In this document: positions 1 to 64,000 of the stretch, piece by piece
Position numbering within the stretch: the stretch's first letter is position 1
Layout of the letters: every line of letters begins with the position of its first letter
Notes under the pieces: generated by a model
What the model saw: only the letters and a program-made list of their open reading frames with translations
Database searches by the model: none
What the model was told of the DNA's origin: nothing
Assembly: GCA_964016885.1 (NCBI GenBank)
Contig: OZ024741.1
Span: 231,012,001 to 231,076,000 of the forward strand
Length of the DNA stretch: 64,000 nt
From: Eledone cirrhosa
Taxonomy: Eukaryota
Direction of reading: 5' to 3'
Translations under genes and position numbers: made by a program

Positions 1-734
1 GATACATAATACATGCAAACCTATGTGCTAGATGGTTGAGGAAATCAAGAACATATTGCATGAAGGCATAGGAAGTCTATGGGCAAGCTCCAGAAGTATC
101 TGGTCTGGCACTAATAACGAGAAGTGCTAGCAATTTGAGATGAATACTACATGTCATGTGCTGTTGTCATATAAGCCTGTTTGAAGAGATGCACATATTG
201 TGAATAAGTTACCGTGACCGCATTCGTTCTGTCTCTGGCAAACTTCTGTCGCGTGTACAGCATGTCCAGTTATCGACCGAATATTTTACGAACATCGCTG
301 CCCCTCCATTATTTAATTGTGGAGGGCAGTAGTTCTTTGTCTTTTTCTGATGGCGATAACAAATGTGGTCGTGTAGTAAGACCATTGAGAAGAATGGTGT
401 GTGAGATTTTACTCTTTTTAGAGTTTTTAGTTTCATTTGTAAAAGAAAATGCGAGTGAAAGAGGAAAAGTGAGCTGATTTCCTCTGGTAAAGTTTAGAAA
501 ATATATGTGACTCGTGAAAATGGGCTTGTTTATTTGTTCTATGTAATCACATAGGCATTATGAACCTTCGTTTTAATGTGCCCTCATTCTGTCCACATGC
601 GGCAAATAAAAGACGTCATCATCATCATGGTCATCATTATCATCCCCATCATCAATAATTACAAAAGCTGAAGAAGGGAGGTAGGCCTAAAATCCAAACT
701 CGCTCTCTTCAATTCTATTTATTCTCAAACCCTT

Positions 735-1140
735 ACCTATCGTCATGACTCTTAGGGATGACCGAAAGAATACGATCTGGAATACAAGCAACCGGAATGG
801 GTTTCCTCCGAAAGGTCTTTGGAGTAACGTTACTCGATAAAGTACAAAGCTCGGAGATCAAAGAGTCACTTCAGGTAGAGCCGCTACTTCTCTGAATTGA
901 GAGATCACAGCTCCGCATGTGGTTAAAATGTCTCAGCAAAGAATCGCTGGACAGATTTTATGGGCAAAGCCAACTGGCAAAATACTCAAGGGTAGACACG
1001 GAGCAATATATTTGGATAACATACATGAGCTTGGCTGGTCACGCTTTGGGATACAGCCGGATCAGCTTGAGATGGTTGCTTCTGTCAGGAACCGCTTGAA
1101 GGAGTGTTGTAGAACTATGCCCACCCCTACCCTCTTAGGA
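735..1140 (+). mobile_element. RTE-clade LINE 3' fragment (decayed)
   Basis: Translates to EMGFLRKVFGVTLLDKVQSSEIKESLQVEPLLL*IERSQLR, typical of the RTE ORF C-terminus, and is followed by a (GAA)n tract. A homologous copy lies at 56470-57035 (-). Confidence 0.7.
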
Positions 1141-1151
1141 ATGAGCGGGCG

Positions 1152-1265
1152 AAGAAGAAGAAGAAGAAGAAGAAGAAGAAGAAGAAGAAGAAGAAGAAGA
1201 AGAATGATGATGATGAGGAGGAGGAGGAGGAGGAGGAGGGGGGGGGAGGAGGGGGAGGAGGAGGC
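1152..1265. repeat. (GAA)n/(GAT)n/(GGA)n compound microsatellite
   Basis: Directly visible; explains the poly-R/poly-P/poly-S ORFs. Confidence 0.95.
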
Positions 1266-1321
1266 TGAGGTTTAGGATGCGGAGGTGGAGGTGGTGGTGG
1301 TGGTGTTGTGTTTGAATCAGA

Positions 1322-1530
1322 CCGGTGAATTGGTAGTATCGGTAGAACAGCGGACACATTGCTTCCCGTCTTAGAATTACGGCCCTTTAGGCTCTGATTT
1401 CATATCTCGCTGAGGTTAATTTCATTCTGACGGGCGTCGATAAAATATAACACCAGTAACGCACCGGGATCGATTTCATCGAAGTTTCCTTTTCACAAGT
1501 TGTTGGCATAGTGCCTAAATTGAAAAATCA
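1322..1530 (+). mobile_element. tRNA-derived SINE (degenerate copy)
   Basis: Similar to the copies at 59913-60135 and 63061-63282 (ttggcagtatcggtaga...gaggttaa...gtcgataaaa...ccagt). Confidence 0.65.
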
Positions 1531-1629
1531 TTAGTATTGTTGTTGTTGTTGATATTGTCATCTGCAACAAAGGAGATGTTTTTTCTCAATTAAAGATGGA
1601 AATCAAGTAATAGCTATCCACATTTAACA

Positions 1630-2210
1630 CATGATTTGATGATTTTGTGTAGTATCTGAACAGTCCCAACGAATGCTGTTTTATGAAGGTGTTCAACCCT
1701 TAAACTGACTCAAATCTTCCCAATCCACTTAGGAATTTCAGTAAATATACTGCTGAGAGCACCTATAACTATGGGAACATCTTCCTCGTTCTTCATTGTC
1801 CACACCTGGTAAAATTCCTGTTCTATGCTGTAATTATCTTTCAACCTTTCATTTTGTTTTCAAACCACTCTGTTGTGCCCAGGTCACAGAGTATCTATAA
1901 TTATATAGGTTCTCTCTTTCTTGCTTATTTGCTCAATGTCCAGTTTCACGTTGGGAATTTTGTGACCAAAGTGTATCACACCTCATGGTTTTTGGTTTGT
2001 CATTTTCAATCAAACCTTCCGCAAGTTATCCATATCAATTCTCTGCCCTCTCCAGCCTATACTTACTTAAATACCCCAATGCGCTAGTCCGGACATTCAG
2101 TAAACACATAGTGTCGTTTAGACCATACATAGATGGGATTGTTTATATTAAGTTAGATTATCGCATCCACAATTACACACGGTTGCTTACACGGACCATA
2201 AAGTGGTGAT
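1630..2210 (-). mobile_element. RLE-type non-LTR retrotransposon 3' remnant (R4/HERO/NeSL-like)
   Basis: Minus strand encodes VPIVIGALS and EHLHKTAFVGTVQILHKII, matching the typical C-terminus (VPIVIGALG...LQKTALLGTARILRKVL). Confidence 0.55.
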
Positions 2211-2249
2211 CTGCATGCTTGTTCTAGATATAACAAGTAGATGGTTGCC

Positions 2250-3500
2250 TGTTTACGCGAAACTTAAAGCATTCTTCCAGGGGAATAGATCCTACGGAGA
2301 CTGGGTTAGCATATTATCTAAGCGACAGTTAACGGATAATCTTTAACATTAGAATGTTTTGGGCTCTCAAGAAACCGATTAGATTAGAAGAAATACATGT
2401 TACCCAAGTAGCTGAAATAGAAAAAAAACAGATCACAGGTGTAGTTTGTAGTTAACAAAGAAGAGGCGATTTGGAGTAGCATAGCTAACCAGCATGCTAG
2501 CTGTGACAATGACCCATTTCATTTGTACAAAAGACGAACGTAGCATTGTCAGCGCTGTAGGCGCGAATAGACTGGCCAGTCGTTTCCGAAAGACTTACAG
2601 CCGGCGGACTACAAATACTTAATATACATCCCTCGTCTGGTATTTCTAAAAGGGATAATTACGGTTCGAGGCATAATCTAAGGTACAGAATTGCTGTCTG
2701 ACAAGCTTGTCCGAGATAATGGTAGAACGATGAAACTGTTCCGCTTGCTCTCGTCCAAGATCCATGCATTGCTGACTGTTGTCGAACAGCGGTTGTTTCT
2801 TTTATGACAACTATCTGCCGACTTTTTTGTGTTCCCCTGCCATATTTGATCGGGGTGGTCATGCATTTTTCTCTGTCTGCTGGTTATTGCGAAAATGGCT
2901 ATTTTGTGGAAAAGATGAGGGTTGAGATAGAAACGCTGCTCTACAGTATATTTGTTGCAATGTGCGTGAATTTAATGAGAATGGCCCGAGTGAATAGGCT
3001 TATCTAGGCAGATAATAAGAGGGGAGGAGGAGAATTTTCTATGTTGATTTTATTCTTTATCTCTACAAATCTGTATGTAAATATCCACTGATGTTGATCG
3101 TTGTATTTCGTTAGTGGACGACTGGGACAGGATGTTGATTCTACGCTTGGTTGTATTGTGCTACCAACTAAAGGAGGAAGTTGTTAAACTTCATAGACCT
3201 GTAAAACATTTCCAACTATACTGGCTTAATCGTATGTCTGTGAGGACATGATGAAAACGCAAGTGGGCCATCCAGATATAGTAATTTGTAGGCCAGTAGA
3301 TAGGGATAGCATAAGCTGTCCACCTTTCCACGATATAAGACGGTTGAATACACAGATCACAAATTTGGCGTATATACGTTCGACCTTGATAGGATCTTTG
3401 GTCAAGTACTCGTCTACTGGGAACTAAAAGTATAGGTCATGACACGCAAAGCTTACAGAGACTGGATTAGGTAATTAGTCTAATAGGAGTTGTCGTCAAC
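2250..3500 (-). mobile_element. Highly decayed Penelope-like RT remnant
   Basis: Broken minus-strand peptides KFNNF, INISGYLHTDL, FSSSP and SLFTRA resemble PLE RT/thumb motifs. Many stops and frameshifts. Confidence 0.4.
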
Positions 3501-4699
3501 GACAAGTGGTGGCAATTAAAGCATAAACCACAAGATTTAAGAAAGGACTAGATTCTCTACTTCTTCTTCTTCTTCTTTGACCACTTATACCTGGGAACTT
3601 TCGGCGGGCTGATTCTTCAGATAGGTGATCCAGTGAGAACAATAGAGTTCAAAGAATTTATCATACCATTTTGTTCATGTTTTACTTCTGGGTCTTCCGT
3701 CGGTTGGCTTTACCCGTAAAATCTGTTCATCCATTCATTCCTTATATATTCCATCCACATGTCCGTTGTACCAGATATGTCTGGACGGACAGCCTAGTCT
3801 CCCAGCTACTAACCCTATCGAATAACGTTACTCCAATTGTTAGACCAATTGTAGAGATATTATTTCAGTAATTTGTATCCGGGCTAGTAATCTTCCGGCT
3901 ATTATCCAATTTCATTACTATAATCAAGTGTAGCTATGAACAACGAGTTGAAGATAGGCTATTAGGCTTTTATACCTACCCCTCTACTAATGATGGTGGA
4001 GTGCTTAACTTGGGCATTACTGCATTTAATTCGGTTTCCCCTCATTTAACACTGGTGGAAACGGCCTCGAGTTACTTGAACATCACCAGTGGCAAACTAC
4101 ATTTACATGCAGAATGCACTACGCATGTTTTTCTTTTCTTTTTATTTTTTTAGAGGACAACTGTGTCAATCTTAGCCCTATTTATCCGAACACTAATACT
4201 AGGGCCTTCATAAAAGGGAGTTCAATCAACAAGTATCTGTGTATCGTTACCATACTTCTGCAGTTCCTTCCATAACATGTCCCTTAGAACGCGGCCGTAA
4301 GCTAAAGGACAAGTGATAGAAAAATATAAAAAGAGGGAGTATCATTTACGACACTACTAAAGGCATTGAGGCAGACACTGCAACCGACGCACTCTTCAGG
4401 TTAACAGAGCTAACACACGTCCAACGTACCTGAATAGGAGAAGCCCAACGTGGTGAAAAAGCTACATTCTGGTATATGGCTGTCAACAACTAACGCGTGC
4501 TACTCTGCTCCAAACATATGTGTACGTTTTTGCAGCGTCAATTGACTCAGCTGTTCAAGATGGGAGGTGGACCAGTTCAGAGGATGTGCTTTATTACATA
4601 CCTCAATGGCCTGCCACCACTCTTGACAATGGAGTCGCACTACTGCGGAAGATCAATAACAGATCCACGAAAATGGGAGAGAATAGCTGGCTGTACAAC

Positions 4700-5950
4700 G
4701 GGAAAAACGTCAGATGTTGGTGTTCTATGCCTCAGGTGTTACATTTAAATGCTCTATTTGTACGGCGATATTTATATCAATGGACGTCTACAACAAAAAG
4801 CAGTAGAATGTGCGATTTCAGAATGTCAGCCAAGATGTTATCAATAGGTTTGTTGTCATGTCACCAATAAGTTTATTGACTGATTGGAGGGAGGCAGGCA
4901 TGCGCCAACCACAAGATTTCTGTCACGGCATGCGATACTTTATACCATGTAATAATAATAAAGTAACTCTGCAACAGCGGCGCCGTGATTAACTTGTATC
5001 AATCTAAAGCTTTAGACAGATCTACCATCATAATTGTTAGGTATCTTTAGGGCTGCCAGTTTTGGCCCTATCTTCAGAGGATAGTTTTCTTCAATATTCA
5101 GCGATATCTTCCCGGTGGTTATTCTGAATTGCCATATATCGGAATTGTTCGATATCATGCATTCGGACATCCAAGAATGTTCCCTTTCATCTCCCCTATA
5201 CGCTCATTCCAGAGCAATTAATGCGAAATTTAAAAAATACAGAGGTGCAACTCACATGATCTAGAATCCCAGGGAAACGTATCGGCACATTCGGATTACG
5301 TCACGGCAGTGATGTGAACAAATGTTAATCAGCAAAAACTATAGGTGTACGGCTTGCACTATGAGAGGCCACTCATTTTCATCAAACAACTTCGTCAGGC
5401 ACAGGACGAGTGGGAATGTGAAGTTGCCCAGAGTCTGGTTCGGAGAACAAAACCTAGTAACGAAGCACGCATCGTGCTATTGGAAACTATAACTAGAATT
5501 TCGGGAGTGGGTGGTGAAATCGTATATCACCTCCACTATCGACTACTACATGGACGTCATGAATTGCCTTTATTCAAATCTTAACATACTGGTCTCACGC
5601 CCTTTATAATTTAAGTTCAAATGATTTGGCACTCTATCTTGTGTAGAAACCGTTTTCTGGAAAGTTGGGTATATTGTGGCTGACATTGAGCAGACATGCG
5701 CTAAGGCTACATCTCGAACGTTTCCTTAACCGTGAGCAGGCGGAGTTGGTGTTCGCCAGATTGTTGATTCACGCAGCTACAGTTATGAGTGAACCAAAGA
5801 TTGTGAGGGAGCGCTTGTCAACTTGACACCTTGTAGTGTTCACAGACGTCTAACACTTGAGCACTAGACTCGGTGGAAATCCACTTGACAATTCCACAGA
5901 AGATCAGATACGCGGGAAGATACAATGTTTCTGGATAACACTAAGCGTCG
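4700..5950 (+). mobile_element. Decayed L1/Tx1-like LINE RT remnant
   Basis: caatctaaagctttagacaga (QSKA.DR) and ttttggccctatcttcagagg (FGPIFRG) resemble the element at 15880-17700. Confidence 0.45.
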
Positions 5951-8759
5951 AATATAATCGACTACTCACCGATGGATAAATTCTAGAAATTCGTGATCTA
6001 ATAGAGCTTCTGATGATATTGACGGTTTGACATAAGCTCTACAAGCTCGGAAGTACCGTCAGTTGAGGGTGAAATAAAGCTTCATGAATGTACTCATTCA
6101 AAGGTTCAGTGTTGCTGATCGGTGTTGCTATGTCGAACAGATGGATCTGGCTACCACCTGAGTTCATAATAAATATAGCCTCGCCAGCCTGGACCAGCAG
6201 GTGGTGTTCATGCAGCTGTTAGTCCTTTAGAAAGAGATTTTATCGGGGAGGTGGTTGAAAATTGTGGAGACGGCCTTTGCTCTTCGGCGAGTTCCTTATT
6301 AACTCTTTCAAATTTTATATGGAGTAAAACAAATCAGTAGATGGAAGGAAGTGATGCCTACCAGGAAGTTTGTGAAAGGTGAATAGAGGGGGTGGGGGGC
6401 ATATGAATGATCCACCGCGCGGGTAATCTTTCCATTATGTCTCCTCCCTGTCGGGAAATGTGCGTTTTTTTGTTTCCAATTAAAAAGTTATTATTATTAT
6501 ATTTTAAAATCACATAGTCTATGGACCCTTGACGCCTTTCATATTTTCTCCATGGAAACACTTTGTAGGTAACATAGAAATCATTTTGATTTTCATTGAC
6601 AAAACACAAAATAATGTATCTTCTGCGTCAGTAAATAAATTTGGCTCACATTCATTAAATTACAGTAATTCATAGTAAGTATACTCTATGTCCCTGACTG
6701 TGAACAAATGAGTTAGGTATTGGAGGGAAAAATACGAAAGTGCTCCAGGTGTGGTAAAACAAAACACCTTAGGATATTTTGACTTATGCAAAGTGAGAGA
6801 AAATTAAAACGAATGTCAAATTCATTGCTTCCTACTCCACAACCCCACCAGTAATATAAAAATATAGTACTTTTCTCGTACATACACAGAGGAGGCGGGG
6901 CGTCCTTTTTTTACGATAAATTAATTTGGCAACTTCTCCAGAAGCCACACAGAAATACACCTCCTCCATATTCAATAAAACCAGAAGAATAGAGAATGTC
7001 ACAATAGGAATCCGAATGACAATGGTAGTGGAGCAGCGGGTGGTGACAGGAAAGCTGTGTATAGAAAGCAGCGCTTCAACATTAGAATTAAAATAAAAAT
7101 AGCACTAAAACAAACAGCGCACAAAGCCTCCCCAAACAACCTCATCAATGACGGCTTCACCAACTACAATTACAAGAGATCTAGAAAATTACGAGTGTAA
7201 AAACAACAAAGAAGATTACAGCAGTCGTGAAGCAGGAAGATAAAACAAAACTCACCTGCAAGCCACGACCACAACAAAAGGAACTAGAAAAAATTAACAA
7301 GACCTTCGTCATCAATTCCGAATATAAACGTTAGATTTGATGGAATTTGTACAATACCTCAAATACAATATTATTTCTTCCGGTGTGGGACTGGCCGGGA
7401 CAACGTTCTTCAGAGCCCAATGGGGGGGGGGGGGGGGGATTTATTGAGGACTATATTTGAAATGTATAGATCTTTCAGAAAATGTTGTCCATAAAACGTA
7501 GGAACCCTAAAATCACTATAATCAAGAGAGTTATACGGCCACTAAGAACAAAGCGATTAGCCATGTCATTATCCTCCTTTATTTCTCCCATCCTGCTCCT
7601 TAATGGTCTTAGGCATCATAATTGCACGGGGAATGGGGTCGGCACAGAAACAGAGATGTCGGCCCAACGACCCTAGTTCATCACGCTTGGATGTGGACCA
7701 CCAATGCGTAGTCGCCTACCTTCTTTCTCAATGATTAAAAATGTAGGCATCTTCCTGGACGTGAGAATAGCGACTGAAGTGATTTTAAACTGGTGACAAG
7801 CTACGCCTCAGCACTAGCAGTGTGATCACTGATTCAGAGTCTTAGTGACAACCCCAAATCATGTAACTCATCAGTAATAGAGGGTGATATATACGGCATT
7901 TTGAACGCACAGATTCTGTAAAAATAAACGTTAGAAGTACTGCATGCAAAATCCTCGCTAACCTATTCAGTTTTTTTCAATTGTCTGACAGGTTTCGTTG
8001 CGATTTTTCAGAGGGAGCATTATGAGCTTGTCAAATAGCAGTGACTCCTGTAGAACTTATCTAGAATGTTCTTCAGGTTTCAGTTAGAAATAGTGTAAGT
8101 TACAAGATTTTATAATCGCCTCCGCATATTATAAATTAGTAATTTGTGCCGTCAAATTAAAATAGACCTTGTGTCAGGGAGGCTTTTGCTGTAGCTAAAC
8201 GCCTCTTTCACAGCACAGACAGATTTAAAATTCTAATGACCGAACTAGTTAGCAAAGCATCGAAGGCGGTTGTTATAATCAACAATAAGGGGTGGGTTTC
8301 AATGAAAAGATAAAAATAAAATTTACATCAGTTATTTTTATAAAAAATAGCCAAAAATAGGCTTACCGTATACGTTCGCGATCTATGTACATATCTCTTT
8401 CTTGAACTGTTCATTTACAACTCATTTTTCCACCAGAAAAATGCTCAAAGGTTTTCTAGAAATATCGAAACATGGGCATATTCTTGATTATTCAATCTGC
8501 CGTAAACGAGATTTCAGGTTGTTTCACTGTCTGTGTTATGTGTTGGACAGACACTCATCTTCTCTGTGGCAAAAGTAATCCAGAGCATTGTAAGAATTTA
8601 TAAGGCTCTCAATCCACGTGTATTATACCACTCAGGTCTAAGGTCGAGTTGTGTCTATTTCAAAGATACGGAAATTATATTGAACACTGGAGCGAGCAAT
8701 GTACGTATTATTTTTTAATCCCTCGGAGTTCAGCGCAGCTAACTTTAATCACTTCCCTC

Positions 8760-9460
8760 AATTAGTTATAATCCATGAAATGTCAGAACATCCTAATCTG
8801 GCAGATATCCAACAGACTGCAGAGAAGATTAATACTTGGAAGGCATCGGATCTTGATAGTATTCTGTCGAAATATTGCTTCCTAGACGTTACAAAATTGC
8901 GTGACAAAATTGCTGATCATCGGAGGCGTACGCCTGTTTCACAACTCTGGATGCATGCGATACTTGTTTCCTTCTTCAAATGGAATAAGTCTTCTTGGAG
9001 CAGTGGGTACAGTTTTTGCAAACATCACTTTAATAGGCTTACCAAATGGATTTTCCCTTGAGTGATTAAGTAGACACAATCTAGCTTTAGATCAGGAAGT
9101 GGCACAATGGACATGATCGTTCCGGAGCACCAGCTGCAGGAGAAATCTTTAGAACATCATGTGACTTTGCACCAGTTTCAGGTTACCTCACCCAGCTTTT
9201 GACTCTGCGAACACCGATGATCTGTGGTCGATTCTTGGTAAGATGGAATGCTCTCTGGATTTCGTGAGATTGTTCAAATAAGTACATCGACGTATAAAAA
9301 GGAGGGCTTACTCTACATGTTATCTACCTGAACCCGTAGCCATTGACATTAGAGTTAAGCAAAGAGAGACTCCATCACCGATTGTGTTCTCTATGTTCTT
9401 TTCCCAGAAAATCACGTATGCATTTCAGAATTGTGATGACTGCATGTATCTACGTTTCAG
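8760..9460 (+). mobile_element. Decayed RTE-clade RT fragment
   Basis: Broken peptides KASDLDSI, QLWMHAILVSFFKWNKSS, QSSFRSGSGTMDMI, QLQEKSLEH and AFDSANTDDLWSILGK follow RTE RT motif order. Confidence 0.55.
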
Positions 9461-9841
9461 GACCAGAGAAGGGTGGAGAATTTACAGAATATTCTATTTT
9501 GACAATGTAATTTGTCGTGAGTTAAAAAAAGGTTTTCACCATATTTGAATTCGATTTTTTCCGTTAGATTATTGGGATTAGCGATTTCACATGTCAATGA
9601 AACAAGTAAATGGTTAAAACAAATCCTATTGTACAATGTATGGCAAATCTGTGTAACTCTTTATATATTAGTTACTCTACCATGGACTGTTGATTACCGA
9701 ATCCTCCAAGGATCACCTTACGATCCTCCTCCTGAAGTATCCCTTTTGTTGAGTGAAAAACCATTGTATGATGTGTCAGTCTCCGATAAACGTTACTCTA
9801 CCGCTTAAACTAGAGCAACAGAAAACGACAACTCGTATACC

Positions 9842-11110
<1,269 letters not shown>

Positions 11111-12057
11111 GAGTCTTAATTTCACAACAAATTAATGGGTTAAAAATCTGCTTACTCGAGTACGGCTTGCTAATTTATTGTGGAACTAACTCCATATCGA
11201 GCACTTTCTCTGGACGGAGTGTTGTAATTACAACGGACATAATCTGTATAATTTTTTACCACTCTATGTATATATATTCTCTTTGCTCAGGTCCACTTAA
11301 CTATTCTTCGCCGCCGACACAAATAATGATATTGCTCCTGTCCATCTGCTTTTTGCTTGCGATTGTGGTATCATTCCTTTATTTGTAGGTGATCGTTTTT
11401 CTTTTATCATTATTAATTTTGTATCTAATACTTGAAGTCTGAGGTTTAGCTAAATAGACAATAATATTTGTTTGATATATTTGGATATGAGTGCAATGGA
11501 CCTCGGTAGATTTCAGTCGTGAGTATTCAAATTATTTGGTGACTAAAACGACCTAATTCTTAAGAACTATTGAAATCAATTTCATTGATAAGCCTTAATT
11601 GCAGCCAAAGGTTATGTTAACAAACACTAGTACATAATAACATGCAGTGGGACCGATATCGGGGCGGCATGACGGTGAATTAATATTTGCAGCAATTCGT
11701 CCATGCTGCGCTCATTGACCCATACACTTAACTTGAATTCCTAAGTCATAAAATTAGAACGATATATATATATATAGGAACACATATTTTCCCCTTTACG
11801 TTGCTTGATGAAAATTAATTACCACTTATATTGATATTAAATAAAATAATTGCCATGTTATTGCAATAAATATTGGACTAAGGAATTTTGTTAGCTTTAT
11901 TTACTTGACACCGTCTCATTATTTGTCTTGATGTTGAAACGATAACAAAAATATTTGCCTCGAAGATATTTGAACACAGAGACACCAATCAAAATACTAT
12001 TAACTTTAAATGATCTAATTATGTAAGAAGATGAACAATTGTTAATATAGTTAGAAA

Positions 12058-12409
12058 CTAGCAGAATAAATGGCCCGGCGTTGCTCGGGATTTGATCCAG
12101 CGTTCTTATATATTTGATATGTATTTATCCTGATCGAGCTTCGTCAAATAAATACGTTTGTTTATATTTTGTTATTGTGTATGCAAAAATATATGTACAC
12201 GAATATATTATTATATATATATTAAAATAACAGATTAAAGTTTAAGCAAAGAATCGCTGCTTTCACCCTTAACGGGATCTTCTGAAACTAAAAAAATCAA
12301 TCTGTGAACGCAGAAGTAAATATTTTAAAAAACGTTACACAATACACACACACATATAGCGTCATAATGCAGACACACATACAGACATTCTCTGTTTTAG
12401 ATATAGAGA
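12058..12409 (-). mobile_element. Non-autonomous Helitron (~350 bp)
   Basis: Minus strand starts A|TCTCTATATCTAAAAC and ends with the hairpin CCCGAGCAACGCCGGG plus CTAG|T, i.e. inserted between A and T. The internal part recurs at 63895-64000 and the same 3' hairpin recurs at 55179-55207. Confidence 0.8.
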
Positions 12410-13158
12410 TGTCAGTGGTGTGAATGTGTTCGAGTTTAACAGCACTGTATATATATATATATATATATATATATGTTCTGTAGGCGTATTGCTTATGATA
12501 AATATTTCTTACGTAGATAACCTCAAATAAACTAACATGACATATTTATTAAGAGATGTAATCGATGTGACTATACGAATGTTAAATAATCTACCGACGA
12601 CGTAGTTGCGACGAAAACCAAAATCCTGTCGCAGCGTAAGAGATAAAAGTAAGCGAGATAAGTTTCTATTGCGTTACACTGGTTGTTAGTAAAATATTTA
12701 CATGATGTTTCAGGAATAAAAAATGAGATCAGAAATCAGAAACTCCATCAAGATACTCTGGGAATACCGGGAAGTAGACGCATTGAAGGTACTCCGCAAG
12801 ATACGCGTGCGTTGCTTTTTAGTGACTTCTCATTTTTTATATTTGTTTTGTTTTTTTTGTGACAGGATGATAGTCTCGAAAACCAAATAAATAATTGTTT
12901 AATCTCTGTTATGGTGCATTTTATACGTTTTCTATGATTTCGCAAAATGAATGTCAATTAATAAACATTGTTGATAATAAAGACACCACCCTATGGAATT
13001 GAGTCAGGTCGGCATTATATTGTGGAACAATAGATTTACTGCCATATATTGGCACTATTTTGTGGTATGAGACACAATATTGCATACCCCCCCCCCCACA
13101 CACACACATACGCGCACATAATTATGAATATACAAATAAACATATGTATCGTTATATC

Positions 13159-15455
13159 CTAGCGGGGGCACCTGTCATTGCCTTATACATTATTCCTTAT
13201 ATATTAAATGAAAAATGCAAAATATGTTGCATAGAAATTTGTTATTATAAATTCAATTTATACTTCAATTGGGATAAATGAAATCAATTCATAATTCATA
13301 ATACAAAAAAAAAAAAAAAAAAAAGAATAAATAAAAAATAAAATAACGAAATTTACCACGTTTATAAAGTGAGATAAATTATATCACATATGTTGAAGGA
13401 AATTACGCAACAGTTTCTGGGTAAACATCATTCTTTGTTTTCTGGTTTGGAGTATAAAGAAATGAGTCTTTTAATATACCCACCCTGGAGCAACCAACAT
13501 AATGTTGAACAAGAGAAAAGCAGGGCTCAATTAAGTGCAAACAAGTAAATTTCAAAGTCTGACCTTGCGCTTTATTGATAGACATTGGGAATTGTGTTCG
13601 TTTGAACTTAAATGGAATGTCTGATGGTTTCATTGGAATTCTTGAAACGAAAACATCTTCATGGGGGAGTTCCAGGTGACACAGGAGAATTAACGAAGTC
13701 TGTTAGATAGTGGGCAGCTTCATTTTCATCGAGGTCTGAATCAGCTCATTTTTACTCCTTAATAACTGTTGGAATCTTATTAATTAGTTTATGATTAATC
13801 TTTGCTACTGTCTCATTTTTGTTTTAGCAAGAATTGCACTTTCACACAACTTAAGTCTGGAAATACCCTGTTCTTCAATTCAGCTGGAGGAATTGAACAT
13901 GAAAGCAATACGAACAAAATTGATATCAGAACCCCATCAACTGGTACTTTCCAAATTCCTAATTGCAGGACTCGTGTTGAAAACTGTTCTGCACGTTGAC
14001 CGCCATTTAATAAAGCTCGCATGTTAGTATTGAAGGAGAATTTCTGTACTTTATTCCATAGGTACGAAGACAAAATGAATATTTTTATTTCATCAGCTCT
14101 TGTACCTCTGGGAATAATTGGTAATATCTGGCTGAAGTTTCCTGATAAAACGAATATAATTAAATAAATAGATTTATTGTTGGCTCTTATGTCCTGTAAG
14201 AACATACCAAGAGCTTCCATTGCACCTCTGTGTCACATTCGCTATTCAGCCCAAATGACCAGGTGGCATTGGCGCAATACTTCTGTTACAACTTGGTCTG
14301 TTATTTGTGAATAGGTTTAGCGGTAATTTAAAAGCAGGATGAGCTGTTTGTCATCCTCGCAGAATTGGGGCAGCAATGCCAGATAATACAACTGCAACTG
14401 TAATTCTTTTTGTTGACTTACCACGAAGAGGAGAAATGTTGATACAAATGTTTCACCTGTGCCATCTGGAGCATCAAGAAATAAACCCTACCTCCCGCTT
14501 TTTTCTCTGACTGATGAACCACGTACGGACCACCTTTTTTCTCCCGCTTTTTTCTCTGACTGATGAACCAAGTACGGACCACGTACTTCACGGAAAAGGA
14601 GCCGTACGTAGTAGCATTCTGCTTGGCTTGAGTGGACACTAGCAAGAGCGTCAGCCCCACATTTCCTCTTCTGCCATTTATTGTTTCTCCAGTTGTAATA
14701 CTTTGGTAATTCTAGGTAAAAGGCGTGCATGTACACACACGCACCCATATTAATCATAGGAACAGCGTTATTCTGGAAGAAGTTTAGGTTCAGGTTTATT
14801 CACAAATGCAGCCAAATCTGTGATGTCATAATGTGTCTCTCTTATTATGTCTCTTGAAATTAAACCACTAATTTGACGGTTTGCTTTTAGCAGTCCAGAG
14901 ACAGACTCTTGTAATTTTTTGCCTCCCATGGCCAAAGCGTGATATTCAATCTCAATCAGTGCTTGGCAGAACATTTTTTCAGAAAATTGGATAATGATAC
15001 CTGGGTTTGCCTGTTGAACTGCAGACTTTAAGTCCACAGCTATGTCCTCACGATGTTTCATCCAAATCTTCAGGGGATTGCCAAGTTAACACATGTTCAT
15101 TATAATTTCAAAAGGCTTACGGAGTTTCCTTGGAGAATTTGATACTGATGCTTCAGTTAATGCAAGTTTCAATGCTCATCATTTTCTAAAAAAAAACTTG
15201 TGGATAGTATGCATCACCCACATAGTATGTTTCACCCACATAACCATTTACCCCACCCCGAAATGCTGGAATGATTTCGGACCACGTACTTCACGCAAAA
15301 GGAGCCGTACGTAGTAGCATTCTGTTTGGCTTGAGTGGACACTAGCAAGAGCGTCAGCCCCACATTTCCTCTTCTGCCATTTATTGTTTCTCCAGTTGTA
15401 ATACTTTGGTAATTCTAGGTAAAAGGCGTGCACTTACACACACGCACCCATATTA
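13159..15455 (-). mobile_element. Decayed autonomous Helitron (RepHel, PIF1-like helicase fragments)
   Basis: Peptides PFKFKRTQFP..SINKAQGQTL..EPCFS..YVGCSRVG, GNFSQILPIIPRGTRADEI and YYVRLLLREVRGPKSFQ. Internal duplication 14570-14750 / 15278-15455. Putative CTAG end near 13159. Confidence 0.85.
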
Positions 15456-15742
15456 ATATTTATTGCTTTCTTTTCCTTCTTATTTCTACAAACATCTCAC
15501 ACCCATGTATCTACGCTGACACATATACATACAGTATCAAACATACATCGTCTCTCTCTCTCTTTCTCTCTCTCTCTCTATCTCGCTCTCTCTCCCTCTC
15601 CCGTTGTCCCCATCTTTTTCCACTTCTATAGCATCTTGTTCTCTATCGGTGTTTCTTTCTCTCTTCTCTCTTTTTCTTATTCTGTGTTTCTCCCACTCAC
15701 ACATTTTCTCTCTCAACCTCTGTAAAACTTCCTCTCATTTAG

Positions 15743-15814
<72 letters not shown>

Positions 15815-15879
15815 ACGGGTACCCTGATCTCTGGGGTAGGTGCCCTGCCCCATTTGATTTCCTCCCGAAAAGAGTGAAT

Positions 15880-17700
15880 AGTTGATTTTCGTCGAAGACT
15901 AGAGTTTCTCAAAGGACGTCCTTGCTTTCATCCGCCACTAACCCTCTATAGAAGAACAAGGAGGAGTTTCTACCGATCATACTTCCCGTTTGTTGGAAGC
16001 TGTGAGCGTTCATCTTCAATCTCCGCTTCAACCAAGACTACATCTCCATTAAAGAGATGATCTGGTGAACATGCGTTTGGTGAACGGCAACCACACATGT
16101 TCATCGTTAAGGAAAAGAAGATGCATCATCAGTCACGCATTTCCAGTTTTCAACGCAGTGGGCCTTGACAGCAGATGGACTCCCTGATCATCGGAAGGCA
16201 TCCTTTCCACAATATGCGGAAGAGCAAACAATCCAGTGTTGTTAGACGGAGTATAGGGCAATGAGCAGTTGGTCAGGCATTTATAGAAAACGGACGTGAT
16301 GTTCACCTTCGCCACCTCTGTCCTACCTTCCCTTGCCAACTGTCCCTCAGCCCATTTCTGGGTGAGGTTTGCTATTCTATTTCGTTACCACAAACCAGTT
16401 TTTCTCCATGATGCGATTCTGACCGATCTAGACCCCAAGTAATTCAACCGATCCAACTGTTCAGCGTCCGAAGAGCAATGGTATTCACCCCGATGTGTGT
16501 GATGCTCGACAACAATGACGTCGTCCCACTAAGCTGACACAGATGACCCTCAACATCCCTATTACCAGTTGTGTGTTGAGAGTCAATACACACTAGTCGA
16601 ACGAGAGGTGTAGGCTTCGTAGACCGTGCACATAATGCTGAAGAATGCCGAAATGTGACCGTTCACTCTAACCGTAGAGCAGAAGTCGCTGTGCATAGCA
16701 GCCATCAACCATCTGAAAACGGTGCTGAAGCCTACTTCTTTCAGGACTGCCCCAATTAGGTATGGTGGACCCTATCAAATGCTTTGTATTGATCCAAGTC
16801 GACCGCTGAACCAACCTCTGTATGATGTATCGTATAATGGAGGGGGCTTCTGAGGGACAGAACTCTTGGTTATTGCACATGTCTGAGCCTTCCTTGCTAA
16901 ATCATTCACGACAAGCGCCAACCTCTTCGCTAAGACTTTGGATAAAGTTGTGTACTCTATATTTATTAGAATTTCGGGCCTAAAATTATCGAAAAAGATC
17001 CACTTTGTACGAGTCCTTTCTCAGCAGTGCCATTACTCCTCAGCTGACAGAAGTGACAAATCCTCCCATTCTGCTGCCAGTTGAAGAAGACGTCCGCCAA
17101 CATGTCGCCGAACATGTCTTGCATGTGAACGCAAAGCCGGTGGGGCAGACCATTGAAACCGCGTGATTTACCTCTAGTGAAGCCGTTAATTTCTTCCAGT
17201 ATTTGAGCGACTGTTATTGGCGTTCTGAAACACTGCAACTCCGTCAAAGATAGCAAAGGTTGCCTGTAGAGATGAGCAGTGAAGTCCATCCCGTGTTCTA
17301 GCGCGCCGTTTCTCCCGAACAATTGAGCAAAATATTGCTGAAAAGCCGTACATGCTGCACCAGAAATCGGATTAAGACTTTGTTTACACGCTGCTCCTCC
17401 ATCACTCAATCACACTGAACGGCTTTCGTCCCCTGGTGTCTAAGAGCACGCGCCTTAGCTCTGACCAGGCAGCTTTCGTGCATATCATTGAATAATATAT
17501 CCAGGGCCAATCTCACCACCAGAAGGTCGGTTACAAAGCCTTTGCTAGTAACCTCTTCTAGATTTTTAACTAGCACCATCTCTTATCTAATTTTCTCTAA
17601 TGATAGGAAGATGGTCCGTATTGCGAGATCCTGCTCTTTTCAGAACAATACGGGAAATTGGCATCTATATTACGGATGGCTCAGAGATGAGTATACAGTT
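15880..17700 (-). mobile_element. Decayed L1/Tx1-like LINE (RT region)
   Basis: PITVAQILEEINGFTRGKSRGFNGLP (cf. KSPGxDGLP) and LDQYKAFDRVHH on the minus strand; multiple frameshifts. Confidence 0.7.
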
Positions 17701-18086
17701 TGACTATCGAAGATGTGTGCGATTGTACATGCAACGCAGATTCTGGTCACTCTAATGGACGGTGATCAGACGAGGTTCTCAGCCCTCTCTTAACACGAAC
17801 ATCCATTATAAAATATATTCGCTATCTGCTTCTTTCTATACAGCCACTCTTGGTTGCTACTATATGTCAATATGTATGGTTATGTAGAAATTCATGCACA
17901 AACATTTACGACAGTCTGCTCACGAGCGCATGCTTACTCACACGTCCACACTCTCAAAGCAGCTTGCCAATCACGCCCTAACGCCCATGCTTCAAACATA
18001 CGAACAATCCTACCCCAACAATGATCAAACAAAGTGTGTTTTATAATATATTTCTGGCAATTTCATAACATGACACTATACAAATA

Positions 18087-18123
<37 letters not shown>

Positions 18124-18429
18124 GGTGGCTGCCAACTCGTTTTCGAGTACGGCCACTACTTTATATCCATGTAGTAGAACCCCTACCGAAGCGCTGAACG
18201 AGTGTGACTTTTTAGTCCAGCCCGCGACTTGAAACCTCTGGTACAAACACTACACTTGTGACAATTATTGACACATAGTGCTGGGCCCATGGTACCATGT
18301 GAGGACAAGTGCAGAGAGATCTCCAGATACAAAGCAATGCCTGTGCCGTGAAGCTTTTATAGTGAGCAAAGGCACTGCACAAAGCCAGTCCCACTCTCTT
18401 AACCAAGATGATATTTAGCAAAAAGAAGA

Positions 18430-18735
18430 ACAAGTCAACATCATTGGATACCATCAGGGTTGCAGGTGTTATATCAGAGTTTTCCTTCTCCTAGAATTCT
18501 GCCTTGACAAAGGCTAAGGGGTCATCTCTCCCAGTGATTTTGGATGGCCATTGACTCTTAACAGCTCCTTTGCCCTTTGACAGGTTTTGTTTTTAGTCCT
18601 GCAGGATGTCCAAAGTCACCCTCCTCACCAAGAAACCTTGGTGGGGTTGCCAGTTTAGTCGCCAACGACCCGACCATGAGACAGGTTGTACTGGGATACA
18701 TGTCACCAGTAGCACCAACTGGTGACCTGACATAA
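18430..18735 (-). mobile_element. RTE-like 5' UTR fragment abutting (TA)n
   Basis: Contains CTAGGAGAAGGAAAACTCTGA, a motif I recognise from RTE 5' UTRs, and an HDV-like fold near its 5' end. Confidence 0.5.
18650..18704 (-). ncRNA. Degenerate HDV-like ribozyme candidate
   Basis: P1 GACATG/CATGGTC, P2 CCAGT/ACTGG, GG, P4 TCG-TTGG-CGA, J4/2 CTAA. P3/L3 are imperfect. Confidence 0.4.
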
Positions 18736-18736
18736 A

Positions 18737-18835
<99 letters not shown>

Positions 18836-19337
18836 CATACATACATATATAGTTATATACTTGTGGAATATGAGATAAAAATACGATTAAGAAAAAAGTC
18901 TGGTTAATTGAAAGGTCGACAAGGCGTGTTTGGAAATTAGTGGATTTGTGTGGTTAGCTAGCAGACAAAAATGTTGCGGAACAACTACGCTCATACAACT
19001 TTATTCACTACACCAACACATATAACACCATGCACACACGCACGCATATATCATACACATACTCACACATGATATCCTTACACACATGCGCAAACAACAT
19101 TAAACTTAATGTTATGTTATACAAAGTAAATCGGCCACACACGATTATATCAGGTTTCTCTCTGATGTTCCCCTACGAACTCACCCTACTAGATGCAAAA
19201 TATGAAAATATTTCTGATCCTTAGAAATTGCTAAGGTAACTTTCTTTTTATCCTTCCCTTTTCTTATTACCGTGGCATTTTTATTTGGCATGCATTGCCG
19301 GGCCTTCTAACAAACAACCTTCCTTCTTAGGCGTATT

Positions 19338-19420
<83 letters not shown>

Positions 19421-19482
19421 CACTCTTTCTCTCTCTATCTCTATTTCTCTCTCTCTCGCTCACTCTCTCTCACTCCCTCACT

Positions 19483-19560
<78 letters not shown>

Positions 19561-19565
<5 letters not shown>

Positions 19566-19755
19566 CGAAGGAGGTGCGGTAAGGAACCAGATCTACCATA
19601 ACGCACCAGAGTACTCAATACTTAGGATAGTAGAGTGGGTATTAGGAAAGTATTTGACCCTGACGGCAGAGCTCAAGTCGATTCGACGGCTATTTCTGGA
19701 CTTGTCCAAAAATAGCCTTCGAAACGGCTTGAGCTCTGCCGTCGGGGGCAAACGT
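19561..19755. mobile_element. Truncated fold-back copy of the 23411-24834 HHR repeat family
   Basis: 19561-19710 matches 23411-23551. 19657-19747 is a hairpin made of two inverted 3' halves of the ribozyme (GAAACGGCTTGAGCTCTGCCGTC). Flanked by (TA)n on both sides. Confidence 0.75.
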
Positions 19756-20737
19756 TTTCCTATATATATATATATATATTCAATCAAATGCGAATCCTAC
19801 AAAGTGAATCCTACAAATGTCGATATATAAATTACTGCTGCCATCATTATCCAATACCAGCATTTCTGAAAATACTGCTTTATATGGTCAAATTAACATT
19901 TAACGAAAATGATCAAGGAGATGAGTAAAAATCAACCAAGAAGATTGAATGAATCCTTTCCACTACGTGATGCTAACCAGGCAGTATTTTACTAAATCCA
20001 TATGCCAGCTATGTGTTGGAGGAATAATATCAAAACCTACTCGGGGTATATCACACGTTGAACAACGCAATAGGTGTCTCCTGATGTCATATCTATTACA
20101 TAATATATTCTACTGAAATATATATAACAGTAACAATGTAATCAATTAAATTATGTAATATTAAAATACACTGATTTCTCCTTCATTGTATATCGTATAT
20201 ATTTATATATTCTATTACATGTTCCAACAGAAATGATGTGGCCATGATGAGATACAGCCATTGACATATATTATTTAAACAATTACAAACACCTAGAAGC
20301 AGAAAGAATCAGTGTTATTAGGTTTACGCATTTGTTGAAAGAGAGTAAAAGAGAGCGAAGAATAAACGTATTGGAGATTAGTCCTACATGTGAGTAAAGT
20401 TGTATATTAGAAAAGAGTAAAGAAAAGGAATACGAAGGAGAAAGTGGAGGAAGATAAACGAGGAGAGAACATCCCGAAAGACTGGAGTATTGAACAGTTA
20501 AAAATTATCTGAAGTCTGAGTCATCCGGTGGTGAATAGTGGCGGGTAGATTTCTGGGTCAGAAGCACGTATATGTGCACGTAAATATAATATTTAATATA
20601 AAAACGTATTTGGTAATTACTTTAATGAATAATCTGCTTCATTATATTTAACACAATAGGATTTTATACACATGCTTATTTGAAAACATCTTTCTAAGAC
20701 GTATGGAAAATATTGGTTTTATACTGCATATTATAAT

Positions 20738-20836
20738 AATTTACTGTATTTTACGCTAAATTTCCAATTTTTTATATTGTTTTTGTAAAAAACGATGTTT
20801 TTCATATGCACACACACACGCACACGCACGCGCACA

Positions 20837-20880
<44 letters not shown>

Positions 20881-20992
20881 TATATATATATATGCGTGTG
20901 TGTGTATGTGCGTGTGTGTGCGCGTATGAAAAACATCGTTTTTTACAAAAACAATATAAAAAATTGGAAACTTAGCGCAAAATACAGTAATA
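20738..20992. repeat. Fold-back palindrome: ~68-bp unique arms around (CA)n-(TA)n-(TG)n
   Basis: ttactgtattttacgctaaatttccaattttttatattgtttttgtaaaaaacgatgtttttcata is inverted at 20926-20990. Confidence 0.85.
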
Positions 20993-21404
20993 TATACAGT
21001 AATATATACATATATATGCATATATACATGCACACACACATACATAAGTTTTAAGGTGGCAAAACTTAAATTCCTTGCTGCGCTGTTTTCCTAACGATAT
21101 ATCATTATATGCATACAATTTTTTCATTTGAATTATTGATTCTCTGGACAAACATCGAAATGAAGTTTTTCACTGCCCTTCTTCAGAATATAGTTAGAAA
21201 TAGACGATAAATAGAAAGAAAAGCCATGCGTTGAGACAGGATCTCGAAATCATGGTCGTGGCTACAGAGCCGGCGATGACCGTGGATCGGGAGTAGGGTG
21301 TACAGAGTTTGGTGTGGTTTGGTTGGGAGGAAATGAAATCAAGTAAGGAGAGGGCGTCAGAGAGTTGGAAAAATATGAAAGTAGAGAGGGTGTGGCGAGT
21401 GTAA

Positions 21405-21474
<70 letters not shown>

Positions 21475-21542
21475 CAAGGTTTAGCAAATAATGAAAAAGT
21501 TTCAATATAAATTTTAAAAAATTGACTTTACCTACTATAGTT

Positions 21543-21625
21543 ACATTTACCGATCGGTTTCGAATCTCAAAAATAAACGGAGACCATACGGCCTTCGTTG
21601 CAAAGAAAGATTCTCGTCAGAAGGT
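21543..21625 (-). ncRNA. Type I hammerhead ribozyme (family A, copy 1)
   Basis: Same fold as 22264-22346 with one stem I mismatch (AATGT). Confidence 0.75.
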
Positions 21626-22025
21626 TCTTTTCATTCGAAGAATATAAAATTCTTGAATTTAAATTACGAACTAGTGCTATCCAAAACTGTTCCCGAGATG
21701 AGAGTGAATGAAGTGGAATCAATTTTTTCAAGGGCCGAAGTAAAGATAGAGGCAGAGGGAGGTAGGTCAAATCGGCCGCCACTATCACTAGCAGCAGTCG
21801 GAACGACCAAATTTTTTCTCAACATAGAGGAGGATGGTAATAATAGGATATGTGTTCCTTCACGCACAAGGCGCTAAGGGACGCATGTATTGTCCAACCA
21901 AATGCCAATGTGGTTCAATGGCAGGTTAATAAATTAACGAGCCAGAACATATATAATCAAGGTTTAGCAAATAATGAAAAGGTTTCAAAATAAATATTAA
22001 AAAATTGACTTTACCTACTATAGTT

Positions 22026-22108
22026 ACCTTTACCGATCGGTTTCGAATCTCAAACATAAACGGAGACCATACGGCCTTCGTTGCAAAGAAAGATTCTCGT
22101 CAGAAGGT
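22026..22108 (-). ncRNA. Type I hammerhead ribozyme (family A, copy 2)
   Basis: ACCTT CTGACGA GAATCT..AGATTC GAAAC CGATCG GTA AAGGT on the minus strand. Confidence 0.85.
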
Positions 22109-22263
22109 TCTTTTAATTCGAAGAATCCGCCCTCTGCCTCTATCTTTACTTCGGCCCTTGAAAAAATTGATTCCACTTCATTCACTCTCATCTCGGGAAC
22201 AGTTTTGGATAGGGCTAGTTCGTAATTTAAATTCAGGAATTTTATATTCTTCGAATGAAAAGA

Positions 22264-22346
22264 ACCTTCTGACGAGAATCTTTCTTTGCAACGAAGGCCG
22301 TATGGTCTCCGTTTATTTTTTAGATTCGAAACCGATCGGTAAAGGT
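22264..22346 (+). ncRNA. Type I hammerhead ribozyme (family A, copy 3)
   Basis: Stem I ACCTT/AAGGT; core CTGACGA 22269-22275; stem II GAATCT/AGATTC around a ~40-nt loop; GAAAC-CGATCG-GTA. Predicted cleavage after A22341. Confidence 0.85.
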
Positions 22347-22529
22347 AACTATAGTAGGTAAAGTCAATTTTTTAAAATTTATTTTGAAACTTTTTCATTA
22401 TTTGCTAAACCTTGATTATATATGTTCTGGCTCGTTAATTTATTAACCTGCCATTGAACCACATTGGCATTTGGTCGGACAATACATGCGTCCCTTAGCG
22501 CCTTGTGCGTGAAGGAACACATATCCTAT

Positions 22530-23411
<882 letters not shown>

Positions 23412-23505
23412 TAACGAAGGAAATGTGGTAAGGAACCAGGTGGACCATAACGCACCAAAGTACTCAATACTTGAGGTAGTAGAGTGGGTAATAGGAACCA
23501 GTAAG

Positions 23506-23599
23506 ACCCCGACAGCTGAGCTCAAGCCGTTTCGACGGCTAATTCTGGACTAAATGAACATTTATCCTGGTATTTAAATAGCCGATCTTCTCAAGGGGT
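23506..23599 (-). ncRNA. Type I hammerhead ribozyme, U3-A8 core variant (family B)
   Basis: Mirror image of 24728-24821. Confidence 0.8.
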
Positions 23600-24727
23600 A
23601 ATTCCATATATGGTCAAAGTGATTGTCAAAAATCAGTAGTAATTCTGTGGTTGCAAATTAGTAGGGGAGATGGTGGCTAAACCTGCCAGTAGGAGAAAGA
23701 GGGGAGGGGGTGGAGTAGACCCAATCAAGCGTTGGTAGTGCCAGCTACAGCTGGGCATGAGGTCAAAGAAGATACAGGGGAGGGGGAGGGGGAGGAAGTC
23801 GGAACGGTAGGTAGAACAATGGGGGGTAAAAATAGGAAAGAAAAAATACTGAGAGTAAAGAAAAGCAAAAAAGTGTAAAGAAAAAATTAAATTCTACGAC
23901 CTAGGTGTCAGGCTATTGTTAGGCGAGAATAAAATAAAGAAAGAAAGAAAGAAGTAAATAAATAAATAAATAAATAAATAAGGAAATAAGTAAAAGAACT
24001 AGGTGGGACGAATTAAGCAAGGACCCTTTTAAGAGGTATAAGTACGTAAATGATACGGTGACTGGTCAACAAAAGGGGCCAAAATACTAAAGAGACTACC
24101 ACGAAATAAACAATAAAGGTTTCCATCCCGGGCCAGCAACGACCCAGTGCAACAAAGTGAACTTGTACGACATAATAATTCTGAGTCCCGGGAAAAATAT
24201 ATACTAATGCTAACTCTAAAAGATCTAAAACAAGCTACATGAAAGTTCGTACGAAATAAAGGTAGTCACCGTATCATTTACGTACTTATACCTCTTAAAA
24301 GGGTCCTTGCTTAATTCGTCCCACCTAGTTCTTTTACTTATTTCCTTATTTATTTATTTATTTATTTATTTACTTCTTTCTTTCTTTCTTTATTTTATTC
24401 TCGCCTAACAATAGCCTGACACCTAGGTCGTAGAATTTAATTTTTTCTTTACACTTTTTTGCTTTTCTTTACTCTCAGTATTTTTTCTTTCCTATTTTTA
24501 CCCCCCATTGTTCTACCTACCGTTCCGACTTCCTCCCCCTCCCCCTCCCCTGTATCTTCTTTGACCTCATGCCCAGCTGTAGCTGGCACTACCAACGCTT
24601 GATTGGGTCTACTCCACCCCCTCCCCTCTTTCTCCTACTGGCAGGTTTAGCCACCATCTCCCCTACTAATTTGCAACCACAGAATTACTACTGATTTTTG
24701 ACAATCACTTTGACCATATATGGAATT

Positions 24728-24821
24728 ACCCCTTGAGAAGATCGGCTATTTAAATACCAGGATAAATGTTCATTTAGTCCAGAATTAGCCGTCGAAACGG
24801 CTTGAGCTCAGCTGTCGGGGT
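24728..24821 (+). ncRNA. Type I hammerhead ribozyme, U3-A8 core variant (family B)
   Basis: Stem I ACCCC/GGGGT; core TTGAGAA 24733-24739; stem II GA(T)CGGCTA/TAGCCGTC; GAAAC-GGCT-TGAGCTC-AGCT-GTC. Predicted cleavage after C24816. Confidence 0.8.
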
Positions 24822-24835
24822 CTTACTGGTTCCTG

Positions 24836-25071
<236 letters not shown>

Positions 25072-25073
25072 CA

Positions 25074-25125
<52 letters not shown>

Positions 25126-25162
25126 ATATAAGATCAAAAGATGGTTAAAGGAGTTCCATGTA

Positions 25163-25229
25163 TTTTATTATGCGCATTTCAAAAACAAACATCATCATGC
25201 AATAATATTTGTGTTTTCATCAGATAAAA
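25163..25229 (-). ncRNA. Type I hammerhead ribozyme (family C) in PLE 3' end
   Basis: Stem I TTTTAT/ATAAAA; CTGATGA; ~15-bp stem II AAACACAAATATTATT/GATGATGTTTGTTTTT; GAAA-TGCGCA-TA. Confidence 0.85.
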
Positions 25230-26116
25230 CAGGAGAACATGATATGAAGGCTAAAAAACACTTGTGGATAGTGCAGTTTTAAATCAACATATGAAAAGTG
25301 GTTTTCGATTGATGTGTGATATTGGGAAAAATATTTTATTTAGAGAGGGGGGGTGGAAAGGATGAAAAAGGGGAGGAGATGAGAGGGAGAGATGGGTGAT
25401 AGAGAGAAAGAAAGAGATCGTTTTTATAACTGAGAGGAGATATATTGTTTTACATAGAGAGGTTGAAAACCGTTGGAAGATAATGTATAAATTAAAAATT
25501 TGAAATTAACGAAGGGAGGATATGTGCGAGGAAAGAATATTTTATTTATGGAGGGGGGGGGGTGAAAAAAGGGGGAGGAGATGAGAGTGAAGGTGGAGAG
25601 GGAGAGATGGGTGATAGAGAGAAAGAGATAGTTTTTATAACTGAGAAAAAGATATATTGTTTTACATAAATTAAAGGAATTTGAAAATCAACGAAGGGAA
25701 TTTATGTATGAAGATAGAGAGAAAAAATAATAATTGTGGATGAATATTCTAACGTCAAAAAAAGTGTGTGTTGATAAGTATTGTGGCAATTTCAAAATTA
25801 ACGAAGAGAAAAATTATTAAGGTTTGTGTGTAGAAGGATTTGAGAAAAATAATGTGAAGTTAAAGTTTGTATATTGAAGGAATTGATAATATATGCGAAT
25901 AAAGAAGGATTTGAGAAAAATAATGTGAAGTTAAAGTTTGTATATTGAAGGAATTGATAATATATGCGAATAAAGAGTTAATATGTATTAAGAATGAGTT
26001 CGTTGATGGGGAGAAAAAAAAAAAATAAATTAAGGATGAAATTGAGATTAAAAAGATTTATGATAGAGAGAAAAAATAATAATGATTGCGGATGAATATT
26101 CTAACGTAAAAAAAAA

Positions 26117-26151
<35 letters not shown>

Positions 26152-26326
26152 ATGTATATGTTATGAAGGATTTTACAAGGTGAAGATAGAATGAGAGTAA
26201 TGAGTAAACAAGTATTATAGAGTGTATAATGCCCTTTAAAGTAAGGTGGGAAGATGGGTATATTTTAAAGAGGTGTATGTATATGTGCCTTTGAGAAAAG
26301 ATTCTAAATTGATAAAGAATTGAATA

Positions 26327-27133
26327 TTAACTGTATACTTTGTGAAAAGTCCTATGGAATTTATGGAGGCAGATAGAAAATAAATCTGTACGTCTATTTA
26401 TTATAGACTCTAGGTTAGAGATAATGGTAAATTTTTCATTTAGGCAGAGATTACAGATTTTAGATAGAGAGCTGTTCAAGTATGAGGATGCAGAAGAAAC
26501 CTTCTTCCAAAAGATGGTATATTTAATGTTTTTGTCTTTTAAGGAGCATATGAGTTCTGAGAGAGCAGTGTTGGTTCTTTTAAGTTTGTATTTGAAAGAT
26601 GAATGATGATTATAGAGACGAGCTTTAAAAGAGGTGGAAGTGGAGCCAAAATAGGTGAAGGAATTGGTGCTAGTTATAATTTTACATTCATAAATTAAGT
26701 TTTTATCGAGACAATGGTTGTTGAGAGGACATTTATTTTTAATGCGGCAGTTGCAATTAGAGAGATTATTAATGAGTGACCTAGTGTTATCTATAGAAGG
26801 AATTGGATTGGAGAAGTTGTTTGCGATAGGAATAATAGGAATAATAGTTTCTTGATTTACAGTTGGATTATGAACATTTAGCGAAGTTGTGTTTGACGTT
26901 GTATTTGTGTTTACAGAAGTTAGCCTAGGGTTTACAATGACGTCGGGAGTACTATTACTGTTATTATGAAATTCAATGTTGGAAGGAAGAGATTTAGTAT
27001 TTAGTATTTTATTGTTGTGTTTAGAGATGATGTTGGAAATATTGGAGGATGTAGAATAAGAAAATTTGATGGTGTGTTTGTTAAATATTTTACTATAGAT
27101 ATGTGAGGGAGGGAAGCATTTATTTAAGGCACT
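26327..27133 (-). pseudogene. PLE linker + GIY-YIG endonuclease (open frame, 5'-truncated)
   Basis: FPPSHIYSKIFNKHTIKFSYSTSSNI...CNCRIKNKCPLNNHC..NLIYEC..TYFGST.TSFKARLYNH..NTALS..CNLCLNEK. The ORF track's N-terminus is only (TA)n read-through. Confidence 0.9.
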
Positions 27134-27134
27134 A

Positions 27135-27210
<76 letters not shown>

Positions 27211-27363
27211 TATATATATATTTAAAGTATATGATAAACACGAAATGTGTTTACATTGCAACAGACAAAGTTAGCTATTAATGAAATAAACTAACAAAAG
27301 TGAATACAATTTGTCTGTCTCGATACAAGTCAATAAAGACAAGCCTATATTGGCAACAGCCAT

Positions 27364-27540
27364 GATTCCTGGACATATTTAAATTTCAAAATTCAAACCT
27401 GTTCTGTAGACGAATTTGAACCTCGAAACCCAAATAAGTTTCGCAATGGTGGAATGTGAATTGAAAAATAAAGAGAATCGAAATGGAATAGAAATAAAAG
27501 AGTGAAATATCCAAATCATCTGTGCATATCAACAGGAATC
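27364..27540 (-). ncRNA. Large variant hammerhead candidate (family D)
   Basis: Reverse complement of the 28179-28355 fold. A further copy at 27921-28090 is cut at stem I by the inversion. Confidence 0.65.
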
Positions 27541-28178
27541 CAGTAAGATTAGTCTATCTCACATCAAAGATTTTGCAGGACTGACTACACGTGGGTAGGC
27601 AGGCCAAAACTAGCTATCCCACATTCACGGTGCTAGAAATAACAGCCGCTTATGCAGGATTAAGGATCAGCTCTTACAATAAAGGAGCTATACATTATAT
27701 TATATTTTGAGAATAAACTCTCAGTCGTTTATAGTAATTAAGCTCCAGGAAGGGGCTCTTCCGAGCAGTTAAATACATTTAAAGTATATGATAAACACGA
27801 AATGTGTTTACATTGCAACAGACAAAGTTAGCTATTAATGAAATAAACTAATAAAAGTGAATACAATTTGTCTGTCTCGATACAAGTCAATAAAGACAAG
27901 CTTATATTGGCAACAGCCATGATTCCTGGACATATTTAAATTTCAAAATTCAAACCTGTTCTGTAGACGAATTTGAACCTCGAAACCCAAATAAGTTTCG
28001 CAATGGTGGAATGTGAATTGAAAAATAAAGAGAATCGAAATGGAATAGAAATAAAAGAGTGAAATATCTAAATCATCTGTGCATATCAACGTGAATGTGG
28101 GATAGCTAGTTTTGGCCTGCCTACCCACGTGTCGTCAGTCCTGCAAAATGTTTGATGTGAGATAGACTAATCTTACTG

Positions 28179-28355
28179 GATTCCTGTTGATATGCACAGA
28201 TGATTTGGATATTTCACTCTTTTATTTCTATTCCATTTCCATTCTCTTTATTTTTCAATTCACATTCCACCATTGCGAAACTTATTTGGGTTTCGAGGTT
28301 CAAATTCGTCTACAGAACAGGTTTGAATTTTGAAATTTAAATATGTCCAGGAATC
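28179..28355 (+). ncRNA. Large variant hammerhead candidate (family D; core UUGAUAU)
   Basis: Stem I GATTCCTG/CAGGAATC (8 bp); core TTGATAT 28187-28193; stem II GCA/TGC around ~77 nt; GAAAC; ~23-bp G-U-rich stem III extension; GTC 28345-28347. Confidence 0.65.
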
Positions 28356-28735
28356 ATGGCTGTTGCCAATATAAGCTTGTCTTTATTGACTTGTATCGAG
28401 ACAGACAAATTGTATTCACTTTTATTAGTTTATTTCATTAATAGCTAACATTGTCTGTTGCAATGTAAACACATTTCGTGTTTATCATATACTTTAAATG
28501 TATTTAACTGCTCGGAAGAGCCCCTTCATGGAGCTTAATTATTGTAAACGACTGAGAGTTTATTCTCAAAATATAATATAATGTATAGCTCCTTTATTGT
28601 AAGAGCTGATCCTTAATCCTGCATAAGCGGCTGTTATTTCTAGCACCGTGAATGTGGGATAGCTAGTTTTGGCCTGCCTACCCACGTGTAGTCAATCCTG
28701 CAAAATTTTTGATGTGAGATAGACTAATCTTACTG

Positions 28736-28912
28736 GATTCCTGTTGATATGCACAGATGATTTGGATATTTCACTCTTTTATTTCTATTCCATTTCAATT
28801 CCCTTTATTTTTCTATTCACATTCCACCATTGCGAAACTTATTTGGGTTTCGAGGTTCAAATTCGTCTACAGAACAGGTTTGAATTTTGAAACTTAAATA
28901 TGTCCAGGAATC
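28736..28912 (+). ncRNA. Large variant hammerhead candidate (family D)
   Basis: Tandem copy 557 bp downstream of 28179; one stem III G-U pair is G-C here. Confidence 0.65.
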
Positions 28913-29141
28913 ATGGCTGTTGCCAATATAAGCTTGTCTTTATTGACTTGTATCGAGACAGACAAATTGTATTCACTTTTATTAGTTTATTTCATTAATA
29001 GCTAACTTTGTCTGTTGCAATGTAAACACATTTCGTGTTTATCATATACTTTAAATGTATTTAACTGCTCGGAAGAGCCCCTTCCTGGAGCTTAATTATT
29101 GTAAACGACTGAGAGTTTATTCTCCAAATATAATATAATAT

Positions 29142-29240
<99 letters not shown>

Positions 29241-29250
29241 TATATGTATG

Positions 29251-29284
<34 letters not shown>

Positions 29285-29314
29285 ATGTATGTATATATAT
29301 ATATATATATATGT

Positions 29315-29386
<72 letters not shown>

Positions 29387-29388
29387 TG

Positions 29389-29429
<41 letters not shown>

Positions 29430-29528
29430 GTATATATATATATGTATATATATGTATATTATATATGTATATATATGTATATATATATATATATATAATA
29501 TATATGTATATGTATATATATATATGTA

Positions 29529-29574
<46 letters not shown>

Positions 29575-29592
29575 GTATATATATATCTATAC

Positions 29593-29623
<31 letters not shown>

Positions 29624-29666
29624 CATATATATATCTATACATATATATACATATATATATCTATAC

Positions 29667-29715
<49 letters not shown>

Positions 29716-30359
29716 TAGATATATATATGTATATATATATATTAGAAAGTGAGGCTTTTCTTTGGGGTTTTTTTTTACAGAATGAAAATAACCGAGGTGT
29801 CCTACACGAGTGAAAGTATAAAGAAAAATAGATGAAATCGAAAATGCAACTGAGTCTTATTTTTAAAACCAGAACAATTCTCCCATCCCATTTCTCTTGA
29901 CCATTATATTTTTCTTGTCATAAAACTCTCTGAAAAGGCTACAGAATGGATTTCCAAATACGGGCGCGAAATTTAATGAAAACTTGTTCACGTGACAGCC
30001 ATAATTTCATTTATAACCAATCAAGTTACGTTTATAAAAAAAAAGCCTTCGTGAGCCCCTGTTTTAAGTAAAAAGAAATTCAAACACTCATATATGAAAA
30101 GACAACCTGAGCCCCCCTCCCCACGTTTTTTGAAGAACTTTGTAACGCGAACTGGCACGAAATTTATTATAATTATTGACCAACCAATCAAATTACTTCT
30201 CTAAAAACCTGGCTTTTCGAGCCACTTTTTTCCATATAAAACAAGCAACATTCAAAGTCCAACCAGATGTGATAAAAAACCACAGACCCTCCATCTCAAC
30301 TCTACTTTTGAAAAGCAGAAAACTGTGAAACCGGTAAAGGATCCAAATAAATATATATA

Positions 30360-30433
<74 letters not shown>

Positions 30434-30466
30434 AGATTTGAATGGATACAGTTTAGTTGAAAGAAT

Positions 30467-30588
30467 TTATTGACACGTGTTTCTGTAACAGTTACATAAC
30501 CTGAAAACAGCTGCTATCTACAAAAGTTTTAGTTATGCAGACATTCAATATTTCAATGTTATTATTTACTGTCATTTCATCAGAATAA
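30467..30588 (-). ncRNA. Type I hammerhead ribozyme with long domain II (family E)
   Basis: Stem I TTATT/AATAA; CTGATGA; TGACAGT/ACTGTTA stem (two mismatches at its base) around ~75 nt; GAAAC-ACGT-GTC followed by AATAAA. Confidence 0.7.
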
Positions 30589-31280
30589 TATTATTGAGGA
30601 CCTATTTGGTTTTTATAGAGAATATTAGGAGGGAGGGGTGAAGTTGTTAGAGGAATAGTTGAGGGAGTGGTTTGTTGATAGCAGTGAGAATTTTTTGGTG
30701 GCAGTGAGTAATTAGATTCCCATCTGTTGTTTTGACATTTTTATAGAATATATTATTGGTTGTTTTTCTAAATTTATAGAAGGATTAGAGATAGTAAAGA
30801 TATGCGTGGTTGGTTTTTTGTTTGCACTTAATTAATATTCAGACTTAAAGTTTTCTTTCAAGTGTACGTATCCTTTCACCCACGCATTCCCACACAAATA
30901 TATTTGCACTCCTCTACAAAATACATATACTCACATTCACATATTCATACTTACATACATATACACATGCATACATATATATATACACTAATGTATTCAT
31001 GTACATACATACGCGTTCATGTGTATACATTTTCATACTCAACTTATCTTTATATACACACGCATAGACACACACATATATATATACATATATATATATA
31101 TATAAGCACTTTAATACATGAATACACTTACATCCTACTATACACATCAAACATATATATATATTTACTTATTTATATACATTTTCACATATATATACAT
31201 ACTTATGGACGTTTTTAGACACATTCATTATCGCATATTTGCACCTATTTTCATCAGCATATCTTTCCATTATTACAATA

Positions 31281-32197
31281 ATCAATCTAAGTAAGACATA
31301 GAGTATACTTAAGACTTTAGCATGTAAAACGAGTTGATATGAGGCAGATGTGTGAAATTGACATGTAAAAGCTGTCATGGGGTGTATTATATATAGTGTA
31401 GAGATAATCCGGGGCTTTAAACAATGTACCAGTTCCTTTACCGTAGAATTATTTATTATCTGACAGATACAATATTTATCATTGTAGTGAGGATAATAAT
31501 TGTTGTGATGTGAAGTGGATTCAATATTTATGTGGTCTATATTAGATGAAGGGATTGTTAGCTCGAATCATGAGGTTGTTTAGCTTTCACATCATTAATA
31601 ACATACATGTATAAGATAACATTAACAGAGTAGCAATATAATAAGTAAGTTAATACAGAGGTTAAGGAGGCAATATATATATATATATATATATAGAAAA
31701 CATGCTGACTACAATTATAACAACAGGGGGAAGGTGATGTTTTACTGTGGTAGTATTCTGAAAATGTACTTGGATTTAGGTTCATCTGTTGAGAATCAAG
31801 AGTGAGACAGTTGTGTTGACAGCAGCTGAGAAGAGATATTTTATGGGTTGATAAGATATTTGCAGACTTTACAGTGGTATAGAATTAAGAAGGCTAGAAT
31901 TTGCTTAATGAGTATTATATTAATTCTATACCAAATATTGAAACCACTTCACACCACAAAAATTACTATCCTCACTACAATGATAAATATTTTGTCTGTC
32001 AGATAATAAATAATTCTTACGGTCACCAAACCTACGGTAAAGGAAATGGTACATTGTTTAAAGGCCCGGCTTATGTCTACACTATATATAATAAACCCCA
32101 TGACAGCTTTTACATGTCAATTTCATACATCTGACTCATATCAGGTCGTTTTACATGCTAAAGTCTTAAGTATACTCTATGTCTTACTTAGATTGAT
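31281..32197. repeat. Diverged inverted repeat (31281-31530 / 31933-32197) containing a GIY-YIG remnant
   Basis: The plus arm translates KYFVCQIINNSYGHQTYGKGNGTLFK, similar to NLIYECKIITSTNSFTYFGSTSTSFK of the PLE at 26327. Confidence 0.65.
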
Positions 32198-32314
32198 GTT
32201 GTGATTATTTCAAATAATTTATTGCTAGCACTGTTAGTATTGTTGTTATTGTTCTGATTGAATGCCACTACTATATATAGAAGCCATGCCTATGTATTCC
32301 CTTAATTCTCGCTA

Positions 32315-32420
32315 GCTCTGATGAATTGACTGGTTACAACTATGTATTGGTGATCGATTGTCGCCAATACAGGCGGGTAGCGATCTCTAGACCTACCAGT
32401 TCAGAGAAACAATTGTCAGC
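32315..32420 (+). ncRNA. Type I hammerhead ribozyme with branched domain II (family F)
   Basis: GCT/AGC stem I; CTGATGA 32318-32324; TTGACTGGT/ACCAGTTCAG stem enclosing the hairpin TGTATTGGTGA/TCGCCAATACA; GAAAC-AATT-GTC (32406-32417). Confidence 0.7.
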
Positions 32421-32999
32421 AAAGTGATTAAAAACATTTTTTGTATAGCAAACCATGTCAGACTTCTTTCTTGATTTATATATATATATACATGAGAATA
32501 AAACAAACGCACACGTACTAAACAAATAATGTTACTAGGTTCACGATTAGATGAAATATAGAAAAGGGAGAATGAACGTATCGGATTTAGCTCATCGTCG
32601 GGAGATACAGTATAATGGTAGAGGACACAGCTTTTAGACAAAAGTGGAGAAAAGGAACAAGATAAATATAGATAAAAGAGGAGAGAAATTTACGTGAGAT
32701 TTGTGTGATGAATAATCCAAAAAACATTTACACTTTCCGAAACCTGGGTAAACCTCTGCTGGTCAGTAGACGCCAGCGTTGTCTCTTCTCCTGCCAAACA
32801 TTATCTCGTTTGTTCGATACAGTTCTGGAATATCGCACCAGGTGAATTAAAATTGTTTTATGCTTTCTTTTTCTTCCCAGGTGATCATATTCTGTAGGTA
32901 AATCTGATGGAAATTTTTATCCACGTACACAGGTAATGTTGCTGTCATCTTCCACGGTTCATCCCTATACACAAACACGCGTACACACAGCGCCCCCCC

Positions 33000-33102
<103 letters not shown>

Positions 33103-33149
33103 CAACCACACACACACACACACAAATCTTTATATATATATACATAATT

Positions 33150-33980
33150 TGAAAGCGAATAACACGATATTTTTGACAGTAAGGAAGAACAATTAGAGGC
33201 GTTCATTCAAGAGGAACAGAAGCAATTCGTGAAAGTTAACCTGCTGAAGGAAACAGATTTAATCTGTGGCTGGAGCAGACCTTTAGACAGGAGGAGAGTA
33301 ACTTGGTGATGGAAGAGTAGGGTAGATGAGACAATCAAGGCCAAATGGCAGGCTTGGAAAGAATTACGTGTGGGGGAAGTAGAGAACACTATCGGGTGGC
33401 TAGGAGAGAAGCTATGCAACAAGTGATCTTTGCAAGAAAGGAACCAGAAAATAGAAAGTTCAAGTAATTTCTACAACGCGACGACCAAAAGTGTAAGGTG
33501 TTCAGGATTGCAAGACAATATGTCAAGGGAAATTGTGATATGGTCGGGGTAAGTGTGTCTGTAATGATGATGGTGTACTCGCCCTCACTGAGAACTGATA
33601 AAAAGGTAGCTTGGATGTGTCATTACTAGAAACTATTAAACGAGGAGAATGAATGGGATAAATAAAGTCTGCCGCAAGCTGATCGAACAGAGGGACCAGC
33701 TGTGAAAGTGAGTGGTAATATAGTAAGTAAGGCAATGAAAGATATGAGGACAGGCAAGGTAGCTAAGCATTTAGAGATAGTTGCTAAGATTTGGATAGCA
33801 TCTGGAACCAAAGCATCTGGAACCAAATCAGCAGTGGAGGAGGGTGTCCTGAAAGTACAGAAGCCTGAGTTAAAACGGGATTGTGGCCGCTGTTGACCAG
33901 AAAAGGTTCCCTCCAAAAACGAAAGGCAGATTGCAGATTGTTTGATACTTGTATACGACCAGCAATGTTACATGGTAGGC
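33150..33980 (+). mobile_element. Decayed RTE-like LINE fragment
   Basis: W*WKSRVDETIKAKWQAWKE and GKCVCNDDGVLALTETDKKVAW..LLNEENEWDK; paralogue at 44260-45370. Confidence 0.6.
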
Positions 33981-34266
33981 ATGGTCCCCCTACCATCCAT
34001 CATTGGTGGTCGTATACAAGTATCAAACAATCTGCCTTTCATTTTTTGAGGGGATATTTTCTGGTCAACAGCGGCCACATTTTTGGAGTTATAATCACGT
34101 TATAACTGGCTTCTGTACTGGAATTATGTGGTTGGCAAATAAGAAGGGCAACCATTTGTAGAAAATTAGCCAGAAACAGTCCTATATGACCAAGTGGGAC
34201 AAACCCGTATAACCCGTGCTAGCGTGGAAGATAGACGTTAAACGATGATGGTGACACACACATATA

Positions 34267-35390
<1,124 letters not shown>

Positions 35391-35464
35391 TATATTATGA
35401 AGAGAGAAGAAACATTTAGATATAATTAGTAATAAAATGTATCATACCTAAACTGCTCCTACAT

Positions 35465-35554
35465 TCCTCGACTACGTAGTTTCGTGGCATAAACAAAAAC
35501 AATACATCATAAAGATATAGAGCTTTTGCGAGGTCTGCCGACTTATCAAGAGGA
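35465..35554 (-). ncRNA. Type I hammerhead, U3-A8 variant (family H)
   Basis: Mirror of 36125-36213. Confidence 0.8.
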
Positions 35555-36124
35555 TACCTCGTTTTACTAGCTTCAAGAACGCGTCTATATGATGTGAGAA
35601 AGAATTCTAAAAGGCGGAGGGGGAGATAGTCACGTGATACAACAATATGATACATTTTATTACTAATTATATCTAAATGTTTCTTCTCTCTTCATAATGT
35701 ACTTTTAGCTCTGATACTGGTTCAGTCTAATCCAACCGGATTGACCTGTCCCAGTTATTCATACAGCAACATTGGTCAAGGTTGGCACCATTAACTCAAG
35801 GATGGATGTGGATACATTCATGTATATGTGGCATGTATCTGTGTGTTTCTAAATATATTGTTCATAACTCCCTCTGGTCGAGTAATCTTTGAAGTGTGGT
35901 GACTGCTGGAAAGCTTCCATTACTAATACTTCTCGCCACCTTCACCACCTCTTCTGCGGCTTCGATATAAATACCCCCTCCGCCTCCGTGGTATTTTTGG
36001 GGGGGTTATAAGAGGCTTAGCTCTGTTTCTTGACCGTTGTATCACGTCACTATCTCCCCCTCCACCTTTTGGGATTCTTTCTCACATCATATAGACGCGT
36101 TCTTGAAGCTAGTAAAACGAGGTA

Positions 36125-36213
36125 TCCTCTTGATAAGTCGGCAGACCTCGCAAAAGCTCTATATCTTTATGATGTATTGTTTTGTTTATGCCACGAAACT
36201 ACGTAGTCGAGGA
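36125..36213 (+). ncRNA. Type I hammerhead, U3-A8 variant (family H)
   Basis: Stem I TCCTC/GAGGA; core TTGATAA 36130-36136; stem II GT(C)GGCA/TGCCAC around ~45 nt; GAAAC-TACGTA-GTC. Predicted cleavage after C36208. Confidence 0.8.
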
Positions 36214-36446
36214 ATCTAGGAGCAGTTTAGGTATGATACATTTTATTACTAATTATATCTAAATGTTTCTTCTCTCTTCATAATGTACTTTTAGCTCTGA
36301 TACTGGTTCAGTCTAATCCAACCGGATTGACCTGTCCCAGTTATTCATAGAGCAACATCGGTTAAGGTTGGCACCATTAACTCAAGGATGGATGTGGATA
36401 CATTCATGTATATGTGTGTGTCCGCATGTATCTGTGTGTTTCTAAA

Positions 36447-36505
<59 letters not shown>

Positions 36506-36608
36506 TACTACTGTACGTCTGTATACATGTATGTATGTACGTATACATACTTATATTTAAGTAACAGCCGTACTAAGAGTGAGAATTGAAATTTCGTTTC
36601 ATTTTTTC

Positions 36609-36646
<38 letters not shown>

Positions 36647-36647
36647 T

Positions 36648-36686
<39 letters not shown>

Positions 36687-36702
36687 TAATATATATAATT
36701 AT

Positions 36703-36787
36703 TTCTACTTTTAGCACAAGGCCAGCAATTACCCAGTGCATTACTGGTACTTTATTTTATCTTTATCGACCCCGTAAGGATGAAAGG

Positions 36788-36790
<3 letters not shown>
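36703..36790 (-). mobile_element. tRNA-SINE 3' fragment
   Basis: Reverse of gcctttcatccttacggggtcgata..aaagtaccagtaatgcactgggtaatt (cf. 57918-58000). Confidence 0.7.
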
Positions 36791-36872
<82 letters not shown>

Positions 36873-38424
36873 AGACAGACAGAGAGAAGGAGGGAGAGAG
36901 AAAGTGAGTGAAAGGAAGAGGAATAGAATGCAAGAGAATGAAAAAAGAGAGATTGATTGGGGGAGAAGAGAAAAACTGTGTCCGTACTTTATTTTTCAAA
37001 ATCAAGCGAAGTTGACTTCTTGCTCATAGTGCAGTGAATTGGAAGCCTTTGTGCCATATTTTTCTTGTTTGAACTCTAGCGATTCCACGAATTCTCAGAG
37101 AAAACAAAATGTAAAAACACTTAACATGTTTTGTCTCGATATACAGTCAATGACGTCCGCTTCATCAGACATTCTGCCACATGGAGTACCCATCTAAGTT
37201 GTTATACTGTTACGATGACCCTACTTCAACGCTAAATATCAAATGATGTCGACTTTTAACACAAGGAAACACTTGAGCTTATTGTCGACCAATCAGAAGT
37301 TCTTTTGTTTTTGCTTCAAATTTGTAAGTATCGCTCTTTTTGAATTGACCTGCAGTATATGTCCTTGTGGAGTCGATGAAATAAAGCACCAGCATGCACT
37401 GGGATAATTGCTAGCCTTGTGCCAAAAGTAGAAACAATTATGTTTTTCTTACGAAATTCTCTAATGATTGGTGGACAATTTTGTAGAATGTTGTACATCT
37501 TTCGCAGCGAAATAATTTGATATTTGGCGTTAAAAATGGGCGTTCGTAACCTACCCATTTTTCAGTTCGGTGAACAAGATTGGCAACCAGTGTGCCAATG
37601 GCATGAGAGGATTAAACAGCAAGCGTTACCGAATAAAATGTCTTTTATTTAAGAAAACAATGAATATTTATCTAAACATTGATTCTGACAATCTTTCTGT
37701 TACATTCATATTATTCCATATAATTTGATTTTGCAGGCCCTCAGAGATCGATGAAGTAGCCCTCAGAGATTGATGAAGCACATGTCTTAAATAGCTGCAG
37801 GTATTTGGCTGTTTAAATTAACAACGCCTCAAGTTTGATGGCCATTAGGAGACTCTCCTGTGTTGTAAATGCATATGAAAATGCATATGGAAATGCACAT
37901 GAGCACCACACACCACTTACTGTTTAAAAATAAACAAACAACCAGATAAATTGATGAATAAATAAATAATGCAAAGTCTAAAAAGATTTATCGCCAAATA
38001 AGTTCTAATTGTAAATGTTAATAAAACTGGAAAACATGTCATCTCGTGAGACTGAATGTGTATGATTGTTCCGTTAGCATCGTGATCATGATGAACGCCT
38101 CTCCGATAACAAGTTTCAGATAATGGAAAGCAATTTAATTTCCTAACGATTTAAAGTGTGTTAATCTGCATTGCAATGCCAACCCTTTCCAATGCTGGAA
38201 TTATTATTTTATTAACATTGCACTCAACTTTAGCCAACGGTAAATAATAACAACCTTGTTAACTTATTTACATATTGAATGTTTTCTTTGTCTGTCTGTC
38301 ATGAAACACTTTATTCTCATTTTATGAAAGACGTACGGCGTGGAAAAAATTGTTACAGCAGGGCTGCAAAGTCCACCATTGCATCGACTGAAACAGCATC
38401 AAATATCAACTCTATGTGTATATG

Positions 38425-38541
<117 letters not shown>

Positions 38542-38624
38542 GGTAAACAGAAAAAAAACAACACAATCGGTACAGTATATGGAAGGTATGTATTAGGTTA
38601 CCGGTTGATATAGCAGGAAGAGGG

Positions 38625-38660
38625 TTTTAACATTTCGAACGCTAGTCCTTCATCAGAAGA
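38625..38660 (-). ncRNA. Degenerate minimal hammerhead
   Basis: CTGATGA-A-GGAC-TAGC-GTTC-GAAA-TGT-TA; stems I and III are weak. Confidence 0.45.
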
Positions 38661-38758
38661 CAGAATGAGAAATAAAATAAATTAAGGGGTCGGGCGGGAT
38701 GGAATTGGAAAAAAATGTCTTTAGATAAAATAATAGGTCCATTCATGTTGATATCTCT

Positions 38759-38789
<31 letters not shown>

Positions 38790-39293
38790 TTCGTTTCTGA
38801 ATTTGTTTAGCAAGATTCTTTATCTGAAAACGTGTGTTGAAACAGATATTGTTATGCTTTTGTAGGGTCATGTTGCCAATATGAAGCACACCCACCAGTT
38901 GGTTTCACTCCAATTTATTATAAATTAAATATATAAATTTAAGAATTTATAAATTTCCGGTTGGCTGGTTGGTTCCACAACCAGACGATTGTTCATATAT
39001 TGTCAAAGTTCTTTCGTCACACATTATGTGACCTCTTCAGTGACTGGGGATTATTTTCTTTGTTTTTGTGCCTCTCCTTTGTTCTGTCCTACGCCATCTT
39101 GTTTTTGTGTGTGTGTTGTGCTTAGTTTGCGCATGTGTTACATCTGGGTGTCCGTGTATGTTTATATTTGTTTATTTATTTGTTTATTTACATATTACTG
39201 GTTGGTTGTTTGTCCTATGTGTGTGTGTGTTTTCATTTTGTCCTTAATTGCAAGTTGTGATGTCGCTATTCCATTCATGTTTTCCCGAAGCAT

Positions 39294-39340
<47 letters not shown>

Positions 39341-39386
39341 AAATAAAATAAATAAGTCAAATGTTTAAAATTTGGCTTCGTTTATT

Positions 39387-39441
39387 ACTGCTATATATAT
39401 TTCGGTGACAGCCATCTTTGGATGTGACTTCTTCAGGCAGT
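39387..39441 (-). ncRNA. Type I hammerhead (family I) in PLE pLTR
   Basis: ACTGC CTGAAGA AGTCACATCCA-AAGA-TGGCTGTCACC GAAA-TATATA-TA GCAGT AATAAA. Its 5' half recurs at 43578-43608 (+) with a better-paired stem II. Confidence 0.75.
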
Positions 39442-40758
39442 CCGAATTAGTGTGGTAGAGACGAGTCCACATGTTGTTGAGGCGTATAACATTGTCAATA
39501 CTCTGACATGCCCAGTTCCTGCTTGGGTTGTTATTTCACTGAGGAACTGGAATCATATGTATTTAAACAAACGAATTTCAGCGTCAAAGGACACTTCACC
39601 TCTCATTGGTGACTTGTTAGAACATTCCTCAGTCAAAAGTGTATAGAAATTCGTTTTGAGGTAAGCCAATCTGTAGTTGTGGTTCTTGTTATTGTTAGGT
39701 ACATCTGACCTCTATTCTTATGTTGGTAGTGGTGTTGTTGTTGGAGTCAGCTAAAAAAATGATAAAGTGGTAGAAGGAATAAGCTGGTAAAGGAACAAAA
39801 TAAAATAAAATAATCGAATAAAATGTGTGTGTGTGTTATACCCATCTCAATGTTATAAAGATGTGTAAGGTCACTCTTACCATTGGTCAGTTTTGAGAGC
39901 ATTTCTCAGTCCAAAGTCTATAGAAATTCCTTCTGGGGTGAGGCTCCCTGTAGTGTTTGTGTTTGCTATTGTTAAGTACATCTGACTCTACACTTATTTT
40001 GGTAGTGTTGTTGGTGTCGTGGTCAGCTTATGTCTTGCTGCTGCTGACAATTTAGAAATATCTGTGTGTGTGTTTCTTCATCCTTCCTGCCACCATCTCC
40101 CGTGGTGGTGGTGGTGGTGGTGGTAGGGGGGTTCTGGCATGTATATGAAGAAATAGAAGGCAATCAAATGAAGAAAACAGAAAATAAATAAATAATAAAT
40201 AGAGAATAAATGAAAAATTAATGAAAAAGTAATGAAAAATGAAAATGGAAAATGAAAATTGAAAATGAAAAGTGACAATAAAATAAGATAAAAAGTGTGT
40301 GTGCTATAACCAATCTCAAGGTCAGAAATATGTTGGATAAAGGGGTAGGAGGAACAAGATGGTAAAAGAATAAAATGAAATAGGATAATCAAATAGAATG
40401 TGTGTGTGTTATAACCAATCTCAACTTAAATATAAATATAGGGTGATAAAGTGAAGAAAACAGAAAACAAATAACAAATGAATAATGAGAAATCAAAAAT
40501 GAAAAATCAAAAATCAAGTAAAGTAATATTTGTGTGTGTTATAAAGATGTTGGCCAAATTATAAAGGCTGTGTCAGAATCAATCTCTAAGCTCTCATGTT
40601 GTCTGCTCAGCCTGGGTTGATCCCTATGGCTTGAGGGGACTTCCCAACCTATGGTATTGTTACTGCCCATAAAGCTTGAGGGAGTTGTTGCCGAGAGGTG
40701 TCTACATGTTCTGGAGAAGTCCCTATAGCTTGAGGGGAGTTCACATCTTATTGTTTTG

Positions 40759-42415
40759 CTACTGTCCATATATCTTGAGGAAGGTCCCGACTCTGAGGTG
40801 TCTGCATGTCCCGAAGAAGTCGGTTCTGAGGTTTATCAGGCCGCTTACACCTCTTAGTATCTCGAGGGTCTCGTTCAGACATAGTTTGCATATGCAATAT
40901 CCCCCTTTATCGGGTGGTACTTTCCTGATTATGGACCAGACCAGAGAGTACGGGGTCTTGTCCAGCTTAAGCTTCCAGATCAGGTCGGAGAGAGCCGTAC
41001 TTTTTCTTTTGGCCTCTTTATTGAAGGAATAGCGATGGTTATACCAGCGGGTTTTAAAGCTCATTCATGTGTCTCCTATGTAGAGATGTTGGGAGTTGGG
41101 AGTTTTAACCCTACAACAGTATACTAGGTTCTTCTTAAGGCATTCATTACCAAGTGGGCATGATTCGGGGTTTCTGCAGTTGCAGAGGGTGGTCGACCTC
41201 TGCGTGCCTAAATTGGGGTTCCCGTTAGGTGTTACATGGTGGACTTCCACCAGGCACGGTGGGAGGTCCCCGGGTCTGTTTGGGTTTCTTGGGTGGGCAT
41301 TGGGTCCCCCATCTCTCCTTTCACATGGTTCTGCTGAGTGCTTGTATTGCCATCTTCTGGGTGTGTGTGGTTTTTAAGCCTACTCTTGTTGATGCTAGCT
41401 ATGTGTTGGGACAGATTTCTCGTGGTGGAATACGAGAGCTTCACAGTGTGTCTGTTGAAGATCTTGTGGTATCTATGGTCCCTCGGGAAGCGTTTATCAA
41501 GTGGCCCAAAGAATGATCGGGCCAAGCTGTTCTTTAGGGCCGCTGAGTAGGGTGGGTTGCACCACGTGATTTTTCTGTGTCTCCTCCTATATGTGTGGGT
41601 CGGGGGCGTCGTGAGTTATTGGAGATTTGTTGGGTTGCTGGTGGTTACCGCATTGTTGCTTCCCCTTTGAGCGCTATGCGTTTTTCTATGTTCAGGGCCC
41701 GAATCTGTGGGGTCGTCGTTGCCCGCGCTGGGAAATCTGCCGTGGGGCGGTCCCTTGTTGCGCCCCCCTCCTCCACGTGTCCTGCGGTTGGGGTCGTCGG
41801 GCCTGGGGTTGTTAGCATCACCCCTGAGACTGCTACCCATATTGGGTTTCATCTCATGGTTAAGCGTACTCGTGACCAATGCCCGTGTGGTGGTGTTGGG
41901 CTCATGGTGCCTATTTGTTTCTGTTCTGCCTGTATTGTTAGGGTTTGACCCCACCCACTGACAACGTAGGTGTGGGTGTCCGTTGGGCCATCCCCATCTC
42001 GGCGTTTCGGACTATATGTTATACTTTGGCCATGTGCTGCCTTATATAGATTTGCCTTGTAATATTCAGCGTTGTTATCGAAGATTTCCTTACTTGCGGA
42101 CAGGCTGGAGATCCTGTCCGAGACACTCTTCACCACGGCCTTGGTTATGGATCTAGGGTGGTTTGACTTGGCGTTAACATACACGAGTTTCCTGTTGGGC
42201 TTGTGGTAGGGGTAGTATTGTTCGGTGTTCAGGTTTAGGGTGGTGTCTAGGAAGTTAACTACCTTTCTATTTGTGTCTAGTTCGATACTGAGCCCCTGGT
42301 TCTTAAAGAAATGGCGAATACGCCTCCTCATTCCCTCCCACATATTGGTGCTGTGGTCATATACTGTGAAGAGAGCATCGTCACGATATAATCCGCCGCC
42401 CAGGCAGGGGATTTC
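40759..42415 (-). pseudogene. PLE reverse transcriptase (YRDD) + GIY-YIG endonuclease pseudogene
   Basis: GLYRDDAL..VNFLDTTLNL..PYHKPN..YVNAKSNHP; RKITWCNPPYS..FPRDHRYHKIFNRHTVKLSYS; CNCRNPESCPLGNEC..LVY..YIGDT*MSFKTRWYNH..CKLCLNE. Two frameshifts and two stops. Confidence 0.9.
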
Positions 42416-42660
42416 ATCTTTAACGTATCGGATCGAGATCTTCGTCTGATAGTACAGTATAAAGGTAGAGGACACAGCTTTCAGTCTGAAGTGAGAGTGG
42501 AGAAAAGGAACAAGAAGAACACAGGTAAAAGAGGAGAGAAGTTTACGTAAGATTTGTGTGATGAATAATTCAAAAAAAAGTACGCTTTCCGAATTCGGGC
42601 TGATCCACTGCTCGTCCGTGGACACACACACACAGACGCACGCACACACTCACACACTCA

Positions 42661-42719
<59 letters not shown>

Positions 42720-42769
42720 ACACACACACACACATGTATGTATATATATATATATATATACACACACTT

Positions 42770-43630
42770 TATCTTACTTTATTTGAATCTTCATTTTATA
42801 TTTCACCCTCCATGTTCATTTTCATTACTTTTTCATTAGTTTTCATTAATTTTTCATTTATTCTTTATTCTCTATTTATTAATTATTTTCTGTTTTCTTC
42901 ATTTTATTTTATTGCCTTATATTTCTTCATATACATGGAAGAACCCCACCCCCACCCTCGCCACCACCACGGGAGATGGTGGCAGGAGGGATGAAGAAAC
43001 ACACGCAGATACTTCTAAATTGTCAGCAGCAGCAAGACATAAGCTCACCACAAGACCAATAACACTACCCACATAAGGGTAGAGGTCAGATGTACTTAAC
43101 AATAGCAAACACATACACTACAGGGAGCCTCACCCCAGAAAGAATTTCTATAGACTTTGGAATGAGGGATGCTCTCAAAACTGACCAATGGGAAGTTTGA
43201 CATTTTTTTGTTATTTTGTTCCTTTACCATCTTATTCCTTCTACCACTTTATCAATTTTTTTTTTTAGCTAACTCCAACAATAACAACACTACCAACACA
43301 AGAATTGTGGTTAGATGTACCTAACAATAACAAAAACAACAACCACAGATTTGCTTGCCTCGGAACGAATTTCTATAGAATTTTGAATGCGGAATGTTCT
43401 AACAACTGACCAATGAGAGGAGAAGAGGCCCTTTGACACTGAAATTGATTTGTTTGAATTCATATGATTCCAGTTCCTCAGTGAAATAACAACCCAACCA
43501 GGAACTGGGCATATCAGAGATTTACAAAGATATACACCTCAACAACATATGAACTTGTCTATACCACACTAATTCGGACTGCCTGAAGAGGTCACAGCCA
43601 AAGATGGCTTATTGACTTATTTATTTTATT
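42770..43630 (+). mobile_element. Inverted copy of the PLE 3' pLTR
   Basis: Diverged reverse complement of ~39340-40300, with the HHR 3' half deleted. Confidence 0.85.
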
Positions 43631-44090
43631 TTATTTGACATTACTCTGGAGTAACCAAACCAACCTGCGCACTTGGTCGAGTGCTCCAATCTGCATACTG
43701 AGGTGTTGGTATACAACCAACATATACTCAAAATTTATATACATACATATATATATGTATGTATATGTTACATATATTCATGTAAGCTCGCAGTAGTAAC
43801 ATTTCGATTTCTACAGGTAAATTATTAATTACCATTTTACATTATGCACTGAGTTCAGTTATTTTTTCCTAATAGAACCGCCGGCGTTGTCTCTGCTCCT
43901 GTCAAACATTGTCTCGTTTGTTCGATCAGTTCTGGAATGATCGCACCAGGTGAATTAAATATTTTATTTGTTCCTTTTTTTCTTCCCAGGTGATCATATT
44001 CTGTAGGGAAATCTGAGGGAAATTATCCACGTATACAGGTAATTTTGCTGTCATCTTCCACGTTTCATCCCTACACACACACCGACACCC

Positions 44091-44133
<43 letters not shown>

Positions 44134-44174
44134 ATATACATATACATGTACAACAAACACACACAGCTTTATAT

Positions 44175-44236
<62 letters not shown>

Positions 44237-44259
44237 AAAGGCGTAATACTTGATTCTTT

Positions 44260-45370
44260 TGACAGTAAGAAAGAGCAATTAGAGGCGTACATTAAAGAGG
44301 AACACAGGGAATCCCGGAAAGTTAACCTGCTGAAGGCAACAGATTTACTATGTGGCTGGAGCAGACCTTTAGACAGGAGGAGAGTAACTTGGTGATGGAA
44401 GAGTAGGGTAGATGAGACAGTCAAGGCCAAATGGCAGGCTTGGAAAGAATTGCGTGTTGGGGGAAAGATCAGGTGGCTAGGGGAGATTCTATGCAAAAAT
44501 AGCAAGTTCAAGTATGTTCTACAACGCGAAGACCAAAAGCGTAAGTTCTTCAGTATTGCAAGTTAATATATCAAGGATAATTGTGATATTGTCGGGGAAA
44601 GGGTGTCTGTAATGATGATGGTGTGCTCGCCCTCACTAAAAACTTATAAAAGGTTAGCTTGGAAGTGTCACTACTAGAAACTATTAAACGAGGAAAATGA
44701 ATGGGATAAAGATAGTCTACGTCAAGTTGATCGAACAGAGGGACCAGCTGTGAAAGTGAGTGATAGTATAGTAAGTAAGGCAATCAGAGATATGAAGACA
44801 GGCAAGGCATCTAGGCCTTTGGAGATTTGGAAAGCACCTAGAACGGTGCTTCTTTAGACATAGTAGATATTTTCCATTACCTGAGTGATCAAATCAACAG
44901 CGGAGGAGAGTGTCCTGAAAGTACAGAAGACAGAGATATAACGGGACTGTTTCCGCTGTTGACCACAAAATGTTCCCTCTAAAAATGAAAGGCAGGTTTA
45001 TCATACTTGTATACGACCAGCAATGTTACATGGTAGGGAGACCTGGACCTTGTGTGCAGAAGATCTGCGCAGATTGGAAAGAAACTAAACATGCATGCTC
45101 CGATGGATGTGTAATCGTAATATAAACGAACGGCAAAACGTAAACGAAGTGAGAAATTAGGCATAAGAGAGATCAGATGCCGTTTACCAGAGAGAAAATT
45201 ACGTTCGTATGGTTATGTGATGCGTATGAAGGGCGACAAAATTGATGGAAGCTACGGAGTAGGCAGACACAGAGTGTGCTGGACGAGGTGATAAAATCTG
45301 ACCCTGGACACTTCTACCTCTCTAAGACAATGTCATAATATCGAGTTATTTGGCTCTATACAGTAATGCA
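44260..45370 (+). mobile_element. Decayed RTE-like LINE fragment
   Basis: Paralogue of 33150-33980, extending to C-terminal-like motifs (REKLGIR, KLRSYGYVMRM). Confidence 0.6.
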
Positions 45371-45653
45371 GAAGGCACCTCTTAATTAAATATTCACTCC
45401 ACACTGCCTACACATTCCCCCCACTTCCTTGCAGACCACCCTTTCCTGTAAAGTTATGTTGGGAACACAAAACATCCAACCCACACAGTAAATGTAGTTG
45501 GCGTTAAGAAGGGCGACCAGTTGTAGAAAGCCAGCCAAAAACAGTCCTATACGGGCAAGACACTCTCACCTGACCCAACTTGCCTCAAGTGGGACAGACT
45601 CGTGTAACCCATGCTAGCATGGAAGATAGACGTTAAACGATTATGATGATGAT

Positions 45654-45783
<130 letters not shown>

Positions 45784-46434
45784 AGAGAGAGAAGGGGTGA
45801 AAGAAAGAGGAAAAGAGTGCAAGAGAACGACAAAGAGGGAGTGCTTGGAGAGAGAAGATAAAAACTGTGTCCGTTCTATATTTTTCAACTTCAAGGGAAG
45901 TTGACATCTACCCCATAGTGCAGTGAATTCGAAGCCATTATGCCTTAATCACGCAACTCTTTTCTGATTCGTAGAGAATTTTGTAGAATATTTCACATGT
46001 TTCCCAGCGAAATAATTTGATATTTGGTGAAGAAGATTGGTAACCTGTGTGTCAATGGCATGAGTGGATTCAACAGCAACCGTTGCGAAATAAAATGTCT
46101 TTTATTTCTGTAAGCAATGAATATTTATCTAAATATTGATTCTGACAATTTTTCTGTTACATTCATATTATTTCATATAATTTGGTTTTGCAGGCCCTCA
46201 GAGATCGATGAAGTATATGTCTTGCATAGCTGCATATATTGAACCGTTTAAATTAAGAACACCTCAATTTTGATGACTGTTACCACTGTCTTACCTTCCT
46301 CCCCATACTTCCCCTCACTCTCAGCTGCCACATATACCATGAAAATGCATATGAGCACTACATGCCACTTACTATCTAAATAAACAAACAATAAGATACA
46401 TGAATGAATAAATAAATAAAACAAAATTAGTATA

Positions 46435-47620
46435 CGAGCAGCAGCCGAGGAGATATGCAACGTCAAGTTTGACGACATAGGGTGGCAACAGGCAACTTTA
46501 CATGTCAGGTACGGCGGCTTTGGCCTCACGTCCCCGATCTCACTAGGTTTGCCAGCGTATCTTTCGTCGGTAACCTCGTGCCGCGTCTTTGTCAGCAGGG
46601 TTCTTCAAAACACAGCAGAAGTCTCTGTGTTCAAAGAACGTGAGGCCGCCTGGGAGACGTGGGACCGGCTGGGACTTAGGCCAGTAGATGTCCCTCCTCT
46701 TTATCGCCCTGTTGACGTCAAGTCGCCCCAACGCATTTGGGATGCCATCCAGTGCAGCCACGCTTCAAACAGGCTCACGCGACAGCTCGACTAGGACCGC
46801 CTTGCTTGTTTTCGTGCGGCCTCCAAACCCTACAGTGGTTCCTGGCTCCATGCCCTGCCTCCCTTCTCCACTGGCACGCAGCTAGACAACCATAGCCTGC
46901 GCATCGGCGTTTCCCTGAGCCTCGGCCTCCGGATTTGCCAGCCACACCAATGTCGCTGTGGTTCCACCGTGGACACTTTCAGCCTCCACCGCTTTCCTGT
47001 CGTCACAGTGCCGGCCGGATTCCACGCCATGCTGCCCTCAACTGATCATTAAGCATGGCTTGGACGCTGCAGGCTTCCCTTCCCAGCTCGAGCCGTTGGG
47101 GCTGGATCGAGGGGACGGCAAAAGGCCAGATGGCATGACCATCTTCCCGTTCCGCGGTGGCAAACCGCTCGTCTGGGATGCCACTTGCACCGACACTTTC
47201 TGCAGCCGCAACCTGGTGCACTCTGCGACTGACCCAGGTTCTGCTGCACGTCGGGCTGAGGAGGCCAAACTCCTCAAATACCGGTCGCTCTCCGACAGAT
47301 TTGCGGTCGTAAGCCTGGCAGTGGAGACTTCCGGTGTCCTCGGCCCCAGGGCTACCTCCTTACTCACCACCATAGGCGCTGAGCTGGTCAGCCGCAGGTG
47401 TGAGCACGCGAGTTGGAGTGGCTTTTCAAACGAGTCTCCCTTGCCGTCCCCCGAGGAAACGCGTTCTCCACCCTGTCCGCCAGGGCTGTGGGTGGGCCCC
47501 ATCGCGTATCGTTGTAGTTGTCGTATACAGATATTAACTCATCAATCCCATTGTCCTAATCCAAAAGTTCTTATTTATACGGAGTTATTGCATTTAAACA
47601 CGCACACATATTAGCAAACA
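46435..47620 (+). mobile_element. CRE-clade non-LTR retrotransposon 3' part (RLE endonuclease)
   Basis: WQQATLHVRYGGFGL..LPAYLSS; SGSWLHALP; CRCG; LEPLGLDRGDGKRPDGMTIFPFRGGKPLVWDATCTDT..AEEAKLLKY..AVETSGVLG. GC-rich and absent from duplication copy A. Confidence 0.85.
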
Positions 47621-48844
47621 TATATACGCGTAAACATATTGCCAAATGAATTCCAATCCTAAATAGTTCGTGAGCAATATATTAACAGTTAATAAAATGG
47701 GAAAACACGACGTCTCGTGACACTGAACGTGTACAATTATTCCGTTAGCATCGTCATAATGATGAACGCTTTTCCGATAACAAGTTTCAGATAATGGAAA
47801 GCAGCTTCATTTTCTAACTTTCGATTTAAAGTGTGTTAACTCGCCTTGCAATGCCACCGTATTCTATTGCTGGAATTATTATTTTATTCACATTGCAGTC
47901 AACTTCAGCCGACGGTAAGTAATAACATCCTTGCTATCTTATTTACATATTAAATGGTTTGTTTGTCTGTCTCTCATGAAATGATTTACCCTCATTTTTA
48001 TTAAATACGAAAAGCATGGAAAAAATATAATGTTGGGGGGGGGGGGGGGGGCATTAAATTCTACCATTGTAACGACTGAAACACCATCAAAGAGCAAGAC
48101 TATGTGTATGTTCACACACGCACACACGCACACACACACAACATATATATATATATATAAATATATATATGTATATATTTGCGGACTGTGTCTAAAAGTT
48201 ATTATAGCCACGAGATAAAGTGGGCCCATCCATATATAGAATGCTATCCGTTAATTTTTATATTGAATAAATAACATTTTCAAAAAATACATAAGGGAAA
48301 ACAAAAGAATGCAACTAAATTTTTGCGGGAAAAAATGTGTATTTTTTATTAAATAAAGTGTATATATACAGTACATATTACTGACAGTATGCAGTAATAC
48401 TAATTGTTAATACATAATGTTTTAATGGAATTTTTAAATAATTGTGAATGTATAGTATACTGTTATTTAGAGTAGAGTTTGCAAGTGATCGTTGTTATCT
48501 TCTCCAATAAAAAGTATACACATACAGAGGCATTCAATAATGAACTTTGTTCTTTCACACTCACTCAATATATATATATATGGAAGTCTATGTATGTGTG
48601 TACATGTACATGTGTATATATAGTTTTATATATATGTATGCATACATGTTTTCCACTTGTACAAACATGATTTGGCGACTCATTCTCCATGGGGAATTTA
48701 GACTGAAGAACACACCACAACTTGATTTTACGTCTTTAGCCCATTGATATAAAAAATCATTTGGCCAGCAGCTCACGTGTATGTGTAAGTATATATATAT
48801 ATATATATGTAAGTGTATACATACTATCTATATAACTATATATA

Positions 48845-48918
<74 letters not shown>

Positions 48919-49534
48919 TTATATTTATATATTTATATATATTTATATTTATATATATATGTGTAAGGTGTTTGATGAAAGGAAGGGCATCCAATTGTAG
49001 AAACCATGCCAAAAAGGGTTCAGAGGACTTTAGTTGTGTGTCAAGGAACTTATCTAGTGTTGGTGAGACAATAAACGCACCCAATACACATTGTAAAGTT
49101 GTTTGATAGGAAAGACATCCAGTCATAGAAAGTTTGCCAATCTAAGGGTAGAGAGAATTCTTCAGTTGTGTCAAAGACGTGGCAACCTCCCTAATGTAGT
49201 GCTGCGATCAAAAGCACCTGATTAAATACTGAATGTGTCTGTGATGACCTGTGCAACTCTTGTTAGCTTGGAAAAATGGACATTAAATGGTAATGATGAT
49301 ATGACTATATATATATATATAATATATATATATAAGGTGATGACACACGACCGTGACCTCTGGCATCATGCAGTAATACAGACCCCCCCCCCCACGGGTA
49401 CAAACCGAAGCTGGAGTATATAGACAATATGCCCCCACATCCTCGTGGAGATGACAAAGCAAAAAAGCAACAAGCCCACACTGTTAAGTGGACGTGTAGG
49501 CGCCACGGAAAAAAAGCACCCAGCACTCACTGTA

Positions 49535-49695
49535 AATGAGGTTGGTGTTAGGAAGGGCATCCAGCTGTAGAAATCAAGCCAGAATCAGTTCCCGTATGAG
49601 CAAGACAAGGTCAGCCGACCGGACACTGCCCACAACAGGACAACCCGTCTAACCCATGCTAGCGTGGAAGAACGGACGTAAAATGATGATGATGA
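49535..49695 (+). mobile_element. SINE/RTE-type 3' tail repeat
   Basis: ggttggtgttaggaagggcatccagctgtagaaa...aacccatgctagcgtggaagaacggacgtaaaatgatgatg. Relatives at 34130-34250, 45495-45650 and 48965-49300. Confidence 0.7.
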
Positions 49696-49804
49696 TATAT
49701 ATATTGTGTGTCATTAAGTATGAACTTTGTAGACGTTCTGTTTTTTCTACAAATTTTTCTACAAATTTCATACTTAACCCTCAATATATATATATATCAA
49801 TACC

Positions 49805-50604
49805 TAATAGTCTTTTTTGTTTCGTTGCTTTGCTTTCATGTGGCTGGGCTCACCTGTCCCAGTTTTCAATTTGTCAAGCTATCTAACGTATGTTAATATT
49901 CTAAGGTGACACAACCTTATCGAGTGCTTAGCTGTACATTCCTAATTGTATATCGTTAGTTTGGCCACAACCAAAACTTCGATTTTTCTAAACTTCCATT
50001 TGTATTATCTCCTGGATCGAATAATTAATTAATTTAATTATACAATTCTATTGATTTGTTAATTATTTATTTTTGTTTAATAACGTTTAGTCGAGAGCTT
50101 CGGTTTTTGGAATGGAATTAATTCCTTTGTTCACACTTTGAATTTGCCCTCCAAAAAATCGGGGGTTACTTCCCTTTGGGGAAAAAAGCACGTGATAGTG
50201 ACTGATACCATCGCCAGTGGTTTATTACTACTCTTCACTCCAGTTCGCGGCACAGAACGGAAACCTGTTGATAACGTGATTCCACAGTTCGGCCATCGAA
50301 TACCACAAATTTGCATACTGCACAGAAGGATTGTTGATTTTGAATTCAGAGAAACCTATCGGAGATATTGTTTAATATCGATCGAGATGGTCCAGGTTTG
50401 TTATCAAGACCTGATTGATTTTTTCATTGCTTTGGTTTCATGTGGCTGGGTTCACCTGTCGCAGGTTTCAATTTGTCAAGCTGTCTAACGTATGTTATTA
50501 CTCTAAGGTGACACAACCTTATCGAGTGCTTTCCTGCACATTCCTAATTGTATATCGTTAGCCTGGCCACAGCCAAAATTTCGATTTTACTAAACTTCCA
50601 TTTG

Positions 50605-50605
<1 letters not shown>
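49805..50605 (+). repeat. ~190-bp direct repeat (49815-50005 / 50420-50605)
   Basis: ttgcttt..tttcatgtggctggg..cacctgtc..ctaaggtgacacaaccttatcgagtgct..aaacttccatttgta occurs twice. Confidence 0.8.
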
Positions 50606-50684
<79 letters not shown>

Positions 50685-50961
50685 CACAAACATATGTATA
50701 TCCAGGTATGTATGCATGCATTTATGTACACTACACAATAAGCGTGTGATTCTAGCTGTTATGGTTTAGGAAATGTTTTGACCAAATGCTTTGCTCATTT
50801 GTTTAATTATAATTTGTTTTAAAATTAATCTTTCTCTCAGACATTTTTCCCTAAAATACTACACTGGGCTCCTACAATACTACTGTGGGCCCCTGCAGTG
50901 CTACTGTAGCCCCGCCAGGGCCCACTTACCATTGGGCAACATGGCAAACTGGCCAGTCCGC

Positions 50962-51015
<54 letters not shown>

Positions 51016-51477
51016 ACATTAGCTGTCTTCTGTGGATCACAAAGTTTCGCATGTCTGTAATGCATTCAAAACGTTAGTGATCCACAGAAGACAGCCGATG
51101 TGCGGGAATTGTCCTTGAGTTTGTGGGTTCCGTTTTTTCACCCATGATATTTAAGAAATATTTATTGGTAACCACACATCCACTCTATTTTAATTCTACA
51201 TTAAATATATATATATATTTTATAAAGTACAATATAGAGAAGAAAAAATACAGGGGAGTGTATTTTCATTTTAAGCTATCCTTTTAATTATGATGTATTT
51301 CCCAAACCTATCATAGTTTATGTTTTCAACGCTAGTGGTCTGATACCGACTGGAAATGAAAACACACATTCCTATATTTGTCTGCTCTATATTGTATTTT
51401 GAAGTGCCCAGGATTGTTTTCTTTAAGCTCATTAACTTACAGATATAAACGTGAGTCCTTTACTCCGTAGCTTTACT

Positions 51478-51534
<57 letters not shown>

Positions 51535-51739
51535 AAATATGCACATTTATTTTCTTCTTAGTCCGTAGATATTAACTACACAAATAATCAATTAAACGGA
51601 GTTAAGTCTAAAATGTAAGTTTGAAGAAAAAAAATATAAATGTTACCAAAAATTCTCTCCGTCCCGATTATCGATAATTTCGCTCATACTTTGTGGAAAT
51701 GTCTAATCGTTGCATTATCCATGTATATATATATATATA

Positions 51740-52279
51740 TGAAAAAATGAACGAAATTTCATTTCTCACTCTTAGTACGGTTGTTATTTAAATATAAGTA
51801 TGAATACGTACATACATATATGTATACAGACGTACAGTAGTATGTATATATATACATAAATTCACACATATATTTATGTACGTATGGATTTACCGAACAT
51901 TTATTACAATTTGTAAACAAACATCCCGAATTAAGCCGTACAGTGTTTAGCAACCATCGTTGTCGTTTTGTTCAACACTGACAAAGGAACGATGTACTAG
52001 TTTCAAGCTTATTAGCTATAGTCAACACCGTATATCTTCCTGCCAGATGATTGAACGTCTGAAAGTATATACTTTCTATATGCATATTAACGGCTAAGCA
52101 GCCTAATTTGCATATTGAGTGTGTTAATCGGCCGGGCGCACCGAATACGATAAATGGAAAAAATGAAACGAAATGTCATTTCTCTTTCTTAGTACGGGTG
52201 TTACTTAAATATAAGTATGTATACGTACATACATATATGTATACAGACGTACAGAATTATGTATATATATACATATATG

Positions 52280-52318
<39 letters not shown>

Positions 52319-53709
52319 GGATTTACTGAAAATGTATTACAAGGATCGGTTGGTTTATAAACAAACATCCCGAATTAATCCGTACAGTAGTTTAGCAACC
52401 ATCGTGGCCCTTTTGTTACACACTGACAAAGGAAAGGTGTACTAGTTTCAAGCTTATTAGCTATTGCCAGCACCGTATACCTTCCTGCCATTTGAAAGTA
52501 TATACTTTCCTTATGCATATTAACGGCTGAGCAGCCTAATTTGCATATCGAGTGAGTTAATCGGCCGGGCGCACCGAAAACGATAATAGGAAAAAATGAA
52601 ACGAAATTTCATTTTTCATTCTTAGTACGGCTGTTATTTAAATATAAGTATGTATACGTACATATATATATGGATACAGACGTACTGTAGTATGTATATA
52701 TATACATAAATACACACACATATATATACGTATGGATTTACCGAGCATTTATTACAATGCTCGGTTTGTTTGTAAAAAAACATCCCGAATATGCTGACGA
52801 TAGCTCATAAGCTTGAAACTAGTAGAACGTTCCTTTGTCAGTGTTGAACCAAGTGGCAACGATGGTTGCTAAACACTGTACGGCTTAATTCGGGATGTTT
52901 GTTTACTAACAAACCGAGCAATGTAATAAATGTTCGGTAAATCCATACGTACATATATATATAGGCCGGTCAGCCGTTAATATTTATGAGGAAAGTATAT
53001 ACATTCAGACGTTCAATTATTTGGCAGGAAGGTACACGGTGATGTCGAAAGCTAATAAGTTTGAAACTAGTACATCGTTCCTTTGAACAAAAGGGCAACG
53101 ATGGTTACTAAACACTGTACGGCTTAATTCGGGATGTTTGTTAGCAAACAAACCCAGTATTGTAATACATTTTTGGTAAATCCATACGTACATATATATA
53201 TATATATATGTGTGCATGTATGTATATATATACATACTTCTGTACGTCTGTATACATATATGTATGTACGTATATATATTTATATTTAAGTAACCGTCGT
53301 ACTAAGAGTGAGAAATGAAATTTCGTTTCATTTTATTTCCATTTATCGTTTTCGGTGCGCCCGCCGATTATCTCACGCGGTATGCATATTAGGCTGCTCA
53401 GACGTTAATATACATAAGGAAAGTATATACTTTCAGACTTTCAATCATCTGGCAGGAAGGTATATGGTGCTGACGATAGCTAATAAGATTGAAACTAGTA
53501 CATCGTTCCTTTATCAGTGTTGAACAAAAGGGCAACGATGGTCGCTAAAGACTGTACGGCTTAATTCGGGATGTTTCTTTACCAACAAACCGAGTATTAT
53601 AATAAATGTTCTGCAAATCCATACGTACATATATATATATGTGTGCATGTATGTATATATATATAGATACTACTGTACGGCTGTATACATATATGTATGT
53701 ACGTATACA

Positions 53710-53720
<11 letters not shown>
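51740..53720. mobile_element. Minimal-HHR tandem/inverted array (family G, ~420-430-bp unit, five HHR copies)
   Basis: Minus-sense HHRs at 51989-52031 and 52435-52476; plus-sense at 52791-52830, 53036-53078 and 53464-53506. Inversion near 52790; (TA)n flanks. Confidence 0.85.
53464..53506 (+). ncRNA. Minimal type I hammerhead (family G), intact core
   Basis: ATGGTG CTGACGA TAGCTAATAAGATT GAAAC-TA-GTA CATCGT. Confidence 0.7.
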
Positions 53721-53748
<28 letters not shown>

Positions 53749-54159
53749 GAAATGACTTCTACTGTTTCATTTGAAGGAAATCATTAGGAAAGCCGACTGC
53801 TAATGTGTTCTGGTGGTATTTATACATTTTCTCGTGGTAGGGAAAGGTGGCGATCGGGATGAGTGGAGGTCATTGGCTGATGGATTTAAAGAAAGGGGAT
53901 TCGTTGAAAAAACTATACTTAAAGAAAAAATATACTTAGATAAAATACAGGGGTATACAAAGGCAGGCACTCCTTTCTTTTCACGGTTCAATTATGCTTA
54001 GAGACAAAAGAAGTGCCTATATTAATATGCTGTCTACAGAATAGTCAGGTCTTTACAATAACACGCTGACACACGTGCACACACACACACACACACACAC
54101 ACAGGCACACCTACATGTTTAAATATGCATACATAAATACAAACATACATATATATATG

Positions 54160-54191
<32 letters not shown>

Positions 54192-54754
54192 GACACACAC
54201 ACAAATATATATCATTATCTGTAAAATGCAGATTGTTGTTGTTGTGTGTGTGCATGTTCCATGTTTATACATCTGCACAATTTCAAACCGATTCAACTCA
54301 AAGTCTGTAAGAATGTTGTAAATGGTCGAACGTAGGTTGACGACTATTTATTTCATTCAAACTCATCCACAAATACGGAAATAATCGATAAAACTAAATA
54401 CATGATACTTGACCCCTCTAATTCAATCAGATTTTCTCTCTCTACTCACCTTAAAATTCGATAAAACTACATACATGCTTACAAACTTCCTTTAGGAACG
54501 CCGAAGAGAGAGACAAGAGAGGGAGAGGGAGAGAGAGAGAGAAAGTTTGTTTTTGAGTGTGGAACGGTCAAACATTTATTTACTTCAATGACAAAGAGAA
54601 CTTATTACATTTCATACGAAACAACAATTCTTCAAAAACAACAGATAAATGTATTCAATAACAAAAAAATAGCGATAAATCTGTTTTAAAACCTCTCAAC
54701 GAACGTGGAAGAGTGGAAGAAAGAAGTCTCAGTTTATTTACTATACACAATAAT

Positions 54755-54940
54755 ATCCTCTATGAGGTCACTAAACCTGCTAGAAACAGCAGCTAACTCT
54801 CCCCCATATCACACCACTCCCTACTGTCTTAAATTTAGAAAACACATATCCTCTATGAGGTCACTAAACCTGCTATAACCAGCAGCTAACTCTCCACCAT
54901 ATCACACCACTCCCTACTGTCTTAAATTTAGAAAACACAC
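54755..54940 (+). repeat. 92-bp tandem duplication of a SINE-like fragment
   Basis: tcctctatgaggtcactaaacctgcta...ctactgtcttaaatttagaaaacaca occurs twice. Confidence 0.85.
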
Positions 54941-55178
54941 ATTAGACAACCATGCAGAACAACTCCATCGCAGCTCTGTTGTTCGGCTGGCATCGTCTAC
55001 GCGCGTGTTGCGCAATTACTGTGAAACCATAAAAATTCAACACTTCTTTGCACGGAGATAATATCCATAGGCGAAACTACAATTGTCCAGGTCTGCAATT
55101 CATTCACCCAGTGCCTGGCATGCAAAAAAAGTGCTGCCATAAAATGGGTGGTGCAACCTAACTTTGGTAACTTACTGA

Positions 55179-55207
55179 CCCCGAGCAACGCCGGGCTTTA
55201 ATGCTAG
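55179..55207 (+). mobile_element. Helitron 3' terminus
   Basis: CCCCGAGCAACGCCGGG hairpin plus CTAG|T, same as the element at 12058. Confidence 0.7.
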
Positions 55208-55220
55208 TATATATATATGT

Positions 55221-55648
55221 ATTATAAAATAACAGGAGGCTGGACTGGTGTAATTCCTTAAATGGTTTATTATACTATGATCATTTCAATGACCTTGTTC
55301 AGTATGAATCCGGTGACATCATTAGGTATTCGAAATATAACAAAGGAATATAATAGTCAAAATCCATGGGGCTGAAAAATCAGAGACATGAGGGTGACCG
55401 AACATTTAGCACTTCTACCTCGGTCGGCCGCCCTCATGTGGTAGACCGAGGTAGAAGTGCTAAATGTTCGGTCGCCCTCATGTCTCTGATTTTTCAGCCC
55501 CATGGATTTTGTCTATTATATTCCTTTGTTATATTTCGAATACCTGATGATGTCACCGGATTCATACTGAACAAGGTCATTGAAATGATCATAGTATAAT
55601 AAATCTTTTAAGGAATTACACCAGTCCAGCCTCCTTTTATTTTATAAT
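55221..55648. mobile_element. ~430-bp palindromic HHR cassette
   Basis: Arms ~55221-55405 and 55443-55648 are near-perfect inverses, each with an outward-facing HHR. Confidence 0.85.
55540..55597 (+). ncRNA. Type I hammerhead (family J)
   Basis: ATAC CTGATGA [imperfect stem II] GAAA-TGATCA-TA GTAT AATAAA. The mirror copy at 55272-55329 has CTAATGA. Confidence 0.65.
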
Positions 55649-55795
55649 AATTAACTCCGTACTCGCACCACCAACTACACAAACGGAGACGGGTATGTTG
55701 CATTACGTTGTGTGCTCTCCATAATATTACATCAAGTTGACCATACGGAATGACCATTTCTATCCAGTGGTGAACCAACAATCCTAAATAAATAA

Positions 55796-55844
<49 letters not shown>

Positions 55845-55890
55845 GGAATACTGTTGGCTTCTTGCTACAATCATTTCTATACTTTTCATT

Positions 55891-55923
<33 letters not shown>

Positions 55924-55959
55924 GTTTATATATAAATATATGCATATACATACATACAG

Positions 55960-56042
<83 letters not shown>

Positions 56043-56469
56043 TATACACACATACACATATATGTACATATTCTTCCATAGAATATATATTTGGTATATA
56101 CACACAGTAAACCAATATATGGTTCCTGCCCTCTCAATATAAACACATGGATGTAAACACAAATATAGATTCAATGATGTATTCCAACACTACTGAGTGC
56201 AGAAATATAGTAGTTGGGTTCTCATTAAATGTTTTCGGTCGCGATGAATCTGGAGATCCTTAGAGTGATACAAGTTTACAGTAGACTAGCAGAAAAACCG
56301 CCCCGTGCGGTTTTCTGCTAGCATATGTAGTGTGCATATTGGTATTATACGCAAATATATATATGCAAATTGAAAAGTAAATTGACAATATCTTCTTCTT
56401 CGCTCACCTATTTCTGAGAGGGTCGTGGGGGCAGAGTCCTTCTCAAACATTCCTTCCAGCGAGTCTGTC

Positions 56470-57035
56470 AGTAGCAAACATCTCTAACTGATCCAGCTGG
56501 ATCTCAAAGTATGACCAGCCAACCTCATGGATGTTATCCAACTACCTTCCTCAGGGTCTACCTCTGGGTCTCTTGCCGGTTGGTTTTGCCTATAAAATGT
56601 GTCCAGCGATTCTTTACTGAGACATTCTAACCACATGCTCATAATATCGGAGTTGTGATCACTCAATTCGGAGAAGTAGCGGCTCTACCAGGAGTGACTC
56701 TCTGGTTTCTGAGCTATGCACTTTATCGAGTAACGTTACTCCAAAACCCTTCGGAAGAATCCCATTTCTGCCGCTTTTATTTGCAATTGCATTCTTTTGG
56801 TCATTACTCAAGATTCATGATCCTCGGTAAGAGTTGGCAGGAATACCAGGAAGACAGCGAGTTTGGCTTTTACATCTATCTCCTTCTTCTGATTGCTAAA
56901 TGCTGAGGCTGACGCATTACTGCATCAGCTTTTGCTATTCTTCCACTTAATTCAGCCTCCTGCATTCCACCACTCATGAACACGGCTCCAAGATACTTGA
57001 ACTTCTTTAACTGCTTCAGTAGAACCCCATTCACA
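56470..57035 (-). mobile_element. RTE-clade LINE 3' fragment
   Basis: LKQLKKFKYLGAVFMSGGMQEAELSGRIAKADAVMRQ; homologous to 735-1140. Confidence 0.75.
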
Positions 57036-57264
57036 TGTATATAAGTTTGAGGGACTTCTGTCCACCCGTCCATCACGCATTGTGTATGTGTGTTTGTATG
57101 AATGTATGTGTGTGTAAAAGGAAGGAAAGGCATACACACATATATGTCTCTAACGTAAAAACAGTGACACACACACACGTCTCTAATTTAAGAACACTGA
57201 CAAACTCCCGCGCGTGCACATACACACACTGATTATTACCACTTAAGAACTTTGGCCGGAGCAA

Positions 57265-57490
57265 ACACCCCTCAATTTTGGAACCGTCTGGGTTGTCCAG
57301 AATTGATGGGAAAAGACTTGACGGTCTTACTCTGTGCTCCTGGTCAAGAGGCAGTGCCTTATCTGGGACGTTACAGTTAGTGCCTCTTTTGCTTCTTCCC
57401 ACATCCTGGATGCAGCGGTAAGGGCTACAGCATCCGCAGCTGAATGGAACACAATCCTAAAATACCGTGTTCTATTAGCTAACTACATTA
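57265..57490 (+). mobile_element. CRE-clade RLE fragment
   Basis: [35 protein letters not shown], homologous to 47070-47190. Confidence 0.7.
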
Positions 57491-57864
57491 TCAAGCCTAT
57501 GTTGTCTTAAATGCGTGCATCACCTGCTTGTGTATTATTTCTCTTTCTTCTTTTCATTTTCCTTTCCTTTCTATATATTATATTTGTTTGTGTTTTCGTT
57601 CTGTAAGCATTGTATTAAATTTTAATACAAATGAGTTTTTTGTTTTTTTTAATGTGTCAATGCTGTTAATAAATAAATAAAAAGTTGTACTTTATTTTAC
57701 CCTACCATTTCCAATTCACCGAACGCTATTATGACCGTATGTGTGTGTTTGTGTAAATGTATGTGTGTGAATGTGTGTTTGTGTAAACCTATGTGTGAAA
57801 TTATGTGTATTTATCTGAATTTATGTCAATGAGCGTTTTTTTAATGTTTGTGTTTGCACCATTA

Positions 57865-58005
57865 GCATAGTTACTTCTCTTTGCGGTCTGAGTTCAAATC
57901 CCACCGAGGTTAACATTGCCTTTCATCCTTACGGGGTCGATAAAATAAAGTACCAGTAATGCACTGGGTAATTGATGGCCTTGTGCCAAAAGTAGAAACA
58001 ATTAT
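57865..58005 (+). mobile_element. tRNA-derived SINE (partial)
   Basis: B-box-like GAGTTCAAATCCC followed by gcctttcatccttacggggtcgataaaataaagtaccagt. Confidence 0.75.
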
Positions 58006-59912
58006 AGTTATATACACATACATATAGGTGTATGTATGGGCACATACACACACATATGCGTCAGCATGTAGAAAATCATAATCACTCAATATATCTGTAT
58101 CTCTCTCATCACAAAATCTCTCTTTCTATATATATGGTAGTTGAAGTGGTGGTGGAAGTGTAGAAATTTGAAACTTTGAAAAGAAGTCAATTTTAAATTA
58201 TTTATATTTACGAACTTTAGTTACATAAATTATTTAATATTCATACATTATTTATTGAAAGTAATCCAACTTATTTTACTAACTGGATTAAAAGAAATAA
58301 AGCGTACACAGTCACCCACGCCTTACTTTATCATAGTATATATTTTGTAATCGATCTTCGGTTCTTGGAGTGTTTGTTCACATAGTTAAGATTGACATTA
58401 GTATTATGGAAGGGTTTTAAAAGACGGGAATTTTGTCCTAAGTTAATGTCAAGGAAATGTGAGACATTATAATTGTGTTCAAAGGATATGTGTAGTAAAA
58501 TCTGTTAAAGAAGGATTTAATTGGTATTATTCTACGTTAGAGCTGTTGCCCGTTGAAATTATTGATTACTAGCAGATGTTCGGCTCTTTAAATTCCACAG
58601 TGAATTCTTAGAGTCGATGCTACACTATATTTCAGAATAAGACTAAGAGTGAAACCAAATATTCATTTCCTTCTTAATGTGATATACACACATTCTGAAG
58701 ATTACCAAACAAATTGCGAACATCGATTAAAGTGTGTAAGGAGTTGTCATTTTATGGGGAAATCCGTCTTTTCTGATATATTTACTTGTTTAAATATTGG
58801 AATTGTACACATTCGACAGTCACTGTTACCCACTCTCAATATATACAGATATAACTTTATCGTAATATAAGTGCGTGTGTGCGTGTGTGAATGTGTGTGT
58901 ATGTGTATGTGTGTGTGTGTGTATGTGTGTGCACTTACATGACATTCATCTGGCATGAGATAGCAAGCTAGAATGGTGAGAGTGAGGAACTCGCGTCCTA
59001 TGTTTTGCGTCAGTGTCCTTCCTCAAGTTCCAAGCTGCAAAATCTTCCTCGAAGGCGCGGAGGAAGTATGTCTGCTGGATGCTACAAGGAAAGAGGTTGA
59101 ATTAAGTGCAACATTTGCAGGATCCGGGCAGTAATACGCCAGCTTCAGCCTTTAGTAATCCGAACAACACTCATCTGCCTAATTCAATGACTTATATACA
59201 GAAACCTCTTCTCAGAGGTCAACCGTGAAAACCAAAGAAATAAAATATCATACAATGCTAGTGCAAAACACACACCAATACACGCTCCAGAAATCAGAGA
59301 AATCACTCCCACAACAAATACAAGCATAACATCTATAACACCAACCTCACCGACCACACAACCACCAACAAAGACACCGCTAATAACAAAATACCCCCCC
59401 CCCCCCCCAGCACCACTAGCAAAAGAAAAACACACACATCGACAAACAACTACACTGACGATTTCTCACATCAATATCTATTTTAGCTTAAATGTATTAT
59501 ATGTGAAACATGGCAACATTTTTTAGCATTAACCCTCTATCTAATAGCGGATTTGTAATTCTTATATAATAACACAATCATTTGTGAAAAATATGTATGG
59601 GAGTATTTCGGGTTATGTTTAATCATGGAACATGTTTGAGATTAAAACCTATAGTTATCATGTTCTATACGATAAACTCTCTAGGGACTTTTTTATATTG
59701 AATGATATTGATTGAGGAAAAAACATTACACTTAGAATTTCACTTCATGTTGTTCACATTTAAATCAACAACCAATGCAGAATATTAGTATTTGTTAGTG
59801 TACCAAGGGATATGTCGGTAAACACAGTATAAGGTTACAGAAATGAAGAAAATATGTTTGAATGATGTAAACCACCAACCCACTAATTCTTTCCATATTA
59901 CTTAATATATCT

Positions 59913-60135
59913 AGGGCGGTGGATTGGCAGTATCGGTAGAGTGTCGGACGCCAAGCTTTGCCACAAAGAGTTACGGCCCTTTATGATCTGAGTTCAAATC
60001 CCGCAGAGGTTACCTTTGCCTTTCATCCCCACGGGCTCGATAAAATAAAGTACCAGTCACGCACTGGGGTCGATTTAATCGACTTTCCCCTCCCCCAAAA
60101 TCGCTGTCCTTGTGCCTATATCAGAAACCGATATT
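59913..60135 (+). mobile_element. tRNA-derived SINE (near full length)
   Basis: A-box-like TGGCAGTATCGG, B-box-like GAGTTCAAATCCC, conserved central domain. Confidence 0.8.
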
Positions 60136-61452
60136 ACTTAATATATCCATGTCTGAAACATCAAAACATGTTTCACAACTGAAAGAGAGATATTGACAGA
60201 TCAACAGAATTTCGTCTGACTATTCTAGATTACCCAAATATATTGATGGTTAGTCAGACAACAGTAATATAAGAAGGACGACGAGGTAATAGGTTGGAAT
60301 GACACAGAAAGCAAGAAACTTTATAGAAATAACAGTATTTTTTTCTTCAATTGGCAGCCCCATTGTATAATGGATGGAGACGTATATTGCATAATATTTT
60401 CATAAATAAAATGTATTTGATCAATGTTAACTGGCTACTAAATAATATCAATCGTCAACTACAACTCCATCCTTAAAAATAGGCACCAAAACAAGACGTG
60501 TTGAACAGATAGATATACCAACGAAATCATTCTGGAAATATATGCGATTATACTTAAAAAGAAAGGGCATTAGTTCATGTGCTGCTACATCACTGCATAC
60601 ATTACTCGAGAATATGACGAATGTTTTTCTTCATTTGCCATCCCTGTGTGTGTCGATCTGTAACTAAATGAACAATGATATATGCAGTGGAAAGAAAACT
60701 TATTTCCCCCAAACGCACACATTGAACTCCATTGCTATGGCCAACGCCAAATCAGACTTGGCAACAGTAAATATATCACATGACAGGTTTTCTACAATAT
60801 AATTCATACACTGTATATATTTGTGCACAGGTACCCACTAGCTGCATATATATAATAGCAGTAGCAATATAAGGTAAAGGTTTATAGTATTTATTCTTAT
60901 GTTCCCCGACTGATGAAAGCTCATTTTCATACAAATGAAAAGCTTCTGGGCTCTAATTATTCGGGGGTACGGATGATTTGATACATAATGATTGATACCC
61001 GAAAGGTGTATATTGAAACATATACGAAATGTTCATGTAAATAAACATATCAATTAATGTCACATATAAACCGGGCTGTATCAGACAATCATTACCTCCC
61101 ATTAATTAGAATCAACCAACATTTGCACATTATATAAATGTGATTTATCAGTCAATGTTCCTCAGCATAAACACAATAATCTTTAGATTATTTTCGTCAA
61201 ACATCCAAGCGTTGTTAGTCCCTGTGAAGATGATTAACAAACAAGAAGTGGCTGTTTCTATTGTCTCCTATCGTTCCTAATAGATCAGTGCTGTCATCTA
61301 ACACTGCTAAAATGATAGTAATATTTAATTTCATGAGCATTTTGTATATGATTCAACATACAGCACTAATCATGCAATAATTAAAATGTTTGGTACCTTT
61401 ACATTTAATATCTTTTTACATCGTGACTTATGAACATTATTATTTTTTTCAG

Positions 61453-61587
61453 AATGCAGCCCAGGAACCTATGGCTACGAATGTAAAATGAAATGTAATT
61501 GTAGAAATAATGACACCTGCGACCAAGTCACTGGAGTATGCCCAAATGGATGCCCAATTGGCTATACACCACCCACTTGTCAAGAAA
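61453..61587 (+). CDS. Internal coding exon: EGF-like repeat (MEGF/scavenger-receptor or receptor-PTP ectodomain type)
   Basis: Polypyrimidine-CAG acceptor and GTTGGT donor; 135 bp, phase 1-1; encodes xCSPGTYGYECKMKCNCRNNDTCDQVTGVCPNGCPIGYTPPTCQE. Confidence 0.88.
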
Positions 61588-61729
61588 GTTGGTAACATTA
61601 ATTTCTATTTGGCATGACTGCATTGATATATCTGTTCTTCATAGTTATATAAACTAAATTGAGAGAAAATAAAATGTACTAAAATGTTCGGTTGTAAACA
61701 TTTCAAGTGATTATAAATATGATCTAGTT

Positions 61730-61845
61730 TAGGCACTAGGCCAGTAATTTGGGGGAGTGGAAAGTCGATCAAATCGAATCCAGTACGTTACTGGTGCTTT
61801 ATTGTAGCGACCCCTTAAGGATGAAAGGCAAAGTTAACCTCGGCA
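61730..61845 (-). mobile_element. tRNA-SINE 3' fragment
   Basis: Reverse of gccgaggttaactttgcctttcatcctta.ggggtcg... Confidence 0.7.
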
Positions 61846-62855
61846 CAAGGACAGTAATTCTTTTTTCGACTCGATTAAAACTCAATATAATAATAACATT
61901 AATAATGATGATGATGATGATACGTAAATCATTTATTCATTATAATTATTTCAAGGCCTCTCCCACGTAATCAAGATGCAATTCATGCATCTGTTGTTGT
62001 TATAAGAACAGTATCCTGAGATGAAATTCGATTTTTGACATGCCGCTGGCCGGAAAAATACGTCCTTCTCCTCGTACGATTGGCACATATATGAGTTCCT
62101 AAAAGGGTCTCTCAGCCATCGTGTTTACTGGAGTAAAGTGCAATTCATGTGTCAATAAGTGATATCAGGATTCACGTAACCCCCACGGAATTGGTGTCAT
62201 GAATCAACAAAAGAGTAACTCCTCAAGTGTGTTGTGTTGATCTCTACCAAACGATAGTGTATGGTAGCTAGAATCCAGAAGATAGTGGAAGCAATAAACG
62301 GAACCCTGAGGAACGGTGAGGTATATATTTTGTTGTCATCCACATTATTGAGATAATCGAGAAGGGAGCAGAGGTTATCAACAAAAGGAGTAACCTGTTC
62401 AGCTCCTGCCACCACAAATCACATGGAAGCTTCCTCAGACTGTGCGGATAAACAGCATAGTTGTACTGTTGAGGTCCACTACAAAGCTTGACAATGGAGG
62501 CTGGACGTGACCAAACAACGACCACAGCATCGGGTGGATCCTGGATAGCCTGTCTGCATCCGCTCCGAATAACACTACCTCCATTCTGTTATGCACGTAT
62601 AGGATATTATTTTCACGACATGAGGGTCCATGTTTTACCTCCCTTTGTTCCTCGTTCCTTGATCTCCGTATGTATACTTGCTTTTGTATTTATGTATAAT
62701 CTTTGTTCCGTTTGTTCCTATGTTCTACAGATGTGCACCTGTATTTATAACTATGTTTTTTGTTCTATATTTGCTACCTACAGCTCACTTCCACAGTCTA
62801 GTAGTCCTTTTTCGTCGGACGTGGTGTTACCGTTGTTATTATTAATACCAAGGGT

Positions 62856-63282
62856 AGGGCGGTGGATCGGCAGTATCGGTAGAGCGTCGGACCCATTCTT
62901 TGGCGCATAGAGTTACGGCCCTTTCCATTCTGAGTTCAAATCCCGCCGAGGTTAACTTTGCCTTTTATGCTTACGGGGTCGATGAAATAAAGTACCAGTA
63001 ATGTACTGGTTATTTGCTCGCCTTGTGCCTAAAGTAGAAACAATTATTAATACCAACGTAAGGGTGGTGGATTGGCAGTATCGGTAGAAAGTCGGACACC
63101 ATGCTTTGCAGCATAGAGTTACGATGCTTCATGATCTGAGTTCAAATTCCGCCGAGGTTTACTTTGCCTTTCATCCTTACGGGGTCGATAAAATAAAGTA
63201 CCATTCACGCACTGGCGTCGATTTAATTGACTTTCCCCTCTTCCAAAATTGCTGGCCTTGTGCAAAAGGGTGGAAACAATGA
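62856..63282 (+). mobile_element. Two tandem tRNA-derived SINEs (62856-63045, 63061-63282)
   Basis: Each has A/B-box-like motifs and the central domain; both are preceded by attattaataccaa. Confidence 0.8.
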
Positions 63283-63858
63283 TTATTATGAGCATTATGT
63301 TAGTACTATTATTAATATAAGTATTTATGTACAGCGACCGGCACTACTAGACCTTTTTTTTGTTGCTTTCGCCGCCGTGACGGGTTTATTACTGGTGTTG
63401 TTGTTGGTAGTGTGGGTGATTGTGGGAGATTGGGCAGTGCTGCTGTTGTTGCCGTTGTTGTTGAAGTTGCTCTTGCCTTGAAGAAAACTGTTATCAAGTG
63501 TGTGTATCGCCCTACATTAAAGTTCCGTTTATTGGTGTTGATGAAGTTGCTGTCATCGTTGTTGTTAGCTGTGCATAACTTCTAAAGATTGGCCACTTTT
63601 AGACACGCCGCTCATTTGAAACAATTGTTAATACTTTAAATAAACCCTATTGTACAGCCAACCATGTTATTTCTCACACTTTTGCTATTGTTACTCCAAG
63701 AACCACCTGTGCAATAACTTCTTAAACCGGCCACCCGACTAAGGAAACCTCTTGTTGAGTTAAACAAAGGCCGAATGTTAAAACTAACCTCGATACAGAG
63801 CACGCATATCCTCTAGACGATATATAGTTATCTTACACACACACACACACACACACAA

Positions 63859-63891
<33 letters not shown>

Positions 63892-63894
63892 CAT

Positions 63895-64000
63895 ATATAT
63901 ATTATTAAAATAACAGATTAAAGTTTAAGCAAAGAATCGCTGCTTTCACCCTTAACGGGATCTTCTGAAACTAACAAAGTCAATCTGTGAACGCAGAAGT
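63895..64000 (-). mobile_element. Partial copy of the non-autonomous Helitron (runs off the window)
   Basis: Near-identical to 12215-12318. Confidence 0.75.

Follow-up and report, generated by a model that had tools for sequence, protein, structure and literature searches.

What is a hammerhead repeat that encodes no protein and lies, partly head to tail and partly inverted, between two microsatellites; how did it arise, and can it still give rise to an RNA of its own? These questions are raised by positions 21472-22532 of a 64,000-nt stretch of the Eledone cirrhosa genome (contig OZ024741.1, assembly GCA_964016885.1; hereafter the window). The element is flanked on both sides by (TA)n, in AT-rich, microsatellite-rich surroundings of animal type. 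It comprises two arms that meet head to head, and the 3' ends of both run outward into (TA)n (Table 1). Together the arms hold 2.2 unit-equivalents and one full monomer; thus, where the original prediction had seen three copies of a 483-bp monomer, the three ribozyme cores stand but the three monomers do not, the third ribozyme being part of the inverted arm on the opposite strand. Hammerhead ribozymes (HHRs) A and C lie on opposite strands, 166 bp apart, and opposite-strand HHR pairs at distances of 100-700 bp have been described (PMC4209133). Within the unit, whose GC content of 0.38 is below 50%, positions 172-178 form the sole alternating TA run of at least 6. Comparison of the copies over 172 nt yielded 4 private changes in A, 3 in B and 1 in C, a star-like pattern that fits drift after one insertion.

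Table 1. Parts of the element and its flanks, in window positions.
Feature	Position	Strand	Remarks
Left (TA)n target microsatellite	21402..21471	.	
Arm 1, 655 nt = 1.36 head-to-tail units (unit 1-483, then 1-172)	21472..22126	-	self-alignment
Arm 2, inverted copy, 406 nt = 0.84 unit (unit 365-483, then 1-287)	22127..22532	+	self-alignment
Head-to-head junction, 5' ends of both arms	22126..22127	.	no microhomology seen
Right (TA)n-like microsatellite	22533..23413	.	
Predicted cut-to-cut monomer, 483 nt, 38% GC, no RT/EN coding	21548..22030	-	release predicted
Internal TATATAT (unit 172-178)	21949..21955	-	main family terminus
Hammerhead A	22026..22108	-	CUGA start 22103; predicted cut after 22031; stems I/II/III 5/7/3 bp
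Hammerhead B	21543..21625	-	CUGA start 21620; predicted cut after 21548; core intact, stem I broken
Hammerhead C	22264..22346	+	CUGA start 22269; predicted cut after 22341; stems I/II/III 5/6/3 bp
Hairpin extension inside loop II of A (unit 45-68)	22059..22082	-	present in B and C too
Perfect 10-nt palindrome of A (stem III / predicted dimer interface)	22032..22041	-	duplex -16.6 kcal/mol, hairpin -0.9 kcal/mol

The three type I hammerhead cores are genuine and occur at a frequency far beyond that expected by chance. Each of the 3 copies carries CUGACGA...GAAA...GUA with G10.1-C11.1, as expected of the canonical core originally noted, and the two minus-strand cores, A and B, are exactly 483 nt apart, which upholds the proposed tandem arrangement. 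Two strict type I descriptors gave 2 hits each in the window, whereas 100 dinucleotide shuffles averaged 0.01 and 0.00; judged by stem I lengths, the hits are A and C, and B fails on stem I. Helices I-III are complete in A and C. In B, a G-to-U change at 21545 breaks helix I, with 2+2 bp remaining. An Rfam search of the window returned 0 hits at the gathering score, and with the threshold relaxed to E 10 none of the 19 matches was to a hammerhead family. The z-scores of local folding, at -1.9, -1.0 and -1.5, are weak, and the case for the hammerheads is therefore one of motif, not of stability.

Stem II has the predicted 6 bp, or 7 bp if a U-G pair in A and B is counted; its loop, originally noted as about 40 nt long, consists of a U-rich internal loop (7x7) and a hairpin. 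Stem III does lie within a perfect 10-nt palindrome, as had been proposed, but it is not as short as in dimer-type hammerheads: as a monomer it forms 3 bp closed by a GAUC tetraloop, compared with 1-2 bp. There is no extra nucleotide between A9 and G10.1. Neither an outer helix I nor a defined loop 1 appeared in the predicted folds, divergent full sequences being few. The circular 483-nt monomer is predicted to be only modestly structured (z -2.2; 4/100 shuffles equally stable; 55% paired). A candidate Pol III B-box look-alike, spotted by eye and with one mismatch to the consensus, overlaps stem II and the GAAA.

The original prediction went on to suggest that a transcript across 22108-21543 could fold into a double hammerhead and excise a 483-nt monomer. 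Such a fold can be drawn, and dimer folding is plausible and favoured in silico: for the arm 1 transcript, the double hammerhead (-134.6 kcal/mol) lies 5.6 kcal/mol below two single hammerheads (-129.0 kcal/mol), and in the unconstrained fold (-145.6 kcal/mol) the two palindromes pair spontaneously, in keeping with a palindrome that is far more stable as a duplex than as a hairpin (Table 1). These values, together with the intact cores of A and B, speak for the possibility that the locus itself is transcribed across both minus-strand ribozymes into an RNA that must fold as a double hammerhead and from which a 483-nt molecule, linear or circular, is released. We nevertheless regard this as quite improbable. 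The free fold is 11 kcal/mol more stable than the constrained double fold, and folding as a single hammerhead places copy B 7.3 kcal/mol, and copy A 2.1 kcal/mol, above the minimum free energy (MFE). The cut at 21548 requires the 3' stem I strand of copy B in the single and the double fold alike, and the base that breaks this stem is private to the copy, 315/323 X12 reads (see below) having the pairing base. Moreover, since HHR A begins 18 nt from the 5' end of arm 1, RNA read through from upstream would include the antisense arm, and antisense arm 2 is predicted to pair with 81/83 nt of HHR B.

A need for dimers does not follow from the structure either. Dimer dependence is documented for motifs with a helix III of 1-2 bp, and most invertebrate retrozyme HHRs are reported to cleave well as monomers (PMC7229834; PMC4209133). 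The unit resembles the dimer-dependent hammerheads of newt and axolotl satellite 2 and of minimal PLEs (Penelope-like elements) in having a palindromic stem III region that could pair between tandem copies; their helix III, however, has 0-2 bp. Because stem III has 3 bp here, dimer dependence is unproven. In Xenopus, 1/9 predicted dimers was reported to cleave in vitro (bioRxiv 10.64898/2026.07.22.740005). Intact members of the family may thus reasonably be predicted to release a monomer, but hardly so the copy at 21472-22532, which, given the private stem I mismatch of B and the predicted trapping of read-through RNA by the inverted arm, is probably inert as a source of monomers. Overall, what had been observed in the sequence is partly confirmed, and its interpretation, of which a Penelope-type insertion layout formed no part, is partly supported.

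The 483-nt family was followed in public reads by aligning 21474-22126 to 4 of 14 sequencing runs (X1, X4, X5 and X12; X2, X3, X6-X11, X13 and X14 were left out). X12 consists of RAD reads from another study, X5 comes from another organism and X1-X4 may be the window's own source. The query matched 1059 contigs in X1, 2267 reads in X12, 28 contigs in X4 and 2 contigs in X5, with 30/30 bins covered both in X1 and in X12. Summed depth in X1, which is not equal to copy number, was lowest at unit ~280-366 (4,899-6,299, against 19,029 in the next bin) and highest near the 3' termini. Divergent pieces with up to 32 differences bridge the joins that might have been specific to this locus by at least 31 letters per side: unit 483/1 in X4 records 9 and 12 and X5 record 17, unit 287 in X4 records 12 and 15, and unit 178 in X1 record 7. 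Since such pieces bridge all three points, the circuit is a trait of the family and not a locus-private join; the family exists in multiple copies, and its circuit, about 483 nt long, is closed and free of ORFs.

Copies leave this circuit at preferred places. Exit into (AT)n occurs at unit 178 in 104 X12 reads and 15 X1 contigs, at unit 287 in 2 X1 contigs and at unit 276 in 1 X4 contig; units 178 and 287 are also the end points of the two arms at 21472-22532, and the alternative family ends lie about 100-110 nt past the main one. A loose end at 21877 is found in 88 X12 reads. Piles of X12 read ends at 21520, 21651, 21932-21935 and 21995-22003 were rejected as family ends, as the TTAA/EcoRI-like sites nearby make it likely that they are RAD restriction ends. 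No core variant is present among the 30 variant rows listed of 113. One common family variant retains a U-G pair in stem II, and a divergent loop II (2 X12 reads, 1 X5 contig), in which U-A replaces a G-U pair, preserves the inner hairpin; other stem II variants, at 22047 (54/89 X12 reads) and 22094 (15/16), are without demonstrated compensation. Because one X5 contig covers 21553-21719 with 3 differences, the family may also be common to a relative. Seven runs with other organism codes (X5-X11) contain 0.09-0.11 of the words of 21474-22126. A viroid-like or prokaryotic origin was dismissed in view of the eukaryotic repeat context, the single polarity of the ribozyme in each unit and the 0 matches of the hammerhead patterns in metagenome contigs, viral contigs and prokaryote genomes.

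Two PLE remnants occur in the same window. At 25131-27135 (-), a 5'-truncated Hydra-type remnant lies in (TA)n and carries a hammerhead of its own (25223-25169), whose palindrome measures 8 nt. A second Hydra-type element, at 39335-43609, retains RT (reverse transcriptase) and EN (endonuclease) pieces at 42499-40774 (-), a hammerhead at about 39436-39386 and an inverted 3' copy at 42760-43609. The 5'-truncated ORF of the first remnant (26327-27250, -) ends in an endonuclease portion (26327-27135) with a CxCx5C linker, GIY-YIG, CxxC and CxH, the GIY-YIG match in Pfam (E 0.014) being below the cut-off, and two homologs of the ORF (745 and 724 aa) carry DKT and RWR/RWK motifs. This set of motifs marks the Hydra clade of PLEs (PMC8557442). 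A helper of the Naiad type was dropped, since the neighbour's endonuclease is C-terminal with CxCx5C and Naiads are without canonical HHRs. Each remnant terminates in a hammerhead whose stem II is long and whose stem III is palindromic, about 38-51 nt short of (TA)n; the hammerheads of the 483-nt unit are built alike, but the ends of the 483-nt family lie farther past the cut, at 76-82 and about 190 nt. A 30-40-bp tail that derives from two RT start sites would be expected of an autonomous Hydra-clade PLE. The Hydra HHRs in File S2 share a self-complementary stem III region of 9-10 nt.

This company raises the possibility that the locus is the 3'-terminal, pLTR-only remainder of an autonomous PLE of the Hydra or Neptune type, in which case the 483-nt period would be that of tandem pLTRs and not of an independent retrozyme. 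The layout, the (TA)n target, the long helix II and the 5-bp helix I without evident loop 1 are all PLE traits, and the depth profile, with its peaks near the 3' termini and its trough at unit ~280-366, can be read in the same way, depth again not being copy number. We still consider this unlikely, as the circuit points are bridged by copies up to about 13% divergent and by one contig of another organism, and as no RT/EN remnant is present in or adjoining the element: six-frame translation and tblastn with two Hydra-like ORFs (P0001 and P0002) revealed no such coding within it, the tblastn matches lying at 26345-27127 and 40774-42499 and none in 21472-22532. Likewise, no branch into an ORF was recognised on inspection of the 19 loose ends listed of 208; with 19/208 loose ends and 30/113 difference rows listed, the family may have such a branch, which would go against the best reading. 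Nor was a sequence link to an autonomous partner, or identity of the unit with a known pLTR, found by blastn of the unit against the window, where no meaningful match occurred outside the element (best E 0.033), or by six short exact probes, a weak test, against Naiad, Chlamys and Hydra consensus files, where 5/6 had no hit and the sixth had one, inside the Naiad file.

We favour, at a probability of roughly 0.7, a reading in which the locus represents one mildly decayed member of a multi-copy 483-nt hammerhead repeat without coding capacity. The repeat is likely a non-LTR retrozyme, a non-autonomous derivative of PLEs, and the RT and GIY-YIG endonuclease of a Hydra-type PLE would copy it into (TA)n. 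This reading draws on the three cores, the tandem and inverted layout, the outward (TA)n, the closed circuit, the TATATAT terminus and the Hydra-type remnants nearby.

The window holds further repeats, several of them TA-flanked. A family with a period of ~433 bp lies tandem and inverted among TA tracts at 34420-36700 and 51700-53800 and has small Hydra-style hammerheads (4-bp stem II, 6-nt palindrome); it is likely another retrozyme-like family. The TA-flanked tandem and inverted element at 27213-29144 (period ~557 bp, copies 97% identical) contains CUGACGA at 28138 (-), but scans did not find a full hammerhead in it. In a TA-flanked element at 23414-24836, 571-nt arms that are 100% complementary surround a 200-nt spacer, which marks either a very young insertion or an assembly effect; a short relative with 86% identity is found at 19565-19762, and CUGANGA is absent from both. 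A stretch at 15900-17400 (-) resembles, by eye, a decayed LINE reverse-transcriptase remnant. A dispersed short repeat of 70-75% identity (1323-1519, 57871-57968, 59917-60082, 61728-61826 and 62856-63263) may resemble a cephalopod SINE.

Tandem and inverted copies might also have been made at the DNA level, by slippage, fold-back or misassembly between TA tracts, with the hammerhead as a passenger. The long, unstable (TA)n tracts of the flanks would favour such events, none of the contigs listed spans a whole arm, and the junction 22126/22127 falls outside the segment compared with reads (21474-22126). We judge this very improbable all the same: the private changes of A, B and C show that the copies are not one collapsed or duplicated read, the tandem and inverted plan recurs in unrelated TA-flanked families within the window, and the family ends are common to many copies.

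On the retrozyme reading, intact tandem copies elsewhere would be transcribed and their RNA cleaved by the hammerheads, acting as monomers or, more rapidly, as dimers paired through the palindrome; a host ligase could close the resulting 483-nt RNA. The PLE protein would nick both strands of a (TA)n tract, priming from each target 3' end would take place at a UA-rich stretch within the RNA (unit ~172-178 and ~285-287), and the RT would cross the ribozyme cut site twice in arm 1 and once in arm 2. The two cDNAs would then be joined head to head, and the copies would have drifted by about 1.5% each afterwards. Because the RT would have passed the cut site, and in arm 1 twice, the template would have been a circle or an uncut multimer; a cut linear monomer could not be the sole template without template jumps.

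Precedents exist for several of these steps. An inserted PLE forms a partial tandem, in many cases accompanied on its 5' side by an inverted copy, and (TA)n is the target of Hydra elements (PMC8557442). In work with a purified PLE protein, both strands of the target were nicked and extended, and reverse transcription initiated inside the RNA (PMC11167929). Retrozymes of coral, mussel and axolotl have been shown to form circles (PMC7229834), and circles have been proposed for PLEs (PMC4209133). With PAc, however, the main substrate is described as uncut RNA, cleavage as dispensable and the RT start site as not homologous to the target (PMC11167929); this speaks against priming by base pairing and against any need for a circle. 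As PAc favoured uncut RNA and its initiation is not homology-based, we put circle and uncut multimer at about even odds. The internal TATATAT, instead of being a priming site, may have been captured from an old target. The fullest version of the scheme, in which the locus would be a fingerprint of the way animal retrozymes move, is tentative and somewhat doubtful: a Hydra-clade PLE enzyme would nick both (TA)n strands, prime in telomerase style on internal UA-rich patches of a circular RNA made by the hammerheads, continue across the ligated cut site over more than one unit length and join the two opposed cDNAs.

In terms of known classes, the unit combines tandem type I HHR cores 483 nt apart, the lack of an ORF, a GC content below 50%, a closed multi-copy circuit and a length of a few hundred nucleotides. 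The class of non-LTR retrozymes is further marked by expression as linear and circular monomer RNA, by target-site duplications, which (TA)n would mask, and by the lack of PBS and PPT. Judged at the sequence level, the element fits the definition of a non-LTR retrozyme; it fails as an autonomous Hydra-clade PLE for lack of an ORF with RT and C-terminal GIY-YIG, yet carries the PLE insertion signature, (TA)n with a partial tandem and an inverted, 5'-truncated copy. With the animal non-LTR retrozymes of coral, mussel and axolotl (PMC7229834; bioRxiv 10.64898/2026.07.22.740005) it shares an ORF-less tandem unit, one type I HHR per unit, low GC, multiple copies and coexisting HHR-bearing PLEs. Its 483 nt compare with unit sizes of 150-450 nt in one of these sources (PMC7229834) and 51-972 nt in the other (bioRxiv 10.64898/2026.07.22.740005). 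It differs from them in its long, structured stem II without evident contact between loops 1 and 2, and in the (TA)n flanks and inverted arm; the words 'inverted', 'microsatellite' and 'opposite' occur 0 times in PMC7229834. With Hydra-clade PLEs, including Hydra-1_Obim (PMC8557442), it shares (TA)n targeting, an HHR of canonical core near the 3' end, a palindromic stem III region of 9-10 nt and a partial tandem with a 5'-adjacent inverted copy, whereas it has no RT/EN ORF, its short probes did not match the published consensi, and the HHR of Hydra-1_Obim differs.

The ribozyme and the retrozyme class are well known, PLEs have been named as likely helpers of retrozymes (PMC7229834; PMC7761336), and the derivation of animal retrozymes from PLE termini has already been argued (bioRxiv 10.64898/2026.07.22.740005). 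Neither the 483-nt family nor retrozymes of cephalopods were found described in the open-access literature, to which the search was confined, subscription papers being outside its scope. What is added is modest: target, ends and layout point to enzymes of the Hydra type. The sources consulted leave open by which autonomous element animal retrozymes are mobilised and if the circle serves as the template (bioRxiv 10.64898/2026.07.22.740005; PMC7761336; PMC7229834). A non-coding hammerhead unit with a full PLE insertion signature, beside Hydra-type remnants, would supply a defined set of RNA, target and enzyme with which the questions of helper and template could be put in vitro. If the proposed scheme is true, a retrozyme family would be tied to a named helper clade and to a circular RNA template, and several such families apparently coexist in this genome.

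Follow-up and report, generated by a model that had tools for sequence, protein, structure and literature searches.

Hammerheads with a U3-A8 pair are a natural swap reported by Perreault 2011 and also by Cervera and de la Pena 2014, whose examples include the exact UUGAUAA core carried by most copies of the repeat family described below (family A). Large-helix-III monomeric hammerheads of Penelope-like elements (PLEs) have been described from fungi and protists (PMC4209133), and Hydra PLEs in molluscs are already published. For the Anolis PLE, PMC11167929 reports that the tail is the gap between two RT start sites of the purified protein, that both DNA strands are cut and extended, and that the hammerhead needs protein. 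Hammerhead mutants of this element still insert in vitro, so that insertion can proceed without cleavage, and PLE hammerheads have been suggested to be passengers (PMC8557442). Regarding the core itself, one deep-mutagenesis study found low activity for all double mutants around 3-8 but C3G/G8C.

Here we describe a 557-nt repeat from a 64,000-nt stretch of DNA (the window). It fits a non-autonomous, retrozyme-like element that is likely moved by a Hydra-clade Penelope enzyme.

Results

Architecture of the locus and of the motif

The repeat sits between two TA tracts, with a minus-strand arm of ~1.6 units joined to a plus-strand arm of ~1.9 units at ~28090. The first-pass annotation had described a 557-bp repeat; the period is indeed 557 bp, but the region consists of these two inverted arms and is not a plain tandem. 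The unit contains no ORF (longest ATG ORF, 46 aa). Unit positions (u) are counted from u1 = 28084.

27135-27221, no strand: left (TA)n target tract (sequence)
27213-28096, minus: left arm, ~1.6 units (u97-557, then u1-423), with its short 3' end against the TA tract; the end at ~27221 is blurred by TA microhomology
28090-28096, no strand: inversion junction, reading ATTCACG for ATTCCTG on the minus strand, which removes the 5' stem I arm of the fourth motif copy (sequence)
28090-29144, plus: right arm, ~1.9 units, with a tailed 3' end; the true end, ~29129, is blurred by TA
29064-29144, plus: tail of 81 nt (u424-504) that separates the two fixed 3' ends (arm-end counts)
29128-29742, no strand: right (TA)n target tract (sequence)

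The motif has the topology of a type I hammerhead, with a three-way junction, an open stem I and an NUH site between stems III and I. Its copies and parts are as follows.

28179-28355, plus: complete type I hammerhead-like motif, 177 nt (descriptor match and sequence reading)
28736-28912, plus: second complete hammerhead-like motif (descriptor match)
27364-27540, minus: complete hammerhead-like motif (descriptor match)
27921-28090, minus: incomplete copy, core and stem III kept, 5' stem I arm disrupted (95.9 bits, against 117-118)
28179-28186, plus: 5' strand of stem I, 8 bp, partner 28348-28355 (sequence)
28187-28193, plus: 5' core TTGATAT, that is U3 U4 G5 A6 U7 A8 U9 (sequence and alignment)
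28194-28276, plus: stem II, GCA/TGC, 3 bp (28194-28196 / 28274-28276), with a 77-nt loop (sequence)
28277-28281, plus: 3' core GAAAC, that is G12 A13 A14 A15.1 C15.2 (sequence)
28283-28343, plus: long stem III hairpin, 23 bp (28283-28305 / 28321-28343), 16 Watson-Crick and 7 G-U pairs (sequence)
28345-28347, plus: GUC triplet; cleavage is predicted 3' of C28347 (by analogy with type I hammerheads)

Positions follow hammerhead numbering, in which A9 has its role opposite G12. G5, A6, G12, A13, A14, A15.1-U16.1, H17 and a paired 3-8 (U-A) are all found in the window copies, and position 9 is U in place of the A of type I hammerheads. The 8-bp stem I directly brackets TTGATAT...GAAAC...GTC, and the G-U-rich stem III pairs along its whole length, both as first annotated. 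The same annotation had counted four variant copies. TTGATAT is present in all four, but only three of the motifs are complete: in the minus-strand copy running from 28090 to 27921, the inversion junction has removed the 5' arm of stem I. The loop of stem II is ~40 nt longer in the window copy than in the sister subfamilies to which it was aligned. Helix III, a 23-bp non-palindromic hairpin, differs from the absent or palindromic 1-2 bp helix of dimer-dependent PLE hammerheads.

Relatives and core states

The genome (3.0 Gb) carries a superfamily of the repeat, which was counted by exact sequence patterns; the more distant families were reached by such patterns only. There were 592 matches for family A, 200 for type B, 258 for the canonical-core types C-E (CUGANGA plus G10.1-C11.1) and 427 for the 3' half common to the families, and reversed-pattern controls gave 0 in every case. 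In C-E the CUGANGA is followed by G10.1 and loop II has ~30 nt, while family A has ~40 extra nt in this loop. The type B core is UUGAUGA or CCGANGA, and the pair 10.1-11.1 is mismatched in most copies. Among 100 B-type matches listed of the 200, assigned by eye, 46 are U3.G8, 37 C4, 1 U8, 15 U3-A8 with G10.1 and 1 canonical; 84 of these 100 carry U3.G8, C4, U8 and/or a non-G base at 10.1. U4C, U3.G8 and a mismatch at 10.1-11.1 thus occur in lineages that were amplified too, and with departing cores in 84 of the 100 listed copies amplification does not need a textbook core. Wherever A8 occurs among the 100 listed B-type copies, U3 and G10.1 are also present (15/15).

In family A, 89 of the 100 matches listed of 592 have UUGAUAA and 11 have UUGAUAU (tallied by eye), and A9 is found in every sister subfamily aligned. 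A9U is a sublineage trait, present in ~11% of the family among the listed matches, and is not family-wide. The novelty claimed at first for U3-A8 together with A9U is narrowed accordingly: both are there in the window copies, but U3-A8 had already been published and U9 is a minority state of the family. An unrooted tree built from the sequence 3' of G12 places the types in the order canonical, C4, U3.G8, U3-A8 and family A, with one long branch and no outgroup. The canonical core is assumed to be ancestral, the direction being taken from other hammerheads. The U3-A8 / G10.1-C11.1 state joins family A on this tree and looks like a restoration of core pairs. Subfamilies A and B are found in a single TA tract at one locus (L010, 11-639 and 1331-1943), and among the loci read, TA tracts often contain nested PLE insertions.

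Conservation and covariation

The structure was evaluated on 23 representatives hand-picked across subfamilies, one of them (L145) included as a partial sequence. Pairing cells were paired in 94.0% of cases, compared with 89.9±0.5 in shuffled alignments and 15-55% with slid partners; the sequences are akin, so cell counts overstate events. Two-sided changes were seen at four of the eight stem I pairs, at pair 3-8 (CG in 16, UA in 5, UG in 2) and at pair 10.2-11.2 (AU in 14, CG in 9), and 10.1-11.1 is GC in 19 of the 23. Covariation across genomic copies, as the first-pass annotation had envisaged, is therefore present in stem I, 3-8 and 10.2-11.2, but the total of seven two-sided pairs lies within the shuffle range (154/500 shuffles) and stem III shows no two-sided change among the 23 representatives, its variation being one-sided and mostly by transitions. 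RNAalifold recovered stems I and III unprompted, and did not recover stem II.

Recurrent and rare changes were compared in 53 A and 46 B copies, types C-E having been removed by the length filter and rare changes being presumed to postdate insertion. Pairing is preserved by 6 of the 7 changes common to at least three copies and by 19 of the 55 rare ones (p=0.014). Recurrent sites in family A number 0/67 in stem III and 11/148 downstream (p=0.015). Because GAAAC and GTC were part of the search anchors, the constancy of the 3' core is to some extent a product of the search. The canonical-core sisters, together with covariation of stem I, 3-8 and 10.2-11.2, argue for homology to type I hammerheads: by comparison of its copies, the window motif is a hammerhead homologue, real and well supported. 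Regarding the G-U pairs of stem III, their reading as fossils of A-to-I editing was discarded; among rare stem III substitutions, A>G and T>C numbered 1 and 3 in family A, 7 and 11 in B, and 3 and 2 in C-E.

Folding of the motif

A relaxed type I descriptor with a stem I of at least 7 bp gave three matches in the window and none in any of 12 shuffles (12/12). The sense strand folds with a z-score of -2.63 (2/200 shuffles equally good) and the antisense strand with 0.00, and stem III is more stable in the sense orientation in all 23 representatives (-11 to -25 kcal/mol, compared with -1 to -10 kcal/mol antisense). The folding models support the earlier proposal of a strand-specific RNA hairpin, with stem III stable on the sense strand only. 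Predicted pairing probabilities are 0.96-1.0 for stem I, 0.64-0.99 for stem III and 0.002 for stem II, and the hammerhead fold lies 3.4 kcal/mol above the MFE. The GCA/TGC stem II noted at first, around ~77 nt, is thus correct by sequence (exactly 77 nt, closed by G10.1-C11.1) but barely predicted thermodynamically. The circular 557-nt monomer has a folding z-score of -3.3 (30 shuffles).

Rfam yielded no hammerhead at the gathering score or at E<=10 over the window. Rfam does miss the motif, as had been expected of standard searches, but it also misses canonical-core hammerheads at 22031-22341, and its failure is therefore not peculiar to the variant core. These belong to a third inverted repeat family in the window, with canonical (CUGACGA) type I hammerheads at 22269-22341 (plus) and 22031-22103 (minus), both absent from the Rfam results. 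Animal genomes hold hammerheads of 130-180 nt that are missed by Rfam.

Ends and layout of the insertions

Arm ends were surveyed at 100 loci, yielding 91 distinct arms at an 88% identity cut after older copies, duplicates and arms touching a sequence edge had been dropped. The 3' ends are fixed: 42 at u420-424, 39 at u500-504 and 10 elsewhere, with TA directly after 83 of the 91 arms. The fixed end defines the sense strand without recourse to the hammerhead, and that strand is the one on which the hammerhead lies. The 5' ends are scattered, and none of the 91 lies at the cut site, u265, the nearest being at 272 and 276. Several arms are about one unit long with 5' ends in TA-like parts of the unit, which microhomology explains. 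Thirty-four insertions are two-armed; both ends are regular in 31 of them, and all 31 combine one short and one tailed end.

The longest arm has 1061 nt, bar one of 1941 nt, and all arms but one are shorter than two units plus the tail. The exception, a single arm of 3.5 units (L130, 708-2648), has two variants only in two adjacent turns, a pattern that suggests a later DNA duplication. Variants are common to the turns of one insertion in 36/162, compared with 213/3959 between loci (20 arms). In 40 scored matches, from a query that favours such copies, the 3' end of the unit directly joins its own 5' start. The unit and its head-to-tail joint are also present in four contig sets of unrecorded kind, in which ends and strand are not readable.

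The insertions therefore show the 5' truncation, partial tandem, inverted arm, optional tail and AT-rich target of Penelope-mobilised sequences. As in non-LTR retrozymes, the tandem unit is non-coding and has one type I hammerhead, its 557 bp lying outside the size of that class (about 150-450 bp). The start of the tail (u424-445; 28510-28530 in the window) contains a small GCTC...GAGC hairpin, with a GGAA loop in family A; by eye, B and D seem to retain its arms around longer loops. It is a candidate enzyme-binding site.

Neighbouring Penelope-like elements

Beyond the left TA tract, on the minus strand and 86 nt from the unit, lies the end of an endonuclease (EN) ORF.

25130-27135, minus: 5'-truncated autonomous Hydra-type PLE, with the end of its GIY-YIG ORF at 26327-27135 and its own 1.2-kb 3' UTR; outside the repeat (sequence)

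Its family is young and autonomous, with an 821-aa frame, and has the DKT motif, a CxCX5C linker (CNCRIKNKC) and a TA target, features that fit the Hydra clade by sequence. In the neighbour's ORF the RWK position reads RWT, and Pfam GIY-YIG gives E=0.014, below the cut-off. A tail of ~82-86 nt, close in length to that of the unit, is found in 13 of 29 copies of the autonomous family. Full-length 821-aa Hydra-type RT-EN frames at five loci (L231-L235) are 97-99% alike over the EN part, and so were probably active recently; their tail equals the 5' start of the element. By eye, a minimal hammerhead (CUGAUGA, palindromic helix III AUGCGCAU) is seen at ~25162-25230 on the minus strand, near the 3' end of the neighbour.

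The adjacent GIY-YIG ORF was considered as the ORF of the repeat itself and rejected: it is absent from 28 other unit loci, and the 3' UTR of the EN family has no match to the unit at 29 other loci. The neighbour shares no sequence with the unit and thus entered this TA tract as an insertion of its own, and it exemplifies the kind of enzyme that likely moves the repeat. A search for a sequence-related autonomous master gave only short AT-rich matches among the autonomous loci compared, model searches had no match in L231-L235 or in the searched loci of a second PLE family, and no contiguous RT and GIY-YIG ORF with a unit was found in the sampled loci. Nine unit loci contain other PLE protein fragments; none of the seven read downstream (all but L141 and L166) enters a co-oriented unit.

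The second PLE family is represented in the window by the 3' end of an autonomous Hydra-like element at 23413-24836, with inverted arms (571 nt, 100%), one of them tailed by ~80 nt. Its hammerhead (24728-24821, plus) has U3-A8 (UUGAGAA) and a long stem II, and its MFE structure has the hammerhead shape. A first look gave 446 candidates for this hammerhead, and related loci have an EN ORF upstream. Within 7 kb of TA tracts there are at least four families of PLE type that carry hammerheads.

Discussion

We consider it probable that the unit is an ORF-less, high-copy (TA)n repeat with a type I hammerhead homologue whose stems are enlarged, likely a non-autonomous retroelement whose RNA is copied by a Penelope RT-endonuclease of the Hydra clade. 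Slow cleavage of the monomer is predicted after C28347. The plus strand of 28090-29144 would be transcribed into a multi-unit RNA. Owing to the 23-bp stem III, a single motif of this RNA would fold on its own and cleave at GUC; the 557-nt monomers released in this way may then be closed into circles by ligation. From the modelled hairpin it is reasonable to infer that the window hammerhead would not need dimerisation. The derived U3-A8/U9 core and the 3-bp stem II would make cutting slow or protein-assisted, and cleavage would not be rate-limiting for copying. The Penelope enzyme would cut both strands of a TA tract and prime cDNA from each end, using one start site per end on a single RNA, where the two sites are spaced by 81 nt; the two cDNAs, joined by microhomology, would form the inverted two-armed insertion.

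Apparently crippled cores were amplified, stem II is barely predicted and none of the 5' ends coincides with the predicted cut; the window copy is therefore likely to be cleaved slowly, and its cleavage may be dispensable. The activity of a copy with the UUGAUAU core is doubtful. The need of the Anolis hammerhead for protein, and the insertion of its mutants, agree with these broken-looking cores and with the 5' ends. The same element could then be a relic whose hammerhead is dead: stems I and III would persist because they shape the RNA or bind the enzyme, and uncut read-through RNA would be copied. The three departures from the consensus and the weak stem II speak for such a relic, as do the arms, all but one below two units plus tail, and the unimpaired in vitro insertion reported for the Anolis mutants (PMC11167929). 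We hold it to be rather unlikely, since the 15 listed B-type copies with A8 all have U3 and G10.1 as well, the U3-A8 / G10.1-C11.1 state that joins family A on the tree looks restored, and active U3-A8 ribozymes have been reported (Perreault 2011).

Two other explanations concern the origin of the unit. Tandem and inverted layout, tail and a hammerhead near the 3' end are PLE hallmarks, and there is a minus-strand EN ORF at a distance of 86 nt, so the unit might be the pseudo-LTR (3' end) of an autonomous PLE, possibly the one with the adjacent GIY-YIG ORF. We judge this very unlikely: a TA tract separates the two, the EN family has its own, unmatched 1.2-kb 3' UTR, the ORF is missing at the 28 other unit loci, and the unit joins its own 5' start (in matches that the query favours). 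A hammerhead shape that arose by chance, in a repeat of satellite type spreading through DNA recombination, for which the AT-rich sequence and the signs of DNA-level duplication in the 3.5-mer could be cited, is largely refuted by the canonical-core relatives, the covariation, the strand-specific fold, the fixed 3' and ragged 5' ends, and the rule of one end of each kind in 31 of 31 insertions; we give it almost no credence. The preferred reading remains that of an RNA-copied, non-autonomous element.

A bolder extension of this reading is only tentatively proposed. The superfamily may present, within one animal genome, the successive states of a giant monomeric hammerhead as a living allelic series: first the canonical core, next U4C and U3.G8 together with a mismatch in stem II, after them a restored U3-A8 and finally U9. 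All states would have stayed mobile, the U9 form would still cut and circularise the 557-nt RNA, and a dimeric Penelope enzyme would copy the circle from two fixed starts, one per end of the DNA break. If true, the series would be a ready-made natural test of whether hammerhead cleavage matters for PLE retrotransposition. The contemporaneous subfamilies differ mainly in core bases and have dozens to hundreds of copies each, so that cleavage rate can be set against copy number. In addition, the strict end rule offers a genomic handle on two-ended priming. The components are already known individually (U3-A8, large helix III, animal retrozymes, Hydra PLEs), and the surprise is therefore moderate.

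Comparison with known systems

The literature covered, with few subscription papers among it, yielded no A9U or natural U9 hammerhead, no description of the repeat itself, no comparable range of core states and, from animals, no non-autonomous element whose helix III has 23 bp; the Hydra hammerhead drawings of PMC8557442 may hold similar long-stem motifs.

Metazoan non-LTR retrozymes (Cervera and de la Pena 2020, PMC7229834; Li et al. 2026, bioRxiv 10.64898/2026.07.22.740005) resemble the unit in their non-coding head-to-tail arrangement, single type I hammerhead, low GC and self-paired monomer, and their dependence on PLEs is likewise inferred. They are expressed as circles of ~170-400 nt and occur in long arrays with a helix III of 1-2 bp, whereas the unit has 557 nt, lies mostly in inverted two-armed insertions of less than two units, and has a 23-bp helix III and a variant core. 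The U3-A8 type I hammerheads of Cervera and de la Pena 2014 are alike in topology near the 3' end of the element, and UUGAUAA is listed there for Schistosoma. Unlike them, the hammerhead of the unit has a long, non-palindromic helix III, an 8-bp stem I and no extra base after position 9, with U9 in one sublineage, and its superfamily has a short stem II with a 35-77-nt loop.

The hammerheads of fungal and protist EN-minus PLEs, such as that of Serpula lacrymans (PMC4209133), have in common with the unit a large helix III and no recognisable loop 1-loop 2 contact. Monomeric cleavage was demonstrated for Serpula, whereas here the cut is predicted, and the unit differs from this type in being an animal, non-autonomous, TA-targeting element with a non-canonical core. 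Finally, Hydra-clade PLEs (Craig et al. 2021, PMC8557442), whose type (DKT, CxCX5C) occurs in the same genome, share (TA)n targeting, partial tandem and inverted insertions and a tail at one end; in contrast to them, the unit encodes no RT or endonuclease, and its tail is ~81 nt long, compared with the 30-40 bp described for PLEs.
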